A DNA stretch of 63,994 bases, counting the filler, from Jimgerdemannia flammicorona (taxonomy: Eukaryota), in NCBI GenBank assembly GCA_003990765.1. It is 3 parts of 3 records of this genome, joined end to end, with 100 filler letters (N's around TTAATTAATTAA, not from the genome) between each part and the next. Parts side by side here need not be neighbours in the genome. Positions count along the whole stretch, not along the records: positions 1 to 21,540 come from RBNJ01001432.1; 2 more parts are not named here. One strand, given 5' to 3'. Each line of letters opens with the position of its first letter. Positions within the stretch are counted from its first letter, which is position 1. Below are positions 1 through 63,994 of the stretch, in pieces. The notes under the pieces were generated by a model. It did not search any database, was not told the origin of the DNA, and worked only from the letters and a program-made list of their open reading frames with translations. The translations under genes and the position numbers were made by a program.

Positions 1-105
1 TATGAAATTATAGAGAAATATTAAAAGAATAATTATAATAAGTTTTAAATATATATCTCAATTTATTGTCTATCTATTAAATAAAGAATATTTATAAATA
101 ATTTG

Positions 106-318
106 GTTCCAAAACTGAACCAATAAAATTTTTTTTTTAGATTTTTTTTTAAAGATAAAATAAAAATTTAAAAACAATAAATTTAATATTTTTAAATATC
201 TCTAATATAAAACTATAATATATTATAATATAAAATATATTTATTTAGAGTATTTTTATTAAAATAATTAAAATATAAAATTTAATAAAACATTGGTTCA
301 GTTTTGGAACATACTGTA
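106..318. mobile_element. Tc1/mariner-like terminus or MITE remnant
   Basis: Perfect 19-bp inverted repeat GTTCCAAAACTGAACCAAT (106-124 vs 292-310). The right end on the minus strand reads TA-CAGTATGTTCC, matching the TA|CAGT start typical of Tc1/mariner TIRs. Confidence 0.4.
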
Positions 319-320
319 AT

Positions 321-1136
321 TGGTAAGACCTAGTTCTCTCTGATGAGATAAGTGAAGAACTTATATATAGGGCAAGAGAAGACCCCTGATATGTATGTAT
401 CTCACTACTTAAGTCTGTAGATCTTAATTATATTACTATATTAACTCTTGATTCTAATTAAGTATAGCCTAAATATCTAACTTAAGTAGCCTCAGACTCT
501 CTAATAACTCTAAACAATCAGAGTCTAATCTCATATATTATAGAATAATACCTACTATTTAACTATCTAATATCAATCAGAAGGTCCCACTGATATAATA
601 TTTATAATAACCCTGATAACTATTACTAGTCTAATACTACTAGTTCACTATTATTATCTTTTTATCTATCTGGAATGACTGTCTTCTCTTTCATCTTAAT
701 ACTATTTAAAAAGCAGTCATTTATATCAGAACTATACTTACTGAAAAGCTCATCAAAGCTCAGAGAGTTTCACTACAGATATTAAGAATCTGTAGATAAT
801 CTTTACTAGTACTAGATATCTAAGGTTGGCCAACTCTCTATATAGTCTATAATCTACTAAGATAATATCTTATTAATAATAATAAAAGAAAAAAGATACT
901 ATACTAAAACAAGTATATTCTAAATATAGTCAGAGATATTAGAAACTGTAAAAAAGTAAAGAAAATACTGATCTGATACTAATAAAGAGGCAACTCATCA
1001 CCATTGCCTCTTTCTACTATCCTACAATAGATATAGCAAACTAACTTAAGATAAAAAGAATGAAAGTTATAAAAAAGAGACTCAGAAGATTACTTACTAA
1101 TATCTTGTAACTGGTATAATAGTGGAGAAAGGGGCA
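321..1136 (-). mobile_element. Heavily hypermutated copy of the ~1.2 kb SINE-like family
   Basis: Colinear with 32570-33389 and 43620-44470 (e.g. GGCAACTCATCACCATTGCC, and GAGAAAGGGGCA at the same end). Differences are almost all C>T or G>A. Confidence 0.75.
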
Positions 1137-1297
1137 TATCTCTTTTATATTATTATTACTTTATATATTATTATAAAAAAATATATTAAAGTTAAAGTAA
1201 TAATTTTATTTATTTATCTCTTTAATTTTTTATATTATTAAATACTACTTTTAGTAATATTTTAGAGTATTTATAATTATTTATTATATATATCTAG

Positions 1298-2812
1298 TGT
1301 CACATAGTGGTCGCTGAGTCCTTCAAATATGCCAGATTCTCTTTAAGGTATATCTCTTAGACTAACTCAGTTTGTTATAAGCAAGTTCTTATTGGAGTGC
1401 CTTTCCAAGGTCTTATAGTCCTCAAACTTCTTATCTTTAACTATCTTGTTATCTCTTAGATGGCTTGCAAGGAAGTGTATGTAAATGAAACTGGAACTGA
1501 CTTTATTTCAGAGGAAATAAGAGGGGTATTTATACAAAATATAATTCAATGATTGCTAAGATATAAAGCTAAATATAAATTTCAATAACTAAAACTACCA
1601 AGTTCCAGGGCTGGCATTATTTAGTATCACATCAAAATGCCAGTGCTGGAACAATTTCATGTCACCTCAGAATACCAGTGCTGGCATTATTCAGTGTTAC
1701 ATGAGAATACCGGTGCTGGCATTATCCAGTATAATAAAGAACTTAGAGCAGAAAGTTCAGGATCATGGGGGCTTCATCATCATCATCACTGAAGGAGATG
1801 AGATCTGCGAATTCATCATGTAGGTCGTGCATTTTGCATACTTCGTATACTTTAGGTATGTTGCATGAGATGACATCATTGATGACGTCATCACGTTTGG
1901 CTGTGGTGGGGAAATCGGGAACAAGATCTGGAGCTCTCCAGTCTATAAGGTTCTCTTCCACAAAATAAGGAACAAATGTGGGGTCTTGGGGAGGTCTAAT
2001 CTGGATGCTTGGGCCTTAAAATACTGAGATCAATTCTTACAGGAATTGGTCTGGGTTGTCCTGAAGAATAGGATGCTAGAAGTCTTCTACTTCTTCGCTG
2101 TTGAGGGTAATAGTGAACTGGGCTTCTGTAGCCACCCTGGCTTCTAGCGCATTGATACGGTGGGATGACAGGTCTCTGAAGTCTAAGACTCTAACATACT
2201 CCAAGTTGGGGATCGACCATGGTGCATGCCTAAAGATCTGATGGATCTTCTTAGCTGTCCTTGTTTTACATATATCCATGGGAGTGGCATCTTGTAGCTC
2301 TTGGGTGCTGGTCTGTGGAAACTTCCAGCAGAAGAGGTTTCCTATTTCATACTCCTGCCACATTTGGAGGCATTCAGTGGCAATAGTGATCCTTGTTTCC
2401 ATTTTACAGTAGTAGAGGATAAAGTGATAGGGGTCTGCAGTACCCAGGTTAACACTAGGAGTCCTTCTTGAGCAGGTCCTCATGGCTCTTCTGATGTCTT
2501 GGAACATCCTTTCTTTGACTAAGATACCTTGGTAGTTCCTTGACCTTGAGGTTTGGCAGGCAGCAGGTATTTTGTTTGTGATAAGTCTTTGAGCTATTTT
2601 GGGATTGGTGGTTCTTGTTGGTTGCTGCTACTGCGGTTCCTTGATCCTTCTTTTATATTCTTCAGAATGCTTGTGCTGTGGTCACAATGACTCACAGTAG
2701 GTCATCATTGCTCATCTTGTATGCTATATGATCTTCTTGTGCTCTAATCTGGTGGCTTGCAAGGAAAGGCTGTCTCCTGTGCTGATGTCATTATTCTGGA
2801 GTCACCGTTACA
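1298..2812 (-). repeat. 3' LTR of element A
   Basis: TG...CA ends; direct repeat of 8487-10003. Adjacent PPT (minus strand AGGAGAAAGA, 2813-2822). TATAAATACCCC followed by AATAAA near 1500-1535; ~33-bp tandem repeats GCTGGCATTAT...AATACCAGT at ~1608-1735. Confidence 0.93.
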
Positions 2813-3150
2813 TCTTTCTCCTGAATAAGGATCTTCCTGAGTATCCTTATTCATTGGTCCAGTCCTGAAAAATTTGCTGATCCCATAACATCTGGCAAGG
2901 GGTCAAAAGTGGTGTTTATGGGCTGGTGTCTTCTCTTTATATTTTGGCATGATAGTGAAGAGTCACTCCCTTCATATAGAGCAAGGGCCTGATTCTGATC
3001 TTGACTAATCAGTTGATGGTTTGAACTCCTCTAACTTCGAAAGTCTCACAGATGAGTAGTTACCAGTACCATATCTCTTAGAGAATGGTCCAGACAGATA
3101 GCCTACTGGTTACAGGACATGCTATTATGATTTGCGAACTAGAACCTCAT
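1743..3150 (-). pseudogene. Extra ORF3 of element A, running from behind integrase across the PPT into U3; unknown protein
   Basis: One frame from ~3140 to 1743 contains ORFs 2076-2507 and 1743-1961. The 5' LTR copy (8934-9674) keeps the same frame but has different stops. Confidence 0.7.
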
Positions 3151-3179
3151 AGGCGGTCATCATGTTTTACTTCTCTTAT

Positions 3180-5860
3180 ATAGGTTCATAGTACTTCTTG
3201 AGTTTGTTCCTATGTACTGTGGTGGGCAGTATGGTCTCTGAGAGTTTTCTAAGCTAGAAGGTAGTTCCCTTGTTATCTTGCACATAGAAGGGTCCTTCCC
3301 ATTTGAGCTTCAGTTTTCATGACCATAAGGCTTCTACCATATTTTGGTACAGTAGAACCTTTTCTCTAATTCAGATGGGTTCTAGGGTCTTGTGATTCTT
3401 TTCTGCATTCTTTCTTGTCAGTACTTGTGACTTGGTGATATAATCTTCAGCCTTCTTCCTGATTTGATGTAGTCTCTGGATTTCTGCATCAACCCGTCTC
3501 TAAGTTAGGTCTAGATTTGTGGCTGAGGTTCCATCAGAATCTTCTTCTCCAAAGAGTAGCTCTCTTGGGGTAAAATGTGTGCTCTGTGACCGTATGTCTT
3601 GTAGAATAGAGAGGGCAGTTGGGAGATAGTTATCCCAATTCTCATATGTCTCTGAGATCTTTGCTAGGATGTTTTTGAGGGTCTTGTTGGTTCTTTCTGT
3701 CTGTCCATTTCTTTGAGGGTGGTATATAGTGGTCTTGATGTGCTGGATCTTGTATTTCTGATACATTATCTCATAGAATCTATTGACAAATTCCATTCCA
3801 CAGTCTGTTGTGATTTGCTTTAGTGTCTTATAGCAGCAGATGATTTCTCAGTGCAGGAAGTTGGCTATAGAGAGGGCATTGGCTTCTTGTAATACTCCTG
3901 CCTCTATCCATTTGGTGAAGAGGTCTACAATAACTATAATATAGCAGTTTCCTGATAGTGTTACTAATAGTGGTCCAATGATATCCATTGTGATGTGGTG
4001 GAAGGGGATAGGCTTGATTCTTGATGACCCAGGTGCCTGGTCTTGCTAATCTTGTTTCTGTTTTTGGTACTTGTCACACCCTTTGACAAATTGGCACAGG
4101 TCTTCTTCTATCTTGGGCTACCACATGGTTCTTCTTGCCTTGTCATATGTGTTGGTTCCTCCTAAGTGTCCTTGCTCATGTACTTCCTTTATTACTTGAT
4201 ACTTCTTATGTTTGGATATTACCAGCTTTCCTTCTTTTCTGAGTGTAGTGTTGTCTAATTCAAACTGTTTCCAAGTCTGGTTAATGATGGTGATTGTCCA
4301 GAGTTTGAGGTGGTTGGGCATCTTCCACTGCCCAAGATAGCTGATTAATCCATAGTATAGCTCCTTATTCATATTGAATAGTCTTGATGGGGGTGTTTCG
4401 GAGTGTCCTCAAGAGTGCATCAGCATTGGTGTTGATCTTTCCTGAGTAGTGCTTGACAGTACAGTTATACTCTTGCAGCCTGTAGATCCATCTGGCATAT
4501 ATTCCTTTGGGGTTCAGAGTGTGGAATAGCCAGGCAAGAGTGGAATGGTCTGTTTGAATGGTGAAGTATTTCTCAGCTAGATAGTAGTAGAACTTGTCTA
4601 CTGCCCAGACTACTACTAAGCATTCAAGCTTACATAACTCGTAGTTCTGTTCTACTCCATAGGTACCTCGGCTTGCATAGGAGATGACATATTTATGTTT
4701 GTCTTTCTTCTGAGCTAGGACTGCTCCAAGTCCTATAGTACTCGCATCTGTCTGCAGGATGAATTCTAGATTCCAGTCTGGTCTTCTGAGGATGGGTGCT
4801 TGGGTCAACCTGATCTTGAGTTCATTGAAGATTTCTTGGCACTCCTTGGTCTATTCGAATTTGGTCTCCTTCTTCAGTAGCTCATAGATAGGTGCTACAA
4901 TGTTGGAGTATTCTTTGATGAATCTTCTGTAGTAGCTGGCCAGTCCAAGGAAGGTGTGGACTTCTGTGGTTGTTCTGGGTCTCGGGTAGGCTGCAACAGC
5001 CTTAATCTTTATGGGGTCTGTGTAGATTCTGGTCTGATTGATGAGGTGTCCTAGATAGGTGATTTCTTAAGCTGCAAACTTGCATTTCTTGGGCTTGATG
5101 TAGAGGCCATGCTCCTTGAGCCTCTTGAGGGCTAGCTGTATGTGATTGACATATTCCCATACAGTATTGCTGAAGATAATCACATCATCAACATAGACAA
5201 AGAGCCATTTTCCAATCTCATTGCTGAAGACTCTGTTCATTATTTGCTGGAAACTTACTGGGGCATTGCACATTCCAAATAGCATTCGCAGGTAGATATA
5301 GGTGGCATCAGGTATAATGAAGGCTGATTTCTCACTGGTATCTTGAGTGAGACCAATCTGATGGAAGCCTGAGAACAGATCCAAGGTGGTGTAGTATTTA
5401 GCTTTGCTTCCAAGGGTGGTAAGGATTTCTTGAATATTCGGCAAGGGCTGCCTATCCTTCTTGGTGATGGCATTGAGCTTCCTATAGTCAATGCAGAGTC
5501 TTGGTACAAACTCTCCAGACTTGCTTCCTTTCTTCGGGGCTAGGACAATGGGTGAGGCCCAGGGGCTGATAGCTTGCTTGATGATTCTGGCTTCTTCTAT
5601 TTCCTTGAGTTCTGCTTGCAGCCACTCTCTGTAGGCAGATGGTATGGGTCTGGCTTTCTGGTAGATGGGCTTAGTATCACCAGTGTCAACTTCATAGTAG
5701 TACTTGGGTTTTTGATTGTGGATATCTCTGAAGTCCATAGCAAGTACTCCTTCATTCTGGTACAGGATCTTGAGAAGTTGTTTCTCTAGGGGAAAGTTTT
5801 CTCTAATGATATATGTGTGCTTGTTCTGGTCCTTGTCTTTCTTATACTCAAGTTTGGTAA
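3180..5860 (-). pseudogene. pol of element A: RT, RNase H, integrase
   Basis: RT: SPWASPIVL, RLCIDYRKLN, LDLFSGFHQI, YVDD. RNase H: FILQTDAS, IQTDH. Integrase: YHPQRNGQTERTN, WEGPF. Confidence 0.93.
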
Positions 5861-5869
5861 TCTTGGTGG

Positions 5870-6290
5870 TAGTATAGACTCCTCTTCCAGTAGATCCAAA
5901 GCCTTGTTCTCCTCTCTTGGTCTTGATGAGTTCGATGGCTTCTATGATCTTGGGCTTCTTAATTTTGTAGATCAGCATCTGGCCAATCCTGTCATGCTTC
6001 TTGACTTCGAAGGGGGTGGTGTGGTTGTGATTTCTGACTATGAGAAAGATCTTGCTAGTGTAATCAGAGTCAATTACTCCTCCTTCAACTAAGATTTCAC
6101 TTTTGGCCAGACTGCTCCTGGTCTTGATAATTCTGGCATGGTTTTCTAGTAACTTGACTCCAATTCCAGTGCCAAGTAGAGTGGTGGTCTGTGGTTCAAG
6201 GGTAGCATCTTGAATGCTGGCAAGGTCCATTCCTATGGCTCCTTCAGTCTTGTATTCTGGGATCTTGACTTTGGGGTGTCTGATTCTTGT
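5870..6290 (-). pseudogene. dUTPase domain between protease and RT (element A)
   Basis: dUTPase motifs GMDL, RSSLA, GGVIDSDY, DRIGQM, RGEQGFGSTG, in frame with RT. Confidence 0.92.
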
Positions 6291-6637
6291 TCCTCCTCAT
6301 CATTGCTATTAGCTTGAAGCTCTGGGGGCTGGTCATCTTCTTTGGCTTTCCTTTTTGCTTTGGTAGCTTCTTGCTCATATTTCTGTTGGCAGATTTTCCT
6401 GACTTCACTGATACAGGACTAGCAGTTATTTAGGTGTTCGGAGCAGTACATCCTAGTACCATGGGAGCATCTTCCTTGAGGGGCATAGCCATCGATGATC
6501 TTATTGTACCACTGCTCATCTGTGAGCTTGGGTGTCTTGCTTTTGTTCTTATTCACTGAGTGTATGAAGACCTCTGTGTCTTCTTCATCTCCTTCCTTTA
6601 TGTCTGGTAGGACTTCTTTGTAGACATTGATAGAGAC

Positions 6638-7000
6638 TCATACCTTTCTTCCTCTGTAGTTGATCTGTATCTTCTGGGCATTGAGGTCAATGATGGCCTT
6701 GGCCTTGTAAAGCCATTGGTTGCTAATGAGGATGTCATAGTTGGTGGTGCTTGTAACAATCACATCTATTGGGATGATGGCTCCTCCTATCTTGATGGGG
6801 ACTTTTTGGATTTTACCAAGGGGGGTAGCTTGTGTACTGTCTGCTGTGACATAGACCATCTTGGTGGACTCTTCAATATCCCAACCTAGGCAGTCAATTG
6901 TCTTCTTGCTCATGAGGTATCCTCCAGCGCCAGTATCAATGATAGCATCAAAGATACAGTCTTCGATCTGGCAGAAGGTATAGGCTGATGTCTTGTGCTG
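6638..7000 (-). pseudogene. Retroviral-type aspartic protease (element A)
   Basis: AIIDTGA catalytic motif and YDILI(S/G)NQWL. Confidence 0.88.
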
Positions 7001-7325
7001 GTCTTTGGATTCTTCACCTGAGTTCTTGGATTCTTCCTGTGCATTGTGAGCTTCTACAATCTTGTACTCTTGATTCTTGGTAGTAGTTGCAAGTCCTACT
7101 CTCAACTACTGTCTGAAGGCAGGGACTTCAGCTAGCTGTCCAAAAGTGGCATTGACCTTCTGTTTCTTGGGGTCCTTATAGATGTCATACTGGTGGATCT
7201 TGGTCTTGCACAGCTTCTGTTCCTTCTTGCTTTCGCTTTCTCCTGAGACTGGAGTAGTGCCTTCTATGATTTGGTGGACAGCTTCATCTAACTCCATATC
7301 TTGATCAATCTCCTTGGGTTGAGTT

Positions 7326-8370
7326 TTACTTTGAATAGTGATAGCTAGGGGTCTTCTTTGGTCTTCCAACTGGCTTGCTATTGCTCTTCTTGTCATAGAG
7401 CTTGGACCGGGTTCTGGTACCTTCAGTAGCAGGGTAGAATTTAAGCTCCTCATAGTATTCTTCATCATCAGTATCACCAATCTCCTTGATGACTACTGCA
7501 TTGGTTTGTTCTCTGGTTCTGCTAACATTGCTTGATTGGGCTTTGCATCTTGTTTCAGTCATGCAACTCTTTACATAGTGGCCTTCTTCTCCACATCTGA
7601 AGTATGTGATATTGCATTCTTCTATAACAGCTGCAAATCTCTGCACTAGTCTCCTGTTGGTGCTTCGGGCTTCTCTAACAACATCACCAAGGTGTGCAGT
7701 CATCTCGGCAAACTACTTGGCAAGTTCCTCCACTGGGTCAGCTTTGGCTGTCTTGGGGGTAGGTGGGGCTGGTTGTCTGTTTACGACTGTGGCAGGTAAG
7801 ATACTAGTTGGCTTTGATGGCTCCATCTTGATGTCAGTTATTTTCTCCATTGAGTGTTTGGCAGGGTGTCTGGCAGTCCAATATCTCTGTACAAAGACCA
7901 CTTTCTGATCAAGGGTCAGTGCAGCTGGGGTAGACTGGATTGCTAGGGCAATTTCAGGGTGAACTCCTTTGAGGAAGGTTGAATCCACTATTTGTTCCTT
8001 GAGGCAGTCATTATAGCTAGTCAAGACAATCTGGTGGCAAATTTGGGTATAGAATGAGTTGAGATCTTCACTAAGTCCCTAGCAGATAGTGTTGAGTTGA
8101 TCCTTGAGAGCTTGCTTGATCTCTTTGGTATAATATGTTGTTCTGAGAAAGACCTTCATGTTGGTAAGTTTGGCTGCACCAGCATCAGCAATGGTAGTTG
8201 CATTGAACTTATCTCTGGTAGGTCCTCTGAGGCTGACTGGTAGAAGGGCCAATTGAGTATCTACACCAAGGGCTCATATGGCAGCGAATTGTTCAAAGTC
8301 TTCAATGAAGGTCAGGATTGACTCTTCAGTAGTATATCTATAGAATGTGGGAGGATGCATTTCCATCTTG
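7326..8370 (-). pseudogene. gag of element A
   Basis: PPTFY-type gag start near 8350; decayed zinc knuckle YFRCGEEGHYVKSC; position directly after the PBS. Confidence 0.75.
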
Positions 8371-8467
8371 TCTTGAATTCTTGTAGGGGTGACTCTTGTA
8401 GTCAGGGTAGTTATTGTGGGGGTTGTTCATTTTTCAGCTTGAAAGTGAGGGATTCGTCTTGAATCAC

Positions 8468-8483
8468 CAGCCAATAGACACCA
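8468..8483 (-). promoter_or_regulatory. Primer-binding site of element A (TGGTGTC...; priming tRNA not identified)
   Basis: TGG-initiated motif 3 nt inside the 5' LTR. Confidence 0.65.
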
Positions 8484-8486
8484 AGT

Positions 8487-10003
8487 TATCACATAGTGGT
8501 CGCTGAGTCCTTCAAATATGCCAGATTCTCTTCAAGGTGTATCTCTTAGACTAACTCAAGTTTGTTATAAGCAAGTTCTTATTGGAGTGCCTTTCTAAGG
8601 TCTTATAGTCCTCAAACTTCTTATCTTTAACTATCTTGTTATCTCTTAGATGGCTTGCAAGGAAAGTGTGTATAAATGAAACCGGAACTGACTTTATTTT
8701 AGAGGAAATAAGAGGGGTATTTATACAAAATATAATTCAATGGTTACTAAGATATAAAGCTAAATATAAATTCCAATAACTAAAACTACCAAGTTCCAGG
8801 GCTGGCATTATTTAGTATCACATCAAAATACTGGTACTGGAACAATTTCGCATCACCTCAGAATACCAGTGCTGGCATTATCCAGTATTACATGAGAATA
8901 CCAGTGCTGGCATTATCCAGTATAACAAAGAACTTAGAGCAGAAAGTTCAGGATTATGGGGGCTTTATCATCATCATTATTGAAGGAGATGAGATCTGCG
9001 AATTCGTCATATAGATCATGCGTTTTGCATACTTCGCATGCTTCAGGTATATCATGCGGGATGATGTCATCGATGACATCATCACGTTCAGTTGTGGCAG
9101 GGAAATTGGGAACAAGATCTGGAGCTCTCCAGTCTATGAGGTTCTCTTCCACAAAATAAGGAACAAATGTGGGGTCTTGGGGAGGTCTAACCTGGATGCT
9201 TGGGCCTTGGAATACTGAGATCAATCCTTGCAGAAATTGGTCTGAGTTGTCCTGAAGGATAGGATACCAGAAGTCTTCTACTTCTTCGCTGTTGAGGGTG
9301 ATAGTGGACTGGGCTTCTGTAGTCACCCTGGCTTCTAGCGCATTGATATGGCGGGATGACAGATCTCTGAAGTCTGAGACTCTAACATACTTCAAGTTGG
9401 GGATTGACCATGGTACATGTCTGAAGATCTGATGGATTTTCTTAGCTGTCCTCATTTTGTATATATCCATGAGAGTGGCATCTTATAGCTCTTGGGTGCT
9501 GGCCTGTAGGAACTTCCAGCAGAGAAGGTTTCCTATTTCGTACTCCTGCCACATTTGGAGGCATTCGGTGGTAATGGTGATCCTTGTTTCCATTTCACAG
9601 CGGTAGAGGATAAAGTGATAGGAGTCTGCAGTACCCAGGTTGATACTAGGAGTCCTTCTTGAGCAGGTCCTCATGGCTCTTCTGATGTCTTGGAATATCC
9701 TTTCTTCAACTGAGATATCTTGGTGGTTCCTTGACCTTGAGGTTTAGCAGGCAGTAGGTATTTTGTTTGTAATAAGTCTTTGAGCTATTTTGGGATTGGT
9801 GGTTCTTGTTGGTTGCTGCTACTGTGGTTCCTTGATCCTTCTTTTATATTCTTCAGAATGCTTGTGCTGTGGTCACAATGACTCACAGTTGGTCATCATT
9901 GCTCATCTTGTATGCTGTATGATCTTCTTATGCTCTGATCTAGTGGCTTGCAAGGAAAGGCTGTCTCCTGTGCTGATGTCATTATTCTGGGGTCACCATT
10001 ACA
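8487..10003 (-). repeat. 5' LTR of element A
   Basis: Direct repeat of 1298-2812, followed by the TSD CTAG. Confidence 0.93.
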
Positions 10004-10839
10004 CTAGATAGTATTTAATATAGTGGTAGAAATATTTTATAATTTAAAAAATATTTATTAAAAATAATTCAGTAAATAATATTTAATAATAAATATTATA
10101 TATAATATATACATATTATCTCTTTTAATTTATTTAGATATTTGACTTTTATAAACTCAACTTACTAATATAAATATATTTTTATGTATTCTTTATAAAT
10201 GTCTTTATTTTCAATATTTGACCAGGTTTAGTTTGGGTTTTGGGTTCATTTAAGGGCAAGTGAGATTTTTGCCACCGTGATTTTGGAATTCCATGATATC
10301 ATATTGCTATCTAGTGACGTTTACTTTTAAGATGGGACTGTTGATTTCGCGACATGTCAAACATACTTTTCGTGGCGCAAACTTGTTAGGAATGTTGTGA
10401 TCTTTTCTGAAATAGGTCGAATGACGTAAGTTACATAATCGACGTGTAATACACGAGGTTCCGGCCACCAGGGTTTATTGTAGTATTAAAAAATTGGTTA
10501 CATTTTCAATTCTCTCAACCCAGAACATAGTTTAATGTTTAATGTATGATATGTTCAAAAGAACAATGTCCGAATAACAGCTATGTATACGCATACGATT
10601 ATAACGAGAATTTGAACTCGTCACTCGTGCAGGTAACACACGCTCGTACTTAGATAAACATGCTTACTACAAGAGGGAATCATGTGAGGTTTGGAAGTTG
10701 AAAAGGGTTAACAGTCGCCATTTTCAGGAAATGTTGAAGGACCTGCTGCGGAGTTCCGGGGTAAATAAGGACCTTGCGAAAATGATTTTCTCTTCTGCGA
10801 ATTCTTCTCTCGATTACAGTATATACCTCTACATCTTAT

Positions 10840-12824
10840 ACTGTCCTCCTCTGAACTTCCAACCCCTTCGCTTGACGAAATCAAGACATGGGATAAAAAG
10901 AACGTCTATGAACACTCAGCATCCCGCACTCAGATTCAAACCCGAACATACGACAGTCTTGCGGGATAAGGAAGTGGACGGAAACGCTCTCCTGCTGACT
11001 GAAAAAGCCCTATTAGAGCCTCCGTTTAATTTAAAAGGCGGTCTTTTGATCAAAATTATGGGTGAGATTTCTCGATTACATGCTACGGCAACAACTGTCA
11101 AATTCGTACCCTAAGTAACGGTTATATAAAGGATATTCAGGAATTCATTATCGAGTAAACGATTTCGCCAAAGATTATGAATACATTCGAAGTTTGGTGT
11201 CCTCATTGATGGCAAATTGAAATATCTTTTGTATCTGGCATAGAGATCGGCGTCGATCAGCAAACATCTATGAAAGGTTCAAAAATTTTCTTAATATAAT
11301 ATTTATTGTCACAACACATAATCTGTTGTCTGGAATTTGAAATAATTTCTGCCCATAATTATATGTAATAGCCAGCGGCCGCAGTCCAGCCGAAACCAGA
11401 ATCAAGAAGACTGAGGCCAAAATCGATCGTATGACTCAAAAGGTCGAATCGCCAACTGATGAGAAGGAGAAAGATCAATCTCGTAAACCACGAACGGAAC
11501 TTTATGAAACGAAGTGCAACCTTTCCGATATTGAGAAAGAGCAACTCCGAGGTAGGTGGAATATGCGGCTATATTGTGCAATCATTCGAGAAATGGGATT
11601 TCGGGGGATGGCAGAGTGATTTAATTTTTAATATTAATACATTCTCATCCCACATTATGCGTGGTACAAAAGGGATAAAGAATAACAACGAAGACTTAAG
11701 TATCGGCAAGAGAGATATCCTCAGCAGCCTCGAAAAACTTCACCGCAAGGTTAAAAAACTGCCCAAGCTTTTGCTCCATCTACATGAGGATACAGTCCCG
11801 CGACTATTTTACATTTTTCCCGAGGATGGTGATTGGTGCGGGCCATCGACTGAAAACTTCTTCACCAAAACTTTCCGTCTACACTTTCTATGCGAGCACG
11901 AAACAATCCATAACGGTAGGATAAAAAAACAATTCCACCTGACGGATCATGCCGGCTACCTTTTGGAACGGCCACGCGAGGTATGTTATTACGATATTCG
12001 AATGACACGCACTCCTGTTATCACAATACTGATGCTAATTTTTCTGCTTTACTCATCTTTGCATTAATGTATTTCAGTTTTTAATAAAATATGGAAAGTA
12101 CATTCATATGGTATGTTGTCTGTTTGGAAGCGTGTCAGCAGAGGTCTATACGCAGATTGAAAACACTTTGAAGGCGGTTGGGGACGAGCTCGAGGATACT
12201 GAGATTCTGCCGCGAAGAAAGCCGGGTCTGATGGAAAGACCTGATCTACGAGAACTTCAAGGTGGAGCAATGCATTGCCTTTCTTGTTCATGTGCGCACG
12301 TGCCAATTTTGATACAGTCATGGTAATGACAATATAAATATATATATATATTATTTTAATTTCTGCTTATAGGCTATCTTGAGCGCTTTGATAAAGCCAA
12401 CCGACTTGGGAATTTGCAGCGCGTGCTCCGTCGGGGAGAAAATGGTAGCACTACTATGGGGTGGGTCTGCCGGCATCATGCCTGGGAATGGGATACGCCA
12501 AACGCCGTTCTGAGTCTTTATACAGCCATCACGAGCAGTTCCGACTTTGACTGCGTTACGTTTGATGACAAAACTTGGGAGCTGACGTTCGTATTACCAT
12601 CTGACCTATATTATTCATTGTATGTCTTTCATATCAATGTTATATTTTTATTCAAGCCTTTATTTATTTTAACACCAGGATCCAGAACTTATCAAAGGAT
12701 TCTCTGCATACCCTGCGAAATTCGGTGGCGCGTGAACTGTCTTGCGTCCCTTTGAGGAAAATCAGGTATTTGGTTGATTATACTTGTCTAGAATGAACAA
12801 TTCATCTAGAATTACTAATGAATG

Positions 12825-12898
<74 letters not shown>

Positions 12899-15459
12899 AT
12901 AGTATTGGGCATTGTGATAAGCCTATTCCTGAAGATGTGGAAGCTTTGATTAATTCCGCGACCACTATTGAGACCCTTGAGTAAGTATGTCAAATTTATT
13001 TGATGAAATAGATAAAGTAAATGCTAATATATATTACTATTGATATGCTTATCTAGTCTAAATGGAATGATGAACATGTGGTGCAAAAATATTTCTTTTT
13101 TTTTTTTTTTTTTTTTTTTTTTGTTTGATGAGTCATTACCTACAATAATATGTTCTAATGAAACCAACCTTTTTCCTGTCTGTAGCATTCGAAATATTGT
13201 TCAGACCTGTCTTCAACTAAGAGAAATCAATTTTTCTGGCATGTTATAACAACTTAAATATCTCCATTCATTCATATTTGATATTATTATCCATGAAAGC
13301 CTAACTGTCAGTTGTGTATGCCATTGTCATGCGTTTCTAGGCAGTATTATTGACCATAAAGAAATCGTCACACTAGCCGAAGTCCTTAAAGCGAGCACGA
13401 GCTTGCAAAGGCTGTCACTGGAAAGTATGTTGGGCGAAGCACGGCATATTTATGCACTCATCTGATTGTTGTCCCCACTGGCAACCATGCTCATGGATTT
13501 TATTGTACCTCTGTAGACAGTGGTATTGGTGAGATGGGAGCCAGCGTACTCGCCGAAGCGGTAAAAACGAACACGAACCTGCGAAACCTGAATCTATCCT
13601 GTGCGTAGAAATAAGCGCATTATATTTTCGCATTTATTTCTCTGAGGAACGTGCGTGTACATTATATATGTTCCTCTTTAGGCAATCGTATCGGCGAGAA
13701 TGGAGCTAAGGCACTAGCCGTAGCTTTGAAAGAGAACAGGTGCCTGCAAAACCTGAATCTATACGGTATGTAGAAATGAAGCACATTATATTTTTACATT
13801 TACCAGAACAGTGTTCTAGCTGTTGACCATTTTATTTGTTCCAATGTAGGCAATTGTATTGTCGAGATGGGAGCCAGTAAACTAGCCGAAGCGCTGGAAA
13901 TGAATGCGAACCTGGAAACCCTGAATCTTCAAAGTATGTAATTAGGAAAAAATTAATTGCGCTGTTTGATGCTCTAACTGCGTACATGTTATGTGATTCA
14001 CTGTAGACAATGGTATTGCCGAGAACGGAGCCAGTGCTCTAGCAGAAGCTCTGAAAAAGAATAAGAGCCTGCAAACCTTGAATCTACACAGTACGTAGAA
14101 ATGCATTATATTTTGTATTCATCTCCATAGTGTTCTAACTGTATACATTTTGTGTGCTCCGCTGTAGGCAATGTTATAGGCGGGAAAGGAACCAAGGCAC
14201 TAGCCGAAGCACTGAAAATGAACAAGAGCCTGCAAAAGCTGGATCTATATGGTATACAGAAACAAATTTCCATATTTTTATCATTCATCTGTATGTTATT
14301 CTAGCTGAAAATTACGTTTATATATTTTATGTGTTCCCCCGCAGGCAATGTCATTGGCAAAGAGGGAGCCGAAGCACTAGCCGAAGCACTCAAAAAGAAC
14401 ACGAGCCTGCAAAAACTGAATCTACATGGTATATAGGAATGAATGAAATACATTGTATTTCGGCATACCTCTCTTTAATGTGACAGCTGCAAATAACGCC
14501 CATACATTTTATCTATTCTTCCATAGGCAATGGTATTGGCGCGAATGAAGCCTGTGTAATAGCCGAAGGACTGAAAATTAACACTACCTTAAAAGAACTC
14601 TTTCTTGCGTGTAAGCATGGATAAGGGCATTACATATTTACAAAAATCACCTTAGTGTTCTAGTTGATATCCATGCGTAAATATTTCTTGTGCTCCTCTC
14701 TAGGCAATGACATTCACGCCGATGGAGCCAGAGCACTAGCCGAAGCACTGGAAACGAATATGAGCCTGAAAACCTTGGATCTATATGGTATGCAAAATAA
14801 AGTGCATTCTTTTTGTACAGTATTCAAGCTGACAATCGCATGTGTACATTTTAATTGATCCTCTGTAGGTAATTGCATTGGCGATGAGGGAGCCATAGTA
14901 TTAGCTGAAGCATTGAAAAAGAAAACGAACCTGGAAAACCTGTATCTCTCCAGTATGTAGGAATGGAGTGGATTGTTTTTAGATTCCTCTGTTTATTGCT
15001 CAAGCTGACAACTATGTGGATCCATTATATGTGATCCTCTGTAGACAATGGTATTGGTGAGATGGGAGCGAGGGCACTAGCCAAAGCGCTCACAAAGAAC
15101 ATTGGCCTGCAAAAACTGGGTTTATGTAGTAAGTGGGAATGAATTTTGGCATTCATCTTTTTAGTGTTCTAGCTGATAACTCACGCGAACGTTTTATTTG
15201 ATCCTCGGTAGGCAATGATATTGGCGAGAAGGGAGCCCAAAAATTAGCCAATTCACTAAAAAGGAACATGAGCCTGAAAAACCTGAGTGTACAAAGTACG
15301 AAAAATGAAGCGCATTTATCTCTTTAGCATTCCAGCTGATAACCATGTGTGCACATTTTGTCTTCTTCTGCAGAGAGTGATATTGGAAGGATGGGAGCCC
15401 TCGCTCTGGACGAAGCGCGGGAAGTTAACCCGTACCTCAAACTTTCTTGGCCCAAGTAG
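10840..15459 (+). CDS. Multi-exon gene: SAM-like domain + COR/TORNADO1-C-like domain + RI-type (NLRC3-like) leucine-rich repeats; 5' part possibly disrupted
   Basis: SAM-like motif (EIKTWDKKNV / EVDGNALLLTEKALL...KIMGEISRL). Central motifs VPRLFYIFP...FRLHFLCEH...HLTDHAGY, RLGNLQRV, WVCRHH. LRR consensus NxIGxxGAxALAEALKxNxSLQxLxL in GT-AG exons. Stop TAG at 15457-15459; start uncertain; region CpG-rich. Confidence 0.8.
13341..15295 (+). repeat. Array of twelve 84-nt phase-1 exons, each one 28-aa LRR, with homologous introns
   Basis: Exons 13341-13424, 13517-13600, 13682-13765, 13850-13933, 14007-14090, 14168-14251, 14345-14428, 14527-14610, 14704-14787, 14869-14952, 15045-15128, 15212-15295, all bounded by AG|...|GT. 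Last exon begins at 15374. Confidence 0.93.
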
Positions 15460-15959
15460 AAATGGATGGAGCATCTTATGTTTTTTCATCCGTCTGACCC
15501 GCTTTCACCTAACAGCAATTCGTATATATTTTATGTATCAATTATATTTTATACCGGCGGGAAAATTGTGGAACGGGCAACCTATTATGGCAGATATCTT
15601 TATATAACAGTATTGCCGATCCTTAAAAACAGATGGTACCATGAGAGCCATCACAGCTCATTCGAAAAAGACATCCAGACCCTGATGAAATTTAAGGGGG
15701 AAAAAGGTCGATGACTCCAATCGCCGAATACTTATCCGTTAAAAAGATAAAATTAAGTAATATAGTTATGAACATAGTTCAAACTTCGGCAAAGTGGCCG
15801 AGCCACGGACATTCATGCTGTTGCGCAAATTAGTTTCCTCTCAACCTAAGCATCTTAAGATAGCATAAGTCTCATTTATGCCAGTTTTGCCCCATTGCAA
15901 TTTAAATGCTAGCACCAGTTTCATTTCGCATCCATTCAATTTAAACTTTTAGTTTAGTA

Positions 15960-17530
15960 TCTGTCTCAGAGTAGTACTGCACAGTTACCTATATATGTCA
16001 CTTGCCCTGCTGGATCTATCTACATCCAAGTTGGGTGCTTTGCCAGTTAAGCTGTAGCAATTGTAATCCTTTTCTGTATACAATATCATACCCCCTATCC
16101 ATCAGTCACACAGAGCCCCTCCAGCACTTTCCATGCTCAAATACTCTCAAACACCTCTGCCTGGGCCTCTTCTGATTCCTGATCTACTGAACCTACACAC
16201 TCTCTGCAAAGACCAATTGAGCACCCTTTGCTGCAATTATGACTTACTAATGGATGGTCTAAAAGAAGCCTAATTACATATCTTAACACCAACTATCCAG
16301 ATTCAGTTCCTCTATCAGAAGGACAGAATGCTCTTATTGAGTATCTTCTCCTAATGCTAGCTATATGGTTGGCAATACTGAGTTTAGCTACACTTAGTCC
16401 AGTATCCTCTGCCCTAGCTATACCTATTCTAGTAGTACTTCTATTACTTCTCCAACTATCACCAGCTCTACCAATTATTATCAGACTATTAGTAGAGCTG
16501 CTGTATCTCACAATTCCCTTACTACTACTATATATAACTGACTCTTTCCAGTAGTGAGTCTATTCCTTTATTTATTTCTGATACTATATTAAGATGAGAC
16601 TAGATATCTCCCAACTTCCTGATATTGCTGAAGGCAGAGAAGTATTAAATTCTAGCTGAATGGACTGATTTAGCTCTTATTTCACATTCTGACAATCAGA
16701 AGAAACTTAAAAATACATATCTTACTGACCACAACCTTGATCTACCTCTCTGGCCCAAAGCTATCTTCAATATTTAGATTATACTTCTAGCTTTAAGCTC
16801 TTTTTGCATTACTATATATATCTTATATATATCTGAGCTTCTGGTATATATTCTCTTTATTATTAAGGCTATTAATGATTAGTATAATTAGGTAGTACTT
16901 CAGTGTTTTAATAAACAGATTTATCTGTTAAAAGTATCCTTTGTAGATCTTAACATTGGTAACCCAGAGGTCATCTACCAGATCTTCAAAATAATTATTA
17001 ATTAACCATTATTAGTACCTCTTATCTACTAGCCTATTCATCATATCTCTCTTCTCAATCTACTGGCCCACACCTCAGATATCTCTAAGGCCACTCAGTC
17101 ATATAATTTCTTATGCTTTTAATGTGAGATATAGGAATATTTATCTATTTCCTATATCCAGACCTCTCTTCTATAACCTATATTTGCTCAAAAGCTAGAT
17201 AACCAGCTCTACTCCAACAGTATAGCTAGCTCAGTTTGTCATATATATAATGAGATAAGATATTTCTATAACTCATACAGTCAAGCTCATGTCTGTTTCT
17301 TCTGTTATGGTCCACATACAGATCTGGTATACTCTACTCACTATAGCTAATCTTGTAATTCTAGTAAAATCCTCTGCTCCTCTCATTAAATATCATATAG
17401 CAACAAGCTCTTTACACCCATCCCAATCAACCATTAGTTCAGTTCTACCTAGTAGGCCTCTATCATAGTTACTTTCATTAGCAACTACTTCTATTCTGAG
17501 TTATATATTGATCCCTTATCTGATAATCCA
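15960..17530 (+). mobile_element. Degenerate DIRS/Ngaro-like retrotransposon gag remnant
   Basis: CpG-depleted block between CpG-rich islands. Decayed VCHIYN...AHVCFFCYGPH near 17235-17320 resembles the Cys/His C-terminus of tyrosine-recombinase retroelement Gag. Confidence 0.45.
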
Positions 17531-17545
17531 ACTACTCGCAAGAAT

Positions 17546-18137
17546 ATGATAGAAAAAACCGTCACTGCGAAAACGGCTGCCTCGCCCTTAACTGCTGCAG
17601 CTGCAAAGTCCCGTGGGGCTTCAAAGGTGAACTCAGCTGTAAGAATTTTTTTCATCAATTTGTGTTGCTAGTTTATGTTCCACCCCTCTCTCACGATTTC
17701 GCCTCATCCATAACATCTAAAAAAATCCCGCACAACAAATCTGACTGATAAAGAAGGCTGCCACGGCCAGGTCCGTCTCGTACCCAAAGAAACCTGGTGT
17801 CCGAGATACTAAGCCAGTGGAGGACGAGAAGCATGCTCCGACCAAGGCCACTACCACATCTTCGAGGCAGCCCTTTACACCAACGCCTGTCACGGTTGTC
17901 GGAATCAAATCAGAGTGCATTGCCATCGTTGTAGAGGCAGAGCGCAGCACGTCTGACTCGTCATCGCATTATTAATTCACAAACTTCGCAAATACCTCTT
18001 CAGATAGGCATCTCCACCCCACTTTTCCGCTGCAATCGAAGGGCCTGAGGTCAAAATCACCCTCGCGCATCCCCATCAAGCAGTCAACCAGCATTAATAC
18101 GAACAAGAGAACGTTGCCACCCACGCCACGTTGCTGA
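17546..18137 (+). CDS. Small spliced Lys/Thr/Pro/Ala-rich low-complexity protein, or 3' fragment of a gene
   Basis: MIEKTVTAKTAASP...SK, then GT..AG, KAATARSVSYPKKPG..., then GT..AG, ...RSKSPSRIPIKQ...PPTPRC*. CpG-rich; splice sites inferred. Confidence 0.4.
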
Positions 18138-21100
18138 CTCAATTCCTCAAATTGTAAAGTGATGTGACAATAACGACTGAGGGTTTATTTTGTGATGAAC
18201 GTCTAGAGTCATGACATCTTAAAGAGCGAGGTTTAGTTATGCGATTCATTTTGATAGCTGTTCGCTCCGAAATAACGATAGAAAAAATAAATACGAAAGA
18301 CTCACACGCTTCGAAAACATGCGAGCAGCGAAAACGAGAATAAAAGAGGACACATGTTAATCAGGATACCTCCATATTGTTATATTAACCCTGTATTTAT
18401 TGTTTGAAAAATTTTCATTCCAGACACCGGAATGACGATTATATTATATGGCAAATACAACATAACCACACATAGTGAAATTTCGTAAGAAGAGAATGAA
18501 ACAGGAGGTATGTGGCAAAGCTATAAATTACCCTGCTTCTTTATTGCCATAAACCGACAAAACACCAGACGCGATAAGTCCAATGTATGCGCAATCAGAT
18601 GGATAGAGCGAATAAACCAGTTCAATTCCCAATGTGAAAAAGGACTCACCACGAGGCTCTTCCTAGCAACTCGAACTTGAATAACACATTTCGCTCCAAA
18701 GTCTTGCATTTGCACTCAGAAGAAGTCTCAGAACTTGAACTGGATTGCACTTAGTTCCTCTGATACTTCGCTGTGAACACTTTTTTAAGTTCCCCCGAAA
18801 ACAAGCCACCGATTGTGTCTGATCGGGGTGCACATGACAATCGGTTCGACTCGAAAAGGACGGACCCGACGAGCCGGCGAGCATGACTCACAAACATGCA
18901 AAATATCCTCGTCAACAGTGACAACCCCAAAGAAGACAAGGTTTCCGGCTCCAATGATGAACTCCTCCTTCCCCCGCACTTCACAAATTATTGTAGGCTT
19001 GCCGTCTATATTTTTCGAAAAGAATATATTTCACTTGCCACAAAATCGTAACTGCTCTTCCTCGAATGCTTGGTTTCAAAGGAAGAATGAATTATAAATG
19101 GCCGAAATTGCTTTGGTTTGACCTCAAAGGGATATATTGGTTATGGGACTTTGCGTATATTCTATGATATGCATAATGGTAATGGTAACCCATTTTCCTA
19201 GCGATTTTTGACAGATACCATAGGTGCCGAGGCGCAGATTTGTTCCAGAATATTCGAAATAGTTTGATTGTTCAAGAAATTTCAAACGAGGATGTTGGTA
19301 ATGGGTGTCCCGGGCTACGCCAGTTCTATGTGATGCACTAATGTTAGGTGTTCCTGGAGCGCGTTATACCACGTTGTCCCAACGCACTTGAGTAATAATG
19401 AGTTCGATAATGCAAAAATAATTTGTGAAAGACGTTTCTGATGAAATGTCGATTAATCAATAAGCATACATCAATGGTAGATATATTTGACTTTGCGCCT
19501 GTACCTAAGTTTACTTTACATCCATTTCATTATCTCCAATAAGACAGTAATTACTCCCTAAGCAGGTCAGTAGAAACTGCTAGAAAATTTTCATGCATAC
19601 CTTGCCGGCACTCAGGACAACCACCTGCTACTGAATATCGTACAAATCACCCTCGCCGATATTGATACATACTACACGTCACCATGTCCACCATCTCCCA
19701 ACTCAGCCCATTAAATCCTCCGACCTATGCTTTATGGTGTGGCGCATTTTCTACAAATCGCAAAACCACGTGGCAAATCAAATTTACCGCTGCACTAGAC
19801 AACCGATTATGCAAGAATCATTACTGCTAAATACATGACATACACACGCGGCGAGTGACAGTCGCCACCTCTACGCCAAAGTCTACAACAAATTTAAAGT
19901 TCTGGCCAACAGTTCAAAAATCGACAAACCACGGCGGTCACTACCCGCCACCCGAATCTGCCTAGACCTCATACTTTTTGCTCTCTCTGCATCACACGCT
20001 GAATCCACACCTACCAATTCAGTTCTCAATGTCCTGTTTGTCTTTGACGACGCTCAAGGCAGAATTTGCGAGGCCCTTGACATCTTCCCCATAGACCCTT
20101 TTATCTTCATCCTTCACATCACCACCAACGACCGGCACGTTACCCTCTCGCCACCACCCCTCTTCCCTTCGGGCTCCATTGTTATCCTTGGAACCAACCG
20201 ATGACCCCTTCCCCCGGCGTAGCCTCCTCCTGAGCTTCAATAGATGTTCTTCGCCCAGCTCCACCAGGAACCCCTCGTATACATCGTGCTATTGGAAAAT
20301 TCCAGTCGCGTTTCACGCGACGTCCGCCCAGGTAGGCGGTCATAGTGGACGTCGCAGGTGTTGTGGAAGCGGAAGTGGCGGGTCTTGCGGTGAGATGGAA
20401 GCGCGCCAAGTTTGCAATCATCGCAATGGGAAAGTGCAACCAATTTTCACGTCCAAATCTGCGGTATATACCTGCATTTCCTCGCCGTCCTTTTTCTGCC
20501 CCCTTCCCAACCCGGTAAATTTGCTCGTCGAGTAAACGTGGAATGGTCGATGACCTGTCGCGATGGACAATAGAACAGATGTGCCTTTAAGGTTCTTGTC
20601 GATATTCTTTGGTACATTTGTTGATATATTTTTGCAGTTTATAATATATACTTCCAAAATAGTGGGCTAATTTATTCCCGTTCCACAAAATTCTGGAAAT
20701 TTCCCATGGTCATCCTGTGGATTCAATGTCTTAATCTTCACTCTATGCTTTTCCCAAAGATAGGTATTACGGGATGATCCGGGATATGTCACATTTGCGG
20801 GAGTCCGAGCACAAAAATCCCATTCTTGGTGCTTGTCGGTCGAGCATTTCCAATGCTTTCGCAACCGGGTGGCTAAAGGTTACCCCGAGATTGGATATTT
20901 TTAAATCGACCGTTTTGGGTTTTGTTTGTGGCAGAGCTTTTTTGTAGGGTTTGTTTGTGGTGACTTCGTGGCAAAGTTTTTTTGTGGGCTTCACTTGTGG
21001 GGGAGCTTCATTTGTGTGGACTTTACGGCTGGATTTTTTTGTGCCCTTGTTCGCGACTGAGTTTTTTGTGGCCTTTGTTCGAACACAGGGTTCGTGGCGA

Positions 21101-21540
21101 AACTAAAAAATTTGTGTGGCAGGCTTTAGTCACACCCTTTTGAACTGCGCATATATATATAATTATATACCGATGATCGCATTATGTTGGATTGGGCGAA
21201 CAGGTGACTTTGGAACCCTTCCGATTGGAAGTATATTAAATGGCACATAAACAGAGCAAGCCATAACCCCACAATCTGTTTCCTGACATTTTTCGCGGGG
21301 GGTTTTTTTTTTTTTTTTTTTTTTTCTTTGGGGGTTTTTTTTTTTTTTTTTTTTTTTTTCCGCAGCCGTGAAACCTTTTATTCTATTATTTTATTTATTA
21401 TATTATATTATATTATATTATATTATTCATTTTATTTATTGCTTTTCTCTGTTTGTTTCGGTTTTATTTATTTATTTACTTATTTTATATTAATTTTCTA
21501 CCGCGGCCGCGACGTTTCTTTTTTCTTTTCTTTTTTTTTT

Positions 21541-21640
21541 NNNNNNNNNNNNNNNNNNNNNNNNNNNNNNNNNNNNNNNNNNNNTTAATTAATTAANNNN
21601 NNNNNNNNNNNNNNNNNNNNNNNNNNNNNNNNNNNNNNNN
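21541..21640. other. Assembly gap / contig spacer
   Basis: N44-TTAATTAATTAA-N44; the spacer has stops in all six frames. Confidence 0.97.
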
Positions 21641-23635
21641 GGCTTGGGGGGAAGTATGAGGGGCCTGCTGGTGGGGGGCCATAGTAGAGGAGGGGGCGGG
21701 GCTAGAGGTCAAGGGTCTGGCAGGGTGAGCTTTGTGGAAAAGGTGAAGGGGGGTCGACAGAGAGCTGGACTGGAGAGGTGGCTGAGAGGGGGGAAGGTAT
21801 TGGTGGCAGCTTCCAGACAGCAATCTCTTGGGGGTACCTCTCTAGCGGGCCATAGGAGTAGAGCTGGGGGGGTAGCGGCTGGGATGGGGACTGCTGATGG
21901 GGGTATGATGGGTGATCTGGAAAAAAAATCTAGATGGGACTGCTGATGGGAGTGTGATGGGTGATCTGGAAAAAAAATCTAGATGGGACTGCTGATGGTG
22001 AGCCAAGCGGTGGGAAGGGCACGAGGCCCGAGGACCTGGCGGATGGTGTAACAGGACTGGTGGTGGCTCTGTTACTCAAGAAGTCGATCTCGGTATTCAC
22101 AGTCATGCTGTGCTTCCGGGGCTTAGCAGTGACAGCAAAAATGGTATTGGGGCTTATTGCTAAGCAGGTGGTAGGAGCGGCTTCAGTGAAGTTTCTGAAG
22201 GGACTGGAGGGGGTGGAGGTGGGATTTGAGGAGGTTGAACTGCTGGAGGAAGTGCTGAAGGTTGGGTTGGTGGTTGGGGAGGTGTGTGTTCTGATGGCGA
22301 GGTGTCTGAAATGGGATCTGAGGGTGGTCCAACTGCTGGTGAAAGGAGTACCCATGGTGATGGCGATGGAGATGAGGAAGAGAGTGGAGGATGTTATGGC
22401 GGAGTATGGAGAGGTAGTGGATATCAGATTCAGGGTCTGGGAAGGGACCACGCTCAGGACTGGAGATGTAGATGTGAGGATTCGGCTGGCTGGGAAAGAG
22501 GCTACTGGGAAGACGAGGGACTGGCCTTTGGTGTTGGTCTGGGGAGCTTTCCTGTACAAGGTGATGTGGGTGAAAGGAAGTAAAGAAGAGGAGGAAGATT
22601 TATTGGAAGCACTGGAGGAGCTGGATGGGGCTGTGGAATGGCAAGCTAAGGCCTGGAAGACTTTCAAGGAGTTGATGCTCCTGGAGGTGGTGGATGGAAA
22701 GAGGATTTGAGTGAACAAGGTACAGTGGGAAAGAGCTCAGGGGTGGAAGAGGCAGAAGGATCTGCTGGCTAAGCTGGGGAGTGGACTACAGAAGGATGCG
22801 AGCATGAAGATGGATGCAGAAGGGGCCGGAGCGAGTGTCTGGGCTGGTGAGAGAAGTGGGAATGATGGGACAAAGTCAGGGAAGGCTAAGGAGGCAAAGA
22901 TTAGCGACCTATATGCTGACGGTATCTTGGAGGTTTGGGATGAAGACTGGGAGAATTCCCCCACCCCTTCCCTTCTTATCAGGCATGGCCTGGCTTCCAG
23001 GAACAAGTCTGGGGAGGATGTGACGATGCTGGGGACCCAGCAGGTGAAATTTAGCGTTCTGGAGGTATTGGATGGAGACCGAGTAGTGGTGGCAGGGGAG
23101 GAGGAACTGGTGGATGTCCCGGAGGTGTGGGATGAGGATGCAAGTGTGGGAGCTGACACCACGATGCTGGATGGAGGGAGGCTGGCGACCCCTGGTGGAA
23201 AGGAGGTGGGGAACCTACTTTGGATGTGTTGGATGATGAATAACCTGGTGGCAGAAGAGCTGGGGGAGGTGGACTTGTGTGGGATGGGTGACAAGCACTA
23301 GATGAGAATTTTACAGGGGGAAGGAGTGGCAATGGCGCTGAAGGCGGAAATTCTCGTGGTATATCTGGAGGAGGAAGGGTATGAGGTGGATAAGGAGAGG
23401 GAGGCGGAGTTGGTGGTGGTCACTGGGGAGAAGGCTGAGTACTGTTGGAACAGACGGCATGGGTTGTAGCTTTGGCAGGAGACTTGTATCGAGTACCAAG
23501 AGGAGTTTGAGGAGAAGGCTGATAAGGAGATGAATGAGCTGTTGGCTGGACTGGAGGCTCAGAGGGCTGAAGAAGAGGAGGTGATGGCTGAACATAATCT
23601 GGACATGGTGTAGGAGGAGAGAGACATAGAGTAGT
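21641..23635 (+). pseudogene. LINE ORF1 (RRM-like) with a ~50-bp internal tandem duplication at 21883-21998
   Basis: LLVKGVP...VMAEYGEVVDI...TLRTGD resembles the RRM of Tx1 ORF1; acidic, coiled-coil-like C-terminus. Confidence 0.65.
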
Positions 23636-23667
23636 AGGGATTAATTGCAAACAAACCATATTTTACT

Positions 23668-26600
23668 ATGAACAGTATAACCAATATTTTTTCTTTAAAC
23701 ATGAATGGGCTGAGGGGTGCAGTTCGATGCAGAAATATTTTTATTTGGTTGAAGGGATTAGAGGCCGATCTCTTCTGCTTGCAGGATGTCAGGTACGAGA
23801 ATGACACTGATAGAATGGAATGGACTAAGGAATGGGGTGGTATGGCAACTTGGAACAGTAAGGTCGGGATTCTGGTTTGGAAAGGCAGAGGGGAGATAAA
23901 GGATGTAAGGAGCTGGGGGGAGAGACTGGTCTGGGGTGAGTGGATTCGTGCAGGTTGGGAGCTGGTCACCGTTGGCTCCTGTTACTGCTCTGCTGTGCGG
24001 GGAGAGCATGTGGATTGAGTGAAAGGGCTCCTGGAGAGTGGGATCCTTGCTGAAGCTGGGTTAGATATGCTTGGAGGAGATTTCAATATGGTTCAGGATG
24101 TACGGCTAAATAGAACTGATGGAGAATGGGGTGCGGAGAGCAGGAGTGGGGGGTTAGCGATATGGGAGGAGGTTGAAAGGCTAGGAGCACTGGTGGATGC
24201 TGGTAGGGAGTACTGGGGGGATAGGAGGGTATATACACATTGGGCTGGGGGTCTGGGGACAAGGATTGACTGGATTCTGATGGCTGACTATTGGGGCTGC
24301 GATGTTTGGAAGGTGATAGAGGTAGAATGGTGTCCGTGGTCAGATCACTGGGGCCTCTTGGGACAGGGGTGTTTTGGGGGAAGTAGAGATGGGCCTGGAC
24401 ATTGGTGCCTAAATTCCTCCTTGTTGGATGATGAGACCTGGTGGGAGGAGTGAGCAAAAGACATTCAGCTGAAGGTGGCGAATTGGTGGCAGGAAGGAAC
24501 CACAATTGGGGTTCAGTAGATGAGGATGAAAGAGATGGCCAGGATGTATTGGAGTGAGGCTGGCAGAGTGGCTGGGAAGCAGCGAAGGCTGAAAGTGCAT
24601 TGGGCTTCTACTAGATTGGCTAGACTTCTGGAGGAGTGGGCAAGACTGGCGGCAGTGGAGGGAGAAGAGGATTGGAGAATAATGAGGGTGAGGATGGAGG
24701 TTAGGGAACTGCAACAGGTGCTGCGGGAAGAGGAAGAGTCAAGGGTGCAAGGCCTGGTGGCACGGCTTCATTGGCAGGGGCTGGAGGAAGGGGAGAGGCC
24801 TTCCAAGTTTCTCACAAGGACACTTCAAGCGAGAAGGGTACAGCAGCAGTGGGAAGGGGTACTTGGCTCAGATGATGTACTAGTACATAGTGTACAGGAC
24901 ATCCTTAGAACACTGAAGGCACGATGGAGTGGATTGTGGAGTGAGGAGGAGGGTGGGGCAGATACTACAGCCATTGACCAAACTTTAGAAGATTGGCACC
25001 CACCATAAGCTGAGGGACTAGGTGATTTGGTGATGCCTGTAAAGGAGGATGAGATCCACCAGGTTCTTGCCGCAACAGTCTTGGGTATGGCACCTGGGGA
25101 GGATGGCCTCTCCTGGGACTTCTGGAAGCGAATGGTTGGAGTCCTGGGCATATTGGGGGAGTTGACAGCACTGTGTGACTCTATATTGCAGTCAGGGAGA
25201 TGGGTGGGGGAGCAAGACCTTGGACTGGTGATGCTGCTTTATAAGAACAAGGGAAGGTGAGAGGATTGGAAGAACTGGCAGCCGATAATATTGCTAGATA
25301 TGGACAGGAAGTTGGTGACTAAGGTAGTGGTTGCAAGGCTACAGAAGGTAGCCCAGCAAATTGTGGGTGTTGAGCAGAGGGGTTTCATAGGGGGTCAGCT
25401 TATTAGAGATGGCATGGCCTGGGTACATGGAGTTATTGAAGGTGCTCGAGCCTGTGGACTAGATGGGCATCTTGTCTTCCTGGATCAGGAGAAGGCTTAT
25501 GACTGGGTGCAGTGAGTCTGGCTGGTGAAAGTATTAGATAGAATTGGAGTTCCAGGCCCATTTCAGTTGGTAATAGTCAGCCTACTGGAAAGGAGTAGGG
25601 CTGCGCTCGTGTGCAATGGGCATCGAGGGGTGGCTTTCCCTCTGGGTAGGGGAGTGCCCCAGGGGGACCCACTGTCCCCCATTTTGTATGCTCTTTCCTT
25701 GGAACCTCTAATGGACAGGATTCAGTGGAGGATCGTAGGGCTCTCTATCTATAGCATTGGCTGGAAGGTTGGGGCCTTTGCAGACAACATAGTGGTTGGT
25801 TTGGGAGTGACTGTGGATGTTGAGAAGCTCCAGAAGACAGTGGAGTGGTATGAGGAGAACTCTGGGGTGAAGCTGAATTGGCATAAGTGTGAAACAATGG
25901 TGCTGAGCAATGGCTTGGTGGGCGGAGAAGTTATTAGAACAATTTTCCCCACCGGAGAGGCAGTGCGGTACTTGGGCATCTATTTGTCAGTCTATGGGTC
26001 TGTTTTGCCCAGGCTGTGGTGGGAGCAGAGGATTGGAATTTGGGAGGAGGACCTGCAGGGTTGGGGGGGTAGACACTTCTCTCTGACAGGAAGGATCTCG
26101 ATTTTAAATATATACTGGCTGCCGAAGCTGTGGTATTTGGCCTATCATCTGGACTTCCCAGCCTGGGTAGTGAAGAGATTGGTGAAGGTGGCCAAGAGAT
26201 GGATTTGGGCTGGCAGGCGGAGTCAGATTGGTTGGGAGACTTTGTCCCTACTGGTGGCGAGAGGTGGTCTGGGGCTGGTGGACTTCCCCAAAAGACTACA
26301 CTGCTTGAGGGCTTGGTGGCTGAGGAGGGCAGTAGAGTTGCGTGAAGGGGGCTGGGTCCCTCTGCTGTAGAAGATATGGGAGAGGCGGACATTGCCTAGA
26401 GGCTTGACTGGTGATCTTCTTTCATTAGTTGGGCTTCAGAACACTGCGCAACTGAGATATAAAGGCTTCTGGTGGGGGATAGCTGAGGGGGCACACCACA
26501 TTGGTATTCGCTGGCAAAGGGATGAGGGGGAGAGGGCTTGGGACCCAGCAATATAGAGATGGGATAGCATTCTTCTGGGAGGCATGCCTTTACTGGAGTT

Positions 26601-27295
26601 CAACATTAGTGATGGCATTGAATGCCAAAGAGGTCCAGGCCAGGATCTGTGGCCTAGTGGTTGGCAAGGAGTTGGAATTGGTGAGAAGTGGGACTGGCAT
26701 GGGATTTGGACCTGGAGTGCCACAGTGAAAAATTGGATACCACCGAAGTACTGGGTAGTCTGGTGGTGTATGCTGAGGAGGAATGTGATGCTTAACTTCC
26801 GCTCAGGACACCTTGTTGTGGGGGGCTGCTTTGACTGCGAGGAGTGCCATAATGTAGGGCAGGAAGGGGAATTGGGACAGATGCCGGAACATTGGCTAGG
26901 GGAGTGTGAGGTGTTGGGAGACTTTTGGCAGGCCGTTGGAGACTGCTTGGGGGTAAAGCATAGGGGTGATGATGTATGGGGGAGGTGGGAGGACCTGAGG
27001 GATCAATTGATAGGAGGGGTTGGGGAAGAGTGGCTTACTCTAGGCTGGGTGTTGGCTATTTGTATTTGAGGAGGAGAAGCGACAGAGCTTGGAGAACCAG
27101 TTAGCAAGGTGGCAGTTCCTTATGGAGGATACCTTGACAGGCTGGTGGCTTGGTTGGAGGCTGCAGGGGGGTCAGAGGCGCTGCTTGGTGGTGAAAATCT
27201 GTGGTCAGAGTGGTGGGAGAGTTGGAGTTATTGATGAGAGGGTGGTCTTTATATATGACGAGATAGGGTGGGGCCCCCCGATGGGGATCAGATAG
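23668..27295 (+). pseudogene. LINE ORF2: AP endonuclease, reverse transcriptase, C-terminal Cys/His finger
   Basis: SLNMNGL, LFCLQD, GGDFN, TRIDW, SDH; APGEDG, LDQEKAYD, GVPQGDPLSP, AFAD, YLGI; CEECH...EHWLGEC. Confidence 0.93.
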
Positions 27296-27879
27296 TGAGT
27301 GGTGATATTGTATACTTATTTATAGACTGGTAATAAAGATGGAGTCCAAGAGACTATAAAAAAAAAAAAAAAAAAAAAAAAAATGTACTGGTTACATGAG
27401 AAAATCCTGATTTCAAAGATATTATCACTTATAATTGTGGTTACACAGGGTTAACAAGTCTTGGTCCATTTTTTTTTTTGTCTAGTTGGCACATTTGTGA
27501 GGACTGGCCATTCTTGTCTAGGGCAAGGGCTCCCATTATCACAGCTGGGGGTTTGAACTTCTCAGAAATAGACTTTCTTGTAATCCAAGACAATTCTTAG
27601 TAACAATATCTGTCATATAGATGGACTTAGACTGGTTTCGACATTGTCGGCTTTCCTAAGTTTCACATGAAGCATCTATCATCATCTAGCAGAGATGACA
27701 CAGATGGCGTAAAATGGAGTTGTTCAAATGTGTTTTGCTGTACTGTACTAGATTGTTCTTTTGCTCAGGTATCTTCTTGTTGGTTATCCATAGTGTTCCT
27801 TTTTCTCTGCAATGTTTGGTATTATATGTTTCCAGTTAAAAATATGTGGTACCCTTCTGCTTACTGTGTGCTCCTATGC

Positions 27880-30800
27880 TTAGAGCTGTAGTTCCTTTCT
27901 TTGCTGGGGGGTGAGTGTTTCCATGTAGTCCTGGAGGGCTTGGCGTGCATTCTTCAGGGCTTCTTTTTCCCAGGTGGCATCATGGGTAGGGTAACCCTTC
28001 CACTTGATCAGAAAAAAGCGCTTGACTGTTTTGGGATATTTGCAGACCTTGTGGTCAAGTACTTCCTCAATTTCGAATTTCTTATAATTATTGATACTAA
28101 TTGGGGGTGGTGGTGGAACTGTATGCTCGGAGAATGGGTTCTCATGGTAGTCCACCAATTGGCTGATATGGAATACTGGGTGTACTTGGATATTGTAGGG
28201 AAGTTGCAACTTATAGTTCACTTTGCTGATTTTTTCCACGATCTTGTATGGTCCAATTCTTCTAGCATGGAGTTTCTTGGCTGGTTGTTATACCAGGGTG
28301 TCTGGATGGAGGTGGTCTGTTCTAAGCATGACCTTGTCACCAATATTGTAGGAGGCTTCTCTTCATTTCAAGTTTACATACTTGGTCTGATAGTCTTGTG
28401 CTTCTATGAGAGCATCTCTTGTCATTTGAGTAAGGTCAGAAATGGTCTCGGCCAGATCTTGGGCTGCTGGGACTGCTGATTTCACAGTAGTACTTGGGGT
28501 CCTTGGGTGTTGACCATGGTTCAGGAAGAATGTTTTTTGTGGAGGTTTGCTGACTATTGTTATAGGCAAACTCAGCATGAGCTAGGTACTTGTCCCAATC
28601 ATTTTGCTTGTAACAGCAGAAGATGCTAAGCATCTGTTTGAGAGTTCTGTTTGTTCGCTTGGTTTGACCATCAGTCTGAGGGTGGTAGGCAGTAGAGAAC
28701 TTCAGCTTAGTTCTATGGAGGGAGAAAAATATCTTCCAGAAGTTGCTTGTGAACTTGGCATCTCGGTCAGATACAATAGTGCTAGGCATGCCATGTAGTC
28801 TGAATACTTGATTGAGGAAAATCTCGACAATCTCTGGTACTGTAGCAGTAGTCTTTGTGGATACAAAATAGGCTTGTTTACTTAGGCGGTTCATGAATAT
28901 CACAATGGCATCCCATCCTGCCTTGGTCTTGGGGAGTTGGACAATGAAGTCCATTGCAATCTGGTCCCAATTGTGACTCAGAATAGGCAAGGGTTGCATA
29001 AGTTCTGCTGGTAGTTTGTTACCACTTTTGAACCTTTGGCACATCTTGTATTAGGCCACAAAGTCTTTGATATTCTTGGTCATCTTTGGCCAGTAGAACT
29101 CTCTTGAGAGGAGGTTGTAGGTCTTTTCAAAACCAAAGTGTCCTGCTACAGGAGTATCATGGAGTTCCTACATGATTTTGAGTCACAGAGTATCATTGTT
29201 GGGTATAACCACTCTATCATAGCCCCTGTAGATAAGTCTATCCCGGTAGATGAATCTCTTGGCCATTTGTCTCATGGGTTCTGGAACCTCGGCCTCTGGG
29301 TCTTAGCAGAATTGAAGGAAATTCATCAGGGGGCTGTCTTGCTGGTAGCTCTCCTTGATCATTTGGGTAAGGTCTCCAATTACTTCAACCATGAAGACAA
29401 GTTCATCTTCCATGTACCTGGAGAAACCATCAGCCACATGATTGGTTTTGCCTGGAATATACTTGATTTCTATATCAAAGTTGGCAATGATTTCCATCCA
29501 GTGGGCTTGTCTGTAGGTCAGCATAGGCTGTGTGTGAATATACCGCAGTACATGGTGATCAGTGTAGGCTACAAATGGCTATTCTAGGAGGAAATAGCAC
29601 CATTCCTAGAGTGTAGTGACAATAGCCAGGAGTTTCTTCTCATGGATGGTATACCAGGTCTCAGCTAGCTTGAGCTTTTGGGAAAGGTAGGCCACTGGGT
29701 GGTCTTCTTGACTAAGTACTGCTCCAATAGCAATATCAGAGGCATCTGTAGTCAGAGTGAATGATCTGGTAGGGTTAGGTATAATTAGCACTGGGGCCTC
29801 AGTAAGAAGTCTCTTGAGGTGGTCCATAGCCAGGGTGCATTCGGGGGTCCATTCAGCTTTGATGTTCACTCCTTTGCAGGCCAGACTGGTTAATGGAGCT
29901 GCAATAGCAGAGTATCCTTAGATAAACCTTCGGTAATAACCAGCAATACCGAGAAAGCACTGAAGTAGCTTGAGGGTAGTAGGGATAGGGATATCCTTAA
30001 GGGCTGATACCTTTTGGGGGTCCACATTGATACCTTCAGCAGAGATGATGTGTCCTAGGTATTCAATCTGGTCTTGGTAGAACTTACATTTGCTCATCTT
30101 GGCATAGAGCTGGTGTTCTCACAGGAGGGTCAGTACTTGTCTGAGATGGGTGTAGTGTAGCTCTACTGTCTCGCTGTAGATTAGTATATCATCAATATAT
30201 ACAAGGACACAGATGTTGAGGAGTGGTCCAAAGATGTCATTCATCAGATACTGGAATGTTGCTGGTGCATTGGTCAATCTAAAAGGCATGACTTGGAACT
30301 GGTAGTGTCCAAACCGTGTTTGGAAAACTGTCTTCTCAATGTCCTTCTCATCAATGAGAATCTGGTGGTAGCCATTTCACAAATCCAATAAAGAAAAGGT
30401 CTTAGCCTTGAAGATTTGGTATAGCAACTCATCATTCCTGGGCAAGGCATACCAATTCTTAATAGTGATCTTGTTGAGGGCTCTGTAGTCAATACACATT
30501 CGCAGAGAGCCATCCTTCTTCTTGACAAATAGAATGGGGGCTCCAAATGGAGAGCAGCTGGGTTCAATGTATCCTTGGGCCAGTAGTTTGGTCAATTCAT
30601 CCTTGAGGGTCTTGAGCTCAGGTTGAGCCAGTTGATAGATACTCTTGTATGGGGGTTCAGATCCTGGAATAAGATCAATTCCATGTTGGATTTGGTGCTT
30701 CGGTGGAAGTCCTTGAGGATCTTGGAATATATCTTGAAATTCTTCAAACAGTTCTTGAGCTTCTGTTGGAATTGGGCTACTTGTGGCTTCAGTCAGTGAC

Positions 30801-31280
30801 TTCTTATACTGTACAGATGAAGTAGGTATTTCCCTTTTTTTGAGAGAGTCTCTTCATTTGAATGGCAGAGATGATTTCAATTTCTTGGTGGTTGGTACCT
30901 TCCTGGGGTGTCAGGGTGATCTTTCTGCCTTCATGGGTCAGGTTAACCTCATTGGTTCTCCAGTTGATGTCTGGGTTGTGCTGGGTCAACCAGGCTTTTT
31001 CTAAGATAATGTCTTATCCTGGGAGGTCTATAATGCTAAAATCTAACTTCTCTTGATATTTGCCAATCTTGAGCAAAAGGTCTTCACAGATCTTGGTCAA
31101 TGGTGCAGTCTTTCTATCACCAAAGGTAACACTTCTTTTCTCAGTAGTTGGTCTGCTTCAGGCTCCAATCCTCTTGACAGTCTTGGTGTTGATGTAGTTT
31201 CCAGTAGCACCACTATCAAGCAAGACATTGACATTTTGTCTGTGGACTTGACCTGTGAACTTGATGCAACTGTCCTCCTT
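27880..31280 (-). pseudogene. pol of element B: protease, RT, RNase H, integrase, chromodomain
   Basis: LLDSGA (~31200-31230), VLVYIDD (~30190-30210); ORFs 29606-29869, 28436-29044, 27880-28239. Confidence 0.9.
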
Positions 31281-31599
31281 CTTGATGGTATTGAGCTCTT
31301 CATCCTCATTGTTGTCCCAATTGCTATCAGTCTCCTCGAAGTCAGTTTCTCCCCATTCTTCACGAGGAGGGTTGTCTTGTTTGGGTTCCTCAGTCTGTTG
31401 AGCTTAGTGCTTCTCAGATTGAATTTTGAAATCTTTGGAGAGGCATGCATGGTATTCATCAACATGTTCCATGCAGTATATTCGAATAGAATGAGAGCAT
31501 TGTCCACATGGTGCATAACCATCTGCAATTCTCTTGTACCAGTTTTCATCATCTTCCTTTATGGTAGTGACCTTTTGACTGGGAGATTTGTTGGTAGAT

Positions 31600-32000
31600 C
31601 CAAACTCTTTCTTACCATAATCTGTCTGAGAGAGTTCAGGGACTTCTTCAATGGTGAGATCTTGATGGATTTCTTCAATGATTGCTTGGGCAATTCTTTG
31701 ACCTGCTTTGACTTCAAATGATGTGTCTCCAAAATTTTGCAAGATGACATAGATTTCACCAGTAAATCCTTGGTCAACTACTCCTCCACCTAGCCCAATG
31801 TTGAACACTTTGGCTAGGCTGCTTTGCTCAGCAAGGCGGATGTATGTACCTCTGGGAGCTTGCATTGCAATTCCTATTCACACTGTAGCATTGGTACTTG
31901 GTGGGATGGTAAGGTCTTGGCTGCTGTAGAGGTCATATCCAGCATCAGTTGGGTGGGCCTTAGTGGGGATGGTAGCCTTATACCATATCTTCTGTACTTT
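31600..32000 (-). pseudogene. dUTPase between gag and protease (element B)
   Basis: DAGYDL, QSSLA, GVVDQGFTGEI, GQRIAQ, YGKKEFGST. Confidence 0.9.
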
Positions 32001-32099
32001 GATAACATTCTCAGGGTTCTTCTTTCCTGGGCCTTCTCCAATGATAGTAATGTTCTGGTTACATATCAGGTTCGCCTGTTCTATTCTTCTTCTCAGGGT

Positions 32100-35043
32100 A
32101 TCTGAATGAGATGTGTCCTGCCTTCTTACAGATGAAGCACAATCCCTTTTCACAGAGCTGCTTCTTCTCATCCTCATTGGGAGGTCTGGGTCCTCTGGGG
32201 TTTCGCTGGTTCATTTTTGTTTAACAGACTCATGTCCCACGGATTTTTATTGGAAGGGAACCTAGACTATATAGGCCAAAACCCTCCCCCACTACCCACC
32301 AAGCACTGCCCCCCCATTAACCTAGGCTAGCTATTGTCCAGCAGCTTGACCATGCCAGGTGCAGCAGGGCCAATGAGGCCCGCACCTCATTCTGTGCACC
32401 ATGCTCTCCCTACCACCAGGGGAAACCCAACCATACGCCAATGACCGAAAGCGCATGCCTGAGAACCTATCGTATATATAAGGCCACACCCAAGCTGAAT
32501 AGAATAGCCCCTGCCACCCCAAAGAGAATGACAGGCAAAGAAAAAACCCTCATCAAAGTACAACATGGTGGGTAGGGTCTGGTTCTCCCAGTTGAGGTAA
32601 GTAAAGAACTTATATGTGAGGTGGGAGCAAACCCCCAATACCCCACTACTCAAGCCTGTAGGCCTTGATCACGTTGCTGTATCAGCTCTCGGTTCCAGTT
32701 GAGTGCAGCCAAGACACCTAAAATGGGTAGCCTTGGGCCTCCTGACCCCCCCTGATGACTGGGGCCCAACCTCGCTGACCACCAAAAGAAGCCGATAGTG
32801 ATACCTATCATCTAACCATGCTGCACCAATCAAAAGGCCCCACCAAAGCAGCACCTGCCCCAGCCCCGATGACCGCCCCCAGCCTGGTACCCTACTGGTT
32901 CACTGTAATCACCCTTCCTCCTATCTGTGATGGCCATCTCCCCTCCCATCCCAACAACACCTGAAAAGCAGTCACCTACACCAGAACCGTGCTCGCCGGG
33001 AAGCTCGTCAAAGCCAGAGGGCTCCACCACAGGCACCAAGGACCTGCAGGTAACCTATACTGAGCACTTGACGCCCAAGGTCGGCCGACTCCCTACATAG
33101 CCCGAGATATACTGAGACAGCACCTTGTTGGCGACGGCAAAAGGAAGAAGGTGCCGCACTAAAACGGATACACCCCAGACACAGCTGAAGGTACCAGAAT
33201 CCATGAAAAAGTAGAGGAAGTACCAATCTGACACTAATAAAGGGGCAACTCATCACCATTGCCCTCCTCCCACCATGCCCCTATAGGCACAGCAAACCAA
33301 CCCGAGATAGAGGGGGTAATAATAGGGGAAAGGGGACTCGGAAGGTCACCTACCAAACCTTGTGACTGGTAAGGTAGCAGAGAAAGGAGCTGGGGTTTCG
33401 CTGGTTCCTTTGATCATTCTGCTGATCATATCTTTGATCATTTCTCCTGGTAGGGTTTCTCCTATCTTGATTATCCTTCTTGTGTTCTTGATTTCGTGGA
33501 GCTTGTGCAGCAAGGATTTCGTGGGCTCTTCTTTGTACTTGAGCAAAGCACCATGAGTAGTGGGGACATCCTTGGGGAAGACCTTGTTCCTTGATCTTCT
33601 GGGTGAGCCAGTCTGGTAGGGCTGCAAAGAGATGATTGGCTCTGGTACCATTGATGGCCAAATTGTTCTCCTGATAGGTAAGTCCAATAGTTTTGAGATA
33701 GGCATCTATTCTGGTGGCAAAGGTCTCTAGATCCTCTTTGCCATTCTGTGGAACTTCATCTGGGACAATTTGTTCCAAGTTTCTTATATGTAGGCTGCAT
33801 TTCGGAATTTGGTCAGTAGCAAGGCCTTGAGTCCTGGGCCTGCTTCATAGTCATCCCAACCTGGTCTATTGTTGCCAGGTGCTTGTCCATTGACTTGAGG
33901 GCAGGCTTCTCAGATTACTGGGTGTTGTTCTAAGGTTCACCAGAATTCAGCTGCTGTTCTAGTGAAGAATGTGGTTACTGTTTCTACTTGTGCTGCTGAT
34001 GTGGCAAACAGCTGTTGAAGGGTGCTGTTCTGGTTGTTGGTGAGCATTCCTATAGATACTCAGTTGTCATTCCATTGGTTTGCTTGGTAGCCTGTGTCAA
34101 CTGCATTGATGAAGTTTTCAATGTCACTGTTTTTTTCACTGAATGTTGGGATTCGCAAGGTCTTGGTGGGTTTGTTCTGTTCAGCAATCTGTCCTACTAT
34201 CCCTGCTAGTGCTGCTAGCTGGGTAGTCAGTGCTGTAATATTGACATCTACCATTGTATTGACTATTGGTGGTGGGCCTGTTGAGGTAGATTCTCCTGAA
34301 GATTGTTCTGCTTGGTGGGGTTGTGGTGCTGTATGACTTGGAGTTACTTGGTTTCCAGATATTAAGTCAAAGAGTCCTGTGAGAGAGGGTAAACCAAACC
34401 TCTGTATAGGTGGCTGGGTTGGTTCTGGGGTCTGATCTTCTTGACCTGTGGTCCCTTGGTAAATTCCTAGGCCTGCTATTCCTGGTTAGCTATCATCAGA
34501 CTGGTAACCTGTAGAGTCTTCATCTGACTCCCTTCCCTGATGAGATAGTGCATCCTTGTACTGACTAAGTCCTTTAAAGAGGATATCAGTCTCTGGCTGG
34601 GTTGATGGGCCTGCTCCTTGTTCAGCAGTAGGGGATGGGTGGCCTGCTTGTTTGTTCTCATACCTAGTTATGGCAGAGGTGTAGTATACAACTAGCCTGT
34701 AGTAGAGGGAGGTCTTGGTTGAGGTATGATGATATCTGTCAGAGGCAATCCACTCAGTAGCTGCTTCTCTTGCAGCAGGGGGTGTGATATAATCTAAAAA
34801 ATTCTGGGTGGCTGCAGCAGTAGATTCAGGTGTCCTAGTGGTTCCAATGTGTCCTCGGAGGAGTTCATTGAACCTACGATGGCTAACAATATTCCTAAGT
34901 CCTGGGTGGTATGTCCTAAAGGCCTGGTATAGATTCTTATAAGTCTGGTCAATTACAAGCTGGTGGGTCCTTGGGTCTATGGTTTCCTGGTACCACCTGG
35001 TCCTAATGGCAAGGGCTTCTCTGGCTCTGGTTTGAGGATCCAC
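32100..35043 (-). pseudogene. gag of element B with a long N-terminal extension, interrupted by a SINE-like insert
   Basis: LRIPTFS gag motif; knuckle CFICKKAGHISF near 32105-32145; ORF 34486-35043 is in the same frame as 34060-34254. Confidence 0.7.
32213..33389 (-). mobile_element. ~1.18 kb non-autonomous SINE-like retroposon, best-preserved copy
   Basis: Perfect 18-bp TSD CTGGGGTTTCGCTGGTTC (32195-32212 and 33390-33407); AATAAAA and A-rich tail on the minus strand; no recognisable ORF. Confidence 0.88.
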
Positions 35044-35144
35044 AGTTGGTTCTGGGGATTACTCCTGTCCAAGGTTGGTCTCGTTCCAACTTCAGGAGTG
35101 TGTTCTTTGGTGCTTTCTTGGCAGGTAATCTGCTGCTACCAAGT

Positions 35145-35961
35145 TGTAATAACTCTCACTTCTACCCCTCTCTTATCCTTAGGATAATTAGGGAAGTGGA
35201 CTATTACTTAGGGACTTAGTACACAATATGTACCAAGAAGCCTTCAGTTTGAGGAAGCACTCACTTAAAGTAGTTGTAGTGGCAGTGCCTTATCTTTCAA
35301 AGGTCTTTTTCTGGTTTGCCTTCTATTTCAAAGGTCTTTCTCTTGTGCCCTATTTCGAGGGTCTTGTTCCTTACTGTGCACAGACTGAATTTGCCTTGGA
35401 ATTCAGGTTCAATGGATTTACTTAAGTCTTTGGGGATTTATATACCGGTCTCAGTTCTGGCAGAAGTTAGCTAGGCTTCTGGAGTTTAGTCAGAAACACT
35501 AGAGTCACTTAGATGTCATTACTAAGACTCAGGGGAATGTGTGTATGTGGGGGGACTTGATTCTTGTATCAAGAACTGAACTAAAACTGCTTTATTTCGG
35601 ATGGAAACTAGGGGGTATTTATACAAGTTGGTCTGCGATTTCTGACTAAGTATGAGTGACTAATTTGGTAACTATAATGAAGTTTGTGATCATGACCTTT
35701 GTCAGGTGGTTTTTGGTAAAAATAACTTTGTGATCAGGACCTCAATTACTAGGCAATGATCAGCTACTGTGGCAACTATTGCTGTGGCACCGATTGTTGG
35801 AGATAAGCTGGATATTGTTTTCCATGTCGTTTCATATCATTTGTCATTCGTAATTCATATGTCATGCTTTGTTCATATGATGATGTCATTGCCGGGTCAC
35901 GTGATCATTCGTCTCATCATGTCCCATCTGTTCACTCATTCGTTCGTTCTATTACTCTTCA
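35145..35961 (-). repeat. 5' LTR of element B
   Basis: Adjoins the PBS; TATAAATACCCC + AATAAA module near 35590-35625; abuts the pol of element C. Confidence 0.75.
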
Positions 35962-38900
35962 GCAAAATCTCTGCAATCAAAGATTGGTCTAGACCCAAGA
36001 AGCTGAAAGACCTCCAGTCATTCCTGGGATTAGCAAACTATTACAAGTGATTCATTGCCAACTTTGCTAAAATTGCTACTGCTCTCACCCAAATGACCAA
36101 GTACAGCAAGAAACAAGAACAACCCTGGACCACGAAACAAGAGAAAGACTTCAACAATCTTATAAATTGCGGACCTGAGTAAGATACTGCCTTTCAAGCA
36201 CTGAAGGATGCCTTGATAACCACTCCAGTACTTCAAGCAGCAAATCCTGCCCTACCATATGAAGTTACTACTAATGCCTCTGACCTAGCTCTTGGAGCAG
36301 TACTTATGCAAGAAGGACACCCTGTAGCCTATCACTCCCACAAGTTCAATGATGCTGAAATTAACTATGTAACCCATGAGAAGGAAATGCTAGCCATTGT
36401 AGACACTCTGATCAAATGGTAACCATATCTAGAAGGAGTACACTTCACCATATTGACTGACTACAAATCATTAGTCAATATCAAGATGTAGGCTACCCTT
36501 TCTTGAAAGCAAGCCAGATGAATGAAAGTCCTCACCAACTTTGACTATGAAATCCAGTATTGCCCTGGTAAGGAAAATATTGTTGCTAATATAATCTCCA
36601 GACCATCTATTGAAGAAGTTATCCAAACTCTCACCTTGGTTACCAACACTATCATGGAGCAAGTTATTGCAACATGTGCCAATAATAAGGAAGCTCAAGT
36701 ACTACGAGAAATCCTGAATAGTGATGATGCTGACAAGCATACACAGTATCATCAATACCAACTAAAGGACAACACTATCTATTATAAAGACAGACTATAT
36801 GTCCCAAACAACTGAGACCTCCAAAGGACTATCCTATTCGAATGTCATGATGCCCCTACAGCTGGACATTTAGAATTTGATAAATGTTATGAAGTTATCT
36901 CCCAGAACTTCTATTGGCCCTATATGGTAGATCAGCTCAAAACCTACATCACTTCCTGTGATGCCTGCCAATGAAACAAGTCCTCAACACTAGCAAAACC
37001 CAGCTTACTTCACCCTATCCCAGTACCATCTGCAAATTGGGAACAAATCTCTATGGACTTCATCATACAACTACTCCAAACCAAGAATGGGAAAGATACA
37101 ATTGTTGTCTTTGTGGATTACCTCAGTAAACAAGCCCACTTTGTGCCTACTACCACTATTGCAACAGCACCAGATATAGCCACACTCTTATTTGACAATA
37201 TCTTCTGCTATCATGGTCTTCCTAAAATCATTGTTAGTGATTAAGACCTGAAATTCACCAGCCATTTTTGGAAAGCCCTCCATACATATCTTGGAAAAAA
37301 ACTTGCACTATCCACAGCCTTTCACTCAGAAACTGATGGTCAAACTGAAAGAATGAACCAAACTCTGGAACAAATGCTAAGGAACTATGTTTCCTACAGA
37401 CAAGATAACTGGTATGAACACCTCACTGCAGTCAAGTTTGCCTATAACAATAGAAAGCAAGCCTCTCTCAGAATGACCCCATTCTTTGTCAATACCGGAC
37501 AAAACCCAAACACCCCTTTGACACTCATCTGAACTACTGAAGAATACTCTACAGTCAAAGCTGTTGAAGAATTCCTACTCCGAATGCGTAATCTAAGCCA
37601 GATCACAATCGAGAATTTATCATGAGCTCAAGAATAACAGTCACAGTACATTAACCAACACCACTGAGAAGAAACCTTCGATATTGGAGAAAAAGTTCTA
37701 CTAGACATCCAAGGATACCAAGTTGACAACCTCAAGCACAGACTATCTACAAAGCTGAACAGTAAGTTCATTGGACCATTTGAAGTTATCGTATAAGTCT
37801 CTCCTACCTCCTACAAATTGGCACTACCAGACACTATTAAGATTCACCCAGTCTTCAATATCCAATGTCTCAAGTGATATAATGAGAATGATGATGAACT
37901 ATTCCCTAACCAAACTATGAAACCACCTGCACCTGTCATTATTAATGACCAAGAAGAGTACAAAGTTGAATAAATCCTCAACAAATGTGGCCACAAGAAC
38001 CACCCTGAGTACCTTGTTAAATGGAAAGGTTATCCAATCCATGATGCAACCTGGGAACCCAAGACCAACCTCCAGAATGCTACTGACTTAGTTCAGGAAT
38101 ATGATTCCTTGAATAACTAAAACCAAATACTCTACACCTATTCATACATATATTATCCTCCCAAATACTATAATTATCAAAAATCAAGAACTCAGCAAAA
38201 CAAGACAAGAATACCAACCCTCTGGAAAAAATAGCAAAACTGAAAGCCAGCCTATTCTCCCTATACCACTGGTGGAAAACAAGGTATAGACATTTAAGAA
38301 GATTCCTTAGAGAAAATTCTCCAACAGTAAATGATATCAGAATCACTTCCAGTACACAGCATTGAACACATGACCCTTTAACGTATGAATCCAATGTGTT
38401 AGGCAACTATACTATGAGTATACCACTTTTTGAGAAAAATAGACTTTACTAGACTTTTGACCTCCCAAATGGTATAACAACACTAGAACAAAATTAGAAA
38501 GCCCGACGAGGATGTCGAAAGCTAAGAAGGGGAGAGTTGTAAGTATACAACCTCCAAGCCACCGAAATCACACGTCACCTTCTGAATAAGCTACTGAAAT
38601 CACACATGACCTCTAAACAAATCTGGAAATCACCTGCTTGATTATGAAGCTGAGTCAAATCAAAGTCACAGCATACAAAGCTGAGTCAATATGAAGTTAC
38701 AGAATACAAGATTCATATAAGTGGAATCTTACTAATCAGGACCAAATGTATGTATACTGAGCACCAAGATGCATCAAAACAGAGAACCAAAACAAACAAA
38801 ACTTCCAATACACAAATATAACTACCAAGATCTACACCCATATCCATGCTGACATTTGGAATACCATTGTTAACCAAGCTATACCCCCTCTGTCCCTCAT

Positions 38901-40281
38901 GAATATCCATAGCCTAGCACTCCTCTACTTCGTGGAAGTCTATTGGAATGCCCTAAACATACTTAATGAGGCCCACCGGATTGAACAAATCTCAAGCTAC
39001 TACCAGATTGGCCACCTCCTGGAAGATATGGTTGAATATCATCATGATATAGATATTACCCAGATATCTTAACACCAGAAGCTCATCACCCACAAACACT
39101 GAGAACTCTTCTATGAGTATAGTACCTTTATTCTCTGACTCTGAGTTACTACTAGTGAAATGGTTGCTACTCTGTCCTATGGCCAAATCGATGACATGAT
39201 ATAAGAAATCAACCACAAGTATCTCAAGTACATTGAAACTACAGACAGAACCTTCTCACACCTCGATGACCACATCCTGCAAATGCCCCAAGTCAGATAT
39301 GCTATAAAGGATGTTTATGATATAATCCGGTTCGATGAAGATGAAGCAGAAGACAATGATCCCTCCAACACTGACATGACCCCAAGCCAAGGATCCCTGC
39401 CAATACTAATTACACCACCAACCTTGTTGATGAACTTATAACAGTTCATAACCACATACAAGACTTATTGGGACAATGACCACTAGCATGAATACCAATC
39501 TACATTCACCTCCGATTACTTCAAACTACAATGAAGAGACCGGAGAATACAACCTATACCTCCAGACAACTCTTGAGATTGAACCAATCACTCCACTACC
39601 TGAGTACGAGTGACACAAACCACAGCTGCCAGCTTACTACAACCCTGTGACTCATAGTGCTGTAATCTATAGAAGGTATGCAGATAGTGAAACTGATGAA
39701 AGCGAAGATGATATATCCCTCCTTTACCCACCAACACCTTACCTAGCATACAAAGTTCCAATGTATTATTACCTCAGTAAATAAGGAGAAGTAATCCGTG
39801 AACCACTCTTCCTAGACAACTACTTCATCAGAGATGATATAATTGATGGTGATGTCATCGAGGACTACCCAGACAGTGCCTAAACCTATAACTAGCCTAG
39901 CAGTCATAGTATAGTTAGATTAGCCTTGTATGATATGACTGTGAACTGACTCAGCAGTCAGACAACCTCTTGACATATCAGATCATACTTGTACTATATG
40001 ACTGCATTCCGACTCAGTAAGGCACTTAGTGCTATATCCATATTCAGTATAGCCTAGATAGCCTCTTACTAGTATAAATATCCCTTCCCCCAGACCTCAG
40101 AATCTCAGACTTGAAAGACTTGAACATATAAGAACATTCCTGAACACTTCTCCACAATATTCCTTCACACAACTACTCCTAGTATAGTAATATTATGAAT
40201 AGCGAATAAACCTATTTAATAACCCACAAACCACTCTTAAGTAAATCCACTCCCCATTAGATCCCACTCCTAACTCTGTCA
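35962..40281 (+). mobile_element. Ty3/Gypsy chromovirus C, 3' half (RT end-RH-IN-chromo) plus ~1.7 kb 3' LTR
   Basis: LQSFLGLANYY, ASDLALGAVL, SMDFIIQL, YLVKWKGYPIHDATWEP. PPT AAGAAGGGGAGAG at 38524-38536; LTR begins TGTAAG at 38538; TATAAATA ~40073; AATAAA ~40205; end ~40281 inferred. Confidence 0.88.
38640..39883 (+). pseudogene. Long decayed ORF inside U3 of the element C LTR; unknown protein
   Basis: About 100 open codons at 38761-39069 (IYTHIHADIWNTIVNQ...), continuing with scattered stops and one frameshift near 39525, ending ...FIRDDIIDGDVIEDYPDSA*. Confidence 0.6.
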
Positions 40282-40899
40282 TGAAATTTCCTAATTGAGT
40301 ATTATCTGCAGCCATATGCCAATTCAACTAAGTTGGTCTTAGTTTCTTAAACTTTCTGAAATACAGAAATCCTGAATATCCAGAACTAGTTCAAAAAAGG
40401 ACTTTGGTTGAGACATCAACCTGATCTTGAAATCAATAAGCATAGAGGATATACTCCATATAAAATTGATCTTGACCATAAGAAAACAGTCTTCCAGAAC
40501 ATCCAGAACTTCTAGAAAACCCTTTCAGAACTATGTAACAGTTACCCTAAAAAAGCAACCCTCTTACAGGCAATATAGAGAGCTTTGAGGTAGTAATGCC
40601 ATTAGGAAGCTTTGATAGACAGATAGCTTCGATGGAGCCAATATGGCACAGAGCAGGAGAGTTTTGAAGCAGTGATACCAGAAAGCTTCAGCAGTATCAA
40701 TAGTGCAAACAGGTAGCTTCGGTAGTGATGCAGTGAACCAATATGATGCAGACAAGTAAGCTAAGAGCTTGGAATATAAATACTTTGTTGTTCAGAATTC
40801 CGATATAATGATCAGGTATGTATATATATTTGGTATTTCGAGAAATTATATTTCGAGATTATACTATATTTCGAGATCAGAATACTAGACTGATTGCCA

Positions 40900-43115
40900 T
40901 GTCTTTAAATATATACATTCATGGATCATTTCAGGGTCTAAAGTGTCTCTTTTGAGTGTTATAAGATCTGTACCACTTGAAAAAACCTGCTCAATCAGAG
41001 CACTTGTTGCTGGGATAACTAAATAGTTACATATATACCATTTTTGCTAGATTTTGGAAATCTCTGTGATGGCTCTAATATTCCCAATAAATTGAATTAA
41101 TTAGAAAAAGACTTTGGAAATATATAGACCAAATTCGAATATGAAGGCCCAACTCACTTGCCACCATAATAATGTATCAACTTTTGATTGAAATTTAACA
41201 ATTTCACTTTTTAAATAAGTATCTATCTCTTGCTCAGGATTTGTTGTCTTTTGTCACTATAGAATATATGTTCATCTAGTTCAGCAAGGATGTCATTATC
41301 ATCTTCAATTGTAGTATTGACATCGACATTGACATTAACACCAACATCGATATTGATATCAACATTGGAAATTATACAATAAACTGATCCAGATAGAGGG
41401 GCATAGTTTTTGTTATAAACTGTATGAAGTGTGTTTTCAGCCTCTTAAATCCAAATGTCTTCTTAACCATAGGATGAATAATATCCTAGTTTAATCCTGG
41501 GATCGAGAACTAGTTTTCATTTCAAAAAATAGATTTATAGTGACCAACTGATCAAATTTTGAAACTGTCTTAGTACTAAGCAAATTTCGAAATAGATTTA
41601 TCAAAATATTTATTTACTAGTACCAATATAATAAAGACCATCTGTCATTGAATAATATATCTTCAACTTATCAATAGCTACTGTTATTGCCTGGTGAATA
41701 ATATCTGTCAGCTCATCTGTCGGCTCTCCTGTCTTTGGCATTTGAATATCTTTATCATTCTCCAACTTATTCAGCAGATAGTTGTAAATTGGAATAGCCA
41801 TATAAATTGTTGTATATTTCTGCTTAGCTGTAAGATCTATCACCTTTTGAAAGTTTTTTAGAATTTTTATAATATCTTTTAGCATCTGCCAAATATTATC
41901 TTCAATGGCATATTTTTGCAAATCTTTATCAACCATAATTGTTGTAGTTAAGGGCTATTAATAAAAATTAATTTATTAATAAATAAATTATTATAATATA
42001 AATTATAATATAATATAATATAATATAATATAATATAATATAATATAATATAAAACTTACCTCTGATAATTCTAAAGTTTCTTCAATTATAAAATATATT
42101 GAATTCCACTGAGTCTTAACATCCAGAATAAGTTCTTTTGGATTGCTGATTCCAAAAGCTTTACATTGTGCTTTAAATTGATCAAGACATTGTGGTGATG
42201 ACCAAATCTTAATAATACTTGTCTGGAGTTTTGAAATTAGTTCTCCATCATCATTAGCCTTCAAACAAATTAAAAAGGCCTGAGCAGCCAGATTAATAAT
42301 ATGAGCCAGGCAGTGAACATGTTGTATTAGCTGATAAAGGCTAGTATCAAACTCTATTCCAATTACTTGAAAAAACATATTATTGTTGAATGTATTGTCT
42401 GTTATTATAGCCAATATCTAGAGTGAAAGATCAATAATTTGAAATATAAGTTTTCTAAAATTCCAACCTTTTTCGAAAATTCCAACCTTTTTCGAAAATC
42501 CCACCCTTTTTCAAAAAATCCCACTCTTTTTCGAAAAATCCTGAAAATTCCACTCTTTTTGAAAATTCCAACTATCTTGACTTTTTTTTTTTTTTGACCT
42601 TTTCAAAATATGATCTACATACCTTTGTCTATATGTCAAAATCTTGAACACATCTTCCAAAGGTATCAGCAATATTTTCATCTGAATGAGATCCTAATAG
42701 CTTGACAAAATCAATCAGCATGCAGTTGAGTTACTAATTCTGACAGATCCAGTGTACATTAATTCCAAGAAATGCATACATATTTAGAGATGTCCATGTA
42801 TCAACAGTGAAGAATATTTGACCTTGTATATTCTATTTTTGAATACAATAAGATTAATTCAAATATTTGAATTAATATTCAACATCAAAATATTAAATCT
42901 TATCTGTAGCATAATTTTGATAGTATTATACTTCTGTTGAAAGGCCAGTTTAATTTCATTTCATATAGTTCCAGCAGAAGGCATAATAATATCTGGTTTT
43001 AAAAGGGAAAAAACATCTTTTAACTCCAAATTCTCAATAACTGTAAAAGGCTGACTGTTACCGATAATCCAGCAAACAAGCTTTTCTCGAAATAATGATA
43101 TGGAGAATTTTGGCT
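40900..43115 (-). mobile_element. hAT transposase remnant with introns
   Basis: QPFTVIEN, FTVDTWTS, AIITDN, HCLAHIINL, DVKTQWNS, and dimerisation motif ATSALIEQVFSSG; ~19-bp repeats in the intron at 42458-42570. Confidence 0.88.
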
Positions 43116-43175
43116 ATTTTTGAATATTATAAAGTAATAATAAATTAATAACAATAATAAAAAAAAAAAAAAAAA

Positions 43176-43275
43176 NNNNNNNNNNNNNNNNNNNNNNNNN
43201 NNNNNNNNNNNNNNNNNNNTTAATTAATTAANNNNNNNNNNNNNNNNNNNNNNNNNNNNNNNNNNNNNNNNNNNN
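43176..43275. other. Assembly gap / contig spacer
   Basis: N44-TTAATTAATTAA-N44. Confidence 0.97.
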
Positions 43276-44470
43276 TTTTTTTTAATGGACTCATAGTCTC
43301 ACAGATTTTTATTGGAAGGGAACCTAGACTATATAGGCCAAAACCCTCTTCCACCATCTACTGAATAATATCTCTCTATTAACCTAGGTTACTAAATTGT
43401 CCAGCAGTCCCACTGCTCCAGCTATGCCTGTCGAACATTAGCTATATTGATCCCTATAATATAGACTAGACTTGTCTGCTCACCAGGGCTGGATCATTAT
43501 TTATATGTAAGAGCACACCTATATATCAGATCTAGCAGTACTGGGATTGAATAAAGAATAGTCCCCTGAACCCCAAAAGAAAGCTTGAGGCAAAGAAAAA
43601 ACCCCCTAACCAACCAATAGAGAGCAAAGTAGATTCAAAGTAGGTGAGTAAAGAACTTACATATAGCACCTTCCTCAAAGGACTTATATATGGGCTAGGG
43701 TCCAAAGAGACCCCATTCCCACTCTCTAAACCTGTGGGCCTCAATCACATTACCATATCAGCTCTCGGTTCTAGTCAGATACTGCCAAATGAGGAAGGCC
43801 CCACTTCCTAAGTCTGCAGGCCTCAATCATATTGCTATGTCAGCTCCTGGTTCCAGTTGGGTACAGCCAGGATGCCAGTCTCTGTACCACCCCACCCCCT
43901 ACAAGTCAATCAAAAGGCCTACTAAAATATTGTCCACTCTAGCCCCAATGACTACCCCCAGCCTAGCACTCTACTGGTTCACCATAATTGCCCTTCCTCT
44001 TATCTGTGATGGTCATCTCCTCTCCCATCCTGATATCATCTGAAAAACAGTTACTTATGCCAGAACTATGCTTGCTGAGAAGCTCGCCAAAGCCAGAGGG
44101 CCCTACTACAGGCACCAAGAACCTGCAGGTAACCTACACTGAGCACTTGATGCCCAAGGTCAGCCAATTCCCTATGTAGCCTGAGACATACTGAGACAGT
44201 ACCTTATTGGTGATGACAAAAGGAAGAAGGCACTGCATCAAAACAGATACACTTCAGATGCAGCTGAAGATACCAGAAACTGCAAAAAAGTGGAGAAGAC
44301 ACTGATCTGACACTGATAGAGGGGCAACTCATCACTATTGCCCTCCTCCCACCATGCCCATACAGGCACAGCAAACCAACCTGAGGTAGAGGGAATAATA
44401 ATAGGGGAAAGGGGACTTGAAAGGTCACCTACCAAACCTTGTGATCAGTAAGGTAGCAGAGAAAGGGGCA
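43276..44470 (-). mobile_element. Second full-length copy of the SINE-like family
   Basis: Same 3' end (GATTTTTATTGGAAGGGAACCTAGACTATATAGGCC) and same 5' end as 32213-33389; internal ~80-bp duplication at 43730-43870. Confidence 0.85.
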
Positions 44471-44697
44471 CATATTTTTTTTTTTATATAATTTCTCTCT
44501 TTAGATTCTCTTCTTATATAAATTTTGTAAGTTTGCTAAATGAGGCTAAGGAATACAAGTTGAACTATAATGATTTAATAAGATAGTCATTTATAACATT
44601 GAATTGATTAGATGCTTGATATTGAGACTACATTACTGAATCCACTTTTGTGAGAAACCGCGCGAACCTCAATGATACCCACACAACACAACATCTG

Positions 44698-45535
44698 TTA
44701 CAATAAAATTAAAAAAAAAAAATTTAAAATTAAAAAAATAAAACCAAATCCCCCACTCCGCCTCTGTCCCAGTCCTCCGTAATCCAGTTGCGAATCGCAC
44801 TGCTTGGGGTTTTTCGCACACCACAGCGGCCAGATGGGCTCGGCATTAACCCCCCTCGCTACAAGCCGGTACGGGGTAGAAGTTACGGCTGGTATCCAGT
44901 AGCACGCCACAATGACTTATGATGGCCAGTCCTCGATGTGGCTGGCGTGGACTTGTAGCCCGCGCCCGGCGTTGGAGACGAGCTGTGAGAAGGTCTCGAG
45001 GGCGCGTAGAGCCCCCACGTACGCCTTGGCTGAGATCACTCCGACTCCACCGGAGGCCGGGATGTCAAGCGTGTACGATTCGTCAATCCCGACGTCTAGT
45101 TTCGTCGTCAGGTTGTCGACCCGGATCTCGATCTTCTTGAGCACGGAGCCGTTCGGTGTCAGGACAGTGGTGTTTGGGTAGGCGACTTGGACGGGTGTCC
45201 ACTGTGTGATGGATTTTTGGTGCTCGTTAGCAAAGTACAACGAGGATGGATGGATATTACTAATTATATTTCTACCTTCTCGTACCAAATCAGCTCCTGA
45301 TAGCGATGGGCGGCATCCTTGATCCAAGTGCCTCGCAAAGCCGAGCCGGAGGGAATACTCTGTCGAGCTTGACGGTGGACGACGTCTGGAAGAAATTTCA
45401 TGAGTCGACATCGCAACGAGAAATTTCGAATAGCAAGACTCGTATAGTCCAAACCGAGTTTACCCAGAGCCATGTCGCGGCATTGCCGGGGACGAGGCAG
45501 GCGGCGGCAATCGCCACCGAGATGAGGAGTTTCAT
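44698..45535 (-). pseudogene. Beta-N-acetylhexosaminidase (GH20) pseudogene with the catalytic barrel deleted
   Basis: Signal peptide MKLLISVAIAAA; DESYTLDI, GALRALETFSQL, IEDWP; frameshifted H(C/R)[13 protein letters not shown] joined directly to C-terminal [21 protein letters not shown] box near 45580. Confidence 0.88.
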
Positions 45536-46149
45536 TATCGTCAGAGAAAGGAAATTGTGTGGTGGTGGCAAACCTGGATTTATACCGTCGGCGTGTGTAG
45601 TGAATATTCGGTGGAAATTACAGCCGCTAACTGGGCTCACCACCTTGAGTTACCCGGGGCTCATAACCTTTGTTGTAGGTCGGGGCTCATAACCTTGTTG
45701 TGACGAACAGAAGACGCAATTTTATTGAATTTGCGTAAGTCGCGTATTTCACGCGTTACGAAAATCTGATGAAATGGCGTAAGTCACGTGCTGACATATC
45801 GAGTGCGCGTGGAGCGCCACCACTTACTGAATTCATCATCTAATTAGAATAGCATCATAACCTCATACTCAAGATGTTATGGATCTCGTCACTATTCAAA
45901 TCGACAGTTGTATATACATAATAGTAGTAGTAACAAACCTTCCCTAATACGTACGATAGCTCCGCCAAACAAAAATAGGGCGAACCTTTCGGCAGAAGGA
46001 TTAACACTACTGAAGCTTGGGTGACTTAGTAAGACACATACACTGCCTCCAAGAACTTCTAGAGAATGACACTACCTTGAGCATGAGCTCAGAGTTAAAG
46101 TTGATAAATTTCTCTTACTGAAACATGCCCTCACTAAGAAAGGAAAATC

Positions 46150-46306
46150 TTTTTTATTTTTAAAAATAGACTCTATGTCCTATGGATTTTTATTAGAAGG
46201 GAATCTAGACTATATAGGCCAAAACCCTCCCCCACCCCCCCCTCCCCCCAAATGCTACACACTCATTAATCTAGGCTTGCTATTGTCCAACAGCTCTATC
46301 ATACCA
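46150..46306 (-). mobile_element. 3' fragment of the SINE-like family, ending at the Penelope-like element
   Basis: Matches 32213-32357. Confidence 0.8.
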
Positions 46307-47064
46307 GAGGAGGAAGAAGGCCCAGCAGGAGTCAGGGGAGCAAAACCAGAGCCAGTGTCAAAGTGAATGGAAGATATGTGGAAAGGTATGTATAAGGGGG
46401 ATGAACAAAGAACATAACTGAAAATGCATCAGCCATTTATTGCCACACAAAAAACGCAGTCCTTATATACAAAATACAACATCCCAAAAGGGAGGATGCG
46501 CCACAACTTGGGGTGAACCGAATTAGGAACCACATGACCACTAGAGATAGGCGGAGATAAAGGGGGAGCCAATCCCAGTTGCAGGATAAAAATCACAAAC
46601 AAACACAAACAAAACAAATCCAAATCGAGATTAAAAAACATCCTTGCCCCCTCCGGGGTCTTGTACTCACTCCGGGGTCTCAGCCTTACTCCGCTCCCCT
46701 CTGCTACCTTCGGCCCCTTGCTTTGCTCGGGCTCACTGTAGCTTACTCCATTTCAGCCTCACCCCTCGCTTGTGCTCACCTCTCCAGGGTCTGCAGATGT
46801 TTTTTAATCTTGATTTGAATTTGTTTTGTTTGTATTTGTTTGTGATTTTTATCCTGCAACTGGGATTGGCTCCCCCTTTATCTCCACCTATCTCCAGTGG
46901 TCATGTGGTTCCTAATTCGGTTTGCTCTGAGTTGTGGCACATCCTCCCTTTTGGGACATTGTATTTTGTATATAAGGACCACGTGTTTTGCATGGCAATA
47001 AATGGCTGATGTATTTTCAGTTACGTTCTTTATTTATCCCTCTTATATACATATACCTTTCTAC

Positions 47065-48271
47065 ATGTCTTCTGTTCACTTTGACACTGGCTCTGGTTTC
47101 ACTCCCCTGGCTCCCACTGGGCCTTCTTCCTCCTCTGCTATACCGCCTGCCCTCAGGGCCTCTGTCCTCATTGATGAGCTCATGGATGAGGCTCTTCCTC
47201 CTCTTTCTCCCTCTGCCTTTACCCCTGCCACTGTCTCGTTCAAGACCTACATCTCATCTGCCATCCTTTTCCTCCCCTTAGATCTTTGTCCCTTAGGTCA
47301 TCCACTTCTCTCCCAGTTTCAGTCAGTTCTTGCCCTCTCTGCCAAGGAGGCTCATCTCTGCCATGATGTCGACGTCATTGCTCTGCCTACTGTCTGCTAC
47401 TCCATTCTCCCTGAGGCCTGCCACCAAGCTCTCTCTGAAGAGATTTATACTGCCACTGCCGCTACCAAGCTCGCCGCCACTGATGCTGCCACTGCTTCTG
47501 CCGCCACCACTTCCACCTCTTTCCACCATGCCTGTGCTGTCTTTGTGGCCTTCATCTCCTCTTGCCTTTTGGATGCTGCCCTTCACCATCTAAGACATTC
47601 CTTCTGTTGCTGCCGACATCGATGCTGTGCATCATTTTCTCCTCACTGGCACCTCTTTTGTTGCTTGCCTTTATGAGCAGGAGACATCACATGCTGCCGC
47701 TGCTGCCCACACTGCCACCACCACTCCTCTGCCTACCTCCTCCGAGGTTTCGGTCTCCAAGGCCATTCATGCCAAAGCTCATACTGCTGCTCATGCTGAG
47801 GTTCATTCCTTTGCTGCTGCTGCTGCCAAGGCCCCCTCTAAGACCCCTGCCAAGACCCCCACCAAGCCCAATCAAGCTTCGTCAGCTTCTTCCTGGTCTC
47901 TCTCTCCTGCCAAGGCTTCCTCCTCTATTCCCCCTACCCCCAAGTATGGCCGCCAACTTGGTTCTCACCCTGTTGGGGCCTGGCCTTGTGCTGTCTGCTC
48001 TGGTCACCTCTACTATACCTACTGGTACCCGGCCAAGTCCGTCTGTCCTCATGGTGGTGTTCCTCATGCTGCTGCCCCTTCGGCTACTTGCTCGCCTTCA
48101 GCCTCCTCTGCTGGTTCCTTCTCTGCCTCCTCCACCCATGCCTCCAAATATAAGGGCTGCACAAAAGCCTGTGGCTGCAAGGTCTGGCACTCTGATGGGG
48201 TATGCTCCTATTCATCGGGCTTGCCACCTTCAAAAAAAGTCAGAGGGAAGGGAAAGGCCTCCTACTCTTAA
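47065..48271 (+). pseudogene. PLE ORF1: Ala-rich helical region plus Cys/His clusters
   Basis: MSSVHFDTG... with a frameshift near 47600; CAVCSGH...VCPH and CTKACGCKVWHSDGVC. Confidence 0.6.
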
Positions 48272-50285
48272 ACTTCCCCCTGGCATGGTTCTCTCCCAGT
48301 GTCCCCATCCCTTCTCAGATTCCATTGTCACTTCTGGTGTACCCTGAGTGGTTTCTCATATTGTCCCCCCTTTGTCTTTTCCAGTTGCTTGTCCCAAATT
48401 TTCGGGTTTACTCTTCTTTTGGAACTCTTTTGTCTCCTCCTTTTTCCCTGGCTGACTGCCCTCTTTCTCCCCTTCAAGTCTTTACCTTATCCTTGGGTCC
48501 TTACTTTGTTTTTCCTGTGACTCCCTCACAATTCTCTTTCACTGATCCAGCTCATCTCACACATTTTCATCATGCTCTTGACCTTGCCATTTTCTTTCAA
48601 GATCATGGTGAGATGTCCTCTCACTATTTTGTTTCTAGTAATTGGGTCCCTCCTCCCAATGTCTCTTCACACTGCATATTCCTCGACATGGCCTGCTCAC
48701 TGTCTGTTCCTGGATATGCTCACTCTTGCTTGGTTTCAGACCATGCCATATATACTACACTTAAATTAGTCAAGCAATTGCTTATGCATTTGCTCATAGT
48801 CACTGATAAGAATCAGAGTTTTGCACTTATTCCTAAGTTACTCTACCTTGATGGCCTTTCTGCCCTCCTTCGAGCCATGGCTTATGAGCCTAGTGCTCTT
48901 GGATTGGATGAGATTCTCACTCTTCTTCGGGTTTCTCTGGCTCACACCAGATCACTTTCGGATTCTCCATTCACAAACCCCATTTTTAACTTCTTCCAGG
49001 ACTCTTTGTCCTCTCTAGATATTTCTCTTCCAGTTTTCTATGCTCTTCCTAAAGTTTACAAGCCTACTTTGGCTTGACATCCCATTATGGCTGCCTATAG
49101 TTCTCCCATCACTGAGATTTCAAAGTAGTTATCCCACTTCTTTCTCTCCTGGATGGCTCTCCTACAACACCGTCTTGGGCCTGAGTATACTATTCTTTAT
49201 GATACTCAGGAGCTTGCCCTTCTCTGCTCCACCATTGTGCCTGTTCACTGTTTTTCCCATTTGGCCTCTAGTGACTTCTCCTCTTTTTATACTGCTATTT
49301 GTTTTAATAAGATCGATAATTGCCTTCGCTTCCTGGGTTTCATTGTTTTCCCTTTGGGTTCTCCGGTTTCACTGACTTCTATTGTTGAGCTTATGCTCCT
49401 TGTCTGCAGCTCTAATTATTTTGAGTCAGCTCTTGGCTCCTTTCACCAGACTTCTGGTATTGCCATTGGAATGAATTATGCCCCCACCCTTGCCAACCTC
49501 ATTGGTTTGGCCCATAAATTGCATACATTACATGATATTACTTCACCTCTTTTCATTGCATTCCGGGCTGGAGATATCTTCTTTCACCAATACATTGATG
49601 ACTTTATTGTCTTTGCTATTGCTAGTATTGATATCCCTAGTGTGTTCTTGGGTGTCTACCCTCTCCATCATTCTATTACCTGGGTGTGCAGTATGACCAG
49701 TATTCCCTTTTTGGATCTTTCTATTTCTCTTTCTCCTTTCCGAACTGTTATTTATTCCCATTTTCCCATTTCCAATAGTTCCCTGACTTCTTGTCCAATC
49801 ATTCTCATCACACTCTTCTTGAATGCATTCATGGTGAGACTTGTCATCTTGCATTATACTACTCCCATCATTCTGATTGAGTATCTGCTGTTTGGGTTCT
49901 TGGCAACTTTGTAGTCCATCATCATGCCTACTCTATTTCTATCATTCACGATCTGCTTGCTTCTGTTGAATGGTCTGTTGTTCACTCTTCTCTACTCTCT
50001 CCTCTTTACTCTCTCTTCCTTTCCTCCCTCCCCCCTTACCCTCTCCATACCCCCTCTTCTTTCTCACCCCTGATTCTTGTTGTACCATTTGATCATGCTC
50101 GCTGGGTCACTTAATGCCCTGATATCATCCTGTGCTCTTCTCTTTCATGCCATGGACTTTCATCTCTTTCTCAATGCCCTCTGATTACTTGTTCACATCT
50201 TCCTTCTATTTCTTCTTTAATCCATCACTCTCGTTTTGTATTTTCATCACCTTCTGGTACCTTTGGCTCTACTGGAGAGGATTAA
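48202..50285 (+). pseudogene. PLE reverse transcriptase with thumb domain, no endonuclease
   Basis: TDKN, FYALPKVYK, DFSSFYTAI, NYF, QTSGIAIGMNYAPTLANL, YIDD, IPFLDL; after a frameshift SNHSHH...IHGE; ends GED* (TAA 50283-50285). Confidence 0.88.
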
Positions 50286-51777
50286 AAAACATCCTTGCCC
50301 CCTCCGGGGTCTCGTGCTCACTCTGGGGTCTCAGCCTTACTCCGCTCCCCTCTGCTGTCTTCGGCCCCTTGCTTCACTCGAGCTCACTGTAGCTCACTCT
50401 ATTTTGGCCTCACCCCTCGCTCACACTCATCCCTCTGGGGTCTGTGGATGTTTTTTAATCTCGATTTGGATTTGTTTTGTTTGTGTTTGTTTATGATTTT
50501 TATCCTGCAACTGGGATTGGCTCCCCCTTTATCTCCACCTATCTCCAGCGGTCATGTGGTTCCTAATTCAGTTCACCTTGAGTTGTAGTGCATCCTCTCT
50601 TTTGGGACATCATATTTTATATATAAGGACCATGTTTTTTGCATGGCAATAAATGGCTGATGCATTTTTGGTTATGTTCTTTGTTCATCCCCCTTATATA
50701 CGCCTTTCCACATATCTTCCATTCACTTTGACACTGGCTCTGGTTTCGTTCCCCTGGCTCCTGCTGGGCCTTCTTCCTCCTCATTATTAGCTAAGATAGT
50801 AAAAAAGTCAGTCAATAGTGATAAAGAAGTCTTTTCTGATGATAAAGATATATAAGTCCTCTTAGATAATAGAGATATAAAGTTCTCTTTAATAATAGAA
50901 ATAATTATAGCTAAAAAGACCAAGTCTATCCAGATAGTCAAGATGATTACAAGAATAATAAAACTCTTTTAGATAGTAGAGATATAGCTGATAAAATTAT
51001 AGAAAAGATCAATAAGATTAATAAGATCAGTAATATAACTAATAATAAAGTTAGTATTTATAAGATTAGTAATAAAACTGATAAATTCAAGAAATACTAA
51101 TAAGATCAAAAGAGTAACTAACTGTTTAAAAATAACTTATAGAAAATATAGGTATTATAAATAATAATAACAATAATATATGTATATAGAAGAGAGAACT
51201 ACTATAGTAGTTATATGAACTATACTAATAGTGATTTCATATAAGTAATATTTATATAAGTAATAATTATATAAATAATATTCATATAAATAACTAACAA
51301 TTAGTTTTACTATTAACTTATTATCTACAACTAGTCAGTAAAATACTTTTGAGCTAATAAAAAGTAGTAATAATATTAATAATAATAATATTTATATCTA
51401 GGAATAATAACTGATAATAGTATAATAATAACTTTATAAGTAATATAAAAAATATTAGCTCTATATATACTACTAATAGTATAAGTACTGTTAATAGTAT
51501 AAACAATACTACTAACTTAGTTAATAATAATAATGATATATAACTAATGAATTTTAGTATATTATATATATAAGGAATAATAGTTAGTACTAATAAAGCT
51601 ATTATAAATATAGAGTAGAGAAGAATAGTAGTATATTATTTATTGATTACTTGTATTTTTTATATATCAAGTAATATAGCTCAAGAATAATATAGTTATA
51701 TATAAGCTATATATAATTAAAATATATAATAATAAAGAATTTCAACACTCTTACTTAATGAGATAATATATAAGAAT

Positions 51778-54700
51778 TATAACATTTTAGCATAGTTTAT
51801 TTCTTTTCTTTGTCTTTCTTCAATATTCTATAACCTTCCAGTACTTTCTAAATTCTTAGAAATTCTTTCTTGGTGCCAAGCATCCTCTAGTATTTATTTA
51901 GCTAGTTACTGAATATCCTGGAAACTTATAGAACTTTATTTGTCATTATTTGTCATCTTTACTGAGAACTTTCCTCTTAGCATTTTCCTTTGATTTCTCA
52001 GATCCTTCTGGATCCTTCTTTCAGATCTTGTATAAATATCCTCTTTGTTCTCATAAATAAAGTCTCAGAATATTTTCTCTCAGAAATTCTTTAAGAACAC
52101 TTGAATTCTTAAGTATCTATTTGAGCTACTTAGAACCACCAGAACTAGTCACTTCCTCATTTAGAAACTAGAACCATTATACTTGGTAGCAGTGGTTAAG
52201 TTATACCTAGCCTTATCAAGATACCTCTTAAGATATCAGTTACGATACTATAGAGGACAATGGGTGGAATCCTTTATACAGTACCTATAGTCTAGGTAAT
52301 ATCTCATACAATCAGCAAGAAGAAGAGGAACAGCAAAACGCTACTCAGTTAAATGGGGCCATCAAGAGTCTTTTGCAGACCACATTAGCTCAGATTGCTC
52401 AACTTCAAGAATATATAGAAAGAAAGAAAAGCAAGACCTCTGCCTATAACTTCACACCTCTACTGATATCAATATACTTAACAGCAGTTACTATCAAGTC
52501 TCAGAAGCCTGATACTTTTGATGGTCAAAGAGGAGGACTGTCTACCAATACCTGGCTTTTCCAATTAGAGCAATATAGAGAACTGATCAATTTGGAAGAA
52601 GCAACACTAGTCCAATTTGCTGCTATACTCCTCTGAGGAAATACTGCAATCTGGTAGTGAAATTATATCTAGAATACCAGATTCTCTGACCGAATCAAGA
52701 CCTGGGGTGAATTCTCTGATACTATTCAAGACCAATTCAAACCAGTCAACAGCACCAAGGCCATGCGAGACCATCTGACAACTCAAGTCTGTACAAGCAT
52801 ACAATATACAATTCCTGTCAATTCTGCTAGAATTACCACATATCACTGAAGACAAGAAGGTTGACAAGTACATCCGAGGCCTGAAAGGTCAAACCCAAGT
52901 TTGTATTGAACTAGAAAAACCCAAGGACCTAGATACAGTAATGAAGATTACTGATAGGTTTGATGTCATCACCTATGGTCACTACTTTGAATAGAAGAAA
53001 CTGCCTTTCAACAACAACAACCACAAAAGGGAGGAACCCAATATCAGAACTGTTAGATCTGCCCCCATGGACCTAGATACCATTGACAAGACCAAGAAAA
53101 GCAAACTTACATTCAAGGAAAAGGAGTGCCTCAAGAAGACTGGAGTCTGCTTCTTTTGCCATCAGCCTGGTCACATTGCAACTAAATGTCCCAAGAAAAC
53201 TGCCAAATCAAAGAGGATCCTGGTCCTGTCTAAAGACACTCAAGGTCAATCAGTTGAACAAGAAGTGGTACTCAATTTTATACAAGTCAACCCCAAGGCC
53301 CAGATCTCTCAAGTACAGTCAGAAGGAGCTATTGGTTTAGACCTTCAAGCAGTATAACAAGTCACTATTCCTGTACAGAAAGAAGGCTCATTCCAACTGG
53401 CCTTTCAGTCGAAATCCCCAAGGAACATTATGTAAGGATTGCACTAAGATCTGGCCTCAGTTTCAAGCACTTATTGGATATTGGTGCTAGAGTCATTGAT
53501 CCTGACTTTTGAGATAAAATACAAGTCCTGCTAGTCAACTACAAGAACCAACCATACACTATCAATGAAGGAGACAGAATTGCACAGCTCATTCTGGAGT
53601 GAGCCACCCTACCAGTTGTCAAAGAAGTCACCAAGCTGTCTTCAACTAAGTGAGATCAGAAAGGCTTTGACAGCACTGACAAAGTTGTAAGCATAGCTGA
53701 GAACCAAGCCAATTCAATGCTCATTTTCAAAGGTCTAGTCAAGGGACAAGAACTAGATGTTCTCATAGACAGTAGAGCTGTTGGGAACTTCATCAACAAG
53801 AACCTCATCAATAAGCTCAAGATTCTCACTAAACCAGCCAGCAAGAATGGTAGAGTTGTCACTGCAGATAGCACCACCTTACCAATCAACTCAATTGCTA
53901 CTAAACTTCCCCTCAAGATTCAGAAGTACTGGGAACATTTAAATTTCGAGATAACACCACTAGGAGACCATGACCTGATCCTAGGCAAACCCTGGCTTAC
54001 ATGACACAACCCTCAGATTGACTGGACCAAGAATGAAGTCACCTTGATTCAGGATGGAGCCAACATTACCATCAAGCCAGACAAGACTCAGATGAGAACC
54101 CCAATTGCTACCCTTTTGGTAATTCAGTTCAAGAAGGCTCTCAAGAAAGCTACCTATGCCTTTGTAGTACTGATCTGACCAAAGAAAGAAGACAAGAAGC
54201 TATTCATTAGTGAAAGTATCAAATTACTGCTAAATAAGTACAAGGATGTCTTCCTGGACAAACTATCTGGTCTACCACCTTCAAGAGACCATGACTACGA
54301 AATCAAGTTGATACCTGATGCAGCTATACTTAAGAAGAAAATATATCACATATCTCTACTTGAAATTGAAGCAGTCAAGAAGGAACTCAATAAACTTATT
54401 GAGTGAGGAGCCATTCAGCCAAGCAAGTCACCCTTTGGCTCTCCAGTCCTATTTGTCAAGAAAAAGGATAATACTCTGCAAATATGTATAGACTACTGAG
54501 CACTCAACAAGATCACAGTCAAGAACCATTATCTACTACCACTCATAGATCAAATCTTTGATGCTCTCAAAAATACAAAGTACTTCACCAAGATTGATCT
54601 CACCTCTGGGTATCACCAAATTCGAATCAAGCCAGAAGACATATCCAAGACTGCCTTTATGATGCCATTTGGACTCTATGAATTTCTAGTCATGGCCTTT

Positions 54701-57700
54701 GGCCTCACCAATGTGCCAGCAACCTTTTAAGATCCCATGCAAACTGTCTTCAAGGATCAGCTCTATATCTTTGTACTTATATACATTGATGACATCCTGA
54801 TCTTCAGTAGCACTGAAGATGAACACCTCAAGCATATTGAACAAGTTCTCAAGATCCTCTGCAAGAACAAGCTCTATGCAAAGCTCAAGAAATGTGAATT
54901 TTTCAAGAATCAAGTCAAATACCTTGGACACATTGTATCAGCCAAAGGAATTCAAGTAGACTCAAGGAAAATACAAGCCATTGAACAGTGGCCTGTACCA
55001 GTAAACCTCACTGAACTTAGGTCCTTCCTTGGTCTGGCTGGATACTACTGTTGATTTGTCAAGAACTTCTCTGGTATTACAGAATCTTTGACAAACCTCC
55101 TGTGAAAAGAACCCAACTCTGACCTCTATGTCCCCTACATCTGAGATGCTTTCTGTCAACAAGCTTTTCAAGAACTCAAGAACTGCCTGACTCATGCACC
55201 TGTCCTTAGAAACATAGATCCAAACTTGAAGTTCATAGTCACTACAGATGTATCTAACTTTGCTATTGGTGCAGTCATTTCTCAAGATGATGGTCAAGGA
55301 TACTGACCTATTGCCTTTGAGTTAAGAAAATTGTCCCCAGCCGAACAAAAGCTGGCTACTCATGAAAAAGAACTTCTAGCAATCATGCATATCCTTAAGA
55401 TCTGGTGACACTACCTAGAAGGAGTTGAGTTTGATATGATCACCAATCACAGATCTCTTCAGTACATCAACACTCAATCAACTCTTTCTCACCAACAAGC
55501 CAAGTGGAGTCAACTACTTCAGACCTTTATCCCAAACATCATCTATAAGCCCAGCAAACTCTAGTTATACCAGATGTACTTTCAAGAAGACCTGACCTTG
55601 CTGCAATTTTACAAGTCACTGTGGCATCCAATTCCTTAATCAGATCAAGAAGGCATATGAACAAGACTCTCTGGTTCTATAAAGGAATACTAAAGAATTC
55701 AAGAAAAGGTACACCATCAAGGACCACCTCATATACTATCAAGACAAAGTATATATTCCTGCCAATCCTGAACTATGGTATAAGATTCTTCATAAACATC
55801 ATGATTTTCCACTAGCTGGTTACCTTGGAACTGAGAAGACCATCAAGAATATCTAATGAGACTACTACTGACCAAATATGCTTAAGGAAATCAAGAAGTA
55901 TGTCCAAAGCTATGATCTTTGCCAAAGAAACAAGTCAAGCAATCAAACACCTACCAGTCTTCTACAACTCTTGTCAATTCCAACCAAGAAGTTTGAACAA
56001 GTCACAATGGACTTCATTGTGTAACTCCCATGAACCAAAACAGACTATAATGCTATTGTTATATTTGTAGACCATCTCACCAAGATTATAATTGCCAAGC
56101 CAACTACAACCAATGCCATTGCCCCAGAAATTGCAAGAATCTTCTTCAAGACTATCTTCTGCCATTATAGACTTCCCTGAGTAATTATCAGTGACTGTGA
56201 CCCCAAGTTCACAAGTCACTTCTGGCAAGTACTTTTCAAGACCCTTGGAATCCAAATTACTATATCCACTGCCTTTTACCCCCAAACTGATAGACAGACT
56301 GAGCAAATGAACAGAACACTTGAACAAATGCTCAGAAACTATATGTCTTATGAGCAAGATGATTGGGACCACTATCTGACCTATGCTGAGTTTACCTACA
56401 ACAATACCACCCAATCATCAACTGGTCTTTCCCCATTTCAGCTTCTTCACAGTCAAAACTCCAAGACCCCTGCAAGCCTAGTCTCATTCTAGCAATCCAG
56501 TCACACACAAGTCCCCACAGCCCAGAACCTTATCAACAAAATGGATTCCCTTCTCAAGATTGCCACTACAAACCTACAAAAGGCTCAGCAATATCAAGCT
56601 AAGTATGCAGATAAGAAGCAGTGAGATGTCATATACAATATTGGTGATATGGTTCTACTCAAAACCAACAATATCAAGGCTCAATCTCAAGTCAACTGCC
56701 AGTCAGCCAAATTCCAGCCCAAGTACCTTGGACCCTTTGAGATCACTGAGCAAGTCTTTACCTGATCTTATCACCTCAAATTATCAATAACTATGCATAT
56801 ACACCCAGTATTCTATATGTCACAACTCAAGGCCTGGAACCAGTCACCTCCATATCCTGGCTGAATTCTGATACCATTAGCACCAGTTATAGTTGAAGAC
56901 CACATTAAGTATAAAGTTGAGAAAATCTTAGACAAGCGAGTCTGATACCATTGCACAGAATACCTAGTCAAGTGGATAGGTTACTCTGAATATAATGCTA
57001 CCTGAGAACCTGCTGCCAATCTCAAGAACTCCCAAGACCTCATCTAAGAGTTCGAGCAAAAAGGAACTCATTGACTGCCTATGAGGTTCTCTTCTTGGAT
57101 AGTAGATGACCTACTGTGCTGATTAGATACATTATACATCAGGGCTCTCTAAGAGATATAGCATCAGAAACAAGAGATATAGGAAAACCCTATAAATTCT
57201 GCAACCAATAAGGTTCAAACTAGTTCTCATCTGATTAAGATGATACTTTGGCCCTCACCTTATATAAGGACAGCCAATCCTTGCCAATGAGTTGATATAT
57301 TTAATTTAAAGTTTCTTTTAGTCTTACTATTTGTTATATATAACTTTGAGAATTCAATGAGGACATTGATTCTTAAGGAGAGGGAGATATAATATTTTAG
57401 TATAGTTTATTTCTTTTCTTTGTCTTTCTTCAATATTCTATGATCTTCCAGTACTTTCTGAATGCTTAGAAATCCTTTTTTGGCACCGAGCATCCTCTAG
57501 TACTTATTTAGCTAGTCACTGAATGTCCTAGAAACTTGTAGAACTTTATTTGTCATTATTTATCATCTTTGCTGAGAACTTTCCTCTTGGTATTTTTCTT
57601 TGATTTCTCAGATCCTTCTAGATTCTTCTTTCAGATCTTATATAAATATCCCCTTTGTTCTTATGAATAAAGTCTCAGAATATTTTCTCTCAGAAATCCT

Positions 57701-57791
57701 TCGAGAATACTTGAATCCTTAAGTATCTCTTCAAGCTACTTAGAACCACCAGAACTAGTCACTTCCTCATTTAGAAACTAGAACCATTACA
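51778..57791 (+). mobile_element. Ty3/Gypsy chromovirus D, full length (gag-dUTPase-PR-RT-RH-IN-chromo), degenerate
   Basis: 404-bp LTRs at 51778-52181 and 57388-57791; 5-bp TSD AGAAT; PBS TGGTAGCAG at 52184; PPT AAGGAGAGGGAGA before 57388; KPDTFDG, PMDLD, CFFCHQPGHIATKC, LIDS, YIDD, YLVKW. Confidence 0.95.
53265..53680 (+). pseudogene. dUTPase of element D, starting in frame with gag
   Basis: GAIGLDL, RSGL, VIDPDF, GDRIAQL, and decayed (R)DQKGFDST. Confidence 0.85.
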
Positions 57792-59639
57792 AGAATACAA
57801 TATAAGTAAAAATATAAGAATATAATAAAACTAAGCAATAACTACAAAATGACTATAAATATACTAAAAGAATACTATCTACTTATACTTAAAGTATAAG
57901 AAACTATAGTAAAAATAAAGAATATAGATAGATCTCAGTGATAAAGAATCTCAAATATAGAAGAAGAAGAAGAAGAAAAAAGATATAATATGTTATTTTT
58001 CTACTTTCTTTTTATTATAAAATATCTTATATAATTATCTATTATCAGTGTATAGTTCCATTACTATTTTATAGTTTATTATAAGACTTATTTCTTTAGT
58101 GCATTATTTGAACTTAGATCTCAAGAGAGCTCTAGTAAGCAATTCTGTAATCATATATTTTATAGAGATATATTCTAAGTAAATAGGTTAATTCTCTACA
58201 TATTTTCTTATATAATGATATTGTACATTAATGTACTTTGTTCTGCTATAATGAATAGAGTTCTTGACTATAATAATCATAGACTAGTTATCTTAATAAA
58301 TGAGTATAGAGTATTATTTCTAATCAAAGCTAAGTTTTTTTAATAACTAATATAGTCAAATGGCTTCTTTAGTTACTGTAAACAATACTTAATACTCTAC
58401 TTATATAGATGATATTACTACTGAGTTCTGTTTATATATATTTACTAAGATTAAATCTTTTTATTTAACTGAAAGATATACTCAGTTATAAATTAATAAT
58501 TATCTAAGTCTTTAGTTTAATCATACTTGATAGTTATATATTACTCTTTTTATTATTATTATTATTGCTATTACTCTTACTTAATCTGTTAAGAGTAAGT
58601 ATATAGTATATTATTTCTTTAATATATCTAAAAATCCTCTTAATAATACTTTAATATAAATTATTATATATAGTATGATAAATACTATACTACTATATTC
58701 ATAGTATATAAGATATCAGACTTTATTTCTAATATAAGATATAAGATAACTGACTACTTATTAATAAGAAATATTATTATTTATCTTTAATATAATATTA
58801 GACTCTTTTAACTTTACTAAAGTTTCTATAAGAGTACTAATAAACTTATATTCATTTATATTGAATTATTTGAGGATGACTTTGATGAGGAGCTCTGCTT
58901 TTTTAGTGCTGCAGCCCAGGGAATTTCTGTGGTCTGAGAGATTTTTGCTGCTCTAAATACAAAAAGGACTGATCAGATACCATCTATTTTAGCAGGTTTC
59001 CAAGCTAGGGCTCCTAGGGCTAGACCAAGGACAGATATCCACTAGTATATCCTGGCAGTATAAGGTCCTAGACCAAGGGTTCACTCAACTATATGCTTAT
59101 ATTACATCAGAATATGTTGGGTGCAATATTTCTCTACCTACATATATAGACAACAATATCACCTCAGTAATATTCTATATTCTGGAAAGGAAGAGACCCA
59201 CCTGGAAGAATAGTAGTGAAGTCTGATATAATCTCACCTATAGTTTCAGAGTCCTATTTTCAGTCAAAATGGCTGTCCTATTCTAACCACATAATCACTA
59301 TAGCACTATTACCTTTGAGGAGAGCTCAGACATAATAGTCATCATACTCACAACAGATGACAGGCTCATCAAGGTCTGGGACCAGTAGATAGAGCAGTTT
59401 TTATAAGAGTTAGACAATCTTTCATAAGAAGTCATTTTGTATAGGTTGGGTAGTCTTTTATAAGAGAGTTGGGCTGACAGCTGGGTACCTCTTCTGTAGC
59501 ACTAGTTTAGCCATTATGCTAGACCCTACTAGCCTCTTGGCCCTGCTCTATAGTACCACTGATATGGCACTACAGTATAGGGCCAGGGTGCTTGTGAGAT
59601 CTGGACCAGTAATAAGGCCTAAATTGTAGTAGACTTTGA

Positions 59640-59800
59640 CTACTAGAAGTACCCTCTGACTGCTAGAAATACTCTCTAACCACTGAAAGCACTCTCTAAC
59701 TGTCAGAAGTACTCTCTGACTACCAGAAATACTCTCCAATCACTGAAAGCACCCTCCAACTGCCAGAAGTACCCTCTGACTATCAGAAGCACCCTTTAAC
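59640..59800 (+). repeat. ~20-bp minisatellite (AGAAGTACCCTCTGACTGCC-like)
   Basis: About 8 degenerate tandem units. Confidence 0.75.
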
Positions 59801-59829
59801 CCAGACTTGGACTTCTTGACAGCTTGGGA

Positions 59830-60590
59830 TTACTTCTATGCTACTGGCAGAGGGCTGCAAATTTTGCATGCTCCCTCTGCTAACCCTGCTGACCCCCAGC
59901 CTAGACACAGGTTGCTTAGAGGTGCTCCATACTATTGACAGAGGACTACAAATTTTGTACACTCCCTCCATCTGTCCCACTCCCTCTGTCAACCTCCCTA
60001 TCTTAGATACTTATAGCTTAGAACTATCTCTTACTATCAGCAGAGGACCACAAATTTTACATACTCCCTCCACTAACCCCATGCCCACTGACCCTGCTCA
60101 CTAATCTGAGCACTGATAGCTTAGGGCTGCTCCTTGCTGCTGATGAAGGGCTGCAAATTTTGTATACTTTCTCTGCCTACCCCACCCCCTCTGCTAACCC
60201 CCCTGACCTAGACACTTGTACCTCTTGCTGCTAGTAGAGGACTGCAAATTTTGTGCACTCTCTCTGCTGACCCCACACTCACTGACCCTGTCTACCAATC
60301 CAGACACTGACAGCTCAGGGCTACTTCTTACTGCTAGTAGAGGGCTGCAAATTTTGTGTGCTCTCTCTATCTACCCCACCCCCTCCACTAACCCCTCCAA
60401 CCTAGATACTTATAGCTTAGGGCTATCTCTTGCTGCTAGCAGAGAACTGCAAATTTTATATACTCTCTCCACTAACCCTGCACCCACCAATCCTGCCCAC
60501 TGACCCAGACACTGATAGCTTAGAGCTATCCCTTGCTGCTGGTGGAGGGCTGCAAATTTTGCATACTCTCTCTGCTACCACCAACTCTAC
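59830..60590 (+). repeat. ~91-104-bp tandem repeat with ~296-bp higher-order period
   Basis: Core GAGGGCTGCAAATTTTG recurs 8 times with spacings of about 91,102,103,91,102,103,104. Confidence 0.8.
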
Positions 60591-60739
60591 TGACCACTGC
60601 CCCACTTGGGTTACAAACTCCAGACCAAGTTCTCAGTTTTTTTTCCTTTTTATTTTTGAAAAATATTAAATAATTCACAAGGACAATTAATCTATCTGCA
60701 AACCCCAGGACCCATCAAATTTTAGTAGCCTGAGCCCCA

Positions 60740-63300
60740 CTAAGATTTCAGACACATATATGCCTAGATTGTCTCAGCATTCAGTATATACCTCTTAGAG
60801 GCAACAAGATTTACCTCACCTGAGAATACCTGCTTAATGGAAGCACTGAAGGCAGAAATCACTAGGTAGTTCTGAGCTATATTATACAGACTGGGGAAGA
60901 ATGTTTGATATAGCTACACACCCTGGTGGATAGAGTGGTGGTTAGAATAGTGGATTAAATTGGCTCAATACAACCAACCATCTGTCTGATAACTTACCTT
61001 TCATCAGTTGAGTACCTCCACACTCTCCAGCAGAATCACACAGTTGCTGGCAAGGTAAATAATAAGTTTGTCTATTGATGACAGCTCTTTCACTAATAGC
61101 TCCCTCTTCCTCTTTCTGCTAAAGTAAATGTGAGACAAGAGAGATCTCTTGACATATTTATCAGGACTTTGGCCAGAACCTTGCCATAGTTTTTCCAGTA
61201 TGTTTTGATTATGGCCTGCTTGGTCCTCTTAATGAAGTGCTGCTCCCAGCCCTAATCTTTATGATATTGTAGCTTTAAGCATAGGTCTAGTACTGTTTAG
61301 AGAAAGAGAGTGAGTTTTTGCAAGAGTTTCTCTATTTTAAAAGAGACAATGGCCACATACTGACATACTTGTACTGATTGAATATATGGTAGTACATATC
61401 TGTTTTGAAGTAGTATTTTCTGAACTTACTTAGAGCAATCTTTATGATATCTCTCTGATCTGGGCTTAACTATAAATTACTGCAATTCTCTAGTCTATTC
61501 TTGAGCTTATCCTCTAGCTGATCAATCAGAAGATTGTATACTAGTATTGCAGAGCTTATTGTCAGAGTTATTTGTTTAACTATATCCTTTGTACAATTAT
61601 CAAAACACTGACAGTTATGTATGGTGAGGTGTTATATTGTACAGAGGTAGACAAAATGAGTATAGGGCCAGAGCAATCACCACTTACTTCCAAAACTCTG
61701 ATAATATTTCTAAGTATATCCCACTCACTTTCACCTAGAGCCTTACCCCACATTTCCTTATCAGCAGCAACTGTTGAATCTATTGGCTTTTTTTTGTTTT
61801 GTTTTTTTTTAAAAAAAAAAAAAATCTTCAATTATCCAAAACAAGTTGCTTTAGCTGATCAAAGAAAAAGAATGTATACTATAGTAAACTCCAGCACATA
61901 CTGGATCATTATAAATGTTGAGTTCCAATGTATACAGATGTCCAATATAAGCTCTTTCAGGGCTAAACTGATTGCTCTACACTATGTAGTGAATTTGTCT
62001 CATTATTGTAGAGACAATTGGATTGATACAACTAGTTTGTATAGCTTGGAAACCATCCTCTTCTCTCAGATGTTTTGTCTATATATATAAGATAGTTCTA
62101 AACAGTGAGATTCAGTATGTGGGCCTAGCATTATACATAGCAGCTTTCTGCACTGAAGGTCACATTTTTCTATTTGAGGCTGGCCACTAAAATTTGGAAA
62201 AATGTTGAGTTATTTGTAGCATTGTCTGTCATAATGGCTAAAATCTATACTTGAAATATTTGGTCAGCAAATTTATATAAAAATAAATAACCAATAAAAT
62301 CTGTTATGTTTTAGGATCTCTCTCAAAATATTGATCTGATGGCAAGCCCTCTTTTTTTACCTTAGTTGTAATTCCAAGCTCTCAGATATAACTAATAAAA
62401 GCATCTATGATATTGTCTTTAGAATGAGGGCCAGCAAGTTTGATGAAGTCAAGGGTGAGAGATTTAAGCTATCAATTGAGGTCAATCCAATAACCAGTAA
62501 TGCTCAGAAATGAAATTATATTTGGGGATGTCTATGTGTCAATTGTAAATGAAATTTTGCCTGCTAAATTCTACTTGTTGAATATGAGATTAAATTGGTG
62601 AACTCTTTGTAAATATATATATAATTCAGCTTATAAAGGTCACAGTGCTGCCCTTATTTATTTATTTTACCTGAAGTATCTGACAGAGATTATTATGCTC
62701 CTTCTTATAAGCCTCCAGAATATCTTTTTTTTTTTTTTTTTAGTCACTTGGACTCATCTTTTATTACACCCATCTATCCTATATAAGTACAGTGAACCTA
62801 CTCTCTATCCAATCCCCCTAGGGGGACCCCTCCCCCCTACCTCTTCTTAACAAAACACTACTCTATCGAATACAATCCCCACCCTCCCACCACTTTGTTC
62901 GCATCCAGAATATCTTTGTGAATAGTGCCAGCACTTGGCAAATATAAATCATGCTTGAGGAGGCCAAAGATACTATGCAATTGATCACTCTTAATGGTTG
63001 TGAATGGCTGGTCTGTGCACACAATTTAGTAAATGAGCCAATTTTGAAATTCTGCAAAAGAGTATTGCTAAATATTTTTGATTAAATGGGGTTATTGGTA
63101 CAGAAATGGTCAGGTAATTGGATAAATGTATCTACTACAGCTTGGATATTGATTTTATTTATCTCTGTATTCTTTTTGATTTTGTCAGAGTACTTGTCTT
63201 TTATGTATTGATATATGTTCAAAGTTGAACTATCAAGTATTTTGAACTTCTGGCTGTGCAGTTTATAAGAGTGGATGAAAACAGTATCATGTGTATATCA
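60740..63300 (-). mobile_element. Second hAT transposase remnant
   Basis: KISFTIDT*TSPN, LDFIKLAGPHS, AIMTDNATNN, AHILNL, SASIKQVFSG. Confidence 0.82.
62728..62903 (-). mobile_element. 5'-truncated LINE copy related to 21641-27382
   Basis: Poly(T) run; tail TAATAAAAGATGAGTCCAAGTGACTA matches the LINE 3' end; 14-bp TSD TCCAGAATATCTTT (62714-62727 and 62904-62917). Confidence 0.88.
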
Positions 63301-63325
63301 AACAAAGTATCAGTTATATTATAGG

Positions 63326-63362
<37 letters not shown>

Positions 63363-63611
63363 TTTTTACCTACAATAGTTACAAATAATATCATCTCCTA
63401 TCTTAGTACAATGTTGTCAGATTTTGGAGTGAGGATTATATAGAAAGTGTAGAACTATTGAGGATGTTTGACTTGAAGTATCATTGGTACTGTAAACTAT
63501 TAAAAACTGATTTATCAATATGTGTTTGTATGTACATATATGTGTGTTTGTATATATATTTGTATGTATATATATTGTGTATGTAAATATATCTAGCATA
63601 TGAGTCATGTA

Positions 63612-63900
63612 GAGGATTCAGATTAGAGAATTCAGATTGGAGAATTTGGATTGGAGAATTTGGTTGAAGAATTCAGATGAGAATTTAGATTGAAGGATTT
63701 GAATTAGAGAATTTGAATTAGAGGATTTAAATTAGAGGATTTGAATTAAGTGATTCAGATTGAGTGATTCAGATTGAGTAGTTTGGATAGAGTGGTTTAG
63801 ATGGGGTAATTTGAATGAGTAATTCAGATGGAGTGATTTAGATGGGGTGATTTAGATTAATTTGAATTGATTCAGATAGCTTCAGATTTGAGATTCAGAT
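63612..63900 (+). repeat. ~13-bp minisatellite (GAGAATTCAGATT-like), possibly subterminal to the hAT
   Basis: About 20 degenerate tandem units. Confidence 0.75.
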
Positions 63901-63994
63901 CAAACCATCATGTGATGAATCAAATCTGAATTTGATTCAAATTGACTTATTTGGAGTACTACTCATTGACAACCAATGGCTTTTTTTTTTTTTT

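Follow-up and report, generated by a model that had tools for sequence, protein, structure and literature searches.

The LRR array described here is probably an ordinary germline-encoded C-terminal domain of a single protein, a sensor module that arose by ancient tandem duplication, and the reading of it as a diversifying receptor is currently unsupported. The array lies in a stretch of 63,994 nt from Jimgerdemannia flammicorona, referred to throughout as the window, where it makes up the C-terminal domain of an intact forward-strand gene with about 19 exons (~11504-15459). The exon layout itself is already known from animal immune receptors and is found here in an early-diverging fungus.

Positions 13341-15295 consist of twelve 84-nt segments bounded by AG and GT, each in phase 1/1 (2 nt, 27 codons, and 1 nt) and none with an internal stop (Table 1). 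Each of these cassette exons encodes one 28-residue LRR of the ribonuclease-inhibitor (RI) type (Pfam LRR_6 class), and the codons split across the exon borders specify, in order, N, C, G, N, S, G, G, C, G, N, S, and K. An nhmmer profile of the twelve exons, run over both strands of the window, returned 13 matches, namely the twelve cassettes (E 7e-16 to 4e-22) and the last exon; no spare, relic, or reverse-strand cassettes were detected by this search in the introns or flanks. Tandem Repeats Finder did not report the array. When the 91 ordered junctions among the upstream exon, the 12 cassettes, and the last exon were enumerated, 89 were open, and a stop (TAG) arose at only two, where exon 2 or exon 8 is joined to the last exon. 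A sequence-only reading of the window had described the twelve phase 1/1 LRR exons exactly so, split codons included, and had rightly stated that any cassette can be skipped in frame, all being phase 1/1, that the junction codon is built combinatorially from two exons, and that exons 2 and 8 would create TAG if spliced to the last. It had also noted variable residues at exon ends; these residues fall there simply because of the position of the intron within the repeat.

Table 1. Features of the gene in the window, in order of position.
Feature	Coordinates	Strand	Evidence and remarks
First modelled coding exon	11504..11980	+	Candidate ATG 11504; putative 5' end
Middle-domain exon 2	12078..12261	+	Phase 0 to phase 1; open frame in model
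Middle-domain exon 3	12373..12619	+	Gene model; aligned to relatives; motifs LGNLxR, WVCxHH
Irregular LRR/cap exon (87 nt)	12679-12765	+	Predicted by splice-site and frame model
Irregular LRR/cap exon (78 nt)	12903-12980	+	Predicted by splice-site and frame model
Irregular LRR/cap exon (53 nt)	13186-13238	+	Predicted by splice-site and frame model
Cassette exon 1	13341..13424	+	nhmmer; exact RNA contig X1 record 5
Twelve homologous introns	within 13425..15373	+	73-98 nt, all GT..AG
Cassette exon 2 (ends in T)	13517..13600	+	nhmmer; X2 record 9
Cassette exon 3	13682..13765	+	nhmmer
Cassette exon 4	13850..13933	+	nhmmer; X2 record 9
Cassette exon 5	14007..14090	+	nhmmer; X2 record 11
Cassette exon 6	14168..14251	+	nhmmer
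Cassette exon 7	14345..14428	+	nhmmer; LRR_6 E=0.0031, below gathering score
Cassette exon 8 (ends in T)	14527..14610	+	nhmmer; X1 record 7
Cassette exon 9	14704..14787	+	nhmmer
Cassette exon 10	14869..14952	+	nhmmer; X1 record 7, X2 record 12
Cassette exon 11	15045..15128	+	nhmmer; X2 record 12
Cassette exon 12	15212..15295	+	nhmmer; X2 record 12
Terminal exon (86 nt)	15374..15459	+	Degenerate 13th repeat/C-terminal cap; TAG 15457-15459; nhmmer E=5e-06

RI-type LRRs are tandem repeats of 28-29 aa with the framework LxxLxLxxNxI..G...L...L..N. The period of the array is exactly 28 codons and the RI-type (RNI-like) framework is present, with I4, A13, L22, and L25 invariant in the 11 regular units and N2, G8, A9, L12, L16, N19, and L27 conserved in 10 of the 11. 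In a Pfam scan of five single exons (27 aa each), exon 7 (Table 1) and exon 3 (E=0.48) matched LRR_6, both below the gathering score, and the scan returned nothing for exons 1, 2, and the last; the LRR_6 model straddles the intron. The spliced model shares 44-50% identity over 225-319 aa with the LRR regions of relatives, which match LRR_6 at E 1e-29 to 4e-62. For one of these relatives, P0031, the best PDB matches are RI-like proteins, NOD2 (5irl/5irm), and ribonuclease inhibitor, and the solved structures closest to its LRR region also include LRRC34, DRC5, RanGAP1, RI-like ciliary proteins, and NLRPs. By its single-exon matches and its homology to these relatives, the array of the window gene is a predicted RI-type LRR domain.

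The introns of the array (92, 81, 84, 73, 77, 93, 98, 93, 81, 92, 83, and 78 nt, in order) align end to end with a mean column identity of 66%. Their mean pairwise global score is 20.3, as opposed to 3.7 +/- 4.2 (maximum 16) for interior-shuffled introns; three upstream stretches of the gene, taken as controls, score -2.9 to 4.0, two of them being model introns and the third lying 7-8 nt off the final model intron. Intron motifs quoted in the sequence-only reading are visible in the alignment, and the donor sites vary (GTATGT, GTGCGT, GTATAC, GTATAT, GTAAGC, and GTACGA). Since the twelve introns are homologous, the unit that was duplicated comprised exon and intron together, as that reading had held.

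These units are old and equidistant. Pairwise identity among the twelve cassette exons ranges from 52 to 80%, with no pair above 80% and exon 1 the most divergent (52-65% nt identity to the others), and pS between cassettes is about 0.38-0.40, with values from 0.33 to 0.41. Similarity does not decay with the distance between cassettes and shows no neighbour or period effect, giving a star-like pattern, and the exon and intron similarity matrices are uncorrelated (Mantel r 0.02-0.26, p 0.14-0.44). A higher-order periodicity, considered for the N/C/G and N/S/G pattern of the split codons, was ruled out, similarity being independent of distance. When repeats were compared within the gene, a comparison near saturation, dN/dS was 0.12 at the 11 framework codons. 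The same near-saturated comparison, which cannot reveal positive selection, gave 1.15 at the 6 concave-face codons vs. 1.21 at the 11 helix/loop codons, and thus no excess variability on the concave face over helix/loop positions within the gene. Values near 1 outside the framework are compatible with relaxed or diversifying evolution.

Upstream of the cassettes, the gene encodes a conserved Cys/His-rich middle domain without a Pfam name, inside which the 682-aa gene model begins. The first modelled exon encodes the first part of this domain, with the motifs PRLFxIFPED and RLxFLCEHE; positions 11663-11980 share 64% identity with Endogone proteins, tblastn aligns relatives in the frame of this exon from ~11525 onward, and exact RNA contigs (records 3 and 4) lie over 11756-11978. 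The second exon extends the homology to relative P0001 past a 'PRE' motif, and the intron at 12262-12372 is skipped in paralogue transcript contigs. The 189 nt that precede cassette exon 1 in X1 record 5 equal 53+78+58 nt, an indirect RNA match to the irregular LRR/cap exons, and the intron after the last of these (13239-13340) is putatively GC-AG. The introns between the three exons contain poly(A)72 and poly(T)35 tracts, and an LTR retroelement occupies ~1369-9900, upstream of the gene region. An upstream ORF (10605-11114) that appeared SAM-like by eye had neither a Pfam SAM match nor a homologue and was excluded from the gene model. Pfam returned no NACHT or NB-ARC match at E<=1 in any upstream ORF from 10605 to 12755, and no Roc/COR match.

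In the middle domain, positions 11663-11980 match 210 representative clusters at E<=1e-3, and no Pfam match to the domain was found among the family members scanned. The best named relatives of the domain come from Endogone sp. (64% identity) and Mortierellaceae, which makes a fungal origin of the gene, as proposed by the sequence-only reading, the most likely one. Of 117 relatives scanned, 18 carry LRR_6, 3 a protein kinase domain, and one each Sel1/TPR and NACHT; the last is the putative gene model of a Mortierella relative (P0099), in which NACHT (E 4e-07) lies upstream of the shared module and which alone combines NACHT with LRR_6. The LRR regions of relatives span about 290 to 500 aa and differ in repeat number. 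Mortierellaceae relatives with LRR_6 include P0031, P0065, P0083, P0112, and P0117. A metagenome scan with the middle domain yielded 49 loci, all but 6 of them from one metagenome with intronless genes, and tandem arrays of paralogues were seen in one metagenome. RI-type LRRs were absent downstream of the middle domain at all 49 loci, a 27-aa repeat HMM found 0 metagenome loci with at least 3 repeat matches (domE<=0.01), and tblastn alignments of the gene model to these loci end at about residue 274. The two closest loci (L001 and L005) are too short or cut off. Nine long metagenome ORFs gave nothing at the Pfam gathering score and only weak coiled-coil, LRR-like, and other matches. From these data, we infer a large Mucoromycota family in which interchangeable repeat or kinase modules accompany the middle domain.

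AF2 models of the middle domain reached pLDDT 79.9 (340 aa) and 69.6 (250 aa). Foldseek found nothing in the PDB at E<=0.001, and a profile search of that database found no match with E under 0.1. A wide structure comparison returned only coiled coils for the N-terminal helix (Z<=7.3) and, for the core, alignments over 48 residues at Z<=5.3; Atlas had no usable match for P0001. These negative searches do not establish a new fold.

The gene is expressed as RNA, with its cassettes spliced in genomic order in the contigs listed. The transcript data are assembled contigs from two public runs, presumptively RNA, and rare isoforms are lost in such assembly; the rows listed comprise 16 of 435 pieces and 15 of 52 joints. 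X2 record 12 joins 14868-14952, 15045-15128, and 15212-15296 without gaps (exons 10-11-12), exons 2 and 4 are spaced by exactly one 84-nt exon in X2 record 9, and X1 record 7 (696 nt) leaves room for a single exon between exons 8 and 10, in a register that fits exons 5-13. Among these 16 pieces and 15 joints, the exact-match contigs show only consecutive junctions and no skipped joint. Contigs running unspliced across introns 2 and 4 exist (records 6 and 10), with intron 2 kept in X1 record 6. At several joints of high depth, exon-6/7-like sequence runs into exon-9/11/12-like sequence, with a likeness below 95%, sides of 19-40 nt, and extra letters at the joint; these joints are read here as paralogues, and could alternatively reflect another cassette order or content in close paralogues. 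The RNA runs also contain many contigs at 90-99% identity, a sign that paralogues are present in this organism.

In the sequence-only reading, the array was thought to diversify by splicing or by recombination, and this part is so far unsupported: inclusion is ordered in the exact-match contigs listed, the units are old and equidistant, neither spare nor relic cassettes were found, and dN/dS is no higher on the concave face. Taken on its own, isoform diversity through regulated or stochastic cassette skipping would allow any subset of exons 2-12 to be omitted, producing solenoids of varied length with new junction residues that could tune or diversify binding, or switch activity. The same exon design precedes real alternative splicing in human NLRP3, as the available text of Hoss et al. 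(2019, PMC6642158) has it, and the symmetric cassettes, the near-complete set of open junctions, the variable donor sites, and the incomplete splicing at intron 2 are all consistent with skipping. However, symmetric phase follows automatically from exon+intron duplication and does not need selection, and the exact-match contigs listed (records 7, 9, and 12) all fit consecutive inclusion, with no skipped joint among them, so that this explanation appears quite improbable. Germline exon shuffling or unequal recombination among paralogues is unlikely as well, despite the precedent of the Ectocarpus ROCO genes in the accessible portions of PMC3341825 and PMC11378527. It would use the homologous introns as recombination substrates by which cassettes are moved, added, or deleted, leading to a fast-evolving non-self repertoire, and it draws on intron homology throughout the array, on a family that is large and partly tandem in related organisms, on the variable repeat number of relatives, and on the many near-identical paralogue contigs, some with the unusual joints described above. 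Against this, all cassettes are at most 80% identical and star-like in similarity, and the inactivated or reverse-strand LRR exons that are a hallmark of Ectocarpus loci are lacking in introns and flanks; the unusual joints themselves have short sides and low likeness, and the mapping tool flags such joints as unreliable in repeats.

Many RI-type LRR proteins, such as RanGAP, LRRC34, and the axonemal DRC5, are scaffolds without a role in recognition. The window gene could likewise encode a housekeeping or regulatory scaffold whose cassette structure is a historical by-product, given that the LRR region of P0031 lies close to such proteins, besides NOD2 and NLRPs, and that the window gene lacks a NACHT or NB-ARC match. 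This is nevertheless improbable, as the family is lineage-restricted, highly expanded, and partly tandem, and its C-terminal modules are swapped (LRR_6, Sel1/TPR, and kinase, with NACHT in one relative), a pattern typical of conflict or surveillance families and unlike that of single-copy housekeeping genes.

VLR-like somatic assembly starts from an incomplete germline gene flanked by banks of LRR cassettes that lack splice sites; here, the gene is complete, all 12 introns have canonical GT..AG borders, and the 64-kb window contains no further cassettes. NLR and STAND receptors are defined by a central NACHT or NB-ARC NTPase domain, which the window gene does not have. The term 'receptor', used in the sequence-only reading, therefore stands in part: it is favoured by a family domain combined with LRR_6, Sel1/TPR, kinase, and once with NACHT, and disfavoured by the lack of NACHT/NB-ARC in the gene itself. 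Its exon border and phase are, we assume, identical to those of human NOD/NLRC genes. In the available text of Hoss et al. (2019, PMC6642158), human NOD/NLRC genes have frame-preserving 84-nt (28-aa) LRR exons, in line with the statement of the sequence-only reading on animal NLRs. The window gene shows the same modularity, with one 28-aa RI-class LRR per 84-nt exon, all frame-preserving, and the border at a constant repeat position at the beta-strand (between LxLxx and N). It differs in its fungal host, in having no NACHT, in its upstream middle domain of no known family, in its short introns (still recognisably homologous), and in that only consecutive junctions are found among its exact-match contigs listed. 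The same source describes RNH1 and NLRP genes, in which 171-nt exons encode 28+29-aa repeat pairs; they too have RI-class LRRs, frame-preserving exons, and a domain grown by exon duplication, but their unit is a pair of alternating A/B repeats whereas that of the window gene is a single 28-aa repeat.

For Ectocarpus ROCO genes, the accessible part of Zambounis et al. (2012, PMC3341825) describes one LRR per exon and proposes exon shuffling, as the sequence-only reading likewise stated, and a 2024 follow-up on these LRR exon arrays is available in part (PMC11378527). As presented there, the likeness lies in each LRR occupying its own short exon of constant length in a candidate immune receptor from a multigene family. 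The ROCO exons are of 72 nt (24 aa), encode plant-specific/typical LRRs, and accompany a ROC-COR GTPase, whereas the window gene has 84-nt RI-type exons and no ROC-COR; the Ectocarpus introns contain LRR exons that are relics or lie on the reverse strand, and exons both recently shuffled and positively selected are reported there, whereas the window gene has no relics and only old, equidistant units. Fungal NLR-like STAND proteins combine NACHT or NB-ARC with ANK, TPR, or WD repeats, and LRR motifs were not found among them according to the available portion of Dyrka et al. (2014, PMC4986451). They resemble the present family, to the extent described, in their modular, interchangeable superstructure-forming repeats, their large variable families, and their possible role in non-self surveillance; unlike them, the window gene has LRRs and no NOD domain. 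Literature searches on Endogonales and Mucoromycota brought up no specific account of LRR exon arrays or LRR families, and those on 84 bp phase 1 LRR exons found NLRP3 reviews only.

On the preferred reading, of an ordinary germline-encoded domain, a unit of one 84-nt exon and one ~85-nt phase-1 intron would have undergone ancient tandem duplication, probably by unequal crossing-over. Drift of the copies would have followed, with the framework (N2, I4, G8, A9, L12, A13, L16, N19, L22, L25, and L27) under purifying selection and with non-framework positions and introns diverging at roughly the rate of synonymous sites. Both the symmetric 1/1 phase and the split codon would derive from the unit that founded the array; with them, a repeat can be gained, lost, or skipped without a shift of frame, but in themselves they are not a diversity device. 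The predicted product is an RI-type LRR solenoid in which ~3 irregular N-terminal repeats precede 12 regular ones and a degenerate 13th repeat or cap, the whole joined to the Cys/His-rich middle domain. Because the middle domain is combined with interchangeable modules across the family, the LRR would most likely be a ligand- or partner-binding sensor module in a cytosolic signalling or surveillance protein, and repertoire diversity would arise through expansion of the gene family over evolutionary time.

The locus, with its 12 cassettes in 2.1 kb, is tractable for the study of splice- or recombination-based LRR diversification. There is a slim chance that it represents a large Mucoromycota family of intracellular RI-type LRR sensors whose cassettes diversify binding surfaces by stochastic skipping or by recombination or exchange among paralogues. 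The NOD-LRR architecture has been regarded as lost in fungi; if this proposal for the family were true, NACHT in the Mortierella relative would be a case of its survival, and the 84-nt phase-1 LRR exon would be common to a fungus and to animal NOD/NLRC genes. If instead the plain reading holds, the array would be a clean textbook example of how a domain grows when exon and intron are duplicated together in tandem, and the animal NOD/NLRC design of one 28-aa RI-type LRR per frame-preserving exon would also occur in a fungus. Its members having LRR, Sel1/TPR, or kinase modules, and NACHT in a single gene model, the middle-domain family is relevant to the view of fungal NLR-like proteins as lacking LRRs.

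The twelve cassettes of the window gene, single-LRR exons of exactly 84 nt with AG before and GT after, were read within 12000-17000 and then parsed by script, and they matched to the base the sequence-only reading of twelve such exons, all in phase 1/1 (2 nt, 27 open codons and 1 nt). Taken in order with the terminal exon, they form one open frame closed by TAG. The split codons at the cassette borders (N, C, G, N, S, G, G, C, G, N, S, K) were obtained as the same series, and it is true, as had been noticed, that splicing exon 2 or exon 8 to the last exon creates TAG, these being the sole stop-creating junctions (2 of 91 ordered junctions of the upstream exon, twelve cassettes and last exon). 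The cassette-array observation is real and precise, and an origin of the array by chance is excluded. A 12-cassette profile, searched over the whole window on both strands, gave 13 matches, namely the twelve cassettes and the terminal exon, with no spare cassettes outside the annotated exons; Tandem Repeats Finder, run on the window, did not report the array.

Exons of the window gene and how each was delimited
Feature	Position	Strand	Basis
Middle-domain exons	11673-11980, 12078-12261, 12373-12619	+	splice and frame model
Irregular LRR/cap exons	12679-12765, 12903-12980, 13186-13238	+	splice and frame model
Cassette array, regular LRRs	13341-15295	+	twelve 84-nt exons
Cassette exon starts	13341, 13517, 13682, 13850, 14007, 14168, 14345, 14527, 14704, 14869, 15045, 15212	+	script parse
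Terminal exon (86 nt, TAG at end)	15374-15459	+	script parse

The splice and frame model of the gene is an open frame of 682 codons. Relatives align in the same reading frame already at about 11525, and the ATG at 11504, likewise in frame, is a candidate start. The only model that preserves the frame would give the intron before cassette 1 (13239-13340) GC-AG borders, with GCATGT as the donor, and this putative intron has indirect RNA support from one transcript contig (X1 record 5). A perfect poly(A) of 72 nt (12825-12896) and a poly(T) of 35 nt (13092-13126) lie within modelled introns among the irregular LRR exons. An ORF upstream (10605-11114, plus strand), with an exact transcript contig over 10864-11009 and high-depth paralogue contigs, had neither a Pfam family nor a homologue, and may belong to the LRR gene as its 5' part or be a gene of its own. 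An LTR retrotransposon of the Ty3/gypsy type lies at about 1369-9900 on the minus strand, upstream of the region with the LRR gene; it encodes an aspartyl protease, a dUTPase fused to reverse transcriptase, and RNase H, and its LTR pieces, at 1369-1772 and at 8559-8963, share 94-99% identity. Elsewhere, a GC-richer block (22001-28000; 0.48-0.53) with strong positive GC skew of up to +0.50 contains a reverse-transcriptase fragment (25516-26370), and a minus-strand ORF (44917-45459) encodes a GH20 beta-hexosaminidase N-terminal domain (Pfam Glycohydro_20b2, E 2.6e-14) and has relatives with hexosaminidase annotation. Two identical pairs of 44-N runs with 12 bases between (21541-21640 and 43176-43275, 21.6 kb apart) are probably masked or gap stretches.

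In codon register, each cassette is one 28-residue repeat in which I4, A13, L22 and L25 are invariant and N2, G8, A9, L12, L16, N19 and L27 nearly so. From this motif and the script-level homology of the spliced model to the LRR regions of relatives (44-50% identity over 225-319 aa), the repeats are predicted to belong to the ribonuclease-inhibitor (RI, Pfam LRR_6) class. Relatives aligned to the window LRRs score LRR_6 down to E 4e-62, and the best PDB matches of one relative, P0031, are to RI-like proteins, LRRC34, DRC5, NOD2, ribonuclease inhibitor, RanGAP1 and NLRPs; LRR_6 was found in two of five single cassette-region exons, weakly (E 0.0031 and 0.48), because the Pfam model straddles the intron. 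Since the intron splits a codon between LxLx and N of the repeat, beta-strand positions 23, 24, 26, 28, 1 and 3 fall at exon ends. The variable LxLxx residues are thus located where the sequence-only reading placed them, but this is geometry and not evidence of design, and helix/loop positions 6, 7, 10, 18, 20 and 21 are equally variable. The excess variation sought at concave-face sites did not appear, with dN/dS across the repeats of the window gene being 1.15 for the concave face, 1.21 for helix/loop and 0.12 for the framework.

The twelve cassette introns (73-98 nt, all GT..AG) align along their full length with a mean column identity of 66%, and their mean pairwise global score of 20.3 exceeds both that with shuffled interiors (3.7 +/- 4.2) and those of three control stretches further upstream in the gene (-2.9 to 4.0), of which two are introns of the model and one is offset relative to the final model intron. 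This bears out the proposal that the exon+intron unit was duplicated. The copies are old, with 52-80% identity among exon pairs, a synonymous difference pS of 0.33-0.41 and an intron identity of about 62%. Within the array, no decay of similarity with distance, no super-period of 2 or 3 units and no correlation between the similarity matrix of the exons and that of the introns (Mantel r 0.02-0.26, p 0.14-0.44) were found, and the history is either a star-like burst long ago or a record erased by saturation. The pattern is not one of ongoing shuffling inside the gene, and recombination-based diversity of the cassettes, for which there is no positive support, is unlikely.

Splicing was followed in assembled contigs from two public runs of one organism (X1 and X2), compared over 10200-15900; contigs lose rare variants, and the joints reported are among the matches listed. 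Exact-match contigs join exons 10, 11 and 12 exactly (X2 record 12) and space exons 2 and 4 by exactly one 84-nt exon (X2 record 9), while X1 record 7 (696 nt) has exons 8 and 10 separated by the length of one exon and a total length in register with exons 5-13. As exact-match contigs join cassettes in order, the introns between cassettes are real and RNA makes up at least part of the material. There are also contigs in which introns 2 and 4 are unspliced; X1 record 6 (13568-13763) keeps intron 2 (81 nt), with an in-frame TAG two codons in and a remaining 61 nt not on the adjoining genome sequence, and points to incomplete splicing rather than to contaminating DNA. Most contigs (223 of 234 in X1, 81 of 99 in X2) have a likeness under 99%, which indicates many expressed paralogues, and joints of exon-6/7-like to exon-9/11/12-like sequence, with short sides, extra letters and likeness below 95%, were read as paralogues and not as skipped isoforms. 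Splice-based diversity, likewise without positive support, is unlikely, and so is a scaffold role without recognition. The non-self recognition diversity put forward by the sequence-only reading, by splicing or recombination, therefore found no positive support, the copies being old and the exact-match contigs listed in genomic order. The best-supported mechanism, which we hold to be moderately probable, is that the LRR domain is ordinary and constitutively spliced and would have grown long ago through tandem duplication of the exon+intron unit.

Cassette phase and intron position are presumably identical to those of human NOD/NLRC LRR exons. According to Hoss et al. (2019; PMC6642158), human NOD/NLRC genes mostly have one 28-aa LRR per exon, in agreement with the 84-nt exons that the sequence-only reading named for animal NLRs, and human LRR exons are strictly frame-preserving with borders at a constant place in the beta-sheet, a design termed a precondition for alternative splicing, which was demonstrated for NLRP3; the window gene shows exactly this design and a common exon logic. 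The sequence-only reading was also correct on LRR exon shuffling in Ectocarpus ROCO genes: Zambounis et al. (2012; PMC3341825) describe 72-nt single-LRR exons there, at loci whose introns contain relic exons and which show positive selection and recent shuffling, whereas none of these last three was seen in the window gene. Among fungal NLRs, Dyrka et al. (2014; PMC4986451) found no LRRs, and a 2025 Sordariales study (PMC12258605) reports NACHT proteins of the NAIP-like type from a Mortierellales species and states that HEAT repeats are the sole partners of this NACHT type in fungi. Without a NOD domain, the window gene is not an NLR; NACHT, NB-ARC and Roc/COR gave no Pfam match upstream. A relative of 2010 aa from Mortierella sp. 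GBA30 (P0099) carries ARM_5, NACHT (E 4e-07), the middle domain and LRR_6, and aligns with the window model along 695 aa; its predicted architecture is NOD-LRR, a type absent from the fungal proteins of Dyrka et al. (2014), although fusion of two genes in the model may account for it.

The middle domain, which is encoded upstream of the LRR exons and has conserved Cys/His/Glu positions, links the gene to a wider family. Its piece at 11663-11980 (106 aa) is 64% identical to Endogone sp. proteins and has matches in 210 representative clusters (E<=1e-3); 17 of 20 clusters looked up had organism names, 16 being Mortierellaceae in the broad sense, with the Endogone pair counted apart, and these relatives support a Mucoromycota fungus as the source. 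AF2 models (pLDDT 79.9 and 69.6) had no convincing structural neighbour. Pfam named LRR_6 in 18 of 117 relatives, a protein kinase in three (P0076, P0090, P0077), Sel1/TPR in one (P0148), other LRR types weakly in two and nothing in most, and the Sel1/TPR and kinase cases suggest a module that swaps partner domains. Of 49 metagenome loci with the middle domain, 43 come from one soil metagenome, where the genes are intronless, encode 700-1400 aa, have no C-terminal domain named by Pfam, and are often tandem (four copies in L036 at 4999-19903; three in L015, L025 and L028); several metagenomic fragments stop right after a PRE motif, which is an intron site in the window gene. The window gene is a member of an expanded, modular and probably sensor-like Mucoromycota family.
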